A DNA stretch of 64,000 nt, taken from an uncultured Candidatus Saccharibacteria bacterium (GTDB lineage Bacteria > Patescibacteriota > Minisyncoccia > Phycocordibacterales > UBA918). The translations under genes were made by a program, and so were the position numbers. The DNA is taken from contig CAZSOS010000002.1 of NCBI GenBank assembly GCA_964608605.1, positions 105,569 to 169,568 on the forward strand. The letters run 5' to 3'. The notes beneath the pieces were generated by a model. The model saw only the letters and a program-made list of their open reading frames with translations, ran no database searches and was not told where the DNA came from. Position 1 is the stretch's first letter. Each line of letters begins with the position of its first letter. This document shows, one piece after another, positions 1 through 64,000 of this stretch.

Positions 1-397
1 ACGCCATGGTGTCCAAGGTATCGAAGGAGTACCAGCGGCCGCGCGCCAACGCCTGGTTGTCGGCATGTCCGGCGATCCAGTTATAGCGGACCTCCTGGCC
101 CCGTTTCGGTCGGCGCACCGCGCTGCCGAGGACGACCTGCCGCTCGGCCAAGCCGACCTGGAGCCTTTCGCGCACCACCCGTCTGGCGGCGGCGGCCGGA
201 GACTCGGCCAGATTGACCTCGCCGCAAGGCGGGGCGAACAGCGACCGCCCGAGCGCGACGCCGCCGGTCCGCGACAAAGCCACGCGCTTCCCGGTGGGAT
301 CAATGAGGAGCACGACGACCATTTGCCGGCGCTCTTCATGGATCACCCGTTCGCCCATGATGGTTATGGAAAGATCTCCTACGTTTTCAAATGGCAT
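1..397 (-). CDS. Nudix-like hydrolase (partial; runs off the window start)
   Basis: Minus-strand ORF starting MPFENVGDLSITIMGERV..., preceded by AGGAGG 6 nt upstream. It contains a Nudix-box-like stretch GEVNLAESPAAAARRVVRERLQVGL. The listed + ORF 65..457 overlapping it is low-complexity and probably spurious. Confidence 0.4.
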   Translation of the reverse strand, partial: MPFENVGDLSITIMGERVIHEERRQMVVVLLIDPTGKRVALSRTGGVALGRSLFAPPCGEVNLAESPAAAARRVVRERLQVGLAERQVVLGSAVRRPKRGQEVRYNWIAGHADNQALARGRWYSFDTLDTMA

Positions 398-460
398 GCG
401 TTCCCTCCTGTGCCGATGATGAAAGACCGCTATTTTTATAGCACGCGAAGGCGGTGACGA

Positions 461-492
461 AAAGCGGCGGGGCCTTTGGCCCCGCCGCTTTT
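461..492. terminator. GC-rich hairpin terminator (AAGCGGCGGGGCC-TTTG-GGCCCCGCCGCTT), downstream of rplK
   Basis: 13-bp perfect stem with a T/A-rich flank on both strands. It is copy 1 of a dispersed, near-identical hairpin family. Confidence 0.6.
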
Positions 493-509
493 CTTTTCTA
501 TCTAATCGA

Positions 510-932
510 TCATTTGATATCGACTCCCATGGAGCGGGCGGTGCCGGCGATGGTCTTCATCGCGGCCTCCACCGACGCGGCGTTGAGGTCGGACATCTTC
601 TTCTCGGCGATCTCGCGCAACTGAGCCTCGGTCAAGGTACCCACCTTGGCGGAAGGAGCCTTGCCGGAACCCTTCTCCTTGCCCAGAGCCTTCAGGATGA
701 GCTGAGAGGCCGGGGAGGTCTTCAGGACGAAGGTGAACGAACGGTCATCGTAGACCGAGATCACTGCCGGGACGATCTCGCCCATGCGCTCGCGGGTCTG
801 CTCGTTGAACTGGTTCACGAACTCACCGATGTTGATGCCGGCCTGGCCGAGCACCGGACCGAGTGGAGGAGCCGGGGTGGCTTTGCCGCCCGGAGCCTGG
901 ACCTTTATCTGCTTTACTAGCTTTTTTGCCAT
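510..932 (-). CDS. rplK: 50S ribosomal protein L11
   Basis: Translation [35 protein letters not shown]... is the canonical L11 N-terminus across its full length. Confidence 0.95.
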
Positions 933-1148
933 TTTTGAGAAATTAAGTTGAAGCTTTTCTCGCGTAACAGTGCGAGGATATTACAAGAGAAAACTGGAAA
1001 AATCAATACACGTCCTACCGAAGCCGAAACTTTTAAAATCGGATGCAGTTGTACTGGTTGGAGGAGATTTCACGAGCGAGACGTATACGGATATACGGCG
1101 ACGAGTGAAATTTCCGAAACTGGTGCAAATGCGCCGATTTTAGGAGTT

Positions 1149-1694
1149 TTAAATCTTTTTGACCTGGAGAAAGTCGAGCTCAACGGGAGTCTCCCTACCG
1201 AACATGGAGACCATCACCTTCACCTTGCCGCGCTCCTCGTCGGTCTCGGCCACCTTGCCTTCCAATTCCTTGAAGGGGCCGTCGACGATCATGACCAGGT
1301 CGTCCACCGACAGGTCGACCTTGTGCTTCGGCGTGTCATCGGCGATGCGCTTCATGAGGAAGGACAGCTCCTCTTCGGTCAAAGGCACCGGCTGAGTACC
1401 GCTGCCGACGAAGCCGGTAACGCGCGGGGTGTTGCGCACCACGTACCAGGAATCGTCATCCACGATCATGTCGACGAGCACGTAGCCCGGATAGATGCGC
1501 TCCTCTTCGGTAACGCGCTTGCCGCCTTTGACGCGGATCTTCTTCTCGGTCGGCACGACCACTTCGAAGATCTTGTCGTTCATGTTCAAGGAGTCGATGC
1601 GCTGCTTCAAGTTCCTAGCCACGGCGTTCTCGTAGCCGGAGTAGGTATGAATGGCGTACCAGTTACGCTCCCCTGTTCCCTGTTGTTTCTTCAT
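1149..1694 (-). CDS. nusG: Transcription termination/antitermination factor NusG
   Basis: NGN domain (WYAIHTYSGYENAV) followed by a KOW domain (GDKVRVIDGPFKG-like DLVMIVDGPFKELEGKV). Gene order secE-nusG-rplK is conserved. Confidence 0.95.
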   Translation of the reverse strand: MKKQQGTGERNWYAIHTYSGYENAVARNLKQRIDSLNMNDKIFEVVVPTEKKIRVKGGKRVTEEERIYPGYVLVDMIVDDDSWYVVRNTPRVTGFVGSGTQPVPLTEEELSFLMKRIADDTPKHKVDLSVDDLVMIVDGPFKELEGKVAETDEERGKVKVMVSMFGRETPVELDFLQVKKI

Positions 1695-1713
1695 GATGAG
1701 TATCGTTAGTAAA

Positions 1714-1893
1714 TTAGATGAATCGCTCCAAGATCTGAGTGAAGATGTAGTCGAAGCCCGAGAGCATCAGCGCCGTGACGGCCGAAACGGCGACGACAAG
1801 GGCGGTGTAAGCGGCGGCCTGGGTCGAGGTCGGCCATTTGACGTGCTTCATCTCGGCGGCGGTGTCCTTGAAGTATTTGGTGAGTCTTTCCAT
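1714..1893 (-). CDS. secE: Preprotein translocase subunit SecE (59 aa, below the ORF-track cutoff)
   Basis: Manual translation gives MERLTKYFKDTAAEMKHVKWPTSTQAAAYTALVVAVSAVTALMLSGFDYIFTQILERFI*. It is a single-TM protein with a KxVxWP motif and lies immediately upstream of nusG. Confidence 0.8.
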   Translation of the reverse strand: MERLTKYFKDTAAEMKHVKWPTSTQAAAYTALVVAVSAVTALMLSGFDYIFTQILERFI

Positions 1894-2108
1894 ATTGCGA
1901 ATAATATAACATTAAAAACTTTACCCAGCCCCATTTCTTGTTACGGGCTCGCGCTGCAATGGCTTATCCAGCGTGCGCTTCGCCCGAAATGAAGCTGGGT
2001 TAGAGAAACATAGTCGTTGTCACTCGTTGTTTCTCTAAAAAAACCGCCCTCGCGGGCGATCCTTTATTCCTTCTAATATACCATATTTGGACTAAAAACG
2101 CAACCATG

Positions 2109-2151
2109 ACAACGAAAGCGGCGGGGCCTTCGGCCCCGCCGCTTTCGTTGT
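2109..2151. terminator. GC-rich hairpin terminator (copy 2 of the family), downstream of the SIMPL gene
   Basis: acaacgaaaGCGGCGGGGCCttcgGGCCCCGCCGCtttcgttgt forms a stem of about 20 bp. Confidence 0.6.
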
Positions 2152-2290
2152 CCGTAACTGACTTTTGAAACTTCCTAAATGAGATGAAGTCGCGTTCGCT
2201 GGAGGTCGGGCCACGCGGAAGACGTAGATAGAACTACGGCGACCAAGCGGCCCGACCGAAGCGAATGTGAATTCGCTCATTTTGGAAGAT

Positions 2291-3085
2291 TTACTTGATC
2301 TCGAAGGTCACGTTGACCACAGACTTCACCTGATTCTCACCCGTCGGTATCATCGGCGCGGCCTCCGCCACCTCCGCGCGGGCGGACATCATCATGTCGG
2401 CGCCGCCGTAACCGTAGGGCTGATAAGGCTCTTCCTCGTAGAAGCTCGTGATGCGCACCAACCGGACGCCCAGCTCATCGGCCAGCACCTTGGCCTTCTC
2501 CTGCGCGTCGGCGATGGCGGTGGAGCGCGCCTCGGCCTTCAGCACGGACTGATCGTCGGTGGTGAAAGAGAGACCGCTGATATTGGTGGCGCCGCGCTCG
2601 CCGACGGCGGTGATGAGATCGCCGGCCTTGGAGAGATCACGCACCTTGACGGTGATGCTCTGCGACACCTCGTAGCCGTCGATGACCGGGTTGCCGGGCG
2701 GACAATATGAATTGGCCGGACACACGCGGGTCTCGTAGCGGTATTTCGGATTGAGGTTGTAGTTGCTGGTCTTGATGTCGCGATCCTCGATGCCGGCGCC
2801 CTTCAAGTGCTCGATGATGGCGTTGATCTTGGTGGCCGAATCGTTCTGGGCGGCGGCGGCGTCAGCGCCTTCGGCCATGACCGAGAAGGAGAAAGTGCCG
2901 ATGTCGGGCACGGTCATCACCTCGCCCTCGCCCCGGACGCTGATAGTGGTCATGCCGTACTGTCCGTACTTGGCCTCGCGGAAGGTGAGCTTGGCGTAAG
3001 CGGCCAGGGACACGACGAGGCCGATCAGGATCATGACCAGCAGGGCCTGGACGTACCAGAGAGATAAGAATGGTTGGTTGTTCAT
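2291..3085 (-). CDS. SIMPL-domain (DUF541, Omp28-like) periplasmic/secreted protein
   Basis: N-terminal TM anchor followed by a typical SIMPL region (VSVRGEGEV...TFSFSV...ATKINAIIEHLK...DIKTSNYNLNP). Confidence 0.8.
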   Translation of the reverse strand: MNNQPFLSLWYVQALLVMILIGLVVSLAAYAKLTFREAKYGQYGMTTISVRGEGEVMTVPDIGTFSFSVMAEGADAAAAQNDSATKINAIIEHLKGAGIEDRDIKTSNYNLNPKYRYETRVCPANSYCPPGNPVIDGYEVSQSITVKVRDLSKAGDLITAVGERGATNISGLSFTTDDQSVLKAEARSTAIADAQEKAKVLADELGVRLVRITSFYEEEPYQPYGYGGADMMMSARAEVAEAAPMIPTGENQVKSVVNVTFEIK

Positions 3086-3097
3086 AACGATGATTAT

Positions 3098-4042
3098 TTA
3101 ATTAATGAGCCCATTATATACCGAGCGGAATGAGCCGAGCAAACGCTCGAAGAATCCGATCTCGCAGACCGCCCGGAAAGCGGCGATGTCGTCGGCCGCC
3201 AGGGTGGGCGGTTCCGGTTGGTCCTTCATGAGGTAGTACATGAGGGCCTCATTATCCTCGACGTGTCCGATAGACAGGGAGTGGCCGAGCTCGTGCGCCA
3301 AGACCAGGACCAGCTCCTCGCGGCCGACGAAGCTGTAGACGTTGATCTCGCGGGCGCTGTAGTCTCCCTGCGTGTACTCGTGGCCGTGGGCGAAGTTGTT
3401 GTTGAAATCCCGCACGCGCTCGTTGTATTCCCCCACCATCTCGTTGCCCTTCTGCCCGATGGCGTTGATCTGTTCGACCAGGCCGTTCAGTTCCGCGGAC
3501 AGCTCGTTGATCCGCTGTCTTTCGACCTCCAGTTCGTCGCGAGTCCGCCGCAACGACGCGTACGCCTCCGGAGGCGCGCCGCCTTCGGCGTTATATCTCT
3601 CCACGTCGGCGTTATACGCCGCTTGCTTGGTCTCGAAAGCCGCCACTCGCGAGCGATATTCGGCCGAGTGGGCGTCGTACTCGGCGATGAGCTGCTTATG
3701 CAGCTCGATGAGCACGTCGTTGGCATCCCCGCGCGTCGCCAGGTCGTCGCGCGCCCGCTCGGCCGCTTCGGCGGCCCGCTGGCGTTCGTCGTAGATGAAG
3801 TTGACCTGGAGCCGGGCGTCGTCCCGATACTCGAAGACATCATCGCGTTCGAGTGCCCGCTCCCAGATGGACTCTGCCTCGCGCAGGGCTGACAGCGCCT
3901 CGTCGCGGCTGAGGCCGAAACGTTCGTCGAAGGTCCCGATCGAATACTCGACAGGCAGACGGCACATCGGCAGGTACGGGTTGAACCAGTAGTTTCCGAG
4001 CACCACCAATATTCCCACCCCCAAGATAGCCAGAGCTCTCAT
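3098..4042 (-). CDS. Membrane-anchored metzincin-type zinc metalloprotease with a coiled-coil region
   Basis: HELGHSLSIGHVED matches HExxHxxGxxH, and the downstream ALMYY is a plausible Met-turn. There is an N-terminal TM segment and a long Ala/Glu/Arg-rich helical stretch. Confidence 0.7.
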   Translation of the reverse strand: MRALAILGVGILVVLGNYWFNPYLPMCRLPVEYSIGTFDERFGLSRDEALSALREAESIWERALERDDVFEYRDDARLQVNFIYDERQRAAEAAERARDDLATRGDANDVLIELHKQLIAEYDAHSAEYRSRVAAFETKQAAYNADVERYNAEGGAPPEAYASLRRTRDELEVERQRINELSAELNGLVEQINAIGQKGNEMVGEYNERVRDFNNNFAHGHEYTQGDYSAREINVYSFVGREELVLVLAHELGHSLSIGHVEDNEALMYYLMKDQPEPPTLAADDIAAFRAVCEIGFFERLLGSFRSVYNGLIN

Positions 4043-4104
4043 GCTTCCATTATATCAAAACTGATATACTGAGGACGGTTCCAGTTCTTGAGGAGAGATC
4101 CAGA

Positions 4105-4398
4105 ATGATATTCACCGCCACCGTGAACGAAGCCTCGGGCTTCATCAGCGCCGCCGACATCGGAGCGGCCGAACGCTACGTGCTGGAGTTATTGGCCGGC
4201 AGAGGCATGGAGGGCGCGACCGACATCCACCGCGACGAAGTCAGTTCCAGTTTCTCGGTCGCCAGCCATACGATAACCATCAGGCCGCTGCCAGCGCCTA
4301 GCGACATCCATCCGTTCTCCGCCATTCAGGGCGGCTACACCCGATCGCGGGCGCGAAGAACGCGATACCACGACGACTTCCTCGATGATATATTGTGA
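4105..4398 (+). CDS. Hypothetical protein
   Basis: 97-aa ORF with AGGAGAG 8 nt upstream of the ATG. No recognisable motif. Confidence 0.3.
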   Translation: MIFTATVNEASGFISAADIGAAERYVLELLAGRGMEGATDIHRDEVSSSFSVASHTITIRPLPAPSDIHPFSAIQGGYTRSRARRTRYHDDFLDDIL

Positions 4399-4465
4399 GA
4401 GATCCAGACCAAAGAAGAACGGCCCGCGCGAAGCGCGGGCCGTTCCTGGTTACATGGTCTAACGC

Positions 4466-5083
4466 TCAGCAGCTGAATTCCCCCTCCCCGCACGGATCGA
4501 TGGGCCCGCCGACCTGCGGTTCTCCCGGCTCCGGACCGACGGTGATGAAATCCTCCGCCCGATGACCGTCCTCGCCGTTCCACATCGTCCAGTAGTATTT
4601 CCACTCGTACCAGCCGATGTTGAGGTGCTTGGTCGATAGGCCGTGCCGCGCCAGCGTGTCGCCCACCTTGCGGCTGGCCATGCAGGCGGCGCTGTAGCAG
4701 TAAGTGATGATGTCCTTGCCGGGATTGTCCTTAGCGATTTTCCGGAACTCCCGCACGATCCGGTCCTCCGCACTCTCTCCCGAGGCGTCGCTCGGCGCGT
4801 AATTCGGCACGTTGATGGCACTGGTGATGTGTTCCGCCTCGTATTCGGCGCTACTCCGGAGATCGACCAGCACGAACTGGTCGTGCGTGCCGCGCTGCAA
4901 AGCCGTCTTGATGTCGTAGGGACTGACCGAGGTCAGGTTCTCCACGCGGTAATACTCGGCCATGAGGTCGGCTTCAGTAGGCCGCGCGGCGGCATACCAG
5001 CCGGCGGCGAAGATAGCGGCACCCAGCACGGCGCCGGCGACGAAGGCTCCCAGGATCGTTCGATCTTTCATCATGTCGGTCAA
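4466..5083 (-). CDS. Rhodanese-domain protein, membrane anchored
   Basis: N-terminal TM segment, then a rhodanese fold (VLVDLRSSAEYEAEHI...ITYCYSAACMASRKV with the catalytic Cys loop CxxxxxR). Confidence 0.75.
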   Translation of the reverse strand: MTDMMKDRTILGAFVAGAVLGAAIFAAGWYAAARPTEADLMAEYYRVENLTSVSPYDIKTALQRGTHDQFVLVDLRSSAEYEAEHITSAINVPNYAPSDASGESAEDRIVREFRKIAKDNPGKDIITYCYSAACMASRKVGDTLARHGLSTKHLNIGWYEWKYYWTMWNGEDGHRAEDFITVGPEPGEPQVGGPIDPCGEGEFSC

Positions 5084-5097
5084 GGTTATCCGTTAAT

Positions 5098-5484
5098 TCA
5101 CGCTATCTTAGCACCACCCCGGCCCGGAGCCAGGTCATAGACCGCTTCCGGCTTCACGACCAGCACGCCTTTCAAGACGCGGTCGGGATGTTTGCCGCTA
5201 AGCCACTTAGCCGCCCGGTCGAACTCCTCCCCTTCCCGGCGGTAGTCCGCCCAACCTTTCACCTGCGCGCCGACGAAGCCTTTCCAGAAGGCCACCGAGA
5301 CGCGGTCGTCGCTTCCGAGGTTCGCGACCGAGCGGACCATGAAGCAGTCGCAGATGACGATCAGTCCGTTCTCGAGAAGCACCATCGACAACGGCACCAG
5401 GTTCGGTCCATCGGCGCCGTTGGTGGCCAGCGCGCGCTGATCGGCTTCGATCAATATGTTCATGACTTCGGTGGGCATTTCCAT
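5098..5484 (-). CDS. Pyridoxamine 5'-phosphate oxidase-like FMN-binding split-barrel protein
   Basis: ADQRALATNGADGPNLVPLSMVLLENGLIVI...VSVAFW is PNPOx-family-like. I placed the start at MEMPTEV (5484) so that the CDS does not run through the operator palindrome. Confidence 0.65.
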   Translation of the reverse strand: MEMPTEVMNILIEADQRALATNGADGPNLVPLSMVLLENGLIVICDCFMVRSVANLGSDDRVSVAFWKGFVGAQVKGWADYRREGEEFDRAAKWLSGKHPDRVLKGVLVVKPEAVYDLAPGRGGAKIA

Positions 5485-5493
5485 AGGTATGAT

Positions 5494-5519
5494 ATTATAT
5501 AGATAATTATCTATATAAT
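5494..5519. promoter_or_regulatory. Perfect 26-bp palindrome ATTATATAGATAATTATCTATATAAT in the divergent promoter region
   Basis: Its reverse complement is identical. It is flanked by direct CCATAG repeats and sits between the divergently transcribed PNPOx-like gene and the arsR-family gene. I take it as a candidate ArsR/SmtB operator. Confidence 0.5.
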
Positions 5520-5538
5520 AATCCATAGATGATCGTCT

Positions 5539-5862
5539 ATGCAATCAAAAGCTGGTGAAAAGACCTACAAGCGGCCCGACTGGGTCAAAAGCGGCGAGGA
5601 GGAGCTGTGTCCCGAGTGCTTCAAGGCCGTCGGCGACAAGAACCGTTACAAGCTGATCTGCCTGCTCGGCCGCTCCCCCGACGGACTGAACGTCACGGAG
5701 ATGACCCGGGAGCTCGAACTGGCGCAGCCGACCGTCACTCATCACCTCAACATCCTCCGGGAAGTGAACGCCGTCGACCGCGAAGAACAGGGCCGCGAAC
5801 GGATCTACAAGCTCAACCGCTCCGCCCATTGTTTCGAGGATTGTCAGATACCTTATAACTAA
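5539..5862 (+). CDS. ArsR/SmtB-family metalloregulator (winged HTH)
   Basis: The HTH is LAQPTVTHHLNILREVNAV. There is a CPEC pair near the N-terminus and a ...CFEDC pair near the C-terminus. It sits directly upstream of nirK. Confidence 0.85.
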   Translation: MQSKAGEKTYKRPDWVKSGEEELCPECFKAVGDKNRYKLICLLGRSPDGLNVTEMTRELELAQPTVTHHLNILREVNAVDREEQGRERIYKLNRSAHCFEDCQIPYN

Positions 5863-5867
5863 CCAGC

Positions 5868-7094
5868 ATGCAAACCACTTTGTCGCTCTTTTATTATCTG
5901 CTCTCCCAGGGTCTTGGCTTTGTGATCCTGACCGTCGCCCTGATCCTTTTCGTCATCTGGAGCATCAACGATCTCTACTCCAGGAAGACCATCGTGCTCT
6001 TATCGCTCATTTTGCTCGGCTGGATATTCTTCGGCCTCTTGCCGCTTGGCAATCTGGACTTCCGCTCCTACCCCTTCTCTCTCACCACCTACGGCCCCGG
6101 CGACGGTCCCATCCTGCCTTTCGGCAACATGCTCCGCTTCTTCCGCCAGGCTAACGACCTGGAGCGGGTCGCCGACATCGCCCGCGATCCGAACGAGGTG
6201 CCGCCGCCGATCGACCGCCGGGAACCGGCGGTCGTCGAGCTCAAGCTGACCGCCAAGGAAGTGGTGGCCGAGATGGCGCCCGGCGTCTACTTCAACTATT
6301 GGACCTTCGGCGGACAGGTTCCCGGCCCGATGCTGCGCGCCCGGGTCGGAGACACGGTGCGACTCACCCTGACGAACGACCCGTCGAGCCTGCATCATCA
6401 CAACATCGATCTGCACGCCGTCACCGGTCCGGGCGGCGGCGCCTCCGTCACCAACGTCGCGCCCGGCGAATCGAAGACCCTGACCTTCAAGGCGCTGAAT
6501 CCCGGCCTCTACGTCTACCACTGTGCTTACCCCAATATGGCCAATCACATGGCCCACGGCATGTACGGACTCATCCTCATCGAGCCGGAGGAGGGCCTGC
6601 CGGAAGTCGACCGGGAATTCTACGTCATGCAGGGCGAGTTCTACAGCACCGGCGGCCTAGGGAAACGCGGCCTGCAGGTCTTCGACGCCAAGGCCATGCT
6701 CGACAGCCGGCCGACCTACGTGGTCTTCAACGGCAAGGTGGGCGGCACGGTCGGCAACATGGAGGCGAAGGTCGGCGAGACCGCGCGCGTGTACGTCGGC
6801 AACGGCGGCGTGAACCTAATCTCCTCCTTCCATCTGGTCGGCGAGATATTCGACCGCGTCCACGCCGAAGGCTCGATCGGAAATTCCCCGCTTCAAAACG
6901 TCCAGACCACGCTGGTCCCGGCCGGCGGGGCCGCCATGGTGGAATTCGGACTCGAGGTACCGGGCACGTACGTAATGGTCGATCACGCGCTCTCCCGTGC
7001 CGACCGCGGCGCCTGGGGCACGTTGAACGTCTCGGGGACAGCCAGCAGCACCGTCTACGACGGCGTCCCGGGCGGCGGAGCGCACGGACATTAA
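5868..7094 (+). CDS. nirK: Copper-containing nitrite reductase (NirK) with an N-terminal membrane-anchor extension
   Basis: HNIDLHA is the type-2/type-1 Cu His motif. YVYHCAYPNMANHMAHGMYG gives the Cys-His-Met type-1 Cu ligand spacing. The two-cupredoxin length is right. The first ~70 aa form two predicted TM helices. Confidence 0.85.
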   Translation: MQTTLSLFYYLLSQGLGFVILTVALILFVIWSINDLYSRKTIVLLSLILLGWIFFGLLPLGNLDFRSYPFSLTTYGPGDGPILPFGNMLRFFRQANDLERVADIARDPNEVPPPIDRREPAVVELKLTAKEVVAEMAPGVYFNYWTFGGQVPGPMLRARVGDTVRLTLTNDPSSLHHHNIDLHAVTGPGGGASVTNVAPGESKTLTFKALNPGLYVYHCAYPNMANHMAHGMYGLILIEPEEGLPEVDREFYVMQGEFYSTGGLGKRGLQVFDAKAMLDSRPTYVVFNGKVGGTVGNMEAKVGETARVYVGNGGVNLISSFHLVGEIFDRVHAEGSIGNSPLQNVQTTLVPAGGAAMVEFGLEVPGTYVMVDHALSRADRGAWGTLNVSGTASSTVYDGVPGGGAHGH

Positions 7095-7110
7095 AAGATC
7101 ATTCCTCCTC

Positions 7111-8085
7111 ATGAAAATATTCGTCACCAGGAACATACCGCCGATCGGTCCGGAAAAGCTCCGCGCCGCGGGCCATGAAGTGGTCATCGCCGAGCGGGAT
7201 GACGGCCTGACCCCAGCGGAGCTGATCGAGCGATTGCGCCGCGAGGATCCCGACGCCGTGCTCTGCCTCCTCACCGACCGGATAGACACGGAAGTGCTTG
7301 CGGCCGCGCCGCAGGCCAAGATATTCGCCAATTACGCCGTCGGCTACGACAACATCGACCTCGAAGCGGCGCGGGAGCGCGGCGTCATTATCACCAACAC
7401 GCCGGACATCCTGACCGAAGCCGTGGCCGAACATACCGTCGCGCTCATACTGTCGCTGGCGCGCCGCGTCGTCGAGGCCGACCGTTTCACCCGCGAGGGC
7501 CGCTACCAGGGCTGGGATCCCCTGCTGCTACTTGGCCTGGAGCTGAAAGGCAAGACCTTGGGCCTAGTCGGCGGCGGACGCATTGGCGGCCGCGTGGCCG
7601 AGATCCTGCACCGAGGCTTCGGCATGAACGTCTCTTACCACGACCAGCGGCAGAATACCGCCCTGGAGACCGGACTGGCCGCCACCTTCAGGCCGGAACT
7701 CGACGCGCTATTGGCCGAGGCCGACGTGATATCCATCCATCTGCCGCTGACGGATTCCACTCGCCATCTTTTCGATACTGAAACTTTCGCCCGGATGAAA
7801 CCCAGCGCGCTCCTTATCAACACCGCCCGCGGCGCCATCGTCGACGAAGCGGCCCTGGCCGCGGCGCTGAGGGAAAAGGTCATCGCCGGAGCCGCCATCG
7901 ACGTATTCGAGAATGAACCAGCGGTCCATCCGGAGCTGCTACCACTTTCGAACGTCATCCTGACGCCGCACATCGCCTCGGCCACCCGGGAAGCGCGCGA
8001 CGCCATGAGCCTGATGGCCGCCGACAATATCAGCGCGGTCTTGGCCGGCCGGCCGCCGCTCCATCCCGTCGGTGTGGTACAGTAG
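7111..8085 (+). CDS. D-isomer-specific 2-hydroxyacid dehydrogenase (glyoxylate/hydroxypyruvate reductase-like)
   Basis: NAD-binding GLVGGGRIGGRVAEIL, plus a catalytic R...E...H region (ARGAIVDE...TPHIASAT). Confidence 0.9.
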   Translation: MKIFVTRNIPPIGPEKLRAAGHEVVIAERDDGLTPAELIERLRREDPDAVLCLLTDRIDTEVLAAAPQAKIFANYAVGYDNIDLEAARERGVIITNTPDILTEAVAEHTVALILSLARRVVEADRFTREGRYQGWDPLLLLGLELKGKTLGLVGGGRIGGRVAEILHRGFGMNVSYHDQRQNTALETGLAATFRPELDALLAEADVISIHLPLTDSTRHLFDTETFARMKPSALLINTARGAIVDEAALAAALREKVIAGAAIDVFENEPAVHPELLPLSNVILTPHIASATREARDAMSLMAADNISAVLAGRPPLHPVGVVQ

Positions 8086-8089
8086 CCGG

Positions 8090-8590
8090 ATGCGGGAAAT
8101 ATCTCCGATAGAAAAACAAGCCACCGCGCTCACCAGGTGGGTAGGCTCTCCGGCTTCGATCGTCACCCACACGATCGTGTTCGCGCTGTCTTTTGCCCTA
8201 GCTTTTTTCGGCCTCATCACCTTCGACCGGATGCTCTTGGTGCTCACCACTATAGTCTCCCTGGAGGCTATCTACCTGGCCATCTTCATCCAGATGACAG
8301 TGAACCGCCAGAGCGAAGCCATCGCCGAGGTGGAACAGGACCTCGATGAGATCCAGGAAGACATGGGCGAGATCCAAGAGGACCTCGATGAGATCGGCGA
8401 GGACGTGGAAGAGCTTCAGGAAGACGTGGAGGAGCTGGGAGAAGACGTCGAGGAGATCAGCGAGGATGTCGAGGACCTGGGTGAGGACAAGGCCGAGGAG
8501 AAGCGCAAACGCGAGCAGAAAGAAACGCTCCAGAACATCCATGACATGATGCAGAAGCTGGCGGCGGACATCGAGGAGTTGAGGAAATAG
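8090..8590 (+). CDS. Two-TM membrane protein with a C-terminal acidic nonapeptide repeat tail (DUF1003-like)
   Basis: Two hydrophobic helices, then about six repeats of E[DE][LV][DEG]E[IL][QGS]ED, encoded by imperfect 27-bp tandem repeats at 8330-8490. ATG at 8090 is preferred over the GTG at 8072. Confidence 0.6.
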   Translation: MREISPIEKQATALTRWVGSPASIVTHTIVFALSFALAFFGLITFDRMLLVLTTIVSLEAIYLAIFIQMTVNRQSEAIAEVEQDLDEIQEDMGEIQEDLDEIGEDVEELQEDVEELGEDVEEISEDVEDLGEDKAEEKRKREQKETLQNIHDMMQKLAADIEELRK

Positions 8591-8723
8591 GTAACGAGGG
8601 TGAAGGGTTTAGGGTAGAGGGTTGAGAGGGCGGCGGAGGCTTCGCCTCCGCCGCCCTCTATCTAGTTGCAATTTCCCCCAAACCCGCTATCGTAGCCGCA
8701 AATCAACCTGTTCTTTGGAGGAC

Positions 8724-9008
8724 ATGATGTCTGGATTTTTCTCGTCTTTAGCGATTCGGGTCATCCCCTATCCGAAGCGGATGCCTAAATTCATAAATGA
8801 AGCGCTCAGCTATTGGTGGTTCTACCACAACACTCTGAGTGGCGCGCAAAAGTATCATGACCGGCGCCTCAAAGAGCTGGACCCCGCGTACCGACTCAGA
8901 GAAGCGCAGCATGACTTGGTATGGCAACGTGAAGTCGCCCGCAAGAACGGTATCGGGCCGGACAGCCCTGATTACCCCACTCTCGACACTGAAGAGTTGT
9001 TGCGCTAG
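8724..9008 (+). CDS. Hypothetical protein (94 aa)
   Basis: GGAGGA precedes ATGATG, and the gene is followed by a strong terminator. No recognisable motif. Confidence 0.45.
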   Translation: MMSGFFSSLAIRVIPYPKRMPKFINEALSYWWFYHNTLSGAQKYHDRRLKELDPAYRLREAQHDLVWQREVARKNGIGPDSPDYPTLDTEELLR

Positions 9009-9013
9009 CGCAA

Positions 9014-9063
9014 GCCCCGCCGACAAAACGCCCCGCGTTTTGTCGGCGGGGCGTTTTGTTTTC
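9014..9063. terminator. Rho-independent terminator
   Basis: GCCCCGCCGACAAAACG...CGTTTTGTCGGCGGGGC stem followed by TTTTGTTTT. Confidence 0.65.
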
Positions 9064-9355
9064 CTTCCTTACTCAAGAAAGTAAGGTGCTTCGTTTACCA
9101 GTTGACCATCATCCACGTATCTTTCCATATGGAGAGATACGTGGATGGATTTAATGAGCCGGCTTGTTATGGTTATCTGAACGCAGGCGTGGCGAAGCGG
9201 GGCATTTTGTTATTAATTTCAAAGTTCCAAGTTGCGATAAGACGTTATTTTCGAACAAGGTGGCGAGACTGGACTGAGGCGCGCGTGGGAGCCGTATTTT
9301 ACATACGGTGACGAGCGCGCCGAAGGAAGTCCGTCAGATTGACGAAAATTACGTC

Positions 9356-11035
9356 TTATTTTGTCAGTTTCTGGCGAGTGAGGGCTTGAGCCGCGTTCAT
9401 CGAGTGCTGATAGTAGAGAGCCTTCACCCCCTTCTTCCAAGCGGTCAGATACATCTGGTTGATGTCCTTCGGCGGCACCTGGGGCGGCACCATGATGTTG
9501 AGCGACTGACCCTGGTCGATGTACTTCTGGCGCACCGCCGCCTGGTCGATGACGATGTTCTGGTCGAGCTCGGGGAAGGTGCGGAAGACTTCCCTGTCCT
9601 CATCACTGAGGAAATCGAGATGCTGCACCGATCCGTCATGATCGCGGATCGAGTTCCAGACCTCCTTGGTGTTCTTCCCCTTCTCCTCCAGTAGCTCTTC
9701 GAGAAAAGGATTCTTGATGGTCACCTTGAGCTTGGCCACGTCCTTCACGTAGGCGTTGGACCAGACCGGCTCGATCGACTGCGATACCTGGCCCAGGATG
9801 AAGGCCGAGGAAGTGGTCGGCGCGATGGCGAAGATGGTGGTGTTGCGGCGGCCATACCCCTGGAGGATCTCCGGTTCGCCGAATTCTTCGGCCAGTTTCT
9901 TCGAGGCCGCGTCGCCCCTCTCCTTCAGGTTCTTCCAAATATCTTCGTTCAGCTTCGCCGCCTCGGCGCTTTCAAACGGGATCCGCTGGCTCTGCAGGTA
10001 CGAATGCCAACCGAGGACGCCGAGACCGAGAGCGCGGTGGTTCTTGGCGAAGTTGTACGCCCGCTCCATGAAGAGGAAGGCCTGCTTGTCCGAGCGCTTA
10101 TCGGAATCCCGAAGCGCCTCCAGGCGATCGCAGAAGTCGGTGATGACGGCGTCCAGGAGGGCCACCATCGTCTCCACGAAGTCGGTATCCTTCCACTCGT
10201 CGTAGTGGAGGAGGTTCATGGAGGACAAGCAGCAGACGAAGGAGTTGTTCTCGTCCGATGGCAGCATGATCTCGGAGCAGAGGTTCGAGGCCACGATCTT
10301 CAAGTCCTTGTCCTTGTAGACGTCCGGCTTGTGATTATTGGCGTTATCCGTGAACAGGATGTACGGATAGCCGATCTCGCCGCGGCGCTGGATGATCTTG
10401 GCCCAGACCTTGCGCTTGTCCTCGTCGCCGTCGATCATGGACTGCATCCACTCGTCCCCCACCGTCACCGCGTGGGTCATGTTCTGGATCGGATTGCCCT
10501 CGGTGCCGATCTCCAGGAACTCCAGGATGTCCGGATGTTCGACCGGCAAGTAGGGCGAGAAGGACCCGCGGCGCACCTTGCCCTGCGAGACGACGTGGAT
10601 CAGAGTCTCGAACATCTGCATGAAATGGACCGGGCCGTTCGAGGTGCCATTGTTGGTGATGTTGGCGCCTCGCGGCCGGAGCGCGCCGAAGTAGCCGGAG
10701 GTGCCGCCGCCGTATTTCGACATCATGCCGTTCTCGGCGTGGGTGTACATGATGCTCGACATGTCGTCGGCGATATAGGCGCCGAAGCAGCTGATCGGTA
10801 GCCCGCGGCCAAGGCCGAAGTTGGCCCAGACCGGCGTGGAGAACGAGATCCAGCCCTTTGAGGCGTAGTCGACAAGCTTGTCGGCGTAGCCGGGACGCTT
10901 AAGGATCTTCTCGGCGTAATCGGCGATCTGCCTGACCCGCTCTTCGGGGGTCTGCCCCTCTAGCGTGTAGCCTCGCGACATGAACTGCCGGGAGTTGTCG
11001 TTAAGCCAGTACCAGGATTTGCTGCGATCGGTCAT
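9356..11035 (-). CDS. nrdA: Class I ribonucleoside-diphosphate reductase alpha subunit, without an ATP-cone
   Basis: Active-site SNLCSEI, the C-terminal YY pair (ALYYQHS) and the thiyl-radical loop are present. At 559 aa it starts directly at the catalytic-core helix (WYWLNDNSRQFMSRGY) with no N-terminal ATP-cone. Confidence 0.9.
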   Translation of the reverse strand: MTDRSKSWYWLNDNSRQFMSRGYTLEGQTPEERVRQIADYAEKILKRPGYADKLVDYASKGWISFSTPVWANFGLGRGLPISCFGAYIADDMSSIMYTHAENGMMSKYGGGTSGYFGALRPRGANITNNGTSNGPVHFMQMFETLIHVVSQGKVRRGSFSPYLPVEHPDILEFLEIGTEGNPIQNMTHAVTVGDEWMQSMIDGDEDKRKVWAKIIQRRGEIGYPYILFTDNANNHKPDVYKDKDLKIVASNLCSEIMLPSDENNSFVCCLSSMNLLHYDEWKDTDFVETMVALLDAVITDFCDRLEALRDSDKRSDKQAFLFMERAYNFAKNHRALGLGVLGWHSYLQSQRIPFESAEAAKLNEDIWKNLKERGDAASKKLAEEFGEPEILQGYGRRNTTIFAIAPTTSSAFILGQVSQSIEPVWSNAYVKDVAKLKVTIKNPFLEELLEEKGKNTKEVWNSIRDHDGSVQHLDFLSDEDREVFRTFPELDQNIVIDQAAVRQKYIDQGQSLNIMVPPQVPPKDINQMYLTAWKKGVKALYYQHSMNAAQALTRQKLTK

Positions 11036-11160
11036 AATAAATTTAAAATTTAAATCTCAAAATGAAAACCGGACATTACGTTGGCGAGCCGCCGGGCGGC
11101 AAGCTGCATTTTACATTTTGAAATGTCATTTTGCACTTTGACATTTCAACTTTTCATTCT

Positions 11161-12474
11161 CTAGAAGAGGTCGTCGCTGGTAACGGAGGTCTGACGCTTA
11201 TTGTAGTTTATGCTGCGCTTATCGAAGAAGTCGACGTGCTTGGTGGCGATGACCTCGTCGTTGAACCACTCGGTCTTGTCGAGCATGGCCTCGTCGACCG
11301 AGAAGACGGCCGACATGCCGATGGAGATAAGCGAGTTATTGAGCCGGTGCTTGATGAATTCCTTGATCTCAGCCTTGGGCAGGAAGTCGAGCTCGCCGGT
11401 CTCGAAGATCCAGTCGACGATGGCGCTCTCGGCCTGATAAGCCTCGACGCACATCATGCGCACCGTTTCGCGATGCTCGACGTCGAACCATTCCGGGTGC
11501 TCGGCGCGGATGATGTTGATGATGTCGATGCCGAACATGCCGTGTATCTGCTCCTCCTTCGAGGTAGCTTCCACCGCGTTCGAGATGCCCTTGAAGAGGT
11601 TCTTGTGCTTATTGAAGGACATCATGATCAGGAACTGCGAGAACAGCGATACGTGCTCGATGAAGAGCGAGAAGAGGAGGACCGCCTGCGAGTACTCGCG
11701 CATCTCGCCGGTCTTGGCGAAGGCGTTGACCTTATCGAGGTACTCGACGCGCTTCTTGATGACCGGTACTTCGGTCAGTTTCTTGAACTCGTCGTTGAGG
11801 CCGAGGATCTCCAAGAGATGGGCGTAGGCGTCCATGTGGCGCACCTCGCTCTCGGCGAAGGTGAAGCCGACGGCGCCGACCTCCGGTTTCGGAATGCGCC
11901 CGTAGATATTGCCCCAGAAGCTCTTCACCGCAACCTCGATCTGCGCGATCGCCAGCATGGTCTTCTTGATGGCCTCGCGCTCATGATCGCCCACGCGGGT
12001 CTTGAAGTCGTCGATGTCGCGAGTGTAGTTGAACTCGGTGTGCACCCAGTACGAATGGCGGATGGCGGTAACGTACTCGTAGAGTTCGGGATACTCGTAA
12101 GGCTTCAGGTTGGCGCGCTTGCGGAAAAGGTCGCGTCTCCGGAGACGCTTGCGCTCCGCGCGGTAGATGATGTAAGCCTTGGCGGTCTCGAAGAAAGCGA
12201 GCTCCATGAGGCCGGCCTCCACCAGGTCTTGGATCTCCTCAACCGTCGGGTACCCATCGACGCATTTGCCGAAGTGATGGTCTCCCGGCTCGGCAGTGGC
12301 GGCCCCCACGCACATGGCGACGATCTTTTCATGCACTAGCTTAGCCACGCGCGCGGCCTCGGCCGCGCTTCCCTCCCCCGTCTCGCCAAAGGCCTTCAAG
12401 ACGGCGGCTTCTATCTTCTCGATCTTGAAGTCGACGACGGAACCGTCGCGTTTACGAATCTGAACGATCTCCAT
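11161..12474 (-). CDS. nrdB: Ribonucleotide reductase beta (R2) subunit carrying an N-terminal ATP-cone domain
   Basis: The N-terminus MEIVQIRKRDGSVVDFKIEKIEAAVLKAF... is an ATP-cone signature. It is followed by a ferritin-like di-iron R2 core (ESEVRHMDAY, FIEHVSLFSQF). Start chosen at the ATG at 12474. Confidence 0.85.
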   Translation of the reverse strand: MEIVQIRKRDGSVVDFKIEKIEAAVLKAFGETGEGSAAEAARVAKLVHEKIVAMCVGAATAEPGDHHFGKCVDGYPTVEEIQDLVEAGLMELAFFETAKAYIIYRAERKRLRRRDLFRKRANLKPYEYPELYEYVTAIRHSYWVHTEFNYTRDIDDFKTRVGDHEREAIKKTMLAIAQIEVAVKSFWGNIYGRIPKPEVGAVGFTFAESEVRHMDAYAHLLEILGLNDEFKKLTEVPVIKKRVEYLDKVNAFAKTGEMREYSQAVLLFSLFIEHVSLFSQFLIMMSFNKHKNLFKGISNAVEATSKEEQIHGMFGIDIINIIRAEHPEWFDVEHRETVRMMCVEAYQAESAIVDWIFETGELDFLPKAEIKEFIKHRLNNSLISIGMSAVFSVDEAMLDKTEWFNDEVIATKHVDFFDKRSINYNKRQTSVTSDDLF

Positions 12475-12701
12475 ATGCATGTAATTACTACGCCTGATAA
12501 ACAAAACCGCTTTCGCGGACACTGGTCTGCTCATATATACTCGCGCGCAAAGCCAATCGGGCAATACGGAATTGGATCTACGAACGAACTAGTGAACCTC
12601 CACGCGAAGATCGATGTCTTCGCGTACGCTAATGATAGCATCATCGGTCTTTTGCCCTTTTCGACACGAAAATGACCGGTAGACAAAAAAGCGGAAAATA
12701 A

Positions 12702-12734
12702 AGGGCGGTTTGGCCTCCGGCCAAACCGCCCTTT
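12702..12734. terminator. Hairpin terminator downstream of mscL
   Basis: GGGCGGTTTGGCC-TCCG-GCCAAACCGCCC followed by a T-run. Confidence 0.6.
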
Positions 12735-12805
12735 CCGAGTTATCCACAATCTCTTTCCCCGATCCGCACCAGCAATCATGTTTGCCAAAACGGCAAACTC
12801 CGAAT

Positions 12806-13213
12806 CTACCTCTTTAAGGAATCGCGGATCTCGCGCAAGAGCTTCACCTCCTCGGTCGGCTCGACGACCTTCTGCGACTCGGGCTTCGCTTCCTCCTTGC
12901 GTTCGAGGGAACGCAGGACCTTGATGGCCACGAAGATCGACCAGGCGATGATCAGGAAGTCGATGACGGACTGCAGGAACACCCCGTAAGTGACGGTGGC
13001 GTCGCCCACGGACACGGATAAGCCCTTGAAGTCGATGCCGCCGGTCACCACCCCGAAAAGCGGCATGATGATGTTGTCGACCAGCGACGAGACGATCTTG
13101 TTAAAAGCGGTACCGATGACGACCGCCACCGCCAGGTCCAGCACGTTGCCCTTCAGCGCGAAGGCTTTGAATTCCTCCAAAAATCCTTTGGCTTTGTTCT
13201 TATATGGATTCAT
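12806..13213 (-). CDS. mscL: Large-conductance mechanosensitive channel
   Basis: [51 protein letters not shown] is a canonical MscL N-terminus. Confidence 0.9.
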
Positions 13214-13230
13214 AGGATGTCCCTTAATTT

Positions 13231-14367
13231 CTAATGATGATGGGAATGATAATGTCCGCCTGCGGCCTTGTCCACCTCCCGGCCACCGAACCACCAGGCG
13301 GCCAGGGCCGTGGTGAGCGGCACGGCCAAGATGAGGCCGATCGAGCCGACCAGGATGCGCGCCAACTCGGCGGCGATCACTTCCTGATTCAAGGTGAAAT
13401 AAAGCGGCGCGGAGCTGGTCGAAAAGAGCAGCACCAGAGGCAGAGCCGCGCCGACGTACGCCAGCGCCAGCGTGTTGACCAGGCTGCCGACGTGGTCGCG
13501 GCCGACCTTGATGGCCCGCTGGTAGAGATCGAAGGACGAGAGCGCGCTATTGGCGGCCCTAAGTTCGCGCACCACCGAAGCCTGGGTGATGGATATGTCG
13601 TCTAAGACGCCCAGGACGCCGATGATGATGCTACCTAGAAGCAGGCCGGATAGATCGAGTTCGCCGCGAGTGGCGAAGGTGAGATAGACGGAGGCGTCGC
13701 TGCCGTAGCCAGAAAGACGCATGGCGCCCACGAACCACCAAGCCACCGCGCTGGTCGCCAGGACCGCCGCCACGGTACCGCCAAAAGCGATCAAGGAAAC
13801 GGGATTGAATCCATGAGTACCGAAGAGAGCGAGCGCCAGAATGACGCCGGAGATGAGGAGACTCATCAAGATCGGGTCATAGCCCGCCAGCAATGCCGGC
13901 AACAGGACGAAGACGATGCCGATGATACTGAGACACAAAGATCCCAGCGCTCGAACGCCCTGCCAGCCGGCGAACAACAGCAACAGGGCGACGAACAGTG
14001 CTAATAGGACCAAGAGGCCGCTGCCCCTGTCGACATCCTTCAAAAGATAGATCTCCGTGCCGTCGATGTCGCGGATGTGACTGAGGAATATCCGATCACC
14101 TGGTTCCAGCGTCACCAGATCGTTCTCGAACGTGATGACCTCGTTCATCCTCTCTCCCTCCAGCAGCCGCACGCTCACCGTCTGCACCACGGCCGTGGCA
14201 TCGGTGCCCATGATGGGTTTGATCTGCTCATCGAGTATAGCCTCCACCCGGGCGGGGATGATGGCCTGCAGCTCTTCATAGGCCGTCTGGCCGAGCGCCG
14301 GCTGCCCGGAAGCCAGGCTGGATCCGGCGATCGACACCAGCAACAGGACCTTTACTAAAATTTTCAT
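13231..14367 (-). CDS. YibE/F-family integral membrane protein
   Basis: Signal/TM segment plus an extracellular domain, then a multi-TM C-terminal half typical of YibE/F. The C-terminus is His-rich. Confidence 0.75.
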
Positions 14368-14493
14368 CCCCCCACTATATCAAAATCCCGCGGCGGTCCG
14401 GGAAGAAGACCGACCTTGCCAGCGCCCGGTCGTTGACCGCGCGCTAGGATTTTGCTATCTTATTGCAAATTACTGGCGTTAATATCCATCCTC

Positions 14494-15306
14494 ATGTTTG
14501 AAGCTTTGTTAGCGGCGGCGGGAGTGGCGATCTGCTCATTGGTGGGCGTCTTTTTCTTCGGTAATAGCCGCCGGCTCGAAGGAGCGGAACGGTACGTCAT
14601 TCCAGCGGCGGTGGGCGTCTTCCTCTCGCTGGTGCTCTTTGAGCTCATCCCCGAGACCCTAGAAGCAAGTAGCCACTGGGGCGGTATCGCCATCGCGGCT
14701 GGCTTCATCGCTTTTTACGTCCTCTCTTACGAATTGCACCGCTTCTTTCATCGCCGTGACGAAGACGACAAGGATTGCGACCGCAAAGGCGCCGCTACCC
14801 TGCTCCTTGTCGGCGACGCTATCCACAACTTCGCCGACGGCGTCATTCTGGGAGCGGCCTTCCTGATCGATCCGATACTGGGGACCGCGGTCGCCGTCGG
14901 ACTGGCGCTCCACGAGATCCCGCAGGAGATCGTGGAATTCGGGGTCTTGGTGCGCGGCGGCTTCTCTCGGACCCGCGCCGCCCTTCTCAATCTGCTCTCG
15001 GCCTCGAGCATCATGCTGGGCGTCCTGGTGACCATGCTCTTCGCCGCCGCGCTTCAGGAATACGTCTGGATCATGACCGGCATCGCCGCCGGCAACCTGC
15101 TCTACATCGCCGCCAGCGATCTCTTGCCGCGGATTCACGGCACCCTGAGGAACTATCGCAGCTTCTGGTTCACTCTCTTCTCCCTGATCCTAGGTTTCAC
15201 CCTCATGACCTGCGTCCTGGTCTACACTCACGAGACCTTCGGCCATGGACCGCATGATGATCAGGCCGAGCACGAACACGAGGAGGATGAAGATCACGAC
15301 CATTGA
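14494..15306 (+). CDS. ZIP-family zinc/iron transporter (ZupT-like)
   Basis: HNFADG and HEIPQEIVEFGVL motifs are present, with a His/Asp-rich C-terminal tail. Confidence 0.85.
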   Translation: MFEALLAAAGVAICSLVGVFFFGNSRRLEGAERYVIPAAVGVFLSLVLFELIPETLEASSHWGGIAIAAGFIAFYVLSYELHRFFHRRDEDDKDCDRKGAATLLLVGDAIHNFADGVILGAAFLIDPILGTAVAVGLALHEIPQEIVEFGVLVRGGFSRTRAALLNLLSASSIMLGVLVTMLFAAALQEYVWIMTGIAAGNLLYIAASDLLPRIHGTLRNYRSFWFTLFSLILGFTLMTCVLVYTHETFGHGPHDDQAEHEHEEDEDHDH

Positions 15307-15490
15307 TAGGTCTGGATCAGAAAAAGAAGCCGGCCAGATAGAAACCGACGGCCGCGCCCAGCACGAATAGTATCAAGATGGCCAGTTTGCGGCCTTCGTC
15401 GTCCATCGTTCCAGTATAGCGAAAACGCCTCGACTTTTCACCTAAAAATAGGTATAACTTAGCGGCGCGGCTTCGCCGCGCCGCTGCCAT

Positions 15491-15565
15491 GGCGGCTATT
15501 GTATAACGGTTATTACGTCGGTTTGTGGTACCGAAAATCCGGGTTCGATTCCCGGTAGCCGCCCA
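15491..15565 (+). tRNA. tRNA-His (anticodon GTG) with encoded G-1
   Basis: Hand-folded cloverleaf. 8-bp acceptor including G-1:C73. Anticodon loop TTGTGGT. T-arm CCGGG/TTCGATT/CCCGG. Confidence 0.8.
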
Positions 15566-15672
15566 GATGACCAGCCGGATACGCGTACGCGTTCCGGCTG
15601 TTGTCATATGTGGCCGTTACCTATCCCCGGAACTGTTTTAGACCATGAAGACCTTGGGATATAATTTCCCAT

Positions 15673-16191
15673 ATGCCAGAAACTCAAAAGAAAAATGCTT
15701 CATTCTTCTCCCTCCTCATACCCGCCAACGCCGATCGCCATCTGTTCGAAGGGCATGTCAATAACGTCTGTTCGGTATTGGACGCGCAGATACCCGGCTC
15801 CTACGAGATCGTGGCCGTCGAAGCCGGACAAGACAACCCTACGAACGACTGGGACAACGTCAAGGGCGAAGTGCTGGTCATCATCGACGGCAACCTGGAA
15901 TGCGCGCCCACCACGCTCTGCGAGGTCATCACCGCTTTCCAGGATGGATCGGACATGGCCTTCGCCGGACAATACCGCGATGGCGGCCGCGGCAGCAACG
16001 ACCCTGAGCTCAGCTACTTCGGCATCCGCCGCTCTTCCCTATCGCGGCTTCATGAATCGCCGGAAGGACACCGCCTGATCCTGGAGATACTGGGACCGGA
16101 GACCATCAAGAAGCTGGGCACCGCGCCGCGGGAAGTGTCCGGCAATTACATCCTCAAACACCTGCGCAAGATGATCGGCGTGCAGGAGTAG
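15673..16191 (+). CDS. Glycosyltransferase family 2-like protein with degenerate catalytic motifs
   Basis: FSLLIPANAD...YEIVAVEAGQD...VIIDGNLE parallels GT2/DPM1 motifs, but the DxD is replaced by DGN and part of the nucleotide-binding region is missing. Confidence 0.45.
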   Translation: MPETQKKNASFFSLLIPANADRHLFEGHVNNVCSVLDAQIPGSYEIVAVEAGQDNPTNDWDNVKGEVLVIIDGNLECAPTTLCEVITAFQDGSDMAFAGQYRDGGRGSNDPELSYFGIRRSSLSRLHESPEGHRLILEILGPETIKKLGTAPREVSGNYILKHLRKMIGVQE

Positions 16192-16225
16192 CAAGATGGC
16201 GGCCCTTCGGGCCGCCATCTTGCTA
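16192..16225. terminator. Hairpin terminator
   Basis: GCAAGATGGCGGCCC-TTCG-GGCCGCCATCTTGC. Confidence 0.6.
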
Positions 16226-16243
16226 CTATCTATGTGCCCAGGA

Positions 16244-16326
16244 GAGGACTTGAACCTCCACACCTTTCGGCATATCCACCTCAAGGATACGTGTATACCA
16301 ATTTCACCACCTGGGCCTATGGCTTC
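16244..16326 (-). tRNA. tRNA-Leu (anticodon GAG), type II with long variable arm
   Basis: Acceptor GCCCAGG/CCTGGGC. Anticodon loop TTGAGGT. 15-nt variable arm. Confidence 0.85.
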
Positions 16327-16375
16327 TCGTGAAGCTCCACGATTGTACGCAACATTCCTACTATTTTCAAGCTAA

Positions 16376-16408
16376 CGAAAGCGGGCGGCCCTTTGGGCCG
16401 CCCGCTTT
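16376..16408. terminator. Hairpin terminator downstream of rplS (variant of the hairpin family)
   Basis: GAAAGCGGGCGGCCC-TTTG-GGCCGCCCGCTTTC. Confidence 0.6.
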
Positions 16409-16418
16409 CCATGTCGAT

Positions 16419-16976
16419 TTAATCCTTCTTCTCTTCTACGGCTTCAGGAGCGGTCTCGTTTCCCGCCTCTGGCGCGGCGGCTTCAGCGGCCTTGGCTGCC
16501 TCGGCGGCCTTCAAAGCTTCCTCCTCCGCCTTCTTAGCAGCCTCTTCCGCGGCCTTGGCTTCCTGCTCGGCGCGAGCGGAAGCTTCGATCTCGGACTCGG
16601 TACCGAACGATACCATGGTCATGCGGCGCATCTGGCGCTTGATCTCGCGGGCCACCTTCTCGCGGATGAAGTAGAGCTTGGAACGGCGCACCTTAGAACG
16701 CTTGACGATCTCGATCTTGTCGATCAGGGGCGAGTAGAGCGGGAAGATCTTCTCCACGCCCACTCCGGAGGCCACTTTGCGGACCGTGAAAGTGGCTCCC
16801 GGCTCATCGCCATGCTTGCGGGCCAGCACCACGCCCTCGAAGACCTGCAGGCGGGTCTTGCCCTTCTCTTCGATCTTCTGGTGCACGCGAACAGTGTCGC
16901 CCGGACGAATGCCGAGGGTCTTGCGGTCGGCCATGTTGACCGGAGAGATGTTGATGCCGTTGAGGGTGGAATTCAT
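16419..16976 (-). CDS. rplS: 50S ribosomal protein L19 with an Ala/Glu/Lys-rich C-terminal extension
   Basis: L19 core ([33 protein letters not shown]) plus a roughly 60-aa low-complexity tail. Confidence 0.95.
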
Positions 16977-17015
16977 AATATATATCTTTAAAGTCGGGCT
17001 AATCTAACACAAAAG

Positions 17016-17759
17016 TCAGCCTTGCGCAATCCGGTTCTCCGCCTCCTCTAATTCATCAGGATAAGGAGCGGTGAAGGTCCGTTCTTGCCCATCCGGAAGG
17101 ACGATGGTCAGGGACAGAGCGTGGAGCGCCAACCGCGAGAGTCCGAGGTTGTTCGAACCGGCCGGCTTTGACCCGGCATACAGCTTGTCTCCCACGATGG
17201 GCCGGCTGATGGACTTCAGGTGCACCCGCAGTTGATGGGTGCGGCCGGTCTTCGGTACCAGCTCCAAGCTGGAGAACTCCTCTCCTTCGTGTCTGCCCAC
17301 CTTGAGGCAACGCCAATCGGTCACGGCCTCCCGCAATTGGCCGCGAGCGCCGCGCTCGGCCGAACGCCGCCGCCAGTCGCTGACGCTTCGGCCGATCTTG
17401 CGGTCGATGGTCCCCCATTTCTCCTTCATGGCGCCGTAGACCAACGCTCGGTAGACCTTCTTCACCGCCCGATCCTGGAACTGGGCTTTCAAATAATCGA
17501 AGGTCGCCTGGTCCTTGGCCAGTATCATCACCCCGGAGGTCTCCCGGTCCAGCCGGTGCACCACGCCGCTTCTCTCCACCGTCTTGCCGTCCTGGCCGAT
17601 CCGCGGTTCGCCGACGCCTTTGGCTTCCGGCACGCGGTCAAGGAACCATTCCACCAACGTGCCGGCGGGATCCCCACCCTCGCCATGGACGGCCAAACCG
17701 CCGGGCTTGTCGATGACCAGCACCTCTTTGTTCTCGAAAATTATCTTTGGTTCTTTCAT
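17016..17759 (-). CDS. RluA-family pseudouridine synthase
   Basis: Catalytic HRLDRETSGV motif; LVIDKPGGLAVH matches the N-terminal motif. Confidence 0.9.
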   Translation of the reverse strand: MKEPKIIFENKEVLVIDKPGGLAVHGEGGDPAGTLVEWFLDRVPEAKGVGEPRIGQDGKTVERSGVVHRLDRETSGVMILAKDQATFDYLKAQFQDRAVKKVYRALVYGAMKEKWGTIDRKIGRSVSDWRRRSAERGARGQLREAVTDWRCLKVGRHEGEEFSSLELVPKTGRTHQLRVHLKSISRPIVGDKLYAGSKPAGSNNLGLSRLALHALSLTIVLPDGQERTFTAPYPDELEEAENRIAQG

Positions 17760-17765
17760 GGTGTC

Positions 17766-18038
17766 TCAATGACGGATGGAAAAATCGTCGTGAACGGTCT
17801 TGATCGAACGCCATTCGACCGCCACCGCCTCGACCTTGGAAAGCAACGATCCCTCATGGAGGTGCTCGACGAACTCCTTGAGCACGGTCGGATCGGCCTG
17901 CGCCACGATCTCGACCGTGCCGTCAGGCAAGTTGCGGGCATAGCCGGTCACGCCCAGTTGGTCGGCCGCGGCCTCGACGTAGGCTCGATAGGCCACCGCC
18001 TGGACCTTGCCGGACACGATGCAATACATCTCTACCAT
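17766..18038 (-). CDS. acyP: Acylphosphatase
   Basis: 90 aa. VSGKVQAVAYRAYV matches the VxGxVQGVxFR motif family, and NLPDGTVEI is present. Confidence 0.85.
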   Translation of the reverse strand: MVEMYCIVSGKVQAVAYRAYVEAAADQLGVTGYARNLPDGTVEIVAQADPTVLKEFVEHLHEGSLLSKVEAVAVEWRSIKTVHDDFSIRH

Positions 18039-18105
18039 GACTCGAAGTATAATCCATCCTAAATATAAAACCGAGAGCTTTGACCACTCTCGGTTTCATA
18101 TCATG

Positions 18106-18179
18106 TGGGCGCTGAGGGATTCGAACCCCCGACCCTCTAGGTGTAAGCTAGATGCTCTAACCAACTGAGCTAAGCGCCC
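18106..18179 (-). tRNA. tRNA-Val (anticodon TAC)
   Basis: Acceptor GGGCGCT/AGCGCCC. D-arm GCTCAGTTGGTTAGAGC. Anticodon loop CTTACAC. A hairpin plus T-run terminator lies immediately downstream on the minus strand (18071-18096). Confidence 0.85.
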
Positions 18180-18367
18180 CTCCTGCCGCCACATACTACC
18201 TGTTTTCAAGGATTTTTCAACACGTGGAAAATCTGTTAGGGTTAGGGGCGAGGAAGATTCCTCGCCCTTGTAAGAAACTTCTTCTTCGCTCTCCCCTGTA
18301 TGAGTAATTCATACAGGACCAGCGTTCGGAACCAAAATGTAAGCCAGCTTTCATTTGTTCCTCACTT

Positions 18368-18439
18368 GCCCCTGTAGTTAAATGGATATAACTGCGGACT
18401 TCTAAGCCGTTATTCTTGGTTCGATTCCAAGCGGGGGCA
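18368..18439 (+). tRNA. tRNA-Arg (anticodon TCT)
   Basis: Acceptor GCCCCTG/CGGGGGC with one GU pair. Anticodon loop CTTCTAA. T-arm CTTGG/TTCGATT/CCAAG. There is one A:G mismatch closing the anticodon stem. Confidence 0.75.
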
Positions 18440-18535
18440 CAAGTTAATGCTAGGATGAGCGACCGAAGAGAATCGTAGAATCGGCAACAAAACCACTCTT
18501 CGAGTGGTTTTGTTGCGTCATATCAAAGCCGGTAG

Positions 18536-19312
18536 CTACTCGACACGAATCGACTCGTAGAACGCAGAGCACCAAGGTTCCCTGGCGCCGGGACAGCCTG
18601 TAAACTTGTATGTATACTGAGAACCTTCAAGAAAAAATCCGTAATCTCCCATGTGTGACCTCTCCGCGCACTCGATGCCAGAAATATGATCATTGATTGA
18701 CTTCTCTTTACATTCGCCTTCTGCAAAACTTGCCGTGAGACTAGCCAGCGAACCGGCAGGAAACAGGATAACGTTATTATGTGCGACACCACCTGACTCC
18801 AAACATCCTTCGGGACAAGGATTAAGAGTCCCAAACACAATCGTGCCCACCCCAAATTCCTCTGTCCGATCATAGGGTGTCAACTGATAATATGGCGCAC
18901 CCCATCCAGCATTGTACGGCACTTGCATAGAAAGACCGTCCGCATAATATGGCACGAGCATATAAGGGGAATTTTCATCTTCTGCCCGATAAAGACGAGG
19001 TCTGTCTTCTTTCGAAATGCCAAAGCGCTCCATCAACTCAAGCTCGCGCGCCTCAAGCGCAGAGCGGGAGAATATCGGTCTAGACACCGAAAATGTTTGT
19101 ACGCTTTCCGTAGTCTGTGATGACTCTACCTCCAAGGGAAGCGCTCCCTCTTCAGAGATAGAAAGCGGAGAAGCGTACCAATATCCAAGGGAAAACCCTA
19201 CAAACGGCAAAACAACGAGGAGCGCGAGCGTAAGGTACTTAGAGAGTGGCGTAACGCGATTCCACCAAGGTGTTTCGGCTACGCTGGTCGAATCCATGTT
19301 TTCTGAGTCCAT
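18536..19312 (-). CDS. Hypothetical membrane-anchored Cys-containing protein, in a lower-GC stretch
   Basis: N-terminal TM segment. No recognisable domain. Local GC is visibly lower than the surroundings. Confidence 0.45.
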   Translation of the reverse strand: MDSENMDSTSVAETPWWNRVTPLSKYLTLALLVVLPFVGFSLGYWYASPLSISEEGALPLEVESSQTTESVQTFSVSRPIFSRSALEARELELMERFGISKEDRPRLYRAEDENSPYMLVPYYADGLSMQVPYNAGWGAPYYQLTPYDRTEEFGVGTIVFGTLNPCPEGCLESGGVAHNNVILFPAGSLASLTASFAEGECKEKSINDHISGIECAERSHMGDYGFFLEGSQYTYKFTGCPGAREPWCSAFYESIRVE

Positions 19313-19464
19313 GACGCCATGATGTCACACAATAGATAAAAAATTAAAGACGATGTGTGGATTCTGTCTTTATGTTCTGACTGAAAGAGTTCTTAGCGTT
19401 ATCATGGAATCATTTGGAAGAGGGCGTCGCCTACACAGTATCGAGACCGAACAGGGGCATATAG

Positions 19465-19809
19465 CTAATCGGTCGCTTGGTCGATTTCTATATCGGGAGT
19501 GATCAAAGACATGCCTTTGAGGATAAGCTCGGCCCGGGTCGCCCTTTCTTCGTACTCGCGCCAGATCTCCTGTACTTTTGTCGAATCGTAAAGAGACTCC
19601 TCGGCCTCAACCTGCGACAGCTGGCTCTCCATGTCGCTCCAATAATAGAACCGGTAGGCGGCATAACCGGCGGCGGCCACGATCAAGAGCAGGCCGACAA
19701 CCAAAATCATCGCCCAGCCCGTGAGGATCGAGCTAGCAGCGTTGCCAAAGGCCGCCCGGCGGCGGCCGATGTCTTTTATCCTGGAAAAGATGTCGGAAGG
19801 AACGCGCAT
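19465..19809 (-). CDS. Small single-TM protein at the end of the pilMNO cluster (PilP-like position)
   Basis: TM segment plus an acidic coiled region. Called on position only. Confidence 0.35.
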   Translation of the reverse strand: MRVPSDIFSRIKDIGRRRAAFGNAASSILTGWAMILVVGLLLIVAAAGYAAYRFYYWSDMESQLSQVEAEESLYDSTKVQEIWREYEERATRAELILKGMSLITPDIEIDQATD

Positions 19810-19813
19810 ATCT

Positions 19814-20314
19814 CTATTCTCGCACACTTACCAAGACCGTCACACTCGCTTCCGCCACGTCCGTCTGGCGGGATAAGGACAGGCTCTCGATCCGGGAACG
19901 GTATGGCAGAAGCTCGAGAAGTTCGATCATCTTTTCCACCAACCGTACGTCTCCCTTGATGGCGAACGAGGCCGAGAGTTCGTCGAAGCCGGATTCCTTG
20001 GTCTTCACCACCTTGAGGCCGGTGGCCGCGGTCTCGACCCCGACCTGTTTGGCCAGATCTTCCACGTAGGCCAGGAACCTGACCGCGTCACTTTCGGAAT
20101 CCAGCACCAATCGTCCCAGCTTGGCGGCCGACTCCGACCGCTCTTCCCCTTCCGCGCCCGGTCGCGTCGCTTCCCAGGCTTTGAGGCTCATGACGCCTTC
20201 CTTGATGCTCCGACCGTAGCGTTCCTGTTCGTGCCAGACATAAGCGGCGGCGCCCCCGGCCAAGAGCAGGATACCCAGCGAGATGATGAATAATTTTCCG
20301 GCGGAATTTCTCAT
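19814..20314 (-). CDS. Type IV pilus assembly protein PilO-like
   Basis: Single N-terminal TM plus a periplasmic domain. Lies immediately downstream of the PilN-like gene. Confidence 0.5.
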   Translation of the reverse strand: MRNSAGKLFIISLGILLLAGGAAAYVWHEQERYGRSIKEGVMSLKAWEATRPGAEGEERSESAAKLGRLVLDSESDAVRFLAYVEDLAKQVGVETAATGLKVVKTKESGFDELSASFAIKGDVRLVEKMIELLELLPYRSRIESLSLSRQTDVAEASVTVLVSVRE

Positions 20315-20319
20315 AGAAT

Positions 20320-20838
20320 CTATTTGATCGTGGCCGTTATGGTAAAGGCGGCGTCGCGTTCGTTCACCAGGCTCGCGAGCGGCAGCTCCACCGCTGAGAA
20401 CTGCTTGTCAGCAGTGACGATCTCGCGGAACTCCGAAAGCGCCGCCCGCGTCTTGGCGATGCCGCTTAGGCTCATCTTGTTCTTGGCGTCGAAAGAGAAC
20501 TGGCGCAACTGGATGTCAGGTCCGGCCAGTTCGTCCAGTTTTCTAATGATCTCGAAGTGACCACGCTCCGAATGCTTCTGTGAGAAATGCTCGACCAGCG
20601 TGCTGACGGCGCGGGCTTCGCGCTCGCGCTCCTGGCGCCCCTCTTCGATGCGGGCCATGAGGTCGGGGTCGGCGGCGGCGCTGCCGACCTGATGCCGCTG
20701 CATCAGCCAGGTGGGCAAAGACAGCGCGAAGAACACCAGGAAAGCCGCGGCCAGCATCAGCATGAAGACGGAAGCGAACCTCAGCCGCTGTTCGCGCCTT
20801 AATCTACTCAGGGCTTTGGGAGGCAGAAGATTGATCAT
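20320..20838 (-). CDS. pilN: Type IV pilus assembly protein PilN
   Basis: MINLLPPKALSRLRREQRL is the characteristic PilN N-terminus, followed by a TM segment. The stop overlaps the next gene. Confidence 0.65.
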   Translation of the reverse strand: MINLLPPKALSRLRREQRLRFASVFMLMLAAAFLVFFALSLPTWLMQRHQVGSAAADPDLMARIEEGRQEREREARAVSTLVEHFSQKHSERGHFEIIRKLDELAGPDIQLRQFSFDAKNKMSLSGIAKTRAALSEFREIVTADKQFSAVELPLASLVNERDAAFTITATIK

Positions 20839-21929
20839 GAAGCGGATGAAAAAGAAGCCAGGGCCAGGCCGACGGCGGTGGCGTAACCATAGGAATGGCG
20901 GCGATCGATGGCCGGGGCCAGGAGCTTGGAATCGAAAGCATTCTGCCAGACGTCGGCCAGAGTCGCTTCGATGCCCAGGGTCTCTGATAAGTATGAGGTC
21001 AGGCCGCGCAAGTTGGCGCTGCCGCCGCAGACGATCACGTGGTCGACCGGCCGGGCCACGCCGTTCTTCTCGTTCCAGTACTGCACGCGCGCCTGCACCT
21101 CGTCCTTGATGGACGAGATTATCGGCAACAAAGCTTCCGAGGAATCGTGCCGATCGCCGCCTTTCACCAGACCGAACTGGTTTTTAATGGCGGTCAGCTC
21201 GTCCTCTGGTCTGTCGCCGAGCTGTCGCCGCAGAGCGGCCGACAGATCATCGCCGCCCAGATCGATGGTCGAAGTGTACAGGAGCTGATCATCGTGCACG
21301 ATGCCAAGTCCAGTACGGGACCGGCCGAAGTCGATGAGGACGCGCGTGCCGCGGTCCCCCCGAGGCAGGACCGCTCGGGCGATCGCGGCCGATTCCACCT
21401 CGAAAGACAATGGTGTCACCAGAGCGGCGCGACAAGCTTCGTGATACGCGTCAGCTACCTCCTTGGCGCAGACGGTCACGGAGACCGGACGGCCTTCATG
21501 ACCTTTCGATCTGAGATAGCTGAAATCGAAATAGGCATCTCGCGGCGACAGCGGCACGTTCTCCTCGAGTCGGAACTCCAGCTGCTGCCGCACCTCTCTG
21601 GGTGTCAGCCCCGGCTCGATCTCGGTCTCGAACACGTACACCCGTTCCTCCGGCAGGGATAGCCGCATGTGGGACACGCCCGTCGCTTTCCTCACTCCGG
21701 CCAAAGCGGTGGCCAAGGCCGACACGTCCTTGATCTCACCTTTGGAGAGCACCTCGGGTTTGAGCGGGACCTCTCCGTGTTTCGCCAGAGTCAGAGCGAA
21801 CATGCCGACGTGGCTCGGTTCGAAGCCGACGTACTTTATCGATGTCTCGGAAATATCCACGCCCAATCCGGCCACCCGCAATATACCGGGCGGCGGCAGC
21901 CAGCGATTCATGACCTCAAGGATCCGCAT
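20835..21929 (-). CDS. pilM: Type IV pilus assembly protein PilM (actin-like ATPase)
   Basis: Actin/FtsA-like fold with LGVDISETSIKYV...IDFGRSRTGLGIV...VIVCGGSANLRGL. The start is placed at MRILEV (21929); the longer ORF upstream is low-complexity. Confidence 0.8.
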   Translation of the reverse strand: MRILEVMNRWLPPPGILRVAGLGVDISETSIKYVGFEPSHVGMFALTLAKHGEVPLKPEVLSKGEIKDVSALATALAGVRKATGVSHMRLSLPEERVYVFETEIEPGLTPREVRQQLEFRLEENVPLSPRDAYFDFSYLRSKGHEGRPVSVTVCAKEVADAYHEACRAALVTPLSFEVESAAIARAVLPRGDRGTRVLIDFGRSRTGLGIVHDDQLLYTSTIDLGGDDLSAALRRQLGDRPEDELTAIKNQFGLVKGGDRHDSSEALLPIISSIKDEVQARVQYWNEKNGVARPVDHVIVCGGSANLRGLTSYLSETLGIEATLADVWQNAFDSKLLAPAIDRRHSYGYATAVGLALASFSSAS

Positions 21930-21986
21930 CCGTTCATTATAACCTCCCCACGACCCGACCGCCTGTGGGAACAGTGGGCTATGTGA

Positions 21987-22020
21987 TAAAAAACCGAAGC
22001 GGCGACCGCTTCGGTTTTTT
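21987..22020. terminator. Hairpin terminator
   Basis: AAAAAACCGAAGCGG-CGA-CCGCTTCGGTTTTTT. Confidence 0.6.
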
Positions 22021-22369
22021 ATTTTATCTTCGTTCCCGCCGGTAACGACACGGACGGATACAAGAGCGCGAATGCTTCCTCGGTGCTGGCCGCCAAGATC
22101 ATGCCTTGGCTTTCGATACCACGGATGACGCGCGGCTCCAGATTGGTCAAGAACGGACATTGCCTTCCCACCAATACCTGCGGATCCTCGAAGTAGGTTC
22201 GGATGCCGGAGACGATCTGCCGCGGCCGACTCTCCCCTGTCTCGTCCTTTTCGCCGACGTCCACGGATAGACGGAGCAGCTTATCGGCGCCTTCGACTAT
22301 CTCCACCGACAGGATGGTACCTATCTTGATCTCCAGCTTGGCGAATTCGTCGTAACTGATATTGGTCAT
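22019..22369 (-). CDS. tRNA-binding domain protein (CsaA/Trbp111/MetG C-terminal-like)
   Basis: FAKLEIKIGTILSVEIVEGADKLLRLSVDVGE is the OB-fold tRNA-binding signature. Confidence 0.8.
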   Translation of the reverse strand: MTNISYDEFAKLEIKIGTILSVEIVEGADKLLRLSVDVGEKDETGESRPRQIVSGIRTYFEDPQVLVGRQCPFLTNLEPRVIRGIESQGMILAASTEEAFALLYPSVSLPAGTKIK

Positions 22370-22749
22370 TATTTACTTTTGGTTATGAAACTGTTCAAGA
22401 TGATGGCCGCGGCTGAGGCGTCCGTCTGCGCCGTGCGTCCCTGGCCCCGAAGCGCTTCCTGGGTCGAATACTGTTCCGGCTCCAGATGGATCGGCAGACC
22501 GACCCGCAGCGTCAGATCGCCGATCAACTCCTCGACCGCCGCGTGGACCGGATTCGGCCGGCCGTCCCGCCCCAGCGAATGTCCGATGACGATCTCGGCC
22601 ACCTTGCGCTCCTCGATCAGTCTCTCGAGCTCATCGAGCAGTTTGCCATCGTTGTCGAGCACGATATGCGGGAAGGCCATCTGCCCGCCTTCGTCCGAAA
22701 GCGCTATCCCCACTCGCTTGGTGCCATAGTCGATACCCATTAGTCGCAT
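22369..22749 (-). CDS. ruvX: Holliday-junction resolvase-like RNase H-fold protein YqgF/RuvX
   Basis: MRLMGIDYGTKRVGIALSD...is the YqgF N-terminus. Start chosen at the ATG at 22749. Confidence 0.85.
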   Translation of the reverse strand: MRLMGIDYGTKRVGIALSDEGGQMAFPHIVLDNDGKLLDELERLIEERKVAEIVIGHSLGRDGRPNPVHAAVEELIGDLTLRVGLPIHLEPEQYSTQEALRGQGRTAQTDASAAAIILNSFITKSK

Positions 22750-22833
22750 AATATCTCCAGAATATAGCACAGAATCCAAAAATCTTTGGTCTGTTGGTCT
22801 ATTTATTCAAATATGAAATGTTATTATTAACTA

Positions 22834-23292
22834 ATGGGAGCACGTCGTCCAAACTGCGAATGCACTGTCTGCGGCCAACGAATATATAGGAGACCTTTGC
22901 AAATTGAAGGTGGTCAAATTTTTTGTTCGCGCCAGTGTAGCGGTAAACATCAAAGAAAGGTGCGCGTCTGCGAAATTTGTAAGAAGGATTTCTTGGGTAT
23001 AAAGAAAAAATATTGTTCGCGGTCTTGTTCCAATAAATCTCGTACCGGTACAAAGTATAAAATCGGTAAACCGCACGACAAAGCGTTTTTGGTCAACAGT
23101 CTGAAGAAACAACTTGCTGACGCAAGAGGCGGTACATGTGAACGTTGCGGAGAGAAAAACTATGCCATATTACAGATCCACCATAAGCTAGAAAAACACC
23201 GTGGGGGCAACGATAAACCAGAAAATCTTGAATTGCTTTGTCCCAATTGCCATTATTCTAACCACTTTGGCTTTCGTTTGTTCAAGAGCTGA
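22834..23292 (+). CDS. HNH endonuclease with an N-terminal Cys-rich zinc-ribbon region
   Basis: The HNH motif is ILQIHHKLEKHRGGNDKPENLELLCPNCH. There are several CxxC pairs. The gene lies in an AT-rich segment (about 40% GC). Confidence 0.85.
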   Translation: MGARRPNCECTVCGQRIYRRPLQIEGGQIFCSRQCSGKHQRKVRVCEICKKDFLGIKKKYCSRSCSNKSRTGTKYKIGKPHDKAFLVNSLKKQLADARGGTCERCGEKNYAILQIHHKLEKHRGGNDKPENLELLCPNCHYSNHFGFRLFKS

Positions 23293-23320
23293 AATGATGC
23301 TAGAGTGCTCCTTAATAAAC

Positions 23321-23405
23321 GGAAGCGTAGCCAAGCGGTTTAAGGCACTTGTCTTGAAAACAAGCGTATCGAAAGGTACCGTGAGTTCGAATCTCACCGC
23401 TTCCG
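23321..23405 (+). tRNA. tRNA-Ser (anticodon TGA), type II
   Basis: Acceptor GGAAGCG/CGCTTCC. Anticodon loop CTTGAAA. Long variable arm. T-arm GTGAG/TTCGAAT/CTCAC. Confidence 0.85.
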
Positions 23406-23471
23406 CACTAAGAACCTGTTATCGGCATGACCCGAGTACCTAAGTTCGTAGATTTAAGCTAAAATAAGACC

Positions 23472-24251
23472 ATGAACCGAGGCTTTATTCAAATACCAAT
23501 TCTGATCGCCATACTTGCTGGTATAGCGGTATTTGGTGGCGCTGGGTATGTTGCATACGAAGCTAGTCAGAAGTCTTCAGTTCCAGCCGAAGAATCAGTA
23601 ATCGAATCGACTACTGAAGCATCACTTGGAGAATCTGACGACGTTTCCACCACTTCTGCAGTTAAGACAAATAACGATATCATACAGAAAGAAATGCCTG
23701 CGTCACCGAAAGCCATAGTGTCGCCAGTTATTCCTGCAGCCACAGCTCCTTCAACATCTACACCAACGCAGATATCACTTACTGCTCAAATTCAAACACC
23801 GACCTCTACTGCATCGACAACGGCAAGTGCACCTACACCAACCGTTGCGCCAGCAGTTACTCCAACTCCAAAAGTAAAAGTTACCGCAAGTCCTGAAAAT
23901 GTTGAGTATAATGGCACCTCAGTTATTAGTTGGGTTGCCACAGACGCCTTGTCATGCACACTAGGTTCTTCTCCTGTTCTTCTTGCTGTCACAGGCTCTC
24001 ACTCAGTCGAGCCAACTGACCCTGGCGACGACTGGACAAAGACAAATAAGAAAACCTACTCTATTACATGCACTGGTACAGGTGGTTCTGTTTCTGAAGA
24101 TGTCACGGTAACCGTTCAATCCTGGGTACCACCTGCCGGATATAAAGTCTTACCGTATGGCCAATGCACTAGAGCAACAGCACCTTGTATTACAGGACCC
24201 GGTTTTGGCACGATATGTGAATTTGGCGGTGGATGTAGCACCGGTGGCTAA
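23472..24251 (+). CDS. Secreted/surface protein: TM anchor, Ser/Thr/Pro-rich linker, C-terminal Cys-containing beta-sandwich-like module
   Basis: A low-complexity TSTPT linker, then YSITCTGTGGSVSEDVTVTV, the same C-x-G-x-GG module seen in the CTD proteins. Lower GC than the backbone. Confidence 0.55.
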   Translation: MNRGFIQIPILIAILAGIAVFGGAGYVAYEASQKSSVPAEESVIESTTEASLGESDDVSTTSAVKTNNDIIQKEMPASPKAIVSPVIPAATAPSTSTPTQISLTAQIQTPTSTASTTASAPTPTVAPAVTPTPKVKVTASPENVEYNGTSVISWVATDALSCTLGSSPVLLAVTGSHSVEPTDPGDDWTKTNKKTYSITCTGTGGSVSEDVTVTVQSWVPPAGYKVLPYGQCTRATAPCITGPGFGTICEFGGGCSTGG

Positions 24252-24257
24252 ATTGCC

Positions 24258-24740
24258 ATGTCGCTTCCTAGTATCACAATTCAAATATCTGCCGATAGTG
24301 TTGCTTGGTATGGGGCAATAATCGCAACAATTGCGGCGGTGGTTTCAATTTATAATGCTTGGCGTGACCGCTCTCGAATAGCTTTAGAGTTTGGTAAAAA
24401 CTTTCGTCGCGTCGAAGAATGGGATCAAGCGCTCTTCTATATCTCGATTGTGAACCGTGGACGGCGACCTGTAAAAATTGATAAGGCATGGGTGAAACTT
24501 TACGGATATAAAGGAGAGGCCTTAATAGCCGATAGCTTAGGTACACGCTTAGACCGCACACTGGACGAGAGAAATCCAAAAATTACCTTTTGGGCAAAAG
24601 AAAGCACTTTAGATACGAGTCGCATTTATTGCGTTTTTGCCTCAGACGAAACTGGAAGAGTATACAAGAGATACATCACGAATTTCCCAACATTTATGCG
24701 GCTATGGTGGGTCTTTAAAAAGAAAAGTGTAGCAAAGTAA
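24258..24740 (+). CDS. Hypothetical membrane-anchored protein (island gene)
   Basis: N-terminal TM segment. About 42% GC. No motif. Confidence 0.45.
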   Translation: MSLPSITIQISADSVAWYGAIIATIAAVVSIYNAWRDRSRIALEFGKNFRRVEEWDQALFYISIVNRGRRPVKIDKAWVKLYGYKGEALIADSLGTRLDRTLDERNPKITFWAKESTLDTSRIYCVFASDETGRVYKRYITNFPTFMRLWWVFKKKSVAK

Positions 24741-24871
24741 TTTTATTTACCCATGACCCACATGCCTCATTTCAACCTCTGAAAGTTTGCTGAAATACCT
24801 TTATGGTGCCTCACCGCCCTGGTACTGAACCCGAGTAGCCCGCATCGAAGATGTGATCCAGTGCCGTATAA

Positions 24872-25498
24872 TTGTCCATTATGGCCAAACGATCACAGAA
24901 CCTGAACCGGTACTTCCTCCAGGACATCAATCCGGTGGTGCGCTTCCTCATCGTCTCGGAAACGGTGAGCGCCGGCGCGGTCGGACTCCTGGGCCCGATC
25001 TTCGCCCTCTTCATCGATGACTTCATCATCGGCTCGAACGAAGCGGTGGTCGGTCTGGCGGCTGGCATCTTCCTCTTATCGAAGAGTCTCTTCCAGATAC
25101 CGATCGCGCATTACCTGGATCGGATCCGCGGCGAGAAGGATGACTTCTGGTTTCTCTTCGGCTCGACGGTGCTCACCGCCCTCATTCCCCTACTTTATCT
25201 GGTCATCGATACTCCGATGGAACTGTACCTGGTCCAGTTCGCGCTGGGTATCATCACCGCCGCCACCTATCCGTCTTTCATGGCCATCTTGACCCGACAC
25301 ATGGATAAAGGAAAGGAAGGCATGGAATGGGGCATCTATTTCACCCTGACCGACATCTCGAGCGCGGCCTTAGCCATCATCGGCGGCTTCGTGGCCGCCA
25401 CCGCCGGTTTCCCGGCACTCATCACCGCCGTCGTGATCATCTCGCTAATGAGCGCCGTCTTGATGGTACCGATAAGACCGTATCTCAAAAAGAGGTAG
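24872..25498 (+). CDS. Six-TM membrane protein (half-MFS-like)
   Basis: About six hydrophobic helices. A TATAAT sits 9 nt upstream of the ATG, so the transcript may be leaderless. Confidence 0.5.
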   Translation: MSIMAKRSQNLNRYFLQDINPVVRFLIVSETVSAGAVGLLGPIFALFIDDFIIGSNEAVVGLAAGIFLLSKSLFQIPIAHYLDRIRGEKDDFWFLFGSTVLTALIPLLYLVIDTPMELYLVQFALGIITAATYPSFMAILTRHMDKGKEGMEWGIYFTLTDISSAALAIIGGFVAATAGFPALITAVVIISLMSAVLMVPIRPYLKKR

Positions 25499-25592
25499 CC
25501 AGAGCGACGTAAGTGTGTTATTTTAGTTGACGCTACTTTCATCAAAGTAGCGCTATGAACTGGGATGAAAGCTTGCTTTCATCCGCCCCCTC

Positions 25593-25664
25593 GCTCCCGT
25601 AGTTTAATGGATAGAATGCAGGTTTGCGGTACCTGCGATCCAGGTTCGATTCCTGGCGGGAGCA
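25593..25664 (+). tRNA. tRNA-Arg with apparent anticodon GCG (unusual)
   Basis: Clean cloverleaf: acceptor GCTCCCG/CGGGAGC, anticodon stem CAGGT/ACCTG, loop TTGCGGT, T-arm CCAGG/TTCGATT/CCTGG. Position 34 is G, not the usual A (inosine). Confidence 0.65.
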
Positions 25665-25839
25665 CAAATGGCCGGCGCCGACACGTGAGTGTCGGCGCCG
25701 TTTGCCGACCGCCAGGAATCGAACCCCTTGCCGGGGACCCCTTGGGTCGGCAAGGGGCGGGGTCGCGGCTCGTTACCAGGATCGGAGCGAAGCGAACGAT
25801 TATGGTTACGAGCGGTGACCGGTTCCTGGCGTTCTTTAT

Positions 25840-26334
25840 TCAAAACCCCAGCCACTCCAGCAGCTTGTTGCCCAACGGTTCATGAAGCTCCTCTTCGGGC
25901 AGGCGTTCGCGGAGCAACGATTCGATGTCCTCAAGATGTTCCTCCGGTATCGGCATCACGATGAGCGGCATGTGCAGGCGGTTGGATTTCACCAATAGCT
26001 GCGGACCGCGCTCGTCCTCCTCATCGATACAGAAGGATTCCAAGGCTCCGTAAGGGAACAGCCTCTCGCCGGCGCGGATCCCCCGCTTCCCCACCATGAA
26101 AGGCACGACCCGAGGCGGCTTCACCACCCGAAGCGCCATGACCCCGGCGCTAAGAAGAATGACCAAGGAGAACAGATAGTTGCCGAAGAAGAAGGCGGCC
26201 ACGGCGCCGCAAACGGCGATAATGCCCAAGATCCAGAACCAGTCGGAGCCGCGCTCGACATGGTGATGTTCGGGTGCTTCCCAAGTGATGGCGCGAATGC
26301 TTTCATCCATGACCGTCATTGTAACATCGGTCAA
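25840..26334 (-). CDS. Hypothetical membrane protein
   Basis: Two TM helices and an acidic C-terminal half. No motif. Confidence 0.5.
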   Translation of the reverse strand: MTDVTMTVMDESIRAITWEAPEHHHVERGSDWFWILGIIAVCGAVAAFFFGNYLFSLVILLSAGVMALRVVKPPRVVPFMVGKRGIRAGERLFPYGALESFCIDEEDERGPQLLVKSNRLHMPLIVMPIPEEHLEDIESLLRERLPEEELHEPLGNKLLEWLGF

Positions 26335-26373
26335 AACAAAAACACCCTCGCTCGGAGGATGTTTGTCGCGGAT

Positions 26374-26634
26374 CTAGCCCTTCTTCATCGCCGCCATCAG
26401 GCGGGACTTCTTGCGGGAGGCGGTGTTAGCCTTGATGACGCCCCGCTTGTTGGCCTTGTCGATGGCCTGGTAAGCGGAGGACATGAGTTTCTCGGCCTCG
26501 CCCTTGGCGCCGGAAGCGATGAGCTTGCGCACCTCCTTGACCGCGTCGTTCATCTTGTTCTTGCGGCGCACGTTAAAAACACGCTTGCGCTCGGACGAAC
26601 GGATAGCCTTCTTTGCTCCTTTAGTAATTGCCAT
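26374..26634 (-). CDS. rpsT: 30S ribosomal protein S20
   Basis: MAITKGAKKAIRSSERKRVFNVRRKN... is canonical S20. Confidence 0.9.
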   Translation of the reverse strand: MAITKGAKKAIRSSERKRVFNVRRKNKMNDAVKEVRKLIASGAKGEAEKLMSSAYQAIDKANKRGVIKANTASRKKSRLMAAMKKG

Positions 26635-26670
26635 ATCGCGAGAAATATACAGTAATTAGAGAGAAAACGC

Positions 26671-26700
26671 AAGCGGCGGGGCCTTCGGCCCCGCCGCTTT
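26671..26700. terminator. GC-rich hairpin terminator (copy 3 of the family) downstream of the CTD protein gene
   Basis: AAGCGGCGGGGCC-TTCG-GGCCCCGCCGCTT, identical core to the copies at 461 and 2109. Confidence 0.6.
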
Positions 26701-26714
26701 CCCGTCCTAGCTCC

Positions 26715-28238
26715 TTAGGTCTCCTGCACGTCCGGCAGCACCTTGACGGTGCGAGTGGCGCTGTCACCGCCGACGCAAGACAAAGTGAAAGTGACCTCTC
26801 CCAGCATCTGATGCGATACCGAACCGGTGCGGCCCGGGAGGGATGACAGGATAGTGGCCGCACCGGCCTTGATGGAACAACGGGCCGGGTCGTTGCTACC
26901 CAATTCCCAGCAGACGGGCACGTTCTCGCCTCTCAATACCAGATTTTTGCGGCACTCCGGCGACATGCTGGCATGATCGAAACTGGCTCCGGCGCCACCG
27001 CGTGTAGAGACGGTAACGCTGTCAGAGGCTTGCGTCGTGCCTTGTCCGTAGCACAGGAGTCCGAACGTGTGGCTGGTGTTGCCTATCGGCTCATCGAGCG
27101 TATTGTCGATGCCGGAGACGGCGTTGCCGGTGGCGAACCCGTAAAGCGGCGGCACGGCGGCGCAGGAAACAGTGTTAGCCGAACCACCTTGATTCCAACC
27201 CAGCTCGATCTGATCGGTAGGGTCGATGGTGAGGCTCTCGCTCCACGCCGTGGTACCGACCTTCCTCACCTGGAGATTGGCGGTCGGAGGCGGGTAGACG
27301 ACGGTCACGCTTTGCGTGGCCCAGTTGGCGGTCTCACCGCCTGGTCCGGCGCATTTGGCGGCGAAATTCCAGACACCGACGGTATCGAGAGTTTGGTAGA
27401 TACCGCTAGTACCACCACTGTTGGTCGATATGTCAGACGACCAACTGCCGCCAGGCGGCTGTCGTTGCAATCGACACGAAGTAGCGGGACCACCCACAGG
27501 TATATTAAGAATTTTATCCGGTCCGTAACTTACTAACACCTGACTGCCTTTCGTTATGGTGGCCGGTGAAACCGTCACCTTCGCTGAAGGCGCGGGAGGC
27601 GGACCGTATCGATATGCTGAAAAAGCCTTGCTGGTCGTCCCCCCAGGACCGGAACAAGTCACGGTATAGGTCATCCAAGAATCGTAAGCTGGCGTGTTCG
27701 CTGTCTGATAACCTGAGGTGGCCCCGTTACTTCCCGGAACGACGAAATTACTGCCCCAACAAGAAGTAGCGTTGTAACCATACCAGTACACTCGGAGACT
27801 TTGATTCCAATTCATGTAACGAGAAGTGGGAGCTTGGGCCCAACTGGCATCGAAGAGGTCGTGTTGAAAATCAATGACCGGAGCAGGAACAACGGGTGGC
27901 GGACAATAATACGTAGTGAAGTACAGCACCGGGGAATCGATGTCCCAGTTCTGCAACTGGGCCCAGCTTGAGGTATTGTGCGGCATGGTCACCGTCTGAG
28001 CCCCACCACAGGAACTTATGCCCCAGGGTCCGCCGGCGCTGGTGACCAAGCTGTAGTTCCAGGACTTGCAGGTGTTATTGACGTAGAAAGTGGCGTACAC
28101 GTAATTGCCGCCGGACACGCAGGATTGGCTGACCGTGAGATAAGGCTGCGGCTCGGCTTGGGCCGGAACCGGGTGTGACAAGGCTAAGACGCAAACGATC
28201 AATAGGAACGAGGCGCGAATGTAAGCGCGAACTGACAT
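26715..28238 (-). CDS. Secreted multi-module protein with a conserved C-terminal domain ending VLPDVQET
   Basis: Signal peptide, then repeated C-x-G-P-GG beta-sandwich-like modules. The last roughly 75 aa are homologous to the C-terminus of the 29928..31009 protein. Confidence 0.7.
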   Translation of the reverse strand: MSVRAYIRASFLLIVCVLALSHPVPAQAEPQPYLTVSQSCVSGGNYVYATFYVNNTCKSWNYSLVTSAGGPWGISSCGGAQTVTMPHNTSSWAQLQNWDIDSPVLYFTTYYCPPPVVPAPVIDFQHDLFDASWAQAPTSRYMNWNQSLRVYWYGYNATSCWGSNFVVPGSNGATSGYQTANTPAYDSWMTYTVTCSGPGGTTSKAFSAYRYGPPPAPSAKVTVSPATITKGSQVLVSYGPDKILNIPVGGPATSCRLQRQPPGGSWSSDISTNSGGTSGIYQTLDTVGVWNFAAKCAGPGGETANWATQSVTVVYPPPTANLQVRKVGTTAWSESLTIDPTDQIELGWNQGGSANTVSCAAVPPLYGFATGNAVSGIDNTLDEPIGNTSHTFGLLCYGQGTTQASDSVTVSTRGGAGASFDHASMSPECRKNLVLRGENVPVCWELGSNDPARCSIKAGAATILSSLPGRTGSVSHQMLGEVTFTLSCVGGDSATRTVKVLPDVQET

Positions 28239-28314
28239 TTGTAATCATTATCACCCATGGACAGCGCGCGATGAAGCCCGCGCTGTGGTTAACTCGGCTC
28301 GATCGTCGAGTGGA

Positions 28315-29883
28315 TCAGATCTCGTAGCGCGATAGTTTCCAACGGCCGCCTTCCCCTACCACTTCCCCGGTCTGAATGGAACCGTCCGCGCCGTATAACT
28401 TGCCCTCGCTTCGATTCCCGGCAGAAATGATGGAGGTCTGGTTCCAGATCGCCTGGACCCGGAGCATAGTGTCCAACTGATACCACATCAATCGCGGATC
28501 TTGGAATCTGGCGTGCGACAGCGGATGCAGCACGAAAGAGCTCGCGCTCATTTTCCTGGCGCCCATGACGCCGACGCCGGAGACGCTTTCATAGCAGAAC
28601 AAAGTGCCGGGCAGCCACGAGGCGTCATTGGTCAAGGTCTTGGCCGGACCCGGAACATAATTATAGATAGACCTCGAGGTCGCCAGCGTCTCGTCAAAAC
28701 CCAGGATATCGAGGGCGGCGCCGAAGAAGTAGGACACGTATTCCCCTTGCGGCACCAAGAACTGCTTGTCGACGGCATAGACATGTTTGTTCCGGATATC
28801 GTAATAAAAAGAACGCAGCACCGATCTGGTCGGCGTAAGGGAGATACGGGAGGTATCGACTATAACCGTATCGGAATCGGGATGCTCGGTCTCCAGGTAT
28901 TCCTGGAGGCGCGACACGTCCCCGAAAGCGAACGTGTATCTGGAATCTTCCGGCAACAGCACTAGATCGGGACCCAGCTCCAGGGCCGACTCCACGGCCA
29001 TGATCAGATCCCGATCCTTGGCCGCCTGGCCTTCCCGGTCACGGAGGCTGGAGATGGTGAAATCGGTGTCGACGGCGATGACGCGCTGGCCATCTAGAGT
29101 AGGTGGCGTCGGTACATATATAAGGTTCAAGATGAGAAGGACAGCTCCATAACCCAGCAGAGCGGGATTAGAGAGAACGCGCTCATGCAGACGCAGATAG
29201 ATCAGGCTGCCCAATAGCGCAGCGGCGGCAGTTAGACCGTAAAGACCGGCGAGCGCAGAGACCGGATCGAAGAGCGTGAACCTTCCGAAAGCCAATCCGA
29301 CGTAGCCATAGGTAACGTACGCATTGAGGTACGAACCCGGTCCCAGCACGAACAACGACAACGCGAGCGAACCGGCCAATTCCCCGATCAGCCAGGCTAG
29401 CGGAAATAATACCATCAAGATGAGCAGGGTCGCGCTTCGCTGCATCAGGTATCTTGCCGACAGGGCCGGCACTATCAGACCGGCCCCCAGCGACAAAGAG
29501 CAGGTGAACCAGAAAACGCCGATCATGAGGAGTTGGGCTAGGGCGCTCTCGACACCCATCCAGTTCATTGGGTACGAATACCAGAGCCAGAGCAGAGCGC
29601 CAGACGACTTCATCCAACCCACCAACAGCCCGAGTCCGGCGGCCGAAACAAAACTCTTCGATCGCTGGACCCCGATCAGGAACAACACTAGCCCCGGCAA
29701 TACCATGACACCGAGATAAGGAAAAGTAATGAGCGATAGACAGGCACCGCTCGCCACGAAGGCGACGACGGGGGAATTAAATGACCGTCCCTTTAACAGC
29801 TTCTTTGAAAGTGAGAGCGCGGTGCGGCTGAAGTTTGTTAAGGTCATGATGAGCGCGAAGCATGAAGCGATTTGACTAGCCAA
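28315..29883 (-). CDS. lnt: Apolipoprotein N-acyltransferase-like (multi-TM plus CN-hydrolase domain)
   Basis: Seven or eight N-terminal TM helices. The CN-hydrolase region has LVLLPEDS (Glu), DKQFLVPQGEYVS (Lys; compare E. coli HKRHLVPFGEYVP) and TLFCYES (Cys) motifs. Confidence 0.8.
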   Translation of the reverse strand: MASQIASCFALIMTLTNFSRTALSLSKKLLKGRSFNSPVVAFVASGACLSLITFPYLGVMVLPGLVLFLIGVQRSKSFVSAAGLGLLVGWMKSSGALLWLWYSYPMNWMGVESALAQLLMIGVFWFTCSLSLGAGLIVPALSARYLMQRSATLLILMVLFPLAWLIGELAGSLALSLFVLGPGSYLNAYVTYGYVGLAFGRFTLFDPVSALAGLYGLTAAAALLGSLIYLRLHERVLSNPALLGYGAVLLILNLIYVPTPPTLDGQRVIAVDTDFTISSLRDREGQAAKDRDLIMAVESALELGPDLVLLPEDSRYTFAFGDVSRLQEYLETEHPDSDTVIVDTSRISLTPTRSVLRSFYYDIRNKHVYAVDKQFLVPQGEYVSYFFGAALDILGFDETLATSRSIYNYVPGPAKTLTNDASWLPGTLFCYESVSGVGVMGARKMSASSFVLHPLSHARFQDPRLMWYQLDTMLRVQAIWNQTSIISAGNRSEGKLYGADGSIQTGEVVGEGGRWKLSRYEI

Positions 29884-29920
29884 ACCAGCAAAGCGCCGTC
29901 AGTGACGGCGCTTTGCTGGT
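29884..29920. terminator. Hairpin terminator
   Basis: ACCAGCAAAGCGCCGTCA-GTGA-CGGCGCTTTGCTGGT. Confidence 0.6.
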
Positions 29921-29927
29921 TCACTCT

Positions 29928-31009
29928 TTAGGTCTCCTGGATGTCCGGCAGCACCCGGATGAGCATGCTACTGACGTTATTGCCGTCCTCGCAGTCGAGC
30001 GTGATCACCGTTTCGCCGATGGCCGTGAAGTTAGTGGTACCGGAATCCCGACTGAACGGACCAGCGATGACCACGTTACCAGCGCGAAGCACGCAGTTGG
30101 CGGGATCGCTGGTACCGACGTTCCAATCTATCGGCACCTCGGTCCCCTTCCGCACGATCACCGAAGGCGGTACCGTACTGCCTCCGCCACCATCGCAGCT
30201 GGTATTGGAGACGCACGCGTCCTTGCCGTACTCGACATCCACCTCAGTGTAAGCGGAAGCCACTGACTTCACCGCGTCCGGCAGGCCAGCGCAATCTATC
30301 CAGAACCTAGTCTTCTCCGATAGCGGCCCCGTAGGGTGACCAGAGGAATTATTCCGCGCTTTATTCCCACTCCAATTGATCGGTGACGCTAATTGACGGG
30401 CCGTACAGGTAGTCGTATTGGTAGAGTCCCAAGTTAGGCTTGAGGCTTCTGAATATTTCACCTTAGGTGGATTTGCCCAAATACTGACCGTAGGATTAGG
30501 TGGCGGAGGTGGGGGCGGAGGAGGTGGGGGCGGAGGAGGTGGAGCGCAACTTGGAGCCGTGAAAGTAGTCATCAGCTGGTCATGTTCCGGCCAAGACAAG
30601 GTCCAGTGCTGCACCTCTATGGTGTAGGTCTGATTATGCGGAACGACCACGGTGGTGGGACCTCCATACCTATTTATGCCAGTAACGATGCCGGCCTGAT
30701 GCACGATCAGGTTCAGCCAAGGTTCATACGTGGCCACGAAACCGGACATACTGATACTTAAGACGACGCGATCACTATCATAGCAATACGCGGACACGGA
30801 AGTGCGCGGCGGTTCAGCCACCGTGTAACAGTTAGCGGCGTTATATTCGCAAGGATGAGTATCGCCACTAAACGATGAAGCTGGTGACGTCGCGGTGTGG
30901 GCCGACGCGATATCGGCCGTCCACAGAACCATCGCCATGGTCAGCAAGAACACGCACCCCGCCGCGCGCGCTCCCCTTCCTTGATCCGTCATGTTTGAAA
31001 TAAACCGCA
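29928..31009 (-). CDS. Secreted protein with a P15 polyproline linker and the conserved C-terminal domain ending VLPDIQET
   Basis: Signal peptide (start chosen at MRFISN, 31009). An (APPPPPPPPPPPPPPPNP) tract is encoded by a GGNGG repeat. The C-terminal 75 aa are homologous to the 26715..28238 protein. Confidence 0.7.
30488..30535. repeat. GGNGGN simple-sequence tract encoding the polyproline linker
   Basis: ggtggcggaggtgggggcggaggaggtgggggcggaggaggtggag, read on the minus strand as CCN codons. Confidence 0.7.
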
Positions 31010-31152
31010 TGATATTTTTTAAGTGATAGGACTTTAGCCTAATACTAATGCATGAGGGCGGAAGTTCGGACCTCAAGCTGTGAATAATATCTTCAATTGT
31101 CCACAACCGAGAGGATTGTGCATAAATGAGCCCGCCCGTATAGTTTCTAATA

Positions 31153-32340
31153 ATGACAGTCAATAAAATACTCATATCAATAGCGTCGGTGATCGCGCTC
31201 ATTTTAATAGCGGCGGGAGCTTTCTGGTTCTGGCTTAATTACGCGCCAGCGCAGAACGCGCCGGAAACCGGAGACTCCCTGGAACACAACACCGAGCCCA
31301 TAACCATGGTCCCCGAACCGCTCACCGGCAATAGTCCGATATCTGACCTGGCCGACTTCGTCGCCGGCGCCATGGACGCCGAGGGCAAGTTCTTGCTGAG
31401 TTATCGTTGCGAAGCCCAGAACTGCGAACCAGTACCCTCCACCGAGGCCACGGCCTTCGGTTATTCCCTGCTGGGACTTATCGCCGGCGCTGACGCTGGT
31501 AACGACATAGAGCTGCGCCGCCAGGCCGACCTAGCTATCACCCGCGCGCTTAGGTTGTGCGGACAGGATGCCAACTCCTGCTTGTCGAACTTCTTCGCCC
31601 TCGAAGAATACTACGAACGCACCAACGCCAGTTCTTATAAGCAGGCGCTGGAAAAGGCCGGTCAACTGCTACTTACCACCAACGCCAGCCGCCTGGACGC
31701 CGTGGTGGGAGCCTTGATGTTCTACCCTTACAAAAAAATGGAGAGTCTCTACAAGATCACGGATGACGAAAGCTATCTGGAACTTCTGACTGTCGCCGCC
31801 GATACGGCTCTGAACAACTGGCCAGACCGGATCGAAGGCACCGCTATCTATGAGACTGCCGCCGGTCAGAAAGTGAATTACAACCATCTGCTGATAGCCA
31901 GCACCTTATTCATCCCCGCTTACAGAGCCACGAATGATGAGAAATATCTGCGCGCCGCGGCCGATCTCTTCAAGCGATCGGAGTTGGAGCAACATGCCTT
32001 GGGCCTGCGCTCCGAAAGAGGCGTCACGCTGCTTCTTAACAGCATCGAGGGTCTCTTGGATCTCTCCAAGATCGAGACCTTAAGCCAAGCCGACAGGGAC
32101 GCCTTCAGATCCTCGGCCGCGCTGATCATGAAGGACCTGTTCGGCTGGCAGTACGATGCTGCCGATCGCGCCATTGGCGATGGCACCGGTGGCCTCTTGA
32201 CTGGGGTGTCCGACGCTACCGAACCGGCCGGAGTGAACTACAAGAACATCAACCTCAACGGCTGGTTCGCCTATCTGCTCGCGGACCCTTCCATGGCCGA
32301 TATCGACCTGGTCATCTACAAAGCGCCGACCGGGTTCTAA
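31153..32340 (+). CDS. Membrane-anchored protein, paralog 1 (helical-repeat, possibly (alpha/alpha)-barrel-like)
   Basis: N-terminal TM segment. Shares LSYxCxxxxxxCxP, CxxDxxxCxxNFFxLxxYY and recurring D-x-[KS]-YL motifs with the 33070..34146 protein. Confidence 0.55.
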   Translation: MTVNKILISIASVIALILIAAGAFWFWLNYAPAQNAPETGDSLEHNTEPITMVPEPLTGNSPISDLADFVAGAMDAEGKFLLSYRCEAQNCEPVPSTEATAFGYSLLGLIAGADAGNDIELRRQADLAITRALRLCGQDANSCLSNFFALEEYYERTNASSYKQALEKAGQLLLTTNASRLDAVVGALMFYPYKKMESLYKITDDESYLELLTVAADTALNNWPDRIEGTAIYETAAGQKVNYNHLLIASTLFIPAYRATNDEKYLRAAADLFKRSELEQHALGLRSERGVTLLLNSIEGLLDLSKIETLSQADRDAFRSSAALIMKDLFGWQYDAADRAIGDGTGGLLTGVSDATEPAGVNYKNINLNGWFAYLLADPSMADIDLVIYKAPTGF

Positions 32341-32359
32341 CTCTAGACACGACCAGGCG

Positions 32360-32392
32360 AAACCCGAGGTGACACCGCCTCGGGTTTTTTTG
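32360..32392. terminator. Rho-independent terminator
   Basis: CCCGAGG...CCTCGGG stem followed by TTTTTTTG. Confidence 0.6.
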
Positions 32393-32432
32393 TTCCCGAG
32401 CCGCCGATTGGATAAAGCTGTATAATAGCGGC

Positions 32433-33011
32433 ATGATACGGCAAATTACCGGGACGGTGGTGTCCATGGGAGACAACTTCTTAGTGATAGACGTACGCGG
32501 TATCGGCTACCAGATCTTCACGCCGCGATCCTCGGCTTTCACCCTAGGCAGCGGCATCACCCTGCACACTCACCTAGCGGTGCGCGAGAACGCTCTGGAT
32601 CTCTATGGCTTCACCGTTAGAGACGACCTCTGGCTTTTCGAGCGCCTGATCGATCTGCCGAAGATCGGACCGAAGTCCGCCCTGCAGATAATGAGCCAGG
32701 CTGACAGCGCCATGATCCGCGAAGCCGCGATCAACAACGACCCCTCTCGCCTCTCAAAGATGTCAGGCATCGGCAAGAAGAGCGCCGAGAAGATCGTGGC
32801 CGGACTCAAGGACAAATTCGAAGGCCACGCGATGATCGCCGGCATGGAGACCGCGCCGACCAACGAGGCCTCCGACACCATCGACGCCCTCATCGCGCTG
32901 GGCTACCCGGCCCCTGAGGTGCGGCGCGTGGTCCTCGAAGTACTAACCGAACATCCCAATTCCGTTTCCGCCTCGGAGATCGTCAGGATGTCGCTGCGGC
33001 GTCTGTCCTAA
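32433..33011 (+). CDS. ruvA: Holliday junction branch-migration protein RuvA
   Basis: MIRQITGTVVSMGDNFLVIDVRGIGYQIF...is canonical RuvA domain I. Both HhH motifs are present. Confidence 0.9.
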   Translation: MIRQITGTVVSMGDNFLVIDVRGIGYQIFTPRSSAFTLGSGITLHTHLAVRENALDLYGFTVRDDLWLFERLIDLPKIGPKSALQIMSQADSAMIREAAINNDPSRLSKMSGIGKKSAEKIVAGLKDKFEGHAMIAGMETAPTNEASDTIDALIALGYPAPEVRRVVLEVLTEHPNSVSASEIVRMSLRRLS

Positions 33012-33069
33012 TGGTTAAATTGAAGAACCCGCGGACTTTATATGGGTATGTTAAATTACTTAAATAAAC

Positions 33070-34146
33070 ATGAAAAAAATTCTCTTCCTTATCCTTATCA
33101 TCGTCGTGCTGGCAACGGCCGGAATTGTCATCGCCTGGCAACAGCGTAAAGTCGTGGACGATGCTGTTACGGCCGCGCCCGCGACCGCCGGCGAGCTGGC
33201 CGCGAAGACCATCAAATTCATCGATGCCGCGCTTGATCCCGCGACGGAACGATACGATCTATCCTATACATGCAGCGAAGTGCAGAAGACCTGTAAGCCG
33301 CGCCACAACCCGGACATTCCACCGCACATGGGTTACGCCATCATCAGCCTGAGAGAGGTCGGACTAGCGACCGGCGATACCAGATTGGTCGAAAAATCGA
33401 AGACCATCCTGCACGATGCCATAAATAAGTGCGCCGACGATCCGCGCTACTGCGAATGGAATTTCTTCCCCCTCCATCATTACTACAAGGCCACCGGCGA
33501 CCAGAAATATCTCGACGCCATGCTGGCGGTCTCCGGGAACGTTACCGCGCCCAGGCCGGTCAGGGATCTCATCAAGGCCAACATACCAGTGAAATGGTGG
33601 CGGCTTTATGACGCCACCGGCGACGAGAAGTACCTCAAGCAGCTCACTGATCTGGCCGACGAACAGCTGCGGGTGTTCCCAGCCGAGAGACTTAACGATG
33701 ACCTGGTCTATCGCGACGGCCAGACCGACGTGCGTTCATACGACCTGCCGATGATCTGGGCGGTGTACATGCCGGCCTGGTTCGCCAGCCGGGACGAGAA
33801 ATACCTCGCGCCGGCGCGGGAATTCTTCGACGCCACCGACCTGGCCGCCAATACTTCCCTTTTCTTCGATGTCACCGCGACCGGAAACCTGCTGAAGGGA
33901 GTGGAGTCTCTCTTGAACGCCGCCGAGGCCATCCCCGAGCGCCGGGAGGCATATCGGAAAGAAGCGTTGGACATATTGCGCGTAGTCCTCCAAGAACGCC
34001 TGGACACGCCGGATCGAACCCTGGTAAACGGCGACCATGGCCTGTTGGTATCCCCCCATGAAAAGGAGACCAATATCCAAGGCTGGCTGACCTATACCCT
34101 GCTGGAGCTAGGCGACGAACCCTTGAAGCTGGAGGGCCTCTGGTGA
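33070..34146 (+). CDS. Membrane-anchored protein, paralog 2 (helical-repeat)
   Basis: Paralog of the 31153..32340 protein. Motifs GDQKYLDAM, GDEKYLKQL and RDEKYLAPA recur every 50-60 aa. Confidence 0.55.
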   Translation: MKKILFLILIIVVLATAGIVIAWQQRKVVDDAVTAAPATAGELAAKTIKFIDAALDPATERYDLSYTCSEVQKTCKPRHNPDIPPHMGYAIISLREVGLATGDTRLVEKSKTILHDAINKCADDPRYCEWNFFPLHHYYKATGDQKYLDAMLAVSGNVTAPRPVRDLIKANIPVKWWRLYDATGDEKYLKQLTDLADEQLRVFPAERLNDDLVYRDGQTDVRSYDLPMIWAVYMPAWFASRDEKYLAPAREFFDATDLAANTSLFFDVTATGNLLKGVESLLNAAEAIPERREAYRKEALDILRVVLQERLDTPDRTLVNGDHGLLVSPHEKETNIQGWLTYTLLELGDEPLKLEGLW

Positions 34147-34183
34147 TTTTGGGCGACTGAGGCTTATAATGGTCTGACCAGAT

Positions 34184-35461
34184 ATGATCCTGTCCAGACT
34201 AAAATCATTGATACCCAGACCGCTTCTGGACGTCGCGCGGCCTCCATATCATTTCCTACTAGCCGCCATGGGCAGCATCGTCTACCGTCGCCCTTCTCGG
34301 GAACTCTTCGTGATCGCGGTCACCGGCACCAAGGGGAAATCGACCACGGTCGAGTTGTTGTCGGCCATCCTCGAAGGATCGGGAAAGAAGGTGGCCAGTC
34401 TGTCGACCATCCGCTTCAAGATACAGGATGACATCCGCCCCAACCTCTACAAGATGACCACGCCGGGGCGCTTCTTCACGCAACGCTTTCTGCGCCAAGC
34501 CGCCGATGCCGGCTCTGACTACGCCGTCATCGAGATGACCTCCGAGGCCGCCAAGCAATACCGGCACAAATTCCTGGAACTCGACGCCCTAGTGTTCACC
34601 AACCTTTCGCCGGAACACATCGAATCGCACGGCTCGTTCGAACGATACAAGAAGGCCAAGCTCGAGATCGCCAAACAACTGGAACGTTCCCTGAAGCGCC
34701 CGCGTTACGTCGTCGCAAACGCCGACGACGACCATGGGAATGATTTTCTATCCATCAACGTCGAACGGCGTCTCCCCTATTCGCTGTCGGATCTCGAACT
34801 GTACAATCTGCACAAGGACGGCTGCGCGCTAGTGATCAAAGAAGGCAGCGAGGAGATCACCCTCCGACTGTCCCTGGTCGGCCTTTTCAATGTCTATAAC
34901 GCGCTCGCGGCCATCACTCTGGCGCGCGCGCTCGGCGTCCGCTGGAAGGATATCGAAAGATCGCTCGGCCAGCTCGACAAGGTAGCCGGCCGCGTCGAGC
35001 ATTTCTCGAGCCCCAAGGACAGTCCGAAGAAACTGACCGCGGTCGTCGACTACGCTCATACTCCCGACTCGCTGGAGAAGTTCTACTTAGCCTTCAAGGA
35101 CGTCCGGAAGGTCTGTATCCTGGGAAATACTGGCGGCGGCCGCGACAAATGGAAGCGGCCGGAAATGGCCTCGATCGCCGAACGGCATTGCGACCAGATA
35201 ATCCTGACCAATGAAGACCCCTACGACGAGGATCCGAGACAGATCGTCGAGGAAATGGCCGCCGGCATCGAAGACCAGGAAAAGCTCGACATCATCATGG
35301 ACCGCCGCGAGGCGATAAGGCACGCTTTCTCCATTGCCAACGACGGCGATTACGTGCTTATATCCGGCAAAGGCACCGACCCATACATCATGGGCCCGAA
35401 CGGATCCAAAGAGCCGTGGAGCGACGCCAGGGTGGTAGAGGAAGAACTGACCAAGCTCTGA
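34184..35461 (+). CDS. Mur ligase family protein, MurE-like
   Basis: P-loop VTGTKGKSTT and the DYAHTPDSLEKF motif (MurE DYAHTPDAL). At 425 aa it is shorter than the typical MurE. Confidence 0.75.
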   Translation: MILSRLKSLIPRPLLDVARPPYHFLLAAMGSIVYRRPSRELFVIAVTGTKGKSTTVELLSAILEGSGKKVASLSTIRFKIQDDIRPNLYKMTTPGRFFTQRFLRQAADAGSDYAVIEMTSEAAKQYRHKFLELDALVFTNLSPEHIESHGSFERYKKAKLEIAKQLERSLKRPRYVVANADDDHGNDFLSINVERRLPYSLSDLELYNLHKDGCALVIKEGSEEITLRLSLVGLFNVYNALAAITLARALGVRWKDIERSLGQLDKVAGRVEHFSSPKDSPKKLTAVVDYAHTPDSLEKFYLAFKDVRKVCILGNTGGGRDKWKRPEMASIAERHCDQIILTNEDPYDEDPRQIVEEMAAGIEDQEKLDIIMDRREAIRHAFSIANDGDYVLISGKGTDPYIMGPNGSKEPWSDARVVEEELTKL

Positions 35462-35639
35462 CTCTGAAGTAAGGAGATCATGCGACAAAGAGGCCGGGGC
35501 GCTTAGCGCCTCGGCCTCTTTGCCGCATACCTATTCCGTCTAGTCAGACTAGACGGAATGATGCTGTGAATAAATCTGTGCATAAGACAAGGACAACCTG
35601 TGAACTTGCCGTACAATGGCTACATATACATATTAATAT

Positions 35640-37802
35640 ATGCCAATTAACACCCCTTACGCCCGCGCCGCCAAAAATTTATTGCCTTTGTTATTGATAA
35701 CCTCCCTCCTGTCGCCATCACTGCTTCCGGCTAGGATCCTAGCCGCGTCTAGTATCGACAACGGCTCCGAAAGTGCCGGAGCTAAAGGCAGCAGTCCGAG
35801 CGACAGCGGTAGCTATAGCGGCAGCGACTCAGGGACCACCGGGTTCGAGGGCTCACCTGAGGTAGGCCCCACAGCGGCGGCTCAGACATCAAACGACGCG
35901 GTGGCGACCGAAGTGGCTGCCACCGCCGGCCCCGGCATCAGCGTGACGCCGGTCGACGCCAGTTCTCCGCACGCTCCAGCGCCGGGAAGTAGCGTCAATG
36001 TCAACGGCGTACAAATGGGCGTGGAGGACGCGCGCGGGGCCTTGGACGCCATAAGCAAGTCCAATGGAGTAGCCGACGTCCAGGCGACCCTAGCCGCTTG
36101 GGCCGACCCTAAAGGCACCATCGAAGCGGGACAGGTCGTCGGACCGTATGGGCACGTCGGCCTCCCGGAGGCAGTGGCTCGAGAAACCGCCACGGTGCAG
36201 GCCGGAATAAACGCTATCTCCTTTGCCAACTCACTACCTACCGGAGTATTGGATCCAGGTCGGCTTGGTTACGACCCGAACAGCTGGAGCAACATCCAGT
36301 CACGACTGGAAGTGATCAACGTGGTCAGTGCTCCGGTGAGCAGGACTCAGACCGGACAGATCGAATACGCTAACGTAGTGGGAGTCGGCAAGGACGCTCA
36401 GGATAAAACTCAGACAAGTCCAGAGTATGAAACCAGGGTCCATACCAACGCGGACGTAGCCGCCAGAATGGCCGCGGCCGGTTTCAATCCTGACGGCTCT
36501 TTGCAAAGAGCGGTAACCATAGATTACGGGAATATAATGGGCGTCACCAAAGGAACCGTCAAAGATTATCAAGCCAATGGCACTCTCGACAGCAAGATCG
36601 CCATGGAGCAGAACATGATCGGCATGGCTCTCAACTCCAGCATAGATAAAGCCCAACTAGGACAAGTCGACCCTAACAGCATAGAGAATCACGGCAAGGT
36701 CGATAACCGAGACACCAATGGTGCTTTCGCTAAATCCCTAGACGACACGATCACCCCTGGTTTATGGGTGGACAGCAACCTCACCGGTAAGCAGGAACTG
36801 GCCATGAGTTATTACGCCAATATAGTCGGATATACTGCGAATCAAGCTGCCGGTATCATAGGTAATTTTAAAGCGGAGAGTAACCTGGACCATCTGGAAG
36901 AAGCGGCTGGCCGGGAGCGTTCCAGTGGCCTGGCTCAATGGAACGCTGCCGCGGCTGCCGGCGAACGCAGACAAGCACTGGAGGATTACGCTGGAGTGAA
37001 ATTTTCCGAGCAACTCGTTAACGGCAGACACACCTCAGGTCCGGGGGCTTTCACGCAACTAGCGTTCACCGTGGCTGAAATGGAAGGAAGATTGACGGGA
37101 CATAAAGACCCTCAGTCAGAAGCTGTGGGCCGCAGTTTCAACGCGAATCCGAATATGACGGCCGCTCAAGCTGCTGAAGAATTCCAAAATGGCTTTGAAC
37201 GGCCAGCTGACCGCTCTCACTCTATTGCCGCCAGACAGAACGGGGCAAGCGAAGCATTGACCGCGTACAACAACCTGGACCCAGGTCGGGAAAACTTCAC
37301 TACCGGTAGCGTATCCGGGCAGCCAGGACAAACCGGTGGTCAGGGCGGCAAGACCGGCAGTGACCAACCCTCGAGGCAAAGCGGGGGTTTTGGTCAGGTG
37401 GAATTCGGAGTCGGTGGATTTCGTGTTACCGTCGACACTGACAAGATCGCCGACCTATTTAGCAATATGTTCTCCGGGTCGGGAGGAGATGGAGGAGCAC
37501 CGGAATACACCGATCTGTCATTCACCGGTAGCGATGATACCGGAAATTCCCTGGAGCTGGAACGGGTCGATATCACCCCGGGCAGGCCCGGCATCTGCCC
37601 CGCCGGACCGGCCGAAGAAGGATTTTCATTCAACATAAAATTCCTCAACAAAGAACACACTGATCAGGTCTACAGCTGTAAGGGTCAGACCACGGCGGAC
37701 AACTTCAATATAGTCACGGCTTATCTCAAGAATTACGAAACCGATAACGTGCAAGATGTCGACGTACTGAGCAAGATGCGGGTCACTTCGGCCAAGTATT
37801 GA
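35640..37802 (+). CDS. Giant secreted protein (720 aa) with a lysozyme-like (phage-tail-lysozyme-type) peptidoglycan hydrolase domain
   Basis: The leader is MPINTPYARAAKNLLPLLLITSLLSPSLLPARILAASS. The internal domain has GIIGNFKAESNLD...GLAQWN..R...L, as in the phage tail lysozyme family. The C-terminus has a YSCKGQTT module. Confidence 0.65.
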   Translation: MPINTPYARAAKNLLPLLLITSLLSPSLLPARILAASSIDNGSESAGAKGSSPSDSGSYSGSDSGTTGFEGSPEVGPTAAAQTSNDAVATEVAATAGPGISVTPVDASSPHAPAPGSSVNVNGVQMGVEDARGALDAISKSNGVADVQATLAAWADPKGTIEAGQVVGPYGHVGLPEAVARETATVQAGINAISFANSLPTGVLDPGRLGYDPNSWSNIQSRLEVINVVSAPVSRTQTGQIEYANVVGVGKDAQDKTQTSPEYETRVHTNADVAARMAAAGFNPDGSLQRAVTIDYGNIMGVTKGTVKDYQANGTLDSKIAMEQNMIGMALNSSIDKAQLGQVDPNSIENHGKVDNRDTNGAFAKSLDDTITPGLWVDSNLTGKQELAMSYYANIVGYTANQAAGIIGNFKAESNLDHLEEAAGRERSSGLAQWNAAAAAGERRQALEDYAGVKFSEQLVNGRHTSGPGAFTQLAFTVAEMEGRLTGHKDPQSEAVGRSFNANPNMTAAQAAEEFQNGFERPADRSHSIAARQNGASEALTAYNNLDPGRENFTTGSVSGQPGQTGGQGGKTGSDQPSRQSGGFGQVEFGVGGFRVTVDTDKIADLFSNMFSGSGGDGGAPEYTDLSFTGSDDTGNSLELERVDITPGRPGICPAGPAEEGFSFNIKFLNKEHTDQVYSCKGQTTADNFNIVTAYLKNYETDNVQDVDVLSKMRVTSAKY

Positions 37803-37862
37803 CAATAATCTCTTATTATGTATAATAAAACCAGTTCTATGTTCCCTGAAAGGAGACATATC

Positions 37863-38444
37863 ATGTACGCGACGATAACCGCGGCCGCCACTTTCCTGGT
37901 CATGTTGCTGGTCACCTCGATCGCAATATCGCCGGCCCCGGCCCAGGAAACCGCAAGCATCTACACCAACATCCCGCCGATGTACGAGGTGAATTGGGGT
38001 AGCGACGAGCCGCTGTCCCCGGAAGCTGACCACGCTCTCCACACCTTTTACGTCTGCGAGTACTCTCCGCGCGGCCAAGCCGCCCTGAAGGAACTGCGCG
38101 ACGCCATCGGCAAGATGTCGTTCGATGACGATTCGAACCGCATCCAACGAGCGGATGATCTGTACGGTCTGGCCAAGCAGCATGAGCGTGAGGGAGTATG
38201 CCGATGGAGCGACCATCAGCAAGAATATTTCCTTTACGGTTATTACCACAGCACGGACGAGTACGACCTCTCCGAAGTACCGTGCACTTCGCTTCCGAAC
38301 GGCATCTGCGCCTACATCCAACCGATGAAGAACGCCCTTAAAGAGGACGAGATGGAGATGGTCTACTCCCTCTTCACCGACACGGATGACGACATCGTCC
38401 GCCAAGAGATCTTCGGCGGCGAACAGTGGGCACTGATCAACTAG
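37863..38444 (+). CDS. Small secreted Cys-containing protein immediately downstream of the 720-aa protein
   Basis: AAAGGAGA sits 8 nt upstream of the ATG at 37863. Signal peptide MYATITAAATFLVMLLVTSIAISPAPAQE. Followed by a hairpin terminator at 38467-38493. Confidence 0.55.
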   Translation: MYATITAAATFLVMLLVTSIAISPAPAQETASIYTNIPPMYEVNWGSDEPLSPEADHALHTFYVCEYSPRGQAALKELRDAIGKMSFDDDSNRIQRADDLYGLAKQHEREGVCRWSDHQQEYFLYGYYHSTDEYDLSEVPCTSLPNGICAYIQPMKNALKEDEMEMVYSLFTDTDDDIVRQEIFGGEQWALIN

Positions 38445-38589
38445 CCCGCCGCGGACCCTGGACCATAAAAGACCCCTACCTTAGGGGTCTTTTCTTATCT
38501 CCCGTTCATCGATAGCCATTCTTGTCTCTATCGCGTATGTGTATAAGGAGCGGGTATTTCCAGAGCCTCAGCATACAATATGTACATAT

Positions 38590-41500
38590 ATGTTAATCAC
38601 AACCATGGCACCCCGCTTTTTATCCGTATTATTAATAATCTCCCTCCTCTCTCCCTCACTCCTACCGTCAGTGGTGTTCGCCCAAAGTAGCGGCGATAAG
38701 CAAGAAGCTGGCGATGAGGGTGAAGACTCCGCCGCGGCAGCAGAAGCGGCGGCGGAAGCTGCCGCCCAAACGGTGAATGAAATGGCCAGTCTGGCGGCCG
38801 GACTGGAAGGGCGTTCCTTTACTGCTTCGTCAGTAGGAGGAGCCAATTTCGATGCCAACAATCCTTCCGTCAACATAACCGCCGACACTGGTGAGACCTT
38901 CACCATGACCACCGATCAGGCAGTAGCGGCGGCGGGAGCGATCGGCGACGCGCAAGCCGCTGGTATCAGTACCTCCAACAACTCCAATTCCCCGGGAGTG
39001 GACGTGGCCGCCACTCTGGAGGCACATTCCCAGGGCGAGACGGGCGTGGTCGTGGGATCCATGTCCGGTGAAATAGGGACCCCCGCCGCGGTGGCTCAGG
39101 CGGAGATAGCGGCGGCCAGCCGGCAAAGCTCGGTCAGCGCCCTAAGCGACGCGGCTTTTGATTCAAGGTTCGCGGGTGCGGCTGCTATTCAAGGGAGTGA
39201 TCTCAACCAGGCATTGGCCGCAGCCTATGGGCAGCTAGCCAATAGCGCCAAGCAAGCTGGTATCTTAACCCTGGGCGGCACTACCCAAGTAGGACCGACC
39301 GGCAACGTAAATGCTCAGTACACCATGAACCAGGCCCTGGTTGCCTCATACCAACAATACGCGAACGTACTAGGTCAGTCTGGTAACCTCGGTCTTTCAG
39401 GCACCACCAACACTTCCTACTCTTACGATAGGTCGACCGGGTCATGGGTCGGCGACCAAAACGGACGAACGTATACGACTCAAGAAGTGGTCGGCGGCAA
39501 CAAAGACTTCAGAGACGCGGCCGCGGAATTCGAAAGGACCAACAACAGGTCATACGTCGATTTCTTCGAAGAAGCTCTGGAAAAGGACTCTGGACGTTTC
39601 CAAGTCTCTTTAGACTTTAGGACGAATCAAATAATCGCGACAGATATTGTTACGGGCCAGATAACCGGCACTAATCTGACGACCGGCACGACCGAGAATC
39701 TGGGCGGAATTTTCCAATCATACGACTCCACTACCGGGACAAATCTGGGATACACTCCACCAGCTGGTACTTCCCTGGCTTTCACCGCTACTGGTCTTGG
39801 CAATTATCAAGTGATCAACGCCAAAGCCGAGCCTCCCAAAGAATCCTTTGTGGGTGCCTATGACACTAAACTTTCCAACTCTGCGGCTAGATCTATGCTA
39901 GATGGTAACGTTACGGTAAAAGACGGAGTAAGCTTCGAGGGAGCACGCGCCAGCACCGTAGCCACAGCTAACCAACTAGCTAAAGATTGTAACTGTGTAG
40001 TACCCATAACTTCCGTGACCGATGGAAAGCATGCCGGCGGTAAAAACTCTCATGGAAATGGTGCCAAATTCGATGTCAGTGACTGGCGATCTCTTGAGTT
40101 CACCTCGTACGTAACCGGCGGAAAAAATGGTTGGACTCAAACCGGCACGCGTGGTGGTGGCCACGGAGGACCGATATACACCAACCCTGATTTCCCTGAG
40201 GTTAATATAGTATACGAGAAAAGTTACCATCACTTTGATATACAAGTCGTCGGAGACGTCGGTAAGGCTGGTCTTGAGATCACTTATGCAACTGGTTCAA
40301 TATTCGAAGGATCACTTCACGCGGACCTGCCCCCAGGGGAGTCATTGAGCACTAACTTTTCAAACATACCCGGAGGAGATGAAACTTCACCCGGATCTCA
40401 AGGCGGATCAAACCCTACCCAACCTGGCAACGTATCACCCGACAGTGGTAAAAGCCTGCCCGATATCATGGCTGATGGAATGGACAGGGTCGGTATCGAT
40501 CCCAACAGCGGGATCGGAAGAGGCGTGCTGGGTTTGGCCGCGGCGGCCGACAATCTGCTCGGCCGGTTCGGTATAGATTTTAATGACCTGATGAGCGGCG
40601 GCGGAGCGGGTCCAGGAAATGAAACGGATGCCCAGGGTGCTGACGCTATGACCTGCCCCTACCCCCTTTCCTGCGACGATAACGACCTGGGAGCGTCGGT
40701 CATCACCGCCATCGCTCCAAACTTAGATGTCGTAAGTTGGGTACTTCGAATTTGGAACCTGGTATCAAACAGCGAAGACAAGGAAGTATCGGTGCCAGCA
40801 GGATATGCCCCCACGCCTGATGCCGTACTGGTAGAGATCGTGACCCATCTGTCTGACAACGCCATTGAAGTACATCGTCCCGACATCGAAGCCACCTTGG
40901 CCAATCCTCGTCTTTACTACACCGAAAAACAATACGAGCAACTCGTCGCTTTACTGAGCGAAGAACCGATACTTACCGACCAAGAAGGTTCCATCATCTA
41001 CTCGAACGGCCTCTATTCCCCGCCGGTCGTTGACGGCCGATACGTGGAGGGTTCTCCTAAGTACGTTTACGTGCTCAAGCAGATCGATGAGAGTGGTAAC
41101 GAATTGCCTGCCACCGATGACAGCGAACCCGGAGGGTTGCTAAACCGGGTGTTGAAGCAGGTATTTGGTGACACTTCCCCGTTTAAAACGGACTCGATCG
41201 AGACCGTATCCTACCGCTTGATCGATCCGGACATGGATACTCCAGCAGATGAATACTATGACTACCTCTTTACCTTGAAGGATGGCAGCGAAAGAGCGGT
41301 GGCGGTGCCGCAATTCTCCTCAGTGGCTCATATGGCGAATAAATTCCGCGACATCGGCTACCAAGGAACGCCTCTGGATATATTGATCATGGCCACGGAG
41401 ACAAACTTGCCTCCAGAAAGAGGTTTGATCGGCAAGATATCGGACTGGATCGGCTCTTTGGTCGGACGCTTCATGCCGAGTTTGACCGAAAACCAAACAA

Positions 41501-42264
41501 CGACCACTTTGCCAGAAACAAAGCGAGGATATTCCGCTGACAACATAGCCAGTGTTTTCATCTACCCTAATGCCGCCGTAGACTGTCCAAACATCGAAGG
41601 ATACCAAAATGGTTACATGTACACTGCCACCATTAACGACCCCGATCGTCCCGGATATATGACCCTGGTCACGGAAGGAAGGTGCGGAAGCGGCGGCGAA
41701 GAGGACTTCTTGGCGGACGCGCTGCAACAGCTGGAGAGCCGCTGGGGATTGGCCGGAACCATAGCCGACTCGACCATGAATAAGGTCAGATTCCGATTTG
41801 AAGAAACTCCATATAAACCAGGTTTGGCCATCGCGTATGTAGGCACCGATGTTCCTTCTGGATCCACGGACCCCGAACCAGCGACTCCAGACCCTGAACC
41901 TGCGGCCACGTCCACCACCCAACTCCCCAACCTCACCAACACCATCACCTTTGAAGTGAAGGCGGTGGGAAGCGAAGGAAAAGTGCTGGCCGACTGGACT
42001 CAAGCGGAGCGGATAACCGTGGCTCCAGGAGTACAGCTATACTTCCGCTGGAATGGGACCGATTACCAGCAGTGTCTTCCCTTCCTCAACGACAACGGCA
42101 ACTACGCGTTGACGGTGCGGAACCGAGCCATGACCACGGGCAACACCGAGAGCGAGGGATACAATATCAACGAAAGGAGTGGCGTGTACCGCCTTGAATG
42201 TGGCGGACAGAGAAACAATGAATTCGGGGTGGATGCTAGGGAGATCGAAGTAGAGGTGAGATAG
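38590..42264 (+). CDS. Giant secreted protein (about 1220 aa) with a putative M15/LAS-type metallopeptidase (VanY/endolysin-like) domain
   Basis: Leader MLITTMAPRFLSVLLIISLLSPSLLPSVVFAQSS is paralogous to that of the 720-aa protein. There is an Ala/Gly/Thr-rich N-terminal third. KHAGGKNSHGNGAKFDVS and YEKSYHHFDIQ resemble the H-x-D / WHF zinc motifs of M15 peptidases. The C-terminal module is YRLECGGQ. The start is ambiguous: 38539 GTG, 38590 or 38605 ATG. Confidence 0.6.
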   Translation: MLITTMAPRFLSVLLIISLLSPSLLPSVVFAQSSGDKQEAGDEGEDSAAAAEAAAEAAAQTVNEMASLAAGLEGRSFTASSVGGANFDANNPSVNITADTGETFTMTTDQAVAAAGAIGDAQAAGISTSNNSNSPGVDVAATLEAHSQGETGVVVGSMSGEIGTPAAVAQAEIAAASRQSSVSALSDAAFDSRFAGAAAIQGSDLNQALAAAYGQLANSAKQAGILTLGGTTQVGPTGNVNAQYTMNQALVASYQQYANVLGQSGNLGLSGTTNTSYSYDRSTGSWVGDQNGRTYTTQEVVGGNKDFRDAAAEFERTNNRSYVDFFEEALEKDSGRFQVSLDFRTNQIIATDIVTGQITGTNLTTGTTENLGGIFQSYDSTTGTNLGYTPPAGTSLAFTATGLGNYQVINAKAEPPKESFVGAYDTKLSNSAARSMLDGNVTVKDGVSFEGARASTVATANQLAKDCNCVVPITSVTDGKHAGGKNSHGNGAKFDVSDWRSLEFTSYVTGGKNGWTQTGTRGGGHGGPIYTNPDFPEVNIVYEKSYHHFDIQVVGDVGKAGLEITYATGSIFEGSLHADLPPGESLSTNFSNIPGGDETSPGSQGGSNPTQPGNVSPDSGKSLPDIMADGMDRVGIDPNSGIGRGVLGLAAAADNLLGRFGIDFNDLMSGGGAGPGNETDAQGADAMTCPYPLSCDDNDLGASVITAIAPNLDVVSWVLRIWNLVSNSEDKEVSVPAGYAPTPDAVLVEIVTHLSDNAIEVHRPDIEATLANPRLYYTEKQYEQLVALLSEEPILTDQEGSIIYSNGLYSPPVVDGRYVEGSPKYVYVLKQIDESGNELPATDDSEPGGLLNRVLKQVFGDTSPFKTDSIETVSYRLIDPDMDTPADEYYDYLFTLKDGSERAVAVPQFSSVAHMANKFRDIGYQGTPLDILIMATETNLPPERGLIGKISDWIGSLVGRFMPSLTENQTTTTLPETKRGYSADNIASVFIYPNAAVDCPNIEGYQNGYMYTATINDPDRPGYMTLVTEGRCGSGGEEDFLADALQQLESRWGLAGTIADSTMNKVRFRFEETPYKPGLAIAYVGTDVPSGSTDPEPATPDPEPAATSTTQLPNLTNTITFEVKAVGSEGKVLADWTQAERITVAPGVQLYFRWNGTDYQQCLPFLNDNGNYALTVRNRAMTTGNTESEGYNINERSGVYRLECGGQRNNEFGVDAREIEVEVR

Positions 42265-42275
42265 TTATAATCAAG

Positions 42276-42303
42276 AAACCCCGCCATGGAAATGGCGGGG
42301 TTT
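42276..42303. terminator. Bidirectional hairpin terminator between convergent genes
   Basis: AAACCCCGCCAT-GGAA-ATGGCGGGGTTT. Confidence 0.6.
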
Positions 42304-42318
42304 ATGCGTGCTGCTTCG

Positions 42319-42978
42319 TCAAAATTTTTTAAGCCGTGGAGGCAGAGCCGAGAGGATATTTTCCGGCATGTTGGATCCGGTGCCGGTCGGAGACAGCGGT
42401 CCGAGCGGCGTTTTCGATATCAGCCTGGAAAGAGCGCCGTTATCTGCGACCTTCTGTCCCGGCCACGGCTTCTCGGCCAAGAGCCGAAAATATCCATTAT
42501 CCAGAACCAGGAAGAACGTGGCGTTATCGTAATAACAGTCATATTCCTCCAGGGCCGGTACCTCGGCATTCATGATGAGCAGAGCGGAATCAGCTCTATA
42601 TGAATAACCCGTAACCGAATCCGGAAAAGTTCCCAGGAACTCACCGGTCTTGACATCGAAAAGCAGGTCCCACCTTACGTCGCACTGAAACGACAGTACG
42701 ACATAGTGGCCGCCAAAGCGGTAAGGGTACCTGGTTTCCCGGGCGGTTTCCCGGTAGGTCCGAAAGGCCGCGTTGCGGTTAGCCTCGAGTAGATCGCTGG
42801 CCTGGCCGCATTCTTCCGGCAGGATCTCGTCATCCCACTTTAGCGAAGCGATCGGCCCTTGATAGACCTCCTCCGGAAACTGGTTGAATTTAGGCCAGCT
42901 TTCGGTAGCCGAGACAGCATTGACGAAGAGCATCGCCGCGAAGGTGAACGCGGCCAGAACAATGCGGAGGAACTTCAT
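42319..42978 (-). CDS. Secreted hypothetical protein
   Basis: Signal peptide MKFLRIVLAAFTFAAMLFVNAVSATE. Convergent with the giant protein gene. Confidence 0.55.
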   Translation of the reverse strand: MKFLRIVLAAFTFAAMLFVNAVSATESWPKFNQFPEEVYQGPIASLKWDDEILPEECGQASDLLEANRNAAFRTYRETARETRYPYRFGGHYVVLSFQCDVRWDLLFDVKTGEFLGTFPDSVTGYSYRADSALLIMNAEVPALEEYDCYYDNATFFLVLDNGYFRLLAEKPWPGQKVADNGALSRLISKTPLGPLSPTGTGSNMPENILSALPPRLKKF

Positions 42979-43113
42979 GACTTTCTCCTTCTCCTACCGC
43001 GTTTCTATTCTCTATTGGGCTTTTGCCCACTTCCTGTCTATTAGTATATCACAAAATGAGAGAAAAAGCAACCTTGTCGCGAGTCTGTTGAAAAGTCCGT
43101 GTCATGGCCTGGT

Positions 43114-43608
43114 TCAGCCGTTTTTGAAGAGGACGATACCGGCCGTGACCGAGACATTCAAAGATTCCTTCTGCCCATTCATGGGGATCTCGACGATCGG
43201 GTCGGCGGCATTAAGCCACCCTTCCCCCACCCCTTCGACCTCGTTACCAAACACGTAGGCCACCTTTGGTGGCGGGACGAAATCATGAAGAGAGATCGAC
43301 TTATTGGATTGTTCGATGGCGACGATGGCGAAGCCTTCGTCGCTGAGACGATCGATCAAAACTGGCGCGGCCCGGTCATCGACATGTTCCCACTCCACGA
43401 ATTCCGTCGCGCCAAGGGAGGTCTTCTTTATCTCCGGCACCTCGCGGCCAAAACGATCGAAGGGCGCCGGAGTGGTGCCGATCAGGTAGATCTTCTCCAC
43501 CCCGGCGCCGTCGGCGGTGCGGAATATCGAGCCCACGTTATGAGCGCTGCGGATATTGTCGAGGATGACTATTTTCTGTCGCATAAAATCCGAGTAGAGA
43601 TCGAGCAT
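43114..43608 (-). CDS. SpoU/TrmH-family RNA 2'-O-methyltransferase (TrmL-like)
   Basis: IVILDNIRSAHNVGSIFRTADGAGV...YVFGNEVEGV...IPMNGQKESLNVSVTAGIVL are SPOUT motifs. Confidence 0.85.
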   Translation of the reverse strand: MLDLYSDFMRQKIVILDNIRSAHNVGSIFRTADGAGVEKIYLIGTTPAPFDRFGREVPEIKKTSLGATEFVEWEHVDDRAAPVLIDRLSDEGFAIVAIEQSNKSISLHDFVPPPKVAYVFGNEVEGVGEGWLNAADPIVEIPMNGQKESLNVSVTAGIVLFKNG

Positions 43609-43793
43609 TGCGTGTTCGGTACACTTTTAGATGTCGTCACGAGTTGCTAGATATAATTGTTCGCTACGCTCCAATTCTATTAAGCACTCTTGACCACGGC
43701 TCGCGGCATCTTTCTCCAGGAGAGAGAAAGATGCAACGCTCCGCCTCGAACGCGTATCGAAAAACGACGCGCCGGCGTCGTTTTTCTATCGCG

Positions 43794-43866
43794 TCCGCCC
43801 ACCAGGGATCGAACCTGGGACCATCTCCTTAAAAGGGAGCTGCTCTACCGTCTGAGCTATGGGCGG
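43794..43866 (-). tRNA. tRNA-Lys (anticodon TTT)
   Basis: Acceptor CCGCCCA/TGGGCGG. D-arm GCTCAGACGGTAGAGC. Anticodon loop CTTTTAA. T-arm CCAGG/TTCGATC/CCTGG. One G:A mismatch at 27:43. A terminator hairpin lies at 43760-43790. Confidence 0.75.
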
Positions 43867-43905
43867 AGTCGGCCACACTATAACCCTGCGTGGTCATTTT
43901 TTCAA

Positions 43906-44604
43906 TCAGATCCGGAGCGCCCAGCGCTCGAGAGACACCAAGAGATCCTGCCGACCCAGGCGGCTTTCATGTATCAGTGACAACAATGATCTAGACAATA
44001 CCTCCAGCTCTCCGGGCTTGAATTTCACCAATGCTCCCTTGGCTTTTCTGTAAGGAAAATCCTTGAGTCCGACCGCGGCGGCTGGCTGGCCGGTGGCGGC
44101 CAGCCGCAGAGTCTTAAGCTGCCACCACCAGATGCCGGCGATCTCCTCCGGACTCATGCCGGAAAGGAGCGCTTCGTTCCACAAGAGCCAGAGAAGTTTC
44201 TTGTCCCTTCTTGAGGGCGCGTCGGGCATGGAGAAACCGTTGAGACGCTGCGCCGCCGCGGCCTTATGTTCCTCGCTATGGTCGGTATGCTTGGTGAGTC
44301 TCTTCTTGGCATCGGCCAGCAGTGTGCCTTCGATGACCACGAATACCTGATCCGAGTCCCGCAGCGCCGCCGCCTCGTCGATGACCGCTTCCAAAAACTT
44401 CTGGTCGGAGGATGGCGTGTCGAGAATGTACGCGGTCCGGCCGCCGAAGAGCGGGACGCTGCCGGAAAGAGACGTCAGCAAACCATCCTCGTATCCCGAA
44501 CCTTCGATCATGGTCGGCAAACCGCCCCCCACTGACCGCTCCGCGAAATCAAGCGCGGCGCGGCGCACTTTCACCGTGTCGTTGCCGTAAAAGACCGCTA
44601 ACAT
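43906..44604 (-). CDS. holA: DNA polymerase III delta subunit-like
   Basis: The MLAVFYGNDTVKV...start resembles the HolA N-terminus. It lies immediately downstream of polA. The call is weak and rests mostly on position. Confidence 0.5.
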   Translation of the reverse strand: MLAVFYGNDTVKVRRAALDFAERSVGGGLPTMIEGSGYEDGLLTSLSGSVPLFGGRTAYILDTPSSDQKFLEAVIDEAAALRDSDQVFVVIEGTLLADAKKRLTKHTDHSEEHKAAAAQRLNGFSMPDAPSRRDKKLLWLLWNEALLSGMSPEEIAGIWWWQLKTLRLAATGQPAAAVGLKDFPYRKAKGALVKFKPGELEVLSRSLLSLIHESRLGRQDLLVSLERWALRI

Positions 44605-44605
44605 A

Positions 44606-47005
44606 TCAACCTTCCTTCAGGTTATCCATTTCCGCCCAATTGTATCCTGCCTTAGCTTCGACCGCGACCGGCACTCCTTTGGCGTCCTTGCCTTTGAACA
44701 CTTCGGTCATCATCCGCCGCAATATCGGTACCACCTCCTCCAACTTGTCTTCCCTGATCTCGAACACCAGCTCGTCATGCACCTGGAGAAGCACGCGCGC
44801 GAAGTCCGACCGGCCATCGTTTACCCACTTGTCGATCTCCAACATGGCCACGCGCAAGATATCACCTTCGGTCCCTTGGATGGGCGCGTTGATGGCCATG
44901 CGCTCGGCCGAGGCGCGGATGAACGGGGCGCTCGACTGGATCCCCGGGAAGTATCGGCGGCGGCCGAACATGGTCTTGGTGTACCCGTGGGTCCGAGCAT
45001 AGGCTTTGGTCTCTTCTAGGTACTCGGCTAAACGGGTAAAGGTGTTGAAATAGGCGTTGAGGAATTCCTGCGCCTCCTCCCGACTGGTGTCGTCGCCCAG
45101 GTTGGCCCGCAGAGCCACCACTCCCATGCCGTAGAGGATGCCGAAGTTGATCACCTTGGCGCGACGACGCATGTCGGCCGTAACCGCCTCCGGCTCCACG
45201 CGGAACACTTGCGAGGCGACCGCGCGATGCACGTCCTGACCTTCCCGGAAGATGTCGATCAGCTTGCGGTCGCCCGAGAGCATGGCCGCGATCCTAAGCT
45301 CTATCTGCGAATAATCGATCGAAACCAGCTTGAATCCTGGCTCCGCCACGAAGGCCTGGCGCACCCTCTGCCCTTCTTTGGTGCGGATGGGGATGTTCTG
45401 GAGGTTCGGATCCTTGGAGCCGAGTCTTCCGGTCACCGTACCGCACTGGAGAAAGGTGGTGCGCAACCGACCATCCTCCCCCACCATCTGCGGCAGGTTA
45501 TCGACGTAGGTGGAGGTCAGTTTCGAAAGCTCGCGGTAGCGCAAGATGGCCGGAATGATGGGGTGTTCGTCCCGCAGTTGCGATAGTTCGCTCTCCCGCG
45601 TCGACAAGGCGCCGCTGGCGGTCTTCTTCTGGCGTTTGGTCTTGAGACCGAGCTTTTCGTAGATGATCGTGCCTAGCTGTTTCGGCGAGTTGAGATTGAA
45701 GTCCTCGCCGGCCAGTTCGTATATCTTGGCCTCGAGCATCTTCAGTTCCTCATGGAATTCCGCCGACAGTTCCGCCAAGAACTCCCGATCGAGCTTGATG
45801 CCGACGGCGTTCATGCGGGCGATGACCGGGATCAGGGGCCGCTCGAGGGTGTCGAATATCTCCCACAGGTCCTGTCGCCGCAGTTCCGCCTCCAGGGCGG
45901 CGATGATCGCTGGCCACTCGGTCGTGCCGAAGACGGAACGGCCGTAGTCGATGATGTCGGTGGCGGTCGGGTTGGTGCGGTCGGATTCCAAAAGCCATAG
46001 CATCACCGCCGCTTTGGACACTTCCTCTTCCCCGGCAGCATGCTCCGGGACCTCTTCGGTGTCAGGGATATCGAGGAGCTGCCGGAAGCGCGACGTCAGC
46101 GTCCGGAATCCGAGCTCGGTGAAAAGCGCCAGCGCCTTCTCGCTGTCGACGCCGTCTCGCCAGGTCCGTTCGGGCAGCGAGAACTCTATCGGCGCGTCGA
46201 CGCGGATCGTGGCCAGCATCTTGGAGAACTTCGCCTCTTCCTCATGCTTGGCCACCAGGTCGACGAAGCGCTTCTGCACTCCCGAATCCTTGGCCACCTT
46301 CTCCACTCCATGCTTGACGATGGCCTTATAGATATCCTCTATCGCCCCATAGGTCGCGACCAGTTTCATGGCCGTCCCCTCGCCCACGCCCGGCACGCCG
46401 GGGATGTTGTCGGAGGCGTCGCCTCGCAGCCCCTTGAAGTCGATGGTGAGCTTGGGCCCGAAACCGAACTTCTCCTTGACGGCCGCCTCGTCTATCATGG
46501 CCACCTCTGAGCCCTTCCTTTGCGCGAAGACGCGGACCCGTTTCTTGGATATGAGCTGCAGCGTGTCCATGTCGCCGGAAGCGATGATGACCTCCAGGTC
46601 GGACTCATCCTTAGTCTGCTCGACGATGGTGCCGAGCATGTCGTCGGCTTCAAACCCTGGGTGTTCATATATAGGTATGGAAAGAGCGGCAAAGATGTCG
46701 CGCGAGCGGACGATCTGCGAGACCAGAGAATCATCGGTCTTGGCGCGTTTGGCTTTGTAACCCTCGAAGGCCAAATGGCGATGGGTCGGCTCAGGCAGGT
46801 CGTAACAGGCGACCAGATAGTCAGGTTTCAGGTCCTCGGCGATCTTGATCAGCATCGACACTACCCCGAAAAGAGCGCCGGTCGGCTCGCCTTTAGGAGA
46901 GGTGAAGTCCGGCAGGGCGTGATAGGCGCGATGCAAGATGGCGTGCGCGTCTAAGAGTACCAGCGTCTTTTTATTCATGTTGACGTTCTTGGCGGCCATA
47001 TTCAT
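44606..47005 (-). CDS. polA: DNA polymerase I (5'-3' exonuclease plus polymerase; reduced middle domain)
   Basis: N-terminal 5' nuclease (LLDAHAILHRAYHALP...GVPGVGEGTA) and C-terminal Pol A motifs (DYSQIELRI, RRRAKVINFGILYGM, HDELVFE). At 799 aa it is shorter than E. coli Pol I. Confidence 0.95.
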   Translation of the reverse strand: MNMAAKNVNMNKKTLVLLDAHAILHRAYHALPDFTSPKGEPTGALFGVVSMLIKIAEDLKPDYLVACYDLPEPTHRHLAFEGYKAKRAKTDDSLVSQIVRSRDIFAALSIPIYEHPGFEADDMLGTIVEQTKDESDLEVIIASGDMDTLQLISKKRVRVFAQRKGSEVAMIDEAAVKEKFGFGPKLTIDFKGLRGDASDNIPGVPGVGEGTAMKLVATYGAIEDIYKAIVKHGVEKVAKDSGVQKRFVDLVAKHEEEAKFSKMLATIRVDAPIEFSLPERTWRDGVDSEKALALFTELGFRTLTSRFRQLLDIPDTEEVPEHAAGEEEVSKAAVMLWLLESDRTNPTATDIIDYGRSVFGTTEWPAIIAALEAELRRQDLWEIFDTLERPLIPVIARMNAVGIKLDREFLAELSAEFHEELKMLEAKIYELAGEDFNLNSPKQLGTIIYEKLGLKTKRQKKTASGALSTRESELSQLRDEHPIIPAILRYRELSKLTSTYVDNLPQMVGEDGRLRTTFLQCGTVTGRLGSKDPNLQNIPIRTKEGQRVRQAFVAEPGFKLVSIDYSQIELRIAAMLSGDRKLIDIFREGQDVHRAVASQVFRVEPEAVTADMRRRAKVINFGILYGMGVVALRANLGDDTSREEAQEFLNAYFNTFTRLAEYLEETKAYARTHGYTKTMFGRRRYFPGIQSSAPFIRASAERMAINAPIQGTEGDILRVAMLEIDKWVNDGRSDFARVLLQVHDELVFEIREDKLEEVVPILRRMMTEVFKGKDAKGVPVAVEAKAGYNWAEMDNLKEG

Positions 47006-47478
47006 TCAGTCAAAGCCACGGTCCTCGAGTCGGCGGACAGAAGGAAACGCAAACGCACGGAGTCCGTCGGCAGCAGCTCCTCCACCTTCTCGGCCCATTC
47101 GACGCAGATCAGGTTGCGTCCATCGGCGAGCAGGTCATCGAAACCAAGCACCCGAAGTTCCTCCGGGGATTCGACCCGATAAGCGTCTATGTGGACCAAA
47201 GTGTCGAAACCGCCGCCAGCGGGCAACCGGTACTGCTTCATGATGACGAAGGTGGGACTAGTAACCGGCTCCCGAACCCCGAGCTCGAACGCCAATGTCT
47301 GAGCGAAGGTCGTCTTGCCGGCCCCCAGATCCCCGGAGAGGCCGATGACGGCCGCGCGCTCGCGGAGGGCAGCCCCGCTTCCCTCCGCGAGCGCCGCCAC
47401 TTCCCGAGCCATGCCCGCCAGCGCCGCTTTTTCGGTTATATCCCAGACCTTGCGTTCCATTGGTCCCAATCCTACCAT
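47002..47478 (-). CDS. tsaE: tRNA threonylcarbamoyladenosine biosynthesis protein TsaE
   Basis: GLSGDLGAGKTTFAQTLA is the Walker A region of YjeE/TsaE. Small ATPase size. Confidence 0.85.
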   Translation of the reverse strand: MVGLGPMERKVWDITEKAALAGMAREVAALAEGSGAALRERAAVIGLSGDLGAGKTTFAQTLAFELGVREPVTSPTFVIMKQYRLPAGGGFDTLVHIDAYRVESPEELRVLGFDDLLADGRNLICVEWAEKVEELLPTDSVRLRFLLSADSRTVALTE

Positions 47479-47533
47479 TTTTCACTTTTCCTTGTACTTT
47501 TCCATTTTCACTTTTCCATTTTACAATTGAAAC

Positions 47534-49213
47534 GTGCCCAAATTCGACGAACACATACTCGAAAGCAAACGCTATCAGGAATTCCGCCGCGGCGAGGAGG
47601 AGAATCTGATCCGCGCCCTCTCCAAACAGCACGGCTATACCTACGTGAATCTCCGCGGCATCAGCATCAACCCGGAGGCCCTGATCCTGATACCAGAATC
47701 GACGGCCCGCGAAGCGGGCATGGTGGCCTTCGAGAAGCAGAACAAGAAGGTATCGATCGCCATCAGGAACCCCAACGACCCCCAGGCCAAGGCCGTCATG
47801 GACGACCTCGGCCGTTCCTTCGAGCTTTCCGTTTACATGTGCTCCATCATGAGCCTCGAGCATGCCTGGGAAAGATACAAGGACCAGCGCGGCACCGCCG
47901 CGGTGAAGAAAGGCATCCTCGACATCGACACCGAGGAGATCGAAAAACTCACCCGCTCCGTCCAGTCGGTCGACCAAGTAAGGGCCAAGGTCGAGGAGAT
48001 CAAGACCCTGAACGCCGCCCGCAAGGTCAGCGCCACTCTGGAGGTATTATTCGCCGGAGCTCTCTCACTAGGAGCCTCCGACATCCATATCGAGCCCGAA
48101 CCCGCCTCCGTCCGGGTACGGTTCCGCCTCGACGGCGTGCTGCACGACGTGGTCTCGATAGAGCGCGCCACCTATGAGCGTCTCATCTCCCGCATCAAGC
48201 TCCTGGCCGGCCTGGTGCTGAACCGTCGCAGCGAGGCGCAAGACGGGCGATTCACCTTCGAAAGCGGCGAAAGGCGCGTCGAGGTGCGTACCTCGATCAT
48301 CCCCGGCTCGGCCGGCGAAAGCGCGGTCATGCGTCTCCTTGACCCGACCGTCGCCAGCTTCAACATGGACAGCCTCGGCCTCAACCCGATAATGCAGGCG
48401 GTGATGCTGGAAGAACTGAAGCGCCCTAACGGCATGATCATCACCACCGGCCCCACCGGCTCCGGTAAGACCACCGCCCTCTACGCCTTTCTGCGCGCCG
48501 TGCATAATCCGGAAGTGAAGGTGATCACCATCGAAGACCCGGTCGAGTACAAGGTCGAGGGCATCGTGCAGACGCAGGTGGAAGAAGGCTACACTTTCGC
48601 CTCGGGCCTCCGCTCCATCCTGCGCCAAGACCCGGACATCATCATGGTCGGCGAGATCCGCGATCGCGAAGTGGCTGAGACGGCGGTGCACGCCGCCGAG
48701 ACCGGCCACCTGGTCTTCTCGACGCTTCACACCAACAACGCGCCGGGAGCCTTCCCTCGTCTTATCGACCTCGGCGTCGACGCGCGTCTCATCGGCTCTT
48801 CGACCAACATCGTGCTGGGACAGCGCCTGGTGCGCCGACTCTGCGAAGCCTGCAAGCGCGAGCGCCCGGCCACCGCCGAAGAAAGGGCCAAGATCGCTCG
48901 GGTCATGGCCGGACACCCGAAACCGCCCGCTCTGCCCGCGGACCTCAAGATCTTCGACGCTCCCGGCTGCGCCGAATGCGCCGGTACCGGCTTCAAGGGA
49001 CGACAAGGAGTGTTCGAGGCGGTCAAGGTGGACCAAGCGGTCGAAGAGGCCGTCATCCGCGATCCGCGCGAACACGTCATCCTGGCGGCCGCCAAGCCCC
49101 AAGGCATCCCCACCATGGCCGAGGATGGCATGGAGAAGGTGCTCCAGGGCATCACCTCTTTGGCGGAACTCGAGCGCGTGGTCGACCTGACCGCTTTGCG
49201 CCCGCTGGCCTAG
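47534..49213 (+). CDS. pilB: Type IV pilus assembly ATPase PilB/GspE family
   Basis: GPTGSGKTT Walker A, Asp/His boxes and a tetracysteine motif (CEACKRE...CAECAGTG). GTG start. Confidence 0.9.
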   Translation: MPKFDEHILESKRYQEFRRGEEENLIRALSKQHGYTYVNLRGISINPEALILIPESTAREAGMVAFEKQNKKVSIAIRNPNDPQAKAVMDDLGRSFELSVYMCSIMSLEHAWERYKDQRGTAAVKKGILDIDTEEIEKLTRSVQSVDQVRAKVEEIKTLNAARKVSATLEVLFAGALSLGASDIHIEPEPASVRVRFRLDGVLHDVVSIERATYERLISRIKLLAGLVLNRRSEAQDGRFTFESGERRVEVRTSIIPGSAGESAVMRLLDPTVASFNMDSLGLNPIMQAVMLEELKRPNGMIITTGPTGSGKTTALYAFLRAVHNPEVKVITIEDPVEYKVEGIVQTQVEEGYTFASGLRSILRQDPDIIMVGEIRDREVAETAVHAAETGHLVFSTLHTNNAPGAFPRLIDLGVDARLIGSSTNIVLGQRLVRRLCEACKRERPATAEERAKIARVMAGHPKPPALPADLKIFDAPGCAECAGTGFKGRQGVFEAVKVDQAVEEAVIRDPREHVILAAAKPQGIPTMAEDGMEKVLQGITSLAELERVVDLTALRPLA

Positions 49214-49607
49214 TTTTAGGACGCTCATCAGCATCCACGACACAGCCCCGCTCCACTTTCAAGATTAACAACAAAGCCGACTATGCTATAGTCGGCTTTG
49301 GGTCCACGAGGTTCGAGAAGATGGTTCTCTAAGCAAGCTTTCCGCATAGAAAGTGAATGATGCGCTAAGGGAAATCCCAGCGGCCTCACTCAAGGTAAGG
49401 ACCAGAAAGTCCTCGCCACACCATCCGGTTGCTTAGAGAGCCATACTCTCGAAGGTACGAAGCTTAAAAAAACAGAAAAAAATAGCCGCCGCTTACGATA
49501 CCGTAGCGGTGCTTTTTATTTATGCGCTTTTCAAGTTCCCTTCTATGATAGCATATCTGAGAAAAAAGTCAAGTACCCCTCCTTGGGCGGCTTAACGGGC
49601 TAATTTT

Positions 49608-50609
49608 TTGTATAATAAGGCGATGTCCTCCCCTTCAAGAACCTTCACCAAAGAAGCCAGCGGCAATTTGGACCAGACCCTGCGCCCCCAGAGCTGGGAG
49701 GAGTATGTCGGCCAATCGAAGATCAAGGAAAACCTGCGCATCCTCCTCACCGCCGCCCGCGAACGCGGCCACGCCGCTGAACACATCCTCCTCTACGGCC
49801 CGCCGGGCCTCGGCAAGACCACGCTGGCGCACCTGATCTCGAAGACCTTGGGAACCAATATGCGCACCACCTCCGGCCCGGCCATCGAACGGGTCGGCGA
49901 CCTGGCCGCCATCCTCACCAACCTCTCCCCGGGCGACGTGCTGTTCATCGACGAGATCCATCGGCTATCGAAGTCGATCGAAGAGGTGCTCTATCCGGCC
50001 ATGGAATCGGGAGTGCTCGATATCATCATCGGCAAGGGCCCCTCGGCGCGCACGGTCCAGCTTGAGCTACCGCCCTTCACGCTGGTGGCGGCCACTACCC
50101 GTATCTCGCTCCTCTCCTCTCCTCTCCGTTCGCGTTTTTCGGGCGGTACCTTCCGCCTGGATTTCTATACCGAGGAAGAGATCGCTTCGATACTTCGCCG
50201 TTCGGCCGAGCTGCTGGGGGTACCGGCCGACGCGGCGGTCATCGACTCCATCGCTTCCCGCTGCCGCTCCACGCCGCGCACGGCCAACTATCTCCTGAAG
50301 CGCTGTCGCGACCTGGCGCAGCTTGAGGGCCAAGAATTGTCCGAAGACATCATCGAACGCACCTTCGCGCTTCTCGAGGTCGACACGCTCGGACTCCAGA
50401 AGCCCGACCGGGCGGTCCTCGAAGCCATCATCGGCAAATTCAACGGCGGTCCGGTCGGCCTCAACACCATTGCGGCCGCGACCGGAGAGGAAGCTTCGAC
50501 GATTGAAGATGTTATCGAACCCTATCTGATCCGCCTCGGCCTTCTCGAGCGCACCCCCCGCGGCCGGATCGCCAGCCCTTCCGCGCACGCCCATATCCAA
50601 AACATATGA
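49608..50609 (+). CDS. ruvB: Holliday junction DNA helicase RuvB
   Basis: [19 protein letters not shown]...[17 protein letters not shown]...[10 protein letters not shown] is canonical RuvB. Confidence 0.95.
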
Positions 50610-50923
50610 ACACGGATCAACTAGCCGAGAGACTGCGGAAAATAGACGAGCACTTCCGAGCCAATGATCCGACCCTGACGGAAAAGGAGCGTTTCCTGTC
50701 TCGCTTGGTTAAATTAAACGAGGAGGTCGGAGAACTTTGCGAAGCTGGGTTGTGTGAAAGCGATAAAAATCAACGCCAAAAAGAAAAGGAGGTGGATTTT
50801 GACGCTGAACTAGCCGATGTATTGATCTGCGCGCTACTATTGGCGCGCGGTCGACAGAAAGATGTGTGGTCGGAAGTCGATAAGAAATTGACCAAGCAGT
50901 TCAAAAGATTTAATTTAGAGTGA
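50606..50923 (+). CDS. MazG-like nucleotide pyrophosphohydrolase domain protein
   Basis: The short all-alpha EExxE...E..D pattern ([11 protein letters not shown]...[13 protein letters not shown]) is typical of MazG/NTP-PPase. Confidence 0.65.
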
Positions 50924-50926
50924 ACT

Positions 50927-51478
50927 ATGTCGGGACATAATAAGTGGAGCAAGATCAAACATAAGAAGGCGGCCACCGACGCGGTCAAAAGCCGCGTGTT
51001 CTCCAAACACTCGGCGCTGATCGCCATGGAGTCGAGGAAGGCCGGCGGCGACGTTAATAGCCCAAGCCTCGCGGCCGTGATCGAACGGGCCAAGAAAGAC
51101 TCGATGCCGAAGGAGAACATCGATCGGGCGGTCCAGAAGGGCGCCGGTGCCGGCGGCGCGGCCTTGGAAGAGGTAGTGTTCGAGGCCTTCGGACCGGGCG
51201 GTACCGCCATGATCATCACCGCTGTGACCGACAACAACAATCGGACCTCTCAGGAGGTGCGCCACGTGTTCACGAAACTCGGATACCAACTGGGCACTCC
51301 CGGCACCGCCGCTTGGGCCTTCACCAAATCGAACGGCGTTTACGCGCCGAACAACCCGCTCGACCTCTCCGAGGCCGACGGCGAGAAACTGGCAGAACTG
51401 ATCGAAGCGCTCGAAGAACAAAGCGACGTGCAGGACATTTTCACTACCGCGGATTCGGGCGACGACAACGAGTTATAG
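50927..51478 (+). CDS. yebC: YebC/PmpR-family DNA-binding protein (short form)
   Basis: MSGHNKWSKIKHKKAATDAVKSRVFSK is the canonical YebC N-terminus. At 183 aa it is shorter than the usual ~240 aa. Confidence 0.85.
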   Translation: MSGHNKWSKIKHKKAATDAVKSRVFSKHSALIAMESRKAGGDVNSPSLAAVIERAKKDSMPKENIDRAVQKGAGAGGAALEEVVFEAFGPGGTAMIITAVTDNNNRTSQEVRHVFTKLGYQLGTPGTAAWAFTKSNGVYAPNNPLDLSEADGEKLAELIEALEEQSDVQDIFTTADSGDDNEL

Positions 51479-51492
51479 GAGTCCCGGTAACT

Positions 51493-52050
51493 ATGCTGCA
51501 AAAAGACCAAGTGAATACCAGTGTGGCTCCTAAGGATGTCGAAGATCCTGCTTCGCGCCCTCGCCCTATCTCTAACGGAATGCGCGTGCTGGCGGTAGAT
51601 CCGGGATATGACCGGTTGGGAGTGGCGGTGATGGAAAAGGAAGGTGGCCACGAGCGGCTGCTCTTTTCTACCTGCGTCCTGACCGATAAGAAGACCACAC
51701 TGCCCGAGCGCATCGGCGAACTCGGCGCCGCGCTTGAGAGGATCCTGGAGGCGCATCGCCCCGACCAGATGGCCATCGAGACCCTCTTCTTCAACAAGAA
51801 CCAGAAAACGGCGGTGGCGGTGGCCGAAGCGCGCGGCGTCGCCATATATCTGGCGCGGAAGCACGGGGCCGCCGTCAAAGAATTCGGTCCGGCGGAAGTA
51901 AAGGTAGCCGTGACCGGCTACGGCAAGAGCGATAAGAAGGCGGTCATGGAGATGCTACCGCGTCTGGTGCGGGACTTGCCCACGAAAGCTCTTGACGATG
52001 AGTATGATGCGATTGCTATTGCCGTCACCGCTCTTGCGCATCATCGGTAA
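51493..52050 (+). CDS. ruvC: Crossover junction endodeoxyribonuclease RuvC
   Basis: MRVLAVDPGYDRLGVAV...is the RuvC core. AGGAG precedes the ATG at 51493, which gives a 29-aa N-terminal extension. The alternative start is 51580. Confidence 0.85.
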   Translation: MLQKDQVNTSVAPKDVEDPASRPRPISNGMRVLAVDPGYDRLGVAVMEKEGGHERLLFSTCVLTDKKTTLPERIGELGAALERILEAHRPDQMAIETLFFNKNQKTAVAVAEARGVAIYLARKHGAAVKEFGPAEVKVAVTGYGKSDKKAVMEMLPRLVRDLPTKALDDEYDAIAIAVTALAHHR

Positions 52051-52090
52051 TTAGTTAAAATCTGTTTTCAATAAAAGTAACCGAGACAAA

Positions 52091-52342
52091 ATGACATCAG
52101 CAGACGAAGTTCGCAAAGACGAAGAAGAAGTTGAGGAAGAGGACGGCGAGGCCGGTCTTGACGACTCGATGCTTGATGAGATCGCCGAAGGGGCGGACGT
52201 GGCTGACGAGACCGAGGGTTTTGGGCACATCAAGGAAAGCGGAGATGAAGCGGAGGAAGAAGAGGAAGAGGACGGCGAATCCTTGGAGGAAGACGCCGAG
52301 GACGTCGACTACGACTCCTTCGACGACGAGGATCATTTGTAG
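52091..52342 (+). CDS. Highly acidic small protein (83 aa, about 45% Asp/Glu)
   Basis: The ORF is followed by a hairpin terminator at 52388-52419. No motif. Confidence 0.4.
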   Translation: MTSADEVRKDEEEVEEEDGEAGLDDSMLDEIAEGADVADETEGFGHIKESGDEAEEEEEEDGESLEEDAEDVDYDSFDDEDHL

Positions 52343-52440
52343 TTTAGGGTAGAGGGTTCAGGGTGAGGCGTCGCTTCGCGACCAGGGAAAAAGGCCGGAG
52401 CGAAGCTCCGGCCTTTTTCTAAACCCTCCACTCCAACCCC

Positions 52441-53667
52441 CTACCCGGCCAACACCACCGCGTTGCGCTTCCCTCTTTTCAAGATAACCAAGGGGTCATC
52501 GGCACAGACATATTCGGGATCGGTGATCTTTTGGCCATCCAGGGTCACGGCTCCGCCCTCGATGAATTCCCGGGCTTCACGCTTACTCTTTGAGAGAGCG
52601 CTTCCCACCAACACGTCGACCAGCTTTTGGCCGGCGGCCTCTTCATATACGGGCGCGTTCTTGAATAACACCTCCCTGTCCTCGGCCGATAGATCAGCGA
52701 TCGCTCCAGTACCGAACAAGATCTCGGAAACGCGGGCCACGTGGGCCGGCGCGTCGACCCCATGCACGAAACGGGTCACCTCCTCGGCCAGACGCCGCTG
52801 TCCCAGCCGCAGGGCGGGATCGGCCTCATGAGCCTCTGCCACCGCGGCGATCTCTTCAAGCGGCACTTCCGTGTAGGTCTTGAGATAGTCGATCGCCTTG
52901 GCGTCCTCGACATTGAGCCAGAATTGATAGAACTGGAAAGGACTGGTCTTCTTGGGATCGAGCCAGACCGCGTTGCCCTCGCTCTTGCCGAATTTTTTGC
53001 CGGAGGCGTCGGTGGTGAGCGGTATAGACAGCGCGAACACCTCCTTCCCCTCTCGTCGCCGCACCAGATCGACGCCGGAAAGGATGTTGGTCCACTGGTC
53101 CGTACCTCCGACCTGGAGATCGACGCTATGGCGGCGATTCAGCTCCCAGTAGTCATAGGCCTGGAGGAGCGAATAGGTGAACTCGGTGTACGAGATGCTG
53201 TCGTCCGGGGCATCCAATCGGCGCTTGATGAGATCGCGCTTCACCAGCTCGTTGACGGTGAAGTGCTTGCCGACGTCCCTAAGAAAAGGCAGGAGTTTCA
53301 CCTCGCGCAGCCATTCGGCGTTGTTGACCATGGTGAAGTCGGCCCGATCGCCCAATAATCCCGATAGCTGGGCGCTCAAGGCCGCCGCGTTCCGATCGAT
53401 GACATCTTCCGACAACAGCGAACGCTCGCCCTTCTCCTTGGGGTCTCCGATCATGCCAGTGCCGCCGCCGACCAGAAGATATACCTGGTGGCCGGCGTCG
53501 GAAAGGCGCTTCATCAAGACCACCCAGGCCAAGTGGCCCACGTGCAGGGAGTCGGCCGTCGGATCGGTACCGATGTACACGGATCGCTTTTCACCCAGGA
53601 TCTTGTCCAGGTCGGCGGAAACATGTTCGACGGCGCCCCGCTCCTTCAATTCGTTGGCTAATTCCAT
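52441..53667 (-). CDS. tyrS: Tyrosine--tRNA ligase
   Basis: HVGHL (HIGH) and KFGKS (KMSKS) class I motifs, with a C-terminal S4 domain. Confidence 0.95.
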   Translation of the reverse strand: MELANELKERGAVEHVSADLDKILGEKRSVYIGTDPTADSLHVGHLAWVVLMKRLSDAGHQVYLLVGGGTGMIGDPKEKGERSLLSEDVIDRNAAALSAQLSGLLGDRADFTMVNNAEWLREVKLLPFLRDVGKHFTVNELVKRDLIKRRLDAPDDSISYTEFTYSLLQAYDYWELNRRHSVDLQVGGTDQWTNILSGVDLVRRREGKEVFALSIPLTTDASGKKFGKSEGNAVWLDPKKTSPFQFYQFWLNVEDAKAIDYLKTYTEVPLEEIAAVAEAHEADPALRLGQRRLAEEVTRFVHGVDAPAHVARVSEILFGTGAIADLSAEDREVLFKNAPVYEEAAGQKLVDVLVGSALSKSKREAREFIEGGAVTLDGQKITDPEYVCADDPLVILKRGKRNAVVLAG

Positions 53668-53892
53668 AAGTCGTTTAAGTCTACCAGATAGGAACGGCCC
53701 TGGACAGATGAGTCCTTGACGGCGATCTTCCTCCTGACCAAGTCCTCCCCCCTTCCTTAAAAGCGCCGTTTTTGGTATGTTTGTGCCTTATTTAACCTAA
53801 GATCAAAGAAGCCGCGGACGGCGAAAAACAACGACAGGGCGAGCGCGGCCGCGTGGTATCATTTAGGAATATCGTACTTTCTAAACTTGCTT

Positions 53893-56169
53893 ATGAAGGC
53901 GAAAACATCAAAATTCAAAGGAAGACAGTGGCGAGAATGGCTGGTGGACGGACTGATAGTCGCCGTCGTGCTCGGATTCATCGGCGCGGGCGGCCTCCTA
54001 CTCTTCATCTCCACCCTCAACATCCCCGACCTCTCGGCCTTCGAACAGCGCCGGGTGCTCCAGTCGACTAAGATATACGACCGCACCGGCGAGATCGTCC
54101 TCTACGACCTCAACCAGGACGTGAAACGGACCGTCGTGCCCTACGAGAATATCTCCCGGCACGTGAAGAACGCCGCCGTGGCCATCGAGGATGACACCTT
54201 CTTCACCCACTGGGGCATCAGGCCGCTTCGCATCTTCAAAGCCGTGCTCGACAACCTCACGACCGGCGACCTTCTCGGTGGCCAAGGAGGTTCGACCATC
54301 ACGCAGCAGGTGATCAAGAACGCGCTCTTGGAACGAGACAAGAAGCTGACCAGAAAGATCAAGGAGTGGATATTGGCCCTCCGCCTCGAACAGGTCCTCA
54401 CCAAAGAGGAGATCTTGTGGCACTACCTCAACGAGTCCCCTTACGGCGGCACCATCTACGGCGTCGAAGAGGCCAGCCGGTCGTTCTTCGGCAAGTCGGC
54501 TGCTGACGTCACCCTGGCCGAAGCCGCTTACTTGGCCGCCCTGCCCCAGCGGCCGACGTACTTCTCGCCGCACGGCAGCAACCGCGACGCGCTAGAGGTG
54601 CGCAAGAACCAGGTGCTCGACCGCATGCTGGAGCTGGAATTCATAACTCAAGAAGAACATGACGCCGCCAAGGCCGAGACCGTGGCCTTCGTGGGAGGCT
54701 CCAACACCGGCATCCGCGCTCCTCACTTCGTCATGTACGTGTGGGAACAACTGGCCGAACGCTTCGGCGACGAGGACCTGGCCACTCGCGGCCTCAAGGT
54801 CATCACCACCATCGACTACGACCTACAGGTGGAGGCGGAGAAGATCGTGAAGGAGTACGCTCTGAAGAACGAGACGCAGTTCGACGCTTCCAACGCCGCC
54901 CTGGTGGCCATCGACCCCAAGACCGGCGACATCATCACTATGGTCGGATCGCGCGATTATTTCGACGAGGAGATCGACGGCAACTACAACATCGCCCTGG
55001 CCAACCGCCAGCCGGGATCGTCGATCAAGCCTTTCATCTACGCCAAAGCCTTCGAGAAGGGCTACACGCCGGCCACCACGCTCTTTGACGTGCGCACCCA
55101 GTTCTCCACTTCTTGCTCGGCCGATAACTTCACTTCCGAGGATGGCTGCTATTCGCCACAGAACTACGACAACGCCTTCCGCGGTCCGGTCTCGATGCGC
55201 AACGCCCTAGCCCAGTCGCTGAACATTCCGGCGGTCAAGACCTTGTACCTGGCCGGCATGCAGGAGTCGATCAAGCTGGCGCGCGACGCCGGACTATCGA
55301 CCTTGACCGACTGGCGCCGCTACGGCCTCACTCTGGTCCTCGGAGGCGGCGAAGTGACGCTGCTGGATATGACCGGCGCTTACAGCGTCCTGGCGAACGA
55401 AGGCGAAAAACGCCCCGCTCGTAGCATCTTGCGCATCGAAGACAACCAAGGGAACGTGCTGGAGGAGACGGAGGAGCAGCCCTCGGGACAAAGGGTGATG
55501 GACCGCGACGCGGCTCTCCAGATCTCCGACATCCTTTCGGACAACGTGGCCCGCACCCCGCTTTACGGATCGAACTCCCTGCTCAACTTCGGTGAAGGCA
55601 AGGACGTGGCCGCCAAGACCGGTACGACCAACGACCGCCGCGACGCCTGGATCTTCGGCTACACGCCGAACCTGGTGGTTGGCGCCTGGGCCGGAAACAA
55701 CGATAACGCCTCGATGAACGAGATCTCCGGACTGATCATCTCACCGTTGTGGCGCGCCTTTATGGACGCGGCCATGAAGGATCGTCCCGAAGAGTCCTTC
55801 GCCACCCCATCCCCCATTCCCGACGACATCAAACCGGTGCTGCGTTCCAACGGTTACTTCGTGGACGCGGCCACCCTGGTCGGCGACCTGGACAACAACC
55901 CTGACGCCGCCAGCATCCTGACCGCCCTTTACCAGAACACCCATTCGATACTTCACTTCGTCGACAAGGACGACCCGCGCGGCCCCTATCCGACCAATCC
56001 TTCCCGCGACCCTCAATACAACTTGTGGGAATATGGAGTGACCGCCTGGAAGAACGCCCAATTCTTCTCGGCCTTCGGCGGCGGAAATGAAAGGAGCGAT
56101 GATTCCGAGGAATCCCCCAGCCTCGACCTCGATCTGGGCGGACTCGAAGTGGGAACGCGTCAAAACTAG
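53893..56169 (+). CDS. Class A penicillin-binding protein (transglycosylase plus transpeptidase), PBP1A
   Basis: N-terminal TM segment. GT51 motifs (EDDTFFTHWGI, GGSTITQQ). Transpeptidase SIKP (SxxK) and KTGTT. Confidence 0.9.
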   Translation: MKAKTSKFKGRQWREWLVDGLIVAVVLGFIGAGGLLLFISTLNIPDLSAFEQRRVLQSTKIYDRTGEIVLYDLNQDVKRTVVPYENISRHVKNAAVAIEDDTFFTHWGIRPLRIFKAVLDNLTTGDLLGGQGGSTITQQVIKNALLERDKKLTRKIKEWILALRLEQVLTKEEILWHYLNESPYGGTIYGVEEASRSFFGKSAADVTLAEAAYLAALPQRPTYFSPHGSNRDALEVRKNQVLDRMLELEFITQEEHDAAKAETVAFVGGSNTGIRAPHFVMYVWEQLAERFGDEDLATRGLKVITTIDYDLQVEAEKIVKEYALKNETQFDASNAALVAIDPKTGDIITMVGSRDYFDEEIDGNYNIALANRQPGSSIKPFIYAKAFEKGYTPATTLFDVRTQFSTSCSADNFTSEDGCYSPQNYDNAFRGPVSMRNALAQSLNIPAVKTLYLAGMQESIKLARDAGLSTLTDWRRYGLTLVLGGGEVTLLDMTGAYSVLANEGEKRPARSILRIEDNQGNVLEETEEQPSGQRVMDRDAALQISDILSDNVARTPLYGSNSLLNFGEGKDVAAKTGTTNDRRDAWIFGYTPNLVVGAWAGNNDNASMNEISGLIISPLWRAFMDAAMKDRPEESFATPSPIPDDIKPVLRSNGYFVDAATLVGDLDNNPDAASILTALYQNTHSILHFVDKDDPRGPYPTNPSRDPQYNLWEYGVTAWKNAQFFSAFGGGNERSDDSEESPSLDLDLGGLEVGTRQN

Positions 56170-56172
56170 ATA

Positions 56173-56203
56173 AAAAAGCCGCGGTCATGCCGCGGCTTTT
56201 TTA
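56173..56203. terminator. Bidirectional hairpin terminator
   Basis: AAAAAAGCCGCGG-TCAT-GCCGCGGCTTTTTT. Confidence 0.65.
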
Positions 56204-56205
56204 GC

Positions 56206-56487
56206 TCAGACCAGTCGCTTCGGGGCATTCTTCTCTCCCAACCTTCCGCGAAGATGGTCCAAGACCTCCTTCTCTCGCATCCGCACCTCGGTTCTAAGAG
56301 GTCCGAGACCCTTGATCGCCAATGCCTTAGTGGTCGGATCGTACGAAACCCGGCCCTTGTCCACTTTGACCTGGAACATATCCTCCACCAGCTCCAAAAA
56401 CTCCTTGATGACGGTCCCTTGCGGCGCCAAGAGCGTCTTCTTGTATTTGTCGAAAAGTGAAGAGACTTTTTTTAGTTCGCCGCGCAT
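56206..56487 (-). CDS. DUF721/DciA-like small protein downstream of dnaN
   Basis: 93 aa and basic, in the conserved position after dnaN where DUF721 (DciA) genes usually lie. Called on position. Confidence 0.45.
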   Translation of the reverse strand: MRGELKKVSSLFDKYKKTLLAPQGTVIKEFLELVEDMFQVKVDKGRVSYDPTTKALAIKGLGPLRTEVRMREKEVLDHLRGRLGEKNAPKRLV

Positions 56488-56595
56488 GGTTAGGTTTTAG
56501 TACTTAGCTGCTAGTGGTTAGTTACTAGAGGTGCTGCCCGCTTGGCAGAAAATCGCTCCGCGATTTTCTGCCACTAGCAACTGACAAGTAAGCAT

Positions 56596-57690
56596 TTATT
56601 TATTCATCGGCATCACCAAGTACCGGACGGATATATCGGACACGCCCCTTATGATCACCGGTCGGCCGACGCCGGAAAACTGCAGGACGATGCTGTCGTC
56701 CGCGATGTGGGACAAGGCGTCGGAAAGATACCTTTGGTTGAAATTGAGGGTCAACTCATCACCGTCGGTCTCAGCCTTCAAGGATTCGGTGGTCGTGCCC
56801 AGCTCGCCTCCGACCGCTGACACCGTCAAGGACTTGGCGGTCACGTACAATCCGACCTGGAAGAAGCGGTTGAGGAAGATACTGGTCTTCCTGAAGGCGC
56901 GCGCCAGATCCTCTTTCAGCACCGTGACCTTGGCGGCGAATTCCTTGGGCATGATCTGCTCGTAGTCAGGGAACGATCCCGATATCAACCTAGAGGTGAT
57001 ATAGACGCCCTCGGCGAACTCCAAAGAGAACTGATTATCGTTGAAACGACATACTGGATCGGAAGGTACCGCGTCGAGCACGCGAGCGACCTCCAAGGCG
57101 TTCTTCTGGGGCAATAGGATGGAAGATTCGAAGACCACCCCCTTCTGCGGCACAGTCTTTTCCATAAGGCGGAAGGAGTCGGTGGCCACGAAGGTTAAGG
57201 ACTGCTCCTTCTTTTGATAGACGTACACGCTGCCAAGCTCCGGCTTGATGGAGGACACGGAAGCCGCGAAAGCGGTCGATTTGATTCCTAGGCTGAACAA
57301 ACTATTGTTCACCGTCTGCCCCCCGCCTTCGACGCGCGGTATGGACGGAAATTCTTCATGCGGAATGGTCTTTATCAAAGTTTCCGATCCGCTACCCTCG
57401 ACTACCAGACCACCATCCTCCAAGCGCAGGCTCAGCTCCTTTTCGGTATTCAGATTGACCGTCTGCATCAAGACCGCGGCCGGAACGGTCACCATCCCCT
57501 GATCTTCCACCCTAGCCTTCACCCTGGCTTCGATGGCGATCTCGAGATTCGTGGCCCGCAGCAGCAATTCTCCATCCCCGGCTTCCAGATACACGCACTG
57601 CAAGACCGGCAAGGTAGCGTGCTTGGTGCTCACTCTACCCACCATTTCCAGCTTTTCGTAGAAGTCTTTCTGATCCAGGGTTATTTTCAT
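56596..57690 (-). CDS. dnaN: DNA polymerase III beta sliding clamp
   Basis: Three-domain clamp of the right length. MKITLDQKDFYEKLEMVGRVSTKHATLPVLQCVYLEA is typical. Confidence 0.9.
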   Translation of the reverse strand: MKITLDQKDFYEKLEMVGRVSTKHATLPVLQCVYLEAGDGELLLRATNLEIAIEARVKARVEDQGMVTVPAAVLMQTVNLNTEKELSLRLEDGGLVVEGSGSETLIKTIPHEEFPSIPRVEGGGQTVNNSLFSLGIKSTAFAASVSSIKPELGSVYVYQKKEQSLTFVATDSFRLMEKTVPQKGVVFESSILLPQKNALEVARVLDAVPSDPVCRFNDNQFSLEFAEGVYITSRLISGSFPDYEQIMPKEFAAKVTVLKEDLARAFRKTSIFLNRFFQVGLYVTAKSLTVSAVGGELGTTTESLKAETDGDELTLNFNQRYLSDALSHIADDSIVLQFSGVGRPVIIRGVSDISVRYLVMPMNK

Positions 57691-57699
57691 GGATACATT

Positions 57700-58036
57700 A
57701 TAGCTTAATTGGGGACAACCCGCCCTGATGGTTCTTTTGAAACAAACGCTCTTTATTATTAGGGCTGTGGATTTGGGTATAAGTCCACGATACGGCCACG
57801 AATAAGGTTATTTTTACGAGATTTTTCCCCAGTCGGAACATCAAAGCCCGAGGATAATCTTGTTGATAAGCGCACCGCGGGAAAAAGACAGAAGTTAAGA
57901 CAGTTTTTCCCCTGATCATCACGGAGATATCACCGAGTTCTTATACTCGTTGTCCACGGAATCTGGTGGATTTTCCACAGCTTTTCAGATGCCGCTATCC
58001 ACAGGCGGGAGATTTGTGTCCGATCGGATTATAAGA
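57700..58036. promoter_or_regulatory. Candidate oriC: cluster of DnaA-box-like 9-mers between dnaA and dnaN
   Basis: TATCCACA (57996-58003), TTTTCCACA (57971-57979), TTGTCCACG (57950-57958), AAGTCCACG (57781-57789) and TGTGGATTT (57766-57774), all in an AT-richer spacer. Confidence 0.6.
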
Positions 58037-58058
58037 AAACACCCCGTATCGGGGTGTT

Positions 58059-59438
58059 TTACTTCAGGAGCGCTCGTATCTGGGCTACTTCTTCTTCGAG
58101 CTCGGTGTTTTGCTGTAGTTCGGCCTTGATCTTCTCACAGGAGTGGATGACGGTCGTGTGATCGCGCCCCCCTAGCTTCTGGCCGATGGTGGGGTACGAA
58201 ACGGCGAAATCCTCGCGCAGGATGTACATGATGAGCTGTCTCGGTCTGACCACTTCCTTGCGCCTGGTCTTCTCGTAGATGCTCGCCGGTTCGATGTTGA
58301 AGAACTGCGCCACTTTCTCCACCACGTCGTCGATGGCCATCGAGCGCCGCGGCCGAGTGCTGTTCTTGATGATGACCTTCACTTCCTCCAGCGCCAGCAC
58401 CCGGCCAAGGAGCTGCGACTGGCACATGATGGAGTTTAGCGCCCCCTCGAGCTCGCGAATGTTGCCATTCACGGACTCGGCCAGGTAATCCACCACTTCG
58501 TCGGAAAGAGCGATGCTGTTCTGGGCCGCTTTGGCCTTCAAGATGGCGGCCCTCGATTCCAAGTCCGGCGCCGGGATGTCGACGATCATGCCGGCGGCGA
58601 AGCGCGACTGCAGGCGTTCCTCCATGCCGGAGAGTAGGGCCGGGTGGATGTCGCTCGAGAAAACGATCTGCTTGTTGTTATCGTGGAGCGTGTTGAAGAG
58701 ATGGAACAGTTCTTCCTGAGTCTTTTCCTTGCTGTTTAAGAACTGCACGTCGTCCATCACCAGCACGTCATACTGGCGGTACTTGTCCTTGAAGCTGTTG
58801 GCGGTGCCGTTCTGGAGGGAGTTGAAGTAGTCGACGGTAAAGCGTTCGGCGGTGGCGTAGAAGACCTTCTTGCCGTTCTTCTTCAGGTGGTTCCCCACCG
58901 CCTGGATGAGATGGGTCTTGCCGTGGCCGGTCTTGCCGTAGATGAAAAGCGGATTATAGGCGATTCCTGGCCTTTCACTCACGGTCTTGGCGGCCGCGTG
59001 GGCGAGCGCGTTGAAGGGGCCGATGACGAAGGTGTCGAACGAATAGCGCGGGTTCAGGTTGTCGCTCTTGTTGATGTAGTACTCCTCCAGGGGCAGCGCC
59101 GCGTTGACGTTCTGGGTGCGGTTCTCCTGCTTCTTTTCGGTGCGGGCCACCACGCTGTACTCGATGTTGCGCACGTAGGGGGCGTTCTCGCGCAGCACGC
59201 GCAGGATCATCGACTGGAACTTGTCTCTGAGCCAATCGCGCACGAACACGCTGGGAACGCCGAGGGTGACGGTGCCGTCCTCAAGCCCGACGATGCGCGT
59301 GTCGCGGAACCAGGTCTTGAAGTTGGCCGGAGTGATGGCCAGCTCGATGGAGACGAGCGAATCGTCCCAGAGCTTTTTGATGTCCACTTGCTCGGTTTGG
59401 ATGAAACTGTTGGTGATGGTTGGAGAAACTTGATTCAT
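58059..59438 (-). CDS. dnaA: Chromosomal replication initiator protein DnaA
   Basis: AAA+ motifs (GKTGHGKTHL Walker A, DDVQFL Walker B) and the C-terminal DNA-binding signature (TVIHSCEKIK). Confidence 0.95.
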   Translation of the reverse strand: MNQVSPTITNSFIQTEQVDIKKLWDDSLVSIELAITPANFKTWFRDTRIVGLEDGTVTLGVPSVFVRDWLRDKFQSMILRVLRENAPYVRNIEYSVVARTEKKQENRTQNVNAALPLEEYYINKSDNLNPRYSFDTFVIGPFNALAHAAAKTVSERPGIAYNPLFIYGKTGHGKTHLIQAVGNHLKKNGKKVFYATAERFTVDYFNSLQNGTANSFKDKYRQYDVLVMDDVQFLNSKEKTQEELFHLFNTLHDNNKQIVFSSDIHPALLSGMEERLQSRFAAGMIVDIPAPDLESRAAILKAKAAQNSIALSDEVVDYLAESVNGNIRELEGALNSIMCQSQLLGRVLALEEVKVIIKNSTRPRRSMAIDDVVEKVAQFFNIEPASIYEKTRRKEVVRPRQLIMYILREDFAVSYPTIGQKLGGRDHTTVIHSCEKIKAELQQNTELEEEVAQIRALLK

Positions 59439-59686
59439 GACCGATGCTTAGACGCGTTCCTGGTAGGAACAGTGCTATGAATTATACTCGCCCCGGTCGG
59501 GCTGTAAACTTTTCGCTCGCTTTCCACAACGAGCGGACCGCCAAGTCGAATGCGGCTGTCAATGTGGACAAACATGGGGACAGCTTCCGCCTGAATTTTA
59601 AAGCGCGGCAACTACCCCTTGTCGGGGTTCGCGGTTTTGACTTTATTCGTCGCCAGTGTATAGTAGTGAAAATTTAAAGTAATCGT

Positions 59687-59836
59687 ATGCCGAAACGCAC
59701 CTATCAACCGAAGAAGAAGAAGCGCGCCACCACGCACGGCTTCCTGGCCCGCAAGAACAGCCCTAAGGGCGGCAATGTCCTCAAGGCTCGCCGCCGCAAA
59801 GGCCGCGCCAGCTTGGCGGTGAAGCCGAGCAAGTAG
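59687..59836 (+). CDS. rpmH: 50S ribosomal protein L34 (49 aa, below the ORF-track cutoff)
   Basis: Manual translation gives [49 protein letters not shown]. It lies immediately upstream of rnpA. Confidence 0.9.
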
Positions 59837-59894
59837 TCGGTTGCGCCCGGGGTCCCGTTTCTTCGGATCATCGGCCGCGTTCATGCCCTAGAAT

Positions 59895-60230
59895 ATGTTG
59901 AAGAAAAAACAGCGATTGACGGCCCACCAGTTCGATCGCTTTTTTTCTGCCGGACGGCGGCACCACTTCCCTCTTCTGACCTTGATCTGGAGCGACCACG
60001 AGACTTTCCATGGCGCGGCGGTGGCCGGCAAGAAGGTGTCCAAGAAGGCCGTCGGCAGGAACAAGCTGCGGCGGCGGTTGTACAGCATTTTGTACCGCTT
60101 GTCCCGTGAAAAAGATCTTCGCGGCGTGTATATTGTGATAGCGAAACCCGCCGCCGCCCGCGCTCCCTTCCCGGATCTGAAGAAGGACTTGACCGAGGCG
60201 GTATCGCGAACCCTAAACCCTAAACCCTAA
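59895..60230 (+). CDS. rnpA: Ribonuclease P protein component
   Basis: Basic 111-aa protein in the conserved rpmH-rnpA-yidC context. KKAVGRNKLRRRL matches the RNR motif region. Confidence 0.85.
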   Translation: MLKKKQRLTAHQFDRFFSAGRRHHFPLLTLIWSDHETFHGAAVAGKKVSKKAVGRNKLRRRLYSILYRLSREKDLRGVYIVIAKPAAARAPFPDLKKDLTEAVSRTLNPKP

Positions 60231-60235
60231 ACCCT

Positions 60236-60967
60236 ATGTCTTGGCTTTGGCACACGTTCTTCTTTGATCCGGTCTACAATGGCCTGGTCTTCTTCGTCGA
60301 CGTCATTCCCGGAGGCGACGTCGGCCTCTCGATCATCGCCATCACCATCGTGGTCAAGTTCATCTTGCTGCCGCTTTCCGCCAAGGCGGCCAGGACGCAG
60401 CGCGTGATGCGCGAGTTGGAGCCGAAACTGGCGGAGTTGAAAGAGACTCACAAGGACGATCGCGAGGCCCTGGCGCGGGCGACCATGGCTTCCTATAAAG
60501 AGGCCGGCATCAACCCCTTCTCCAGCATTCTGCTGATGTTCATTCAGATACCGATCGTCATCGCTCTGTACTTTTCGGTATACAAGGGTGGCGGCGTGCC
60601 GTTGCCGGGCATCAACACCGACTTGCTGTACGGTTTCATTCCCTCCCCCGAGACCGTCGACATGATCTTTTTGGGATTCGTCGATATCGCTAAGAAAAGC
60701 CTGCCTTTGGCGTTGTTGGCCGGCGTCACCCAGTTCATCCACGCCGGACTTTCGATCCCCAAGCCGGCCGCTCGCCAGGAAGGCGTGTCCGACATGAAGG
60801 GAGATTTCGCGCGTAGCATGTACCTCAACATGCGTTACGTGCTCCCGATCCTCATCACTTTCATCGCCTATACCCTTTCAGCTTCGGTGGCTCTCTACTT
60901 CACTGTCAGCAATCTATTCGCCATCGCGCAGGAATACTACCTGCGTTCCCATAAACGCCCTTCTTAG
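60236..60967 (+). CDS. yidC: Membrane protein insertase YidC/Oxa1 (short form)
   Basis: 5-TM core with LLPLSAKAARTQRVMRELEPKLAELKE (YidC C1 region). The short N-terminus is as in Gram-positive/CPR forms. Confidence 0.85.
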   Translation: MSWLWHTFFFDPVYNGLVFFVDVIPGGDVGLSIIAITIVVKFILLPLSAKAARTQRVMRELEPKLAELKETHKDDREALARATMASYKEAGINPFSSILLMFIQIPIVIALYFSVYKGGGVPLPGINTDLLYGFIPSPETVDMIFLGFVDIAKKSLPLALLAGVTQFIHAGLSIPKPAARQEGVSDMKGDFARSMYLNMRYVLPILITFIAYTLSASVALYFTVSNLFAIAQEYYLRSHKRPS

Positions 60968-62145
60968 TTCCCGAATTTCAGATTCTTGAACCACAACGTG
61001 TCGTCTATTTTGTTCTTGAAGATCAGGTAAGATCCGAATTGGTCCATTGATAAACCGGTGATATCCACGTCCCGGCCGGCGACAACCGCCAAGTTGTCTT
61101 CCTCGCGCGCGCTTTGGTCGTTCAGATTCACTGACCATAACCGATCCGGGAAGCTGATCAGGCCTTTATACCAGTCATTTTGAGCGTCACGCCCTAGGCT
61201 ATCGAGCGGAGCGCCGCACCACAATATCTCCGGTCTCAAACTATCAAACATGCACTTGTCTGGCAGGGCGACTATGGGAAGCGGCTCGCGCGCGCCTGTG
61301 TTCTCCGTTAGTTTCATCGAGCGAAGATTTCCGGTGACACCATCAACCGCGGTTTGAATATAGATGCCACTCGACGCTTTCGGCGCTACAACACTGAAAG
61401 CTTGGATCTGGTTACCGATCCTTCGTAAACCGTTGTGGGTAATACGGTAAAGAGCACCGTTAAGGCGAGGTGCCGGTAGGTTATATAACAAAGTTTCTTC
61501 CAAGCCCCAAAGCACGTTTATGTCCTTCAAAGGAGAGCTGAAAATGACGTCTGTTTCCCCGGTCTCCAGATCATATCGATAACCCGTGCCGCCATTGTCT
61601 TCGACAACGGTATAGCGGACCTCTCCGGGGCGGGTGAAAGACACGTTGTCGGCGGCGGTCGGAAAGTCGTGGCTTCTTTGCGTTCGCAGATCTTCCAAAC
61701 TAGCCACGGACCCGGTAGGACCCTCGGCCAGCAAGACAACCGCCCCACCATCCGGGGAGAATACCGCTTCGGCGGCCGCCAAGAAAGTCTTGGCCGACAC
61801 GCGGGTCTCTACTCCGGTGCCGATATCGATCCTATAGACATGCCCTGTCCCCTTCTCGGCGTAGATGATATGGGTGGTAGTACTGCCGTTGTCGACAAAA
61901 CCAAAACCCGCGACCGGACGGGTGGTCAACTGTACCAAAGAGCCGTCACGGATATTCAGTTCCGCCGTTCTGGCGAGAGTTTCCGCCCCCTCGGGCGTAA
62001 TGGGAGTCGCTCGTTCGCTTAGGCCGATGTTGGTGAAGACATCAGTTACTTGTCTTGGCGCGCCGAAAAGCAAAAGATACACCCAGGTCAAAAACACGAT
62101 AAGCAGAAGCAGTCCGGCGATAATGATAAAGATCGTGCGCTTCAT
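60964..62145 (-). CDS. Secreted beta-propeller-like hypothetical protein
   Basis: TM/signal segment plus beta-rich repeats. No motif. Confidence 0.45.
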   Translation of the reverse strand: MKRTIFIIIAGLLLLIVFLTWVYLLLFGAPRQVTDVFTNIGLSERATPITPEGAETLARTAELNIRDGSLVQLTTRPVAGFGFVDNGSTTTHIIYAEKGTGHVYRIDIGTGVETRVSAKTFLAAAEAVFSPDGGAVVLLAEGPTGSVASLEDLRTQRSHDFPTAADNVSFTRPGEVRYTVVEDNGGTGYRYDLETGETDVIFSSPLKDINVLWGLEETLLYNLPAPRLNGALYRITHNGLRRIGNQIQAFSVVAPKASSGIYIQTAVDGVTGNLRSMKLTENTGAREPLPIVALPDKCMFDSLRPEILWCGAPLDSLGRDAQNDWYKGLISFPDRLWSVNLNDQSAREEDNLAVVAGRDVDITGLSMDQFGSYLIFKNKIDDTLWFKNLKFGN

Positions 62146-62149
62146 AAGT

Positions 62150-62932
62150 TCAAGGATAACAGCTTATTATGGTGGTTGGTGGGGTGGTTAGTCCGTTCGA
62201 GATCACCGGACTTCCTCCGGCGGCGGAACATTGGTTGGCGGCGGTCACGGCGTCAGTCGGTTGAGCGCAACCGATCGGGTAGCCACTCATTTGGCTGATC
62301 GTGTTTACCGCGCAATGGGAGGAGCTGGAAGGACAAGTGACGGAAAAGTTTCCGTTGCTGACAAATGTGTATCCAGAGCACCCGCTATCAACCATGCCCT
62401 GAGCCACGTCCTGACCATTGACGGAAACCGTGCAATTACCATTATTTCCCGAATCGACCCTGTTGGTTACCGGAGCGCATGATGTCATGGTATCTGGCGC
62501 GCCGCCGGATGAAACAGGCGGTGTTTGACTCGGAGCGTTCGTTGTAGTCGTGACTTCGGCTCTAGGCAAGTTGTTCAACACATCCAGGCGCAGGATCCTA
62601 GGATTGATGGTATTAAGGATAGTAACTGCTCCCAGGATTATCAGTAGACCAAGCAGGGCGCTTTGAATATCTTTCTTGGCCTGCTGTTTGCTGGTGACGA
62701 TCTCCGAAAACATGTATTGCGTACCCGCCCACATCAGTCGCAACACGACCAAAACGGCCGCAGCGCCTATGGCCGCTAGGTACAAGGCGTTTACGTACGT
62801 TTCCACGGATGGATCTACGACCCCTAGAAATGGTATGTTTTGAAAGGTGCTATAGGGAGGATCGGCAGCCAAGGTTATGGCAGGTACCATAGCGACTCCT
62901 GACGTTATGATGATAAGAAGGAGAGTTTTCAT
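62150..62932 (-). CDS. Pilin-like membrane protein (TrbC/VirB2-like topology) with a Cys-rich C-terminal extension
   Basis: Long signal peptide, then two hydrophobic helices (ALYLAAIGAAAVLVVL...ALLGLLIILGAVTIL) separated by a basic loop, then a Cys/Ser/Thr/Gly-rich tail. The assignment is tentative. Confidence 0.3.
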   Translation of the reverse strand: MKTLLLIIITSGVAMVPAITLAADPPYSTFQNIPFLGVVDPSVETYVNALYLAAIGAAAVLVVLRLMWAGTQYMFSEIVTSKQQAKKDIQSALLGLLIILGAVTILNTINPRILRLDVLNNLPRAEVTTTTNAPSQTPPVSSGGAPDTMTSCAPVTNRVDSGNNGNCTVSVNGQDVAQGMVDSGCSGYTFVSNGNFSVTCPSSSSHCAVNTISQMSGYPIGCAQPTDAVTAANQCSAAGGSPVISNGLTTPPTTIISCYP

Positions 62933-63627
62933 ATTCCTAGGTTGAGCATGAAGCCTCGGGTCATGCGCGCCGTCATGCCGCGGTCGGCGGTCACTTCCAG
63001 TCCGATATGGTAGTGTTCTTTCGATTCTTCGGGTCTCTTGAGTATGAGTTGACGCCAGGAGTCACTAAGGGGTATAGGCTGGCCATCTACTCTCCAGATA
63101 CCGCGAAGCGAAGCGCCGGAAGCGGTAAAGTAAGGTACTGCGGCCAATTCCGCTTCCGCACCGATAAGGGCGTACTCACTCCCTATCGCGGTAGCGCTTT
63201 GGCCGCGGAGCGGATTAACTTCGTACAATAATACTTGCGGGTTAGAGACATAGATGGTGTCGTTACGTTCCGCCACTAGTTGGCCCTCCATTAAGACGGA
63301 TAGCTGCACGGTGAATGACCCTTGATCTGGCGCGATGATGGTGATGGCTTGTCCGCGGTCAGCAATGACGCGGCCATCCACACGCCAATTGTAAACGACG
63401 TCGCCGGCTGGCGGATCACGCAGAATAGCGATAAGGCGCACGGGACTGCCGCCGGTCGGCTCCGCTCGGCCTTTATAAAAGAGCGGCGTATAGGTGTCGG
63501 CTTCAACCATGATGTCGACGGTGCCTGTAGGACGTGACGTCGTATTTGGCGCTATTTGCGCTTGGGAAGGTAACGCAGTGCCAAGCGCCAATGCTAGTAG
63601 CGTCAATTGCAAATACTTGAACCGCAT
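62929..63627 (-). CDS. Secreted hypothetical protein
   Basis: Signal peptide MRFKYLQLTLLALALGTALPSQAQ. No motif. Confidence 0.5.
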   Translation of the reverse strand: MRFKYLQLTLLALALGTALPSQAQIAPNTTSRPTGTVDIMVEADTYTPLFYKGRAEPTGGSPVRLIAILRDPPAGDVVYNWRVDGRVIADRGQAITIIAPDQGSFTVQLSVLMEGQLVAERNDTIYVSNPQVLLYEVNPLRGQSATAIGSEYALIGAEAELAAVPYFTASGASLRGIWRVDGQPIPLSDSWRQLILKRPEESKEHYHIGLEVTADRGMTARMTRGFMLNLGI

Positions 63628-63672
63628 GGAAATAGTATATCACCGTTGCGCGGTGCAAATTGGTGGATAATA

Positions 63673-63987
63673 CTATTTTTTTTCTTCGATCTGCGTCTTG
63701 ACGACATAGAGACACCAGAGCCATACCCAGGGAAAGAGATTGGCGATCGGAGCCAAGGTAAGAACGAGTGAACCGATCGCGACCACGGGGCTGGCGATAC
63801 CGTTCATTATCTTAACTCCGCGGAAAATGTAGACGATGATCGCGATCATGAAGGTGACCATCCACATGGCCGCTAGGAGGACCATTGAAATCATAAAGAG
63901 GCCGAGACCGGCATAGCCGCCGGCGGAGAATATATCGAAGAATTCGAGCCAGCCGCCGCTGTACCAGGCCATTCCTCCGAGTGACAA
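63673..63987 (-). CDS. Hypothetical multi-TM membrane protein (may extend beyond the ORF start)
   Basis: Three hydrophobic helices. The window ends shortly upstream. Confidence 0.35.
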   Translation of the reverse strand: MSLGGMAWYSGGWLEFFDIFSAGGYAGLGLFMISMVLLAAMWMVTFMIAIIVYIFRGVKIMNGIASPVVAIGSLVLTLAPIANLFPWVWLWCLYVVKTQIEEKK

Positions 63988-64000
63988 CAGGTAGAAAAGG

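Follow-up and report, generated by a model that had tools for sequence, protein, structure and literature searches.

How do epibiotic bacteria of ultra-small size breach the wall of the host cell on which they grow? To our knowledge the mechanism has not been described, and the list of proposed enzymes is short. We asked whether two adjacent genes, A and B, in a 64-kb stretch of DNA (the window) could encode such enzymes and, if so, whose wall they would cut. Relatives are metagenome-assembled genomes (MAGs) titled Saccharibacteria or Patescibacteria. Cultivated Saccharibacteria are epibionts, and we infer the lifestyle of this organism solely from the names of the related MAGs. The reading that we favour, at a probability of roughly 0.6, is that A and B are co-regulated, separately transcribed, Sec-exported peptidoglycan hydrolases encoded on a Patescibacteria (CPR) chromosome, with the host wall as the target that we favour. 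The locus would then provide two concrete co-regulated candidates for host-wall opening, a predicted glycan cutter and a predicted peptide cutter.

Genes A and B share a 5' cassette

Gene A (35640-37802, + strand) encodes 720 aa. Gene B is annotated from 38605 to 42264 with a product of 1219 aa (P0001), and is 1224 aa long from an orthologue-conserved ATG (38590-42264, + strand). An earlier sequence-only reading had reported both open reading frames, which are indeed present, and called them giant paralogues. This description holds for the N-terminal third but not for the whole proteins: homology is confined to the N-terminal ~230 residues, comprising the signal peptide, linker and N-domain (hhalign, probability 99.9, E=2.7e-31), whereas the remainder of A and B is unrelated by profile-profile comparison and BLASTP of A against B returned no match. 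Paralogy over the full length was therefore rejected.

The leaders have an exact 9-residue block, SLLSPSLLP, in common and are identical at 16 of 27 positions in an ungapped core, above the 30% line that the sequence-only reading had set for refuting a shared leader. A six-frame scan found the block at these two places and nowhere else in the window. At the DNA level, 32 of 39 leader nucleotides are identical (pairwise blastn, E=4e-6), and five of the nine codons of the block differ between the genes, every one synonymously. The leaders had also been described as atypical; by inspection they are standard Sec signals, because both show the n-h-c layout and cleavage-type ends, ILA/A in one and VFA/Q in the other. 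As read from the sequence, the signal peptide of A covers aa 1-36 (35640-35747, + strand), ending in LLITSLLSPSLLPARILA before Ala, and that of B (38590-38682, + strand) is MLITTMAPRFLSVLLIISLLSPSLLPSVVFA, followed by Gln. The N-domain lies at about aa 105-200 in A (35952-36239, + strand; hhalign E=2.7e-31, local profile 1.5e-31) and at about aa 86-215 of P0001 in B (38860-39249, + strand), and is common to A and all members of the B family. It has no PDB relative or other known relatives, and a local profile of it found no further paralogue within the window besides A and B.

The similarity extends upstream of the genes. The composite TGTGYATAA-N18-34-TACAAT-N2-8-AYATATA matches twice in the 64-kb window (35577-35628 and 38538-38590) against 0 expected from shuffles. 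It recurs upstream of orthologues in L003 and L007, the loci from which the pattern was derived, and in L002, which played no part in its derivation. The upstream likeness that had been suspected is thus real, and together with the N-terminal homology this promoter composite supports the earlier proposal of a 5' duplication and of co-regulation. In A, the promoter-like block (35577-35628, + strand) consists of the TGTGCATAA box, 27 nt, a -10-like TACAAT (35612-35617) and then ACATATA, and can be read as AGGACA-16-TACAAT; the ATG lies 22 nt past the -10 and no Shine-Dalgarno sequence precedes it. The block of B (38538-38590, + strand) has the TGTGTATAA box, 27 nt and TACAAT (38574-38579). Since the conserved ATG of B follows TACAAT by just 10 nt, its mRNA is probably leaderless. 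The conserved cis-element could serve as a lead for defining a regulon.

A is a predicted muramidase

A is composed of a Sec-type signal, a Ser/Gly-rich linker, the N-domain, a conserved middle region, a lysozyme domain, a Gly-rich linker and a small C-terminal domain with two cysteines. The lysozyme domain (aa 388-542; 36801-37265, + strand) matches the muramidase-type family Phage_lysozyme2 (PF18013) with E=2.9e-15 and 57.1 bits against a cut-off of 28.2 bits, covering profile positions 6-139 of 140, which bears out the lysozyme call made from sequence. Three A orthologues also score above the cut-off. The 4 orthologues of A all have E413-S414 within GNFKAES, whose Glu is a candidate for the catalytic acid of the family. 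The domain is also similar to the lysozyme portion of a PHROG of phage tape-measure proteins (7.7e-8). A is thus probably a muramidase-type enzyme that cuts the glycan strand.

The small C-terminal domain (about aa 640-720; 37557-37799, + strand) carries the conserved C653 and C680. The proposal that A and B end in a shared beta module is not supported, since hhalign of A against B returns the N-terminal match only and the C-terminal Cys-containing modules have no detectable mutual similarity. A Pfam search found no LysM, SH3b, PG_binding or other known wall-binding repeat in either protein.

B carries a putative zinc-peptidase domain

In B, the signal is followed by an acidic/Ala linker, the N-domain, a Thr/Gly/Asn-rich region, a LAS-like domain, a Gly/Ser/Pro linker and a C-region of ~535 aa. 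The central domain (P0001 aa 411-581; 39835-40347, + strand) belongs to an unannotated family of the LAS/Hedgehog-DD-peptidase-fold type, with 106 relatives at E≤1e-3 in an exhaustive HMMER search. In an alignment of 47 sequences, H73, G76, K78, D80, H133 and D135 of the domain are invariant, and H66, R106 and a Glu are near-invariant. The zinc-triad pattern H-x(3-6)-D ... H plus acid is present as H73-x6-D80 and H133, with the Glu 2-5 residues ahead of H133; in B this Glu is E128, displaced two columns by MAFFT. In P0001 numbering the putative Zn ligands are H483 (40051-40053), D490 (40072-40074) and H543 (40231-40233), the Glu is E538, and the further conserved residues are D545, H476, K488 and R516.

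The sequence-only reading had named B as a candidate M15/LAS zinc peptidase. The zinc-triad pattern and agreement with the Hedgehog/DD-peptidase alpha/beta fold speak for this, but the assignment to a known family did not stand. The Pfam check that recovered Phage_lysozyme2 in A gave no Pfam or NCBIfam match for the B domain, not even when it was searched alone at E≤10; none of 103 relatives matches an M15 model; the 47-sequence profile found nothing among PDB sequences; and at the HMM level the domain could be linked neither to an M15, M23 or M74 model nor to a PDB sequence. The structure search that had been proposed, by Foldseek, returned nothing significant. Aligned by hhalign with one bona fide M15_3 domain, the ITS...SHxxGxKxD segment falls in register with ITSGFR...QHMSGNAVD at a weak E=0.054. 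The domain is, by its sequence, a distinct, previously unannotated zinc-peptidase-like family, and the most likely substrate of B is the peptide part of peptidoglycan, which would be cut at a predicted zinc-dependent, LAS-type (M15-like) site comprising H483-x6-D490, H543 and E538. In other proteins the domain is joined to Phage_lysozyme2, SLT or T4SS pilins, each of them a wall-associated setting outside the cytoplasm. 'Polyvalent' giants of phages or conjugative elements contain it too.

The C-region of B (P0001 aa 684-1219; 40654-42261, + strand) is the most conserved part of its family, with 36-45% identity across loci. Its last ~110 aa (41926-42261) form a module that weakly matches DUF3876, and no known relatives of the region were found. 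Since neither the N-domain nor the C-region has known relatives, the anchoring and delivery roles considered below are guesses.

B-type giants keep their flanks and differ in the catalytic module

B belongs to a lineage-specific family of giants in which the N-domain and the ~535-aa C-region are kept and the central catalytic module varies. The position occupied by the LAS-like domain in B holds Hydrolase_2/SleB in P0003, Peptidase_M15_3 in P0004, Peptidase_M23 in L005, and a divergent M15_3-like module in L004, L006, L014 and the second gene of L002 (hhalign E=0.0017). The giant sits at the same chromosomal position in related Patescibacteria. Among loci showing both flanks or the upstream flank, a Mur ligase gene lies upstream of it in six (the window, L001, L002, L004, L005 and L014), and in L011 other genes intervene between the two; downstream, SpoU, a 232-aa ORF and PolA follow in the window, L003, L004 and L014.

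The 5' ends of the giant genes group by genome and not by orthologue. Over 660 nt the L005 paralogues agree at every position (100%), against 70-73% identity to their L002 orthologues; paralogues in L002 share 83% and the L001 pair 68%. In genomes with two such genes, the 5' ends are thus homogenised, up to 100% over 660 nt. Such homogenisation within a reduced genome, along with the module differences between relatives, offers a further lead.

Small neighbours of A and B

Gene C (37863-38444, + strand) encodes 193 aa with a signal or anchor segment and four conserved Cys. This small Cys gene had been noted as having a strong ribosome-binding site, which is confirmed (AAGGAG at 37852-37857), and it also has its own consensus sigma-70 promoter (TTGACA-16-TATAAT, 12/12; 37799-37826, + strand) overlapping the stop codon of A and near-consensus in L007, L001 and L008. 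An intrinsic-terminator-like hairpin read from the sequence, GACCCCTA-cct-TAGGGGTC plus a T run (38471-38496, + strand), closes the A-C unit and is visible at the equivalent place in an alignment with L003. C accompanies A-type genes in 4 of 4 loci, always downstream, with 54-71% identity in L001, L007 and L008, and the catalytic domain type of A is the same in all four. An immunity or chaperone role, which the sequence-only reading had suggested for the C product, is neither backed nor contradicted by these findings.

Gene D (42319-42978, - strand) encodes a secreted protein of 219 aa and is convergent with B; a GC-rich 12-bp hairpin between them (42276-42303, strand unassigned) is likely a bidirectional terminator. 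D is a frequent, not constant, neighbour of B-type genes. The D1 family occurs beside LAS-like, M15_3, M23 and P0003-like modules, and the divergent M15_3-like module has D2 beside it in L006 and D3 in L004 and L014. Co-variation with catalytic type therefore does not support an immunity role for D. Neither C nor D matches a known immunity or inhibitor family in Pfam, NCBIfam or PHROG, and C matches no family there at all.

Whose wall would be cut?

Under the favoured reading, one common 5' cassette, comprising the TGTGYATAA-box promoter, a short or absent 5'UTR, signal peptide, linker and ~100-aa N-domain, would have been fused to different wall-cutting modules, giving A and B. The two proteins would be exported together and may be kept at one surface site by their common N-domain. 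A would cleave the glycan strand as a CwlT/phage-tail-type lysozyme and B the peptide part at its zinc-dependent LAS-type site, so that peptidoglycan would be opened at both kinds of bond, in the version that we favour in the wall of the host (basibiont) at the attachment site. The C-region of B could serve in binding or delivery, and relatives may differ in their modules according to host wall chemistry. The common promoter, export signal and N-domain, and a family with differing wall-cutting modules, argue that A and B probably cut peptidoglycan; that it is the peptidoglycan of a host cell is possible, and the choice of target cell is the weakest link in this reading. Housekeeping and wall-synthesis genes (Mur ligase, PBP1) surround the locus, a setting that suits a housekeeping autolysin equally well, and the evidence favours neither the host wall nor the cell's own.

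The latter, which we consider a possible though lesser explanation, would have A and B remodel the producer's wall during growth, daughter-cell release or budding, or passage of type IV pili or a T4SS across the sacculus. The fixed core-genome position beside Mur ligase and near PBP1, PilB and PilM fits it, as do the single copy of each type per genome, with no other paralogue in the window, and a D-slot protein that does not co-vary with catalytic type. The fusion of B-domain relatives to T4SS pilins points to a part in letting a machine or a pilus through. Modular exchange is common among ordinary Gram-positive autolysins too, and the catalytic module could vary between relatives because any wall-opening activity would suffice. 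However, orthologous housekeeping hydrolases usually retain their bond specificity, and in these related genomes a single slot is filled by LAS-like, M15_3, M23 and SleB-type modules; the giant size and the ~535-aa conserved non-catalytic C-region are unusual for division hydrolases; and known wall-binding repeats are missing from both proteins, as is a VirB4-like or VirB4-sized T4SS gene from the window, where all ORFs of at least 500 aa were checked (RNR, two proteins without a Pfam match, A, B, PolA, PilB and PBP1). If A and B act on their own wall only, they would form a lineage-specific autolysin family, useful for annotation and not surprising. A polymorphic toxin-immunity system, with the cassette for trafficking, the variable module as toxin and C and D as immunity proteins, would explain why central modules differ between conserved flanks in related genomes, why 5' ends are homogenised in a gene-conversion-like manner, and why a small secreted Cys protein adjoins each enzyme gene, C even having an independent consensus promoter, a frequent trait of immunity genes. 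It is nevertheless improbable: the variable module is central and not C-terminal, orphan cassette arrays were seen in none of the loci examined, D is convergent and not co-directional, its families do not follow catalytic type (D1 with four module types, D2 and D3 with one), and the known immunity and lysozyme-inhibitor families include no match to C or D. We give very little credence to tail-associated or VirB1/CwlT-type lysins stranded in the chromosome by a prophage or conjugative element. The lysozyme of PF18013 is of the phage-tail/CwlT type and its copy in A matches a tape-measure PHROG, and the B domain occurs in polyvalent proteins and with T4SS pilins, but the surrounding genes (RuvA, Mur ligase, SpoU methylase, PolA, PilB, RuvB) include none of phage or conjugation, the neighbourhood is conserved in divergent MAGs, GC is barely below that of the flanks, and the PHROG search gave nothing for B, C or D.

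A more elaborate version of host attack, a wall-breaching kit, is a tentative and rather doubtful proposal. Gene conversion or selection would keep the cassette (a regulated promoter, the leader and the N-domain) similar in the paralogues, and the cassette would deliver interchangeable peptidoglycan-cutting modules, exchanged when the organism takes on hosts whose wall chemistry differs. The C-region of B would dock the enzyme onto the host and C would guard the producer's own wall. The LAS-type domain on VirB2-like pilins elsewhere in the phylum would give Patescibacterial T4SS pili their own wall-cutting tip, which, if true, would explain why most Patescibacterial T4SS lack VirB1.

Comparison with known systems

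According to PMC12102498, which cites Wang et al. 2023, Southlakia epibionticum cannot grow as an epibiont without a peptidase and a lysozyme homologue whose genes lie near virB4. Like that pair and the bifunctional conjugation hydrolases of monoderms, A and B are predicted to be exported and to act on a monoderm-type wall. CwlT (ICEBs1), PrgK (pCF10) and TcpG likewise combine a PF18013-type muramidase with a peptide-cutting module; here, in contrast, the activities reside on two separate giants with a common 5' cassette, the predicted peptidase is LAS-like and not NlpC/P60 or CHAP, and B has the additional ~535-aa conserved C-region. Unlike these proteins and the S. epibionticum pair, A and B have no T4SS gene nearby: in the window, they do not lie within a T4SS cluster near virB4, the position that a VirB1/CwlT/PrgK role would call for.

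With phage tape-measure and tail-tip lysins, which breach a foreign wall from outside, A shares the lysozyme domain type, and both A and B are large multidomain proteins with wall hydrolases; unlike them, A and B have Sec signals and lie in a chromosomal core locus free of virion genes. Polymorphic toxins (Zhang et al. 2012, PMC3482391) also have a conserved N-terminal trafficking part, enzymatic cassettes that differ, small secreted proteins next to them and conserved flanks at which recombination occurs, but the cassette of the A/B family is internal, orphan cassettes are lacking and the small neighbours do not co-vary. Compared with LAS peptidases (M15 VanX, VanY and Ply500; M74 MepA; VldE; ShhN), the B family gives no HMM or profile-to-sequence match; K488 and D545 are additional invariant residues, and two Cys (C-x-C) are conserved as well. 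A further comparison is with the VirB2-like T4SS pilins of Patescibacteria (T4SS_pilin, PF18895), to which 69 of 103 relatives of the B domain are fused. These fusions are, like B, extracytoplasmic and specific to or enriched in the lineage; B differs in lacking a pilin domain, its copy being embedded in a giant Sec-exported protein. The previously unannotated zinc-peptidase-like family, mostly T4SS-pilin fusions in the same phylum, is thus a lead in its own right.

Organization of the hydrolase locus

Genes A and B lie close together on the plus strand and encode two exported multidomain proteins that stand under the same cis-element and share a leader and an N-terminal domain (N-domain). One is predicted to be a lysozyme; for the other, sequence and structural model indicate a LAS fold together with a conserved metal signature. 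We put the probability that they form an exported peptidoglycan hydrolase pair at roughly 0.8. Gene A (35640-37802) encodes 720 aa and is followed by a small gene, C (37863-38444, plus strand, 193 aa). Gene B starts at 38605 in the public record (P0001, 1219 aa), and the ATG kept in its orthologues, at 38590, gives 1224 aa. A small secreted-protein gene, D (42319-42978, minus strand, 219 aa), converges on B. A hairpin with a T run is located between C and B (38471-38496), and a 12-bp hairpin between B and D (42276-42303). RuvA and a Mur-ligase-family gene (34184-35461) flank the locus upstream; downstream are a SpoU methylase, a 232-aa ORF (43906-44604) without a Pfam match, PolA, a PilB-type ATPase, RuvB, and a class A PBP. 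In view of this gene context and of synteny, the reading of the locus as a prophage was rejected.

Several further features of the window were recorded. The dnaN and dnaA genes are on the minus strand at 56596-59438, and cumulative GC skew is lowest near 60-62 kb, which places the hydrolase locus about 16-23 kb from the probable origin with A, C, and B transcribed head-on to replication. Type IV pilus genes, encoding a PilM-like protein and a PilB/T2SSE ATPase with an MshEN domain, are also present (20835-22160 and 47534-49213); in the related loci L004, L006, and L014 the position syntenic with PilB is taken by a 554-559-aa ORF. Three successive large ORFs of 507, 522, and 424 aa, without a Pfam match at E<=1e-5, occupy the minus strand at 26715-31202.

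Leader, promoter block, and N-domain

The leaders of A and B contain an exact common block, SLLSPSLLP, within an ungapped core with 16 of 27 identical residues, as the sequence-only reading had noticed. In a six-frame scan of the window, this block occurs in the two leaders only. The leader DNA is identical at 32 of 39 bases (E=4e-6, pairwise search), and five of the nine SLLSPSLLP codons differ, every change being synonymous, so the peptide itself is conserved, beyond mere recent DNA copying. That reading had also called the leader atypical; by inspection, both are ordinary Sec signals, with a basic n-region, a helix-breaking Pro inside a hydrophobic core, and ends of the form VFA|Q or ILA|A.

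The proposed similarity of the upstream DNA resolved into a composite element, TGTGYATAA-N18-34-TACAAT-N2-8-AYATATA, directly 5' of each gene. It occurs twice in 64 kb, against 0 expected in shuffles, and is also found 5' of the orthologues in the related loci L003 and L007 and of a distant gene in L002, which took no part in deriving the pattern. The -10-like TACAAT is 10 nt before the conserved ATG of B and 22 nt before that of A, and neither gene is preceded by a Shine-Dalgarno sequence; these distances and this absence suggest, from sequence, that the A and B mRNAs are leaderless or near-leaderless. Neither promoter has a good -35. C, by comparison, has the strong ribosome-binding site ascribed to it earlier (AAGGAG) and a perfect sigma-70 consensus, TTGACA-16-TATAAT, at 37799-37826, which overlaps the stop codon of A; a near-consensus promoter is found at the equivalent place in all three other lineages (L007, L001, and L008). 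A and B are thus probably controlled separately from C. The A orthologue in L007 (P0006) is annotated in the public record with a start 51 nt too early (L007:2623-2673), so that the promoter block is translated; its conserved start codon is the ATG at L007:2674.

A third TGTGCATAA box (three in the window, 0.24 expected) is located at 31117-31125, 27 nt ahead of ORF 31153-32340. The product of this ORF (395 aa) is membrane-anchored or secreted and is a paralogue of that of ORF 33070-34146 (27% identity, E=1e-27), which has weak GH127/GH88-like matches. Genes for exported proteins that carry the TGTGCATAA box may form a small regulon.

The two proteins had been described as paralogous giants. 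Whole-protein paralogy was rejected, since BLASTP gives no significant alignment, but the description stands for the N-terminal third: when a profile of each family was built from four sequences (A1 and A2), hhalign matched the two with a probability of 99.9 (E=2.7e-31) over the first ~230 positions, and nothing else aligns. This stretch comprises the signal, a low-complexity linker, and the ~100-aa N-domain, with the motif PGVDV.ATL.AH..G..G.VVG..SGE.G.P..VA. The C-terminal Cys-containing module that A and B were thought to share was not recovered, as their C-terminal modules did not align in the profile comparison. Searches of PDB sequences detected no relatives of the N-domain profile and no match to the A-family profile.

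Catalytic domains of A and B

The lysozyme-like domain expected in A was borne out: aa 388-542 score 57.1 bits against Pfam Phage_lysozyme2 (cut-off 28.2). Among PHROGs, this stretch hits a tape-measure family in its lysozyme part, and it carries an invariant pair, E413-S414; by this sequence evidence, A is a member of PF18013.

The domain of B is more divergent. Pfam, NCBIfam, and PHROGs returned nothing usable for B (or for C and D), and the isolated central domain (P0001 aa 411-581) has no Pfam match at E<=10. PDB sequences likewise gave nothing, either with the domain itself or with a 47-sequence profile. With an exhaustive HMMER search of 1.84 billion representatives, we found 106 relatives at E<=1e-3, the top non-self match being at 8.6e-14. 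In an alignment of 47 of them (A6), H73, G76, K78, D80, H133, and D135 are invariant, and C52, C54, T59, T62, H66, G69, R106, and a Glu 2-5 residues ahead of H133 are near-invariant. These form two motifs, SHxxGxKxD (H-x6-D) and E-x(n)-H-W/F-D, corresponding in B to H483, D490, E538, H543, and D545, and match the pattern of zinc-binding and catalytic residues known from VanX and Sonic hedgehog. An AlphaFold (AF2) model built with A6 reached pLDDT 82.2 and pTM 0.77, compared with a pLDDT of only 38.5 from a 2-sequence alignment. Foldseek searches of PDB and BFVD with the domain model gave nothing significant (best PDB match MepA, E=1.5), and in hhalign the bona fide M15_3 domain of a relative, P0004, matched weakly (E=0.054) in the expected register. 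B had been put forward as a candidate M15/LAS peptidase: the residues then named are the conserved ones, whereas an M15 profile match did not emerge. Judged by model and motif, the domain appears M15/LAS-peptidase-like; since its sequence profile did not place it within M15, we class it as a new family with that fold.

A lineage-specific family and its variable catalytic slot

Close homologues are few, with four clusters for each protein among 5.8 billion, and the nearest loci among species-representative genomes belong to Saccharibacteria, 'Nomurabacteria', and Patescibacteria MAGs, which marks the window as part of a Patescibacteria (CPR) chromosome. A metagenome scan with the ~535-aa C-terminal part of B (C-region) added 3 new loci only, so that the family survey is small. 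The recurrent order is Mur ligase, A-type and C-type genes where present, B-type gene, convergent small secreted gene, SpoU methylase, 232-aa ORF, and PolA. It is kept wholly or partly in L001, L003/L007, L002, L004, L005, and L014; in L011, other genes lie between ligase and giant, and in L006 the downstream part alone is visible.

All B-type giants have the N-domain and the C-region in common, at 36-45% identity; PDB sequences yielded no relatives of the C-region profile, and its last ~60 residues match DUF3876 weakly. The slot between the two is occupied by a LAS-like module in the window and L003, Hydrolase_2/SleB in P0003, Peptidase_M15_3 in P0004, and Peptidase_M23 in the first L005 gene. 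A fifth, ~180-aa module with SxHxxGxAxD is present at L004:11531-12104, L006:3002-3529, L014:8660-9238, and L002:19504-20046 (the second L002 gene). It has the classical M15 motif (e.g. TGSSRHDHGNAAD) and a final IHVGG, has no Pfam match even at E<=10, and aligns in register with the M15_3 domain (hhalign E=0.0017). A link between this module and the domain of B was dropped (hhalign E=0.11). A and B are members of a family specific to this lineage, in which the catalytic slot is replaceable. The bona fide wall hydrolases in that slot independently support a peptidoglycan-cutting role for the domain of B.

Of the small neighbours, C, with four conserved Cys and no family match in Pfam, NCBIfam, or PHROGs, is present beside the A-type gene at all four loci where one was seen (54-71% identity), and the lysozyme domain of A is of the same type in all four. 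The proteins in the D slot belong to three or more unrelated families. D of the window is a member of D1, a family found beside LAS-like, M15_3, M23, and P0003-like modules. Next to the divergent M15_3-like module is a D2 protein in L006 (3' part of the giant only) and a D3 protein in L004 and L014. A D2 protein is likewise present after the second L005 giant, and L001 has a D-slot protein weakly similar to D2. Because D families are spread across module types in the 9 loci, co-variation lends no support to D as cognate immunity.

Homogenized 5' ends

Where one genome has two family genes, as in L005, L002, and L001, their 5' ends are closer to each other than to those of orthologues. The two L005 giants (L005:5414-6116 and L005:11055-11757) are identical over the first 660 coding nt and 99.1% identical over 703 bp including 18 bp upstream, against only 70-73% to the L002 orthologues. 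The L002 pair (L002:9984-10585 and about 15545-16130) is 83% identical, or 84% over 615 bp, and the L001 A-type and B-type ends are 68% identical, versus 54-59% across genomes. The L005 and L002 pattern is gene-conversion-like homogenization. A and B of the window show background identity to each other (56% over 660 nt), and these ends are 73% and 80% identical to those of their orthologues; in this lineage, the likeness has decayed to the promoter block and leader. Given the strong homogenization in relatives, the shared leader is the weak end of the same phenomenon.

Proposed role and target

We propose that both proteins are exported by Sec, that the N-domain would bring them to the same extracellular site, and that there they would open peptidoglycan at glycan and peptide bonds. 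Such a combination is also that of CwlT, PrgK, and phage tail lysins, and of the peptidase-lysozyme pair of S. epibionticum, which is reported to be essential for epibiotic growth (PMC12102498). The architecture of the family is similar to that of polymorphic toxins, but it does not fit what defines them, namely a toxin at the C-terminus with an immunity gene downstream that varies along with it. The locus is not in a T4SS cluster as judged by a search of the window, and a full-text literature search returned no description of such a locus. A and B are accordingly modular secreted wall hydrolases of a known kind, with an unannotated catalytic family and unusual evolutionary behaviour.

As to the target, we lean slightly towards the wall of a host over that of the cell itself. 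Bond specificity changes between related genomes, the giants have a large conserved non-catalytic region and no classical self-wall-binding repeats, and their 5' ends behave like contingency or surface-protein families. A self-directed autolysin fits almost as well and would agree with the core-genome position among wall-synthesis genes. The complete proposal, a hydrolase pair with a host wall as its favoured target, is at best somewhat probable in our view.

Fusions of the B-type domain

Beyond these loci, 69 of 103 relatives of the domain of B (among P0010-P0114) begin with a Pfam T4SS_pilin (VirB2-like) domain and carry the LAS-like domain at the C-terminus. Other fusions are to Phage_lysozyme2 (P0019) and SLT-like ends (P0025, P0041, and P0060), and the domain is also found inside polyvalent proteins of 2600-3600 aa (P0093 and P0113). 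None of the relatives examined (P0010-P0114) matched peptidase models, and no T4SS genes were seen around P0010 or P0019, whose contigs are too short for this to be informative. Patescibacterial T4SS mostly lack VirB1 (PMC12102498), and a wall-cutting domain carried on their pilins could explain this absence.
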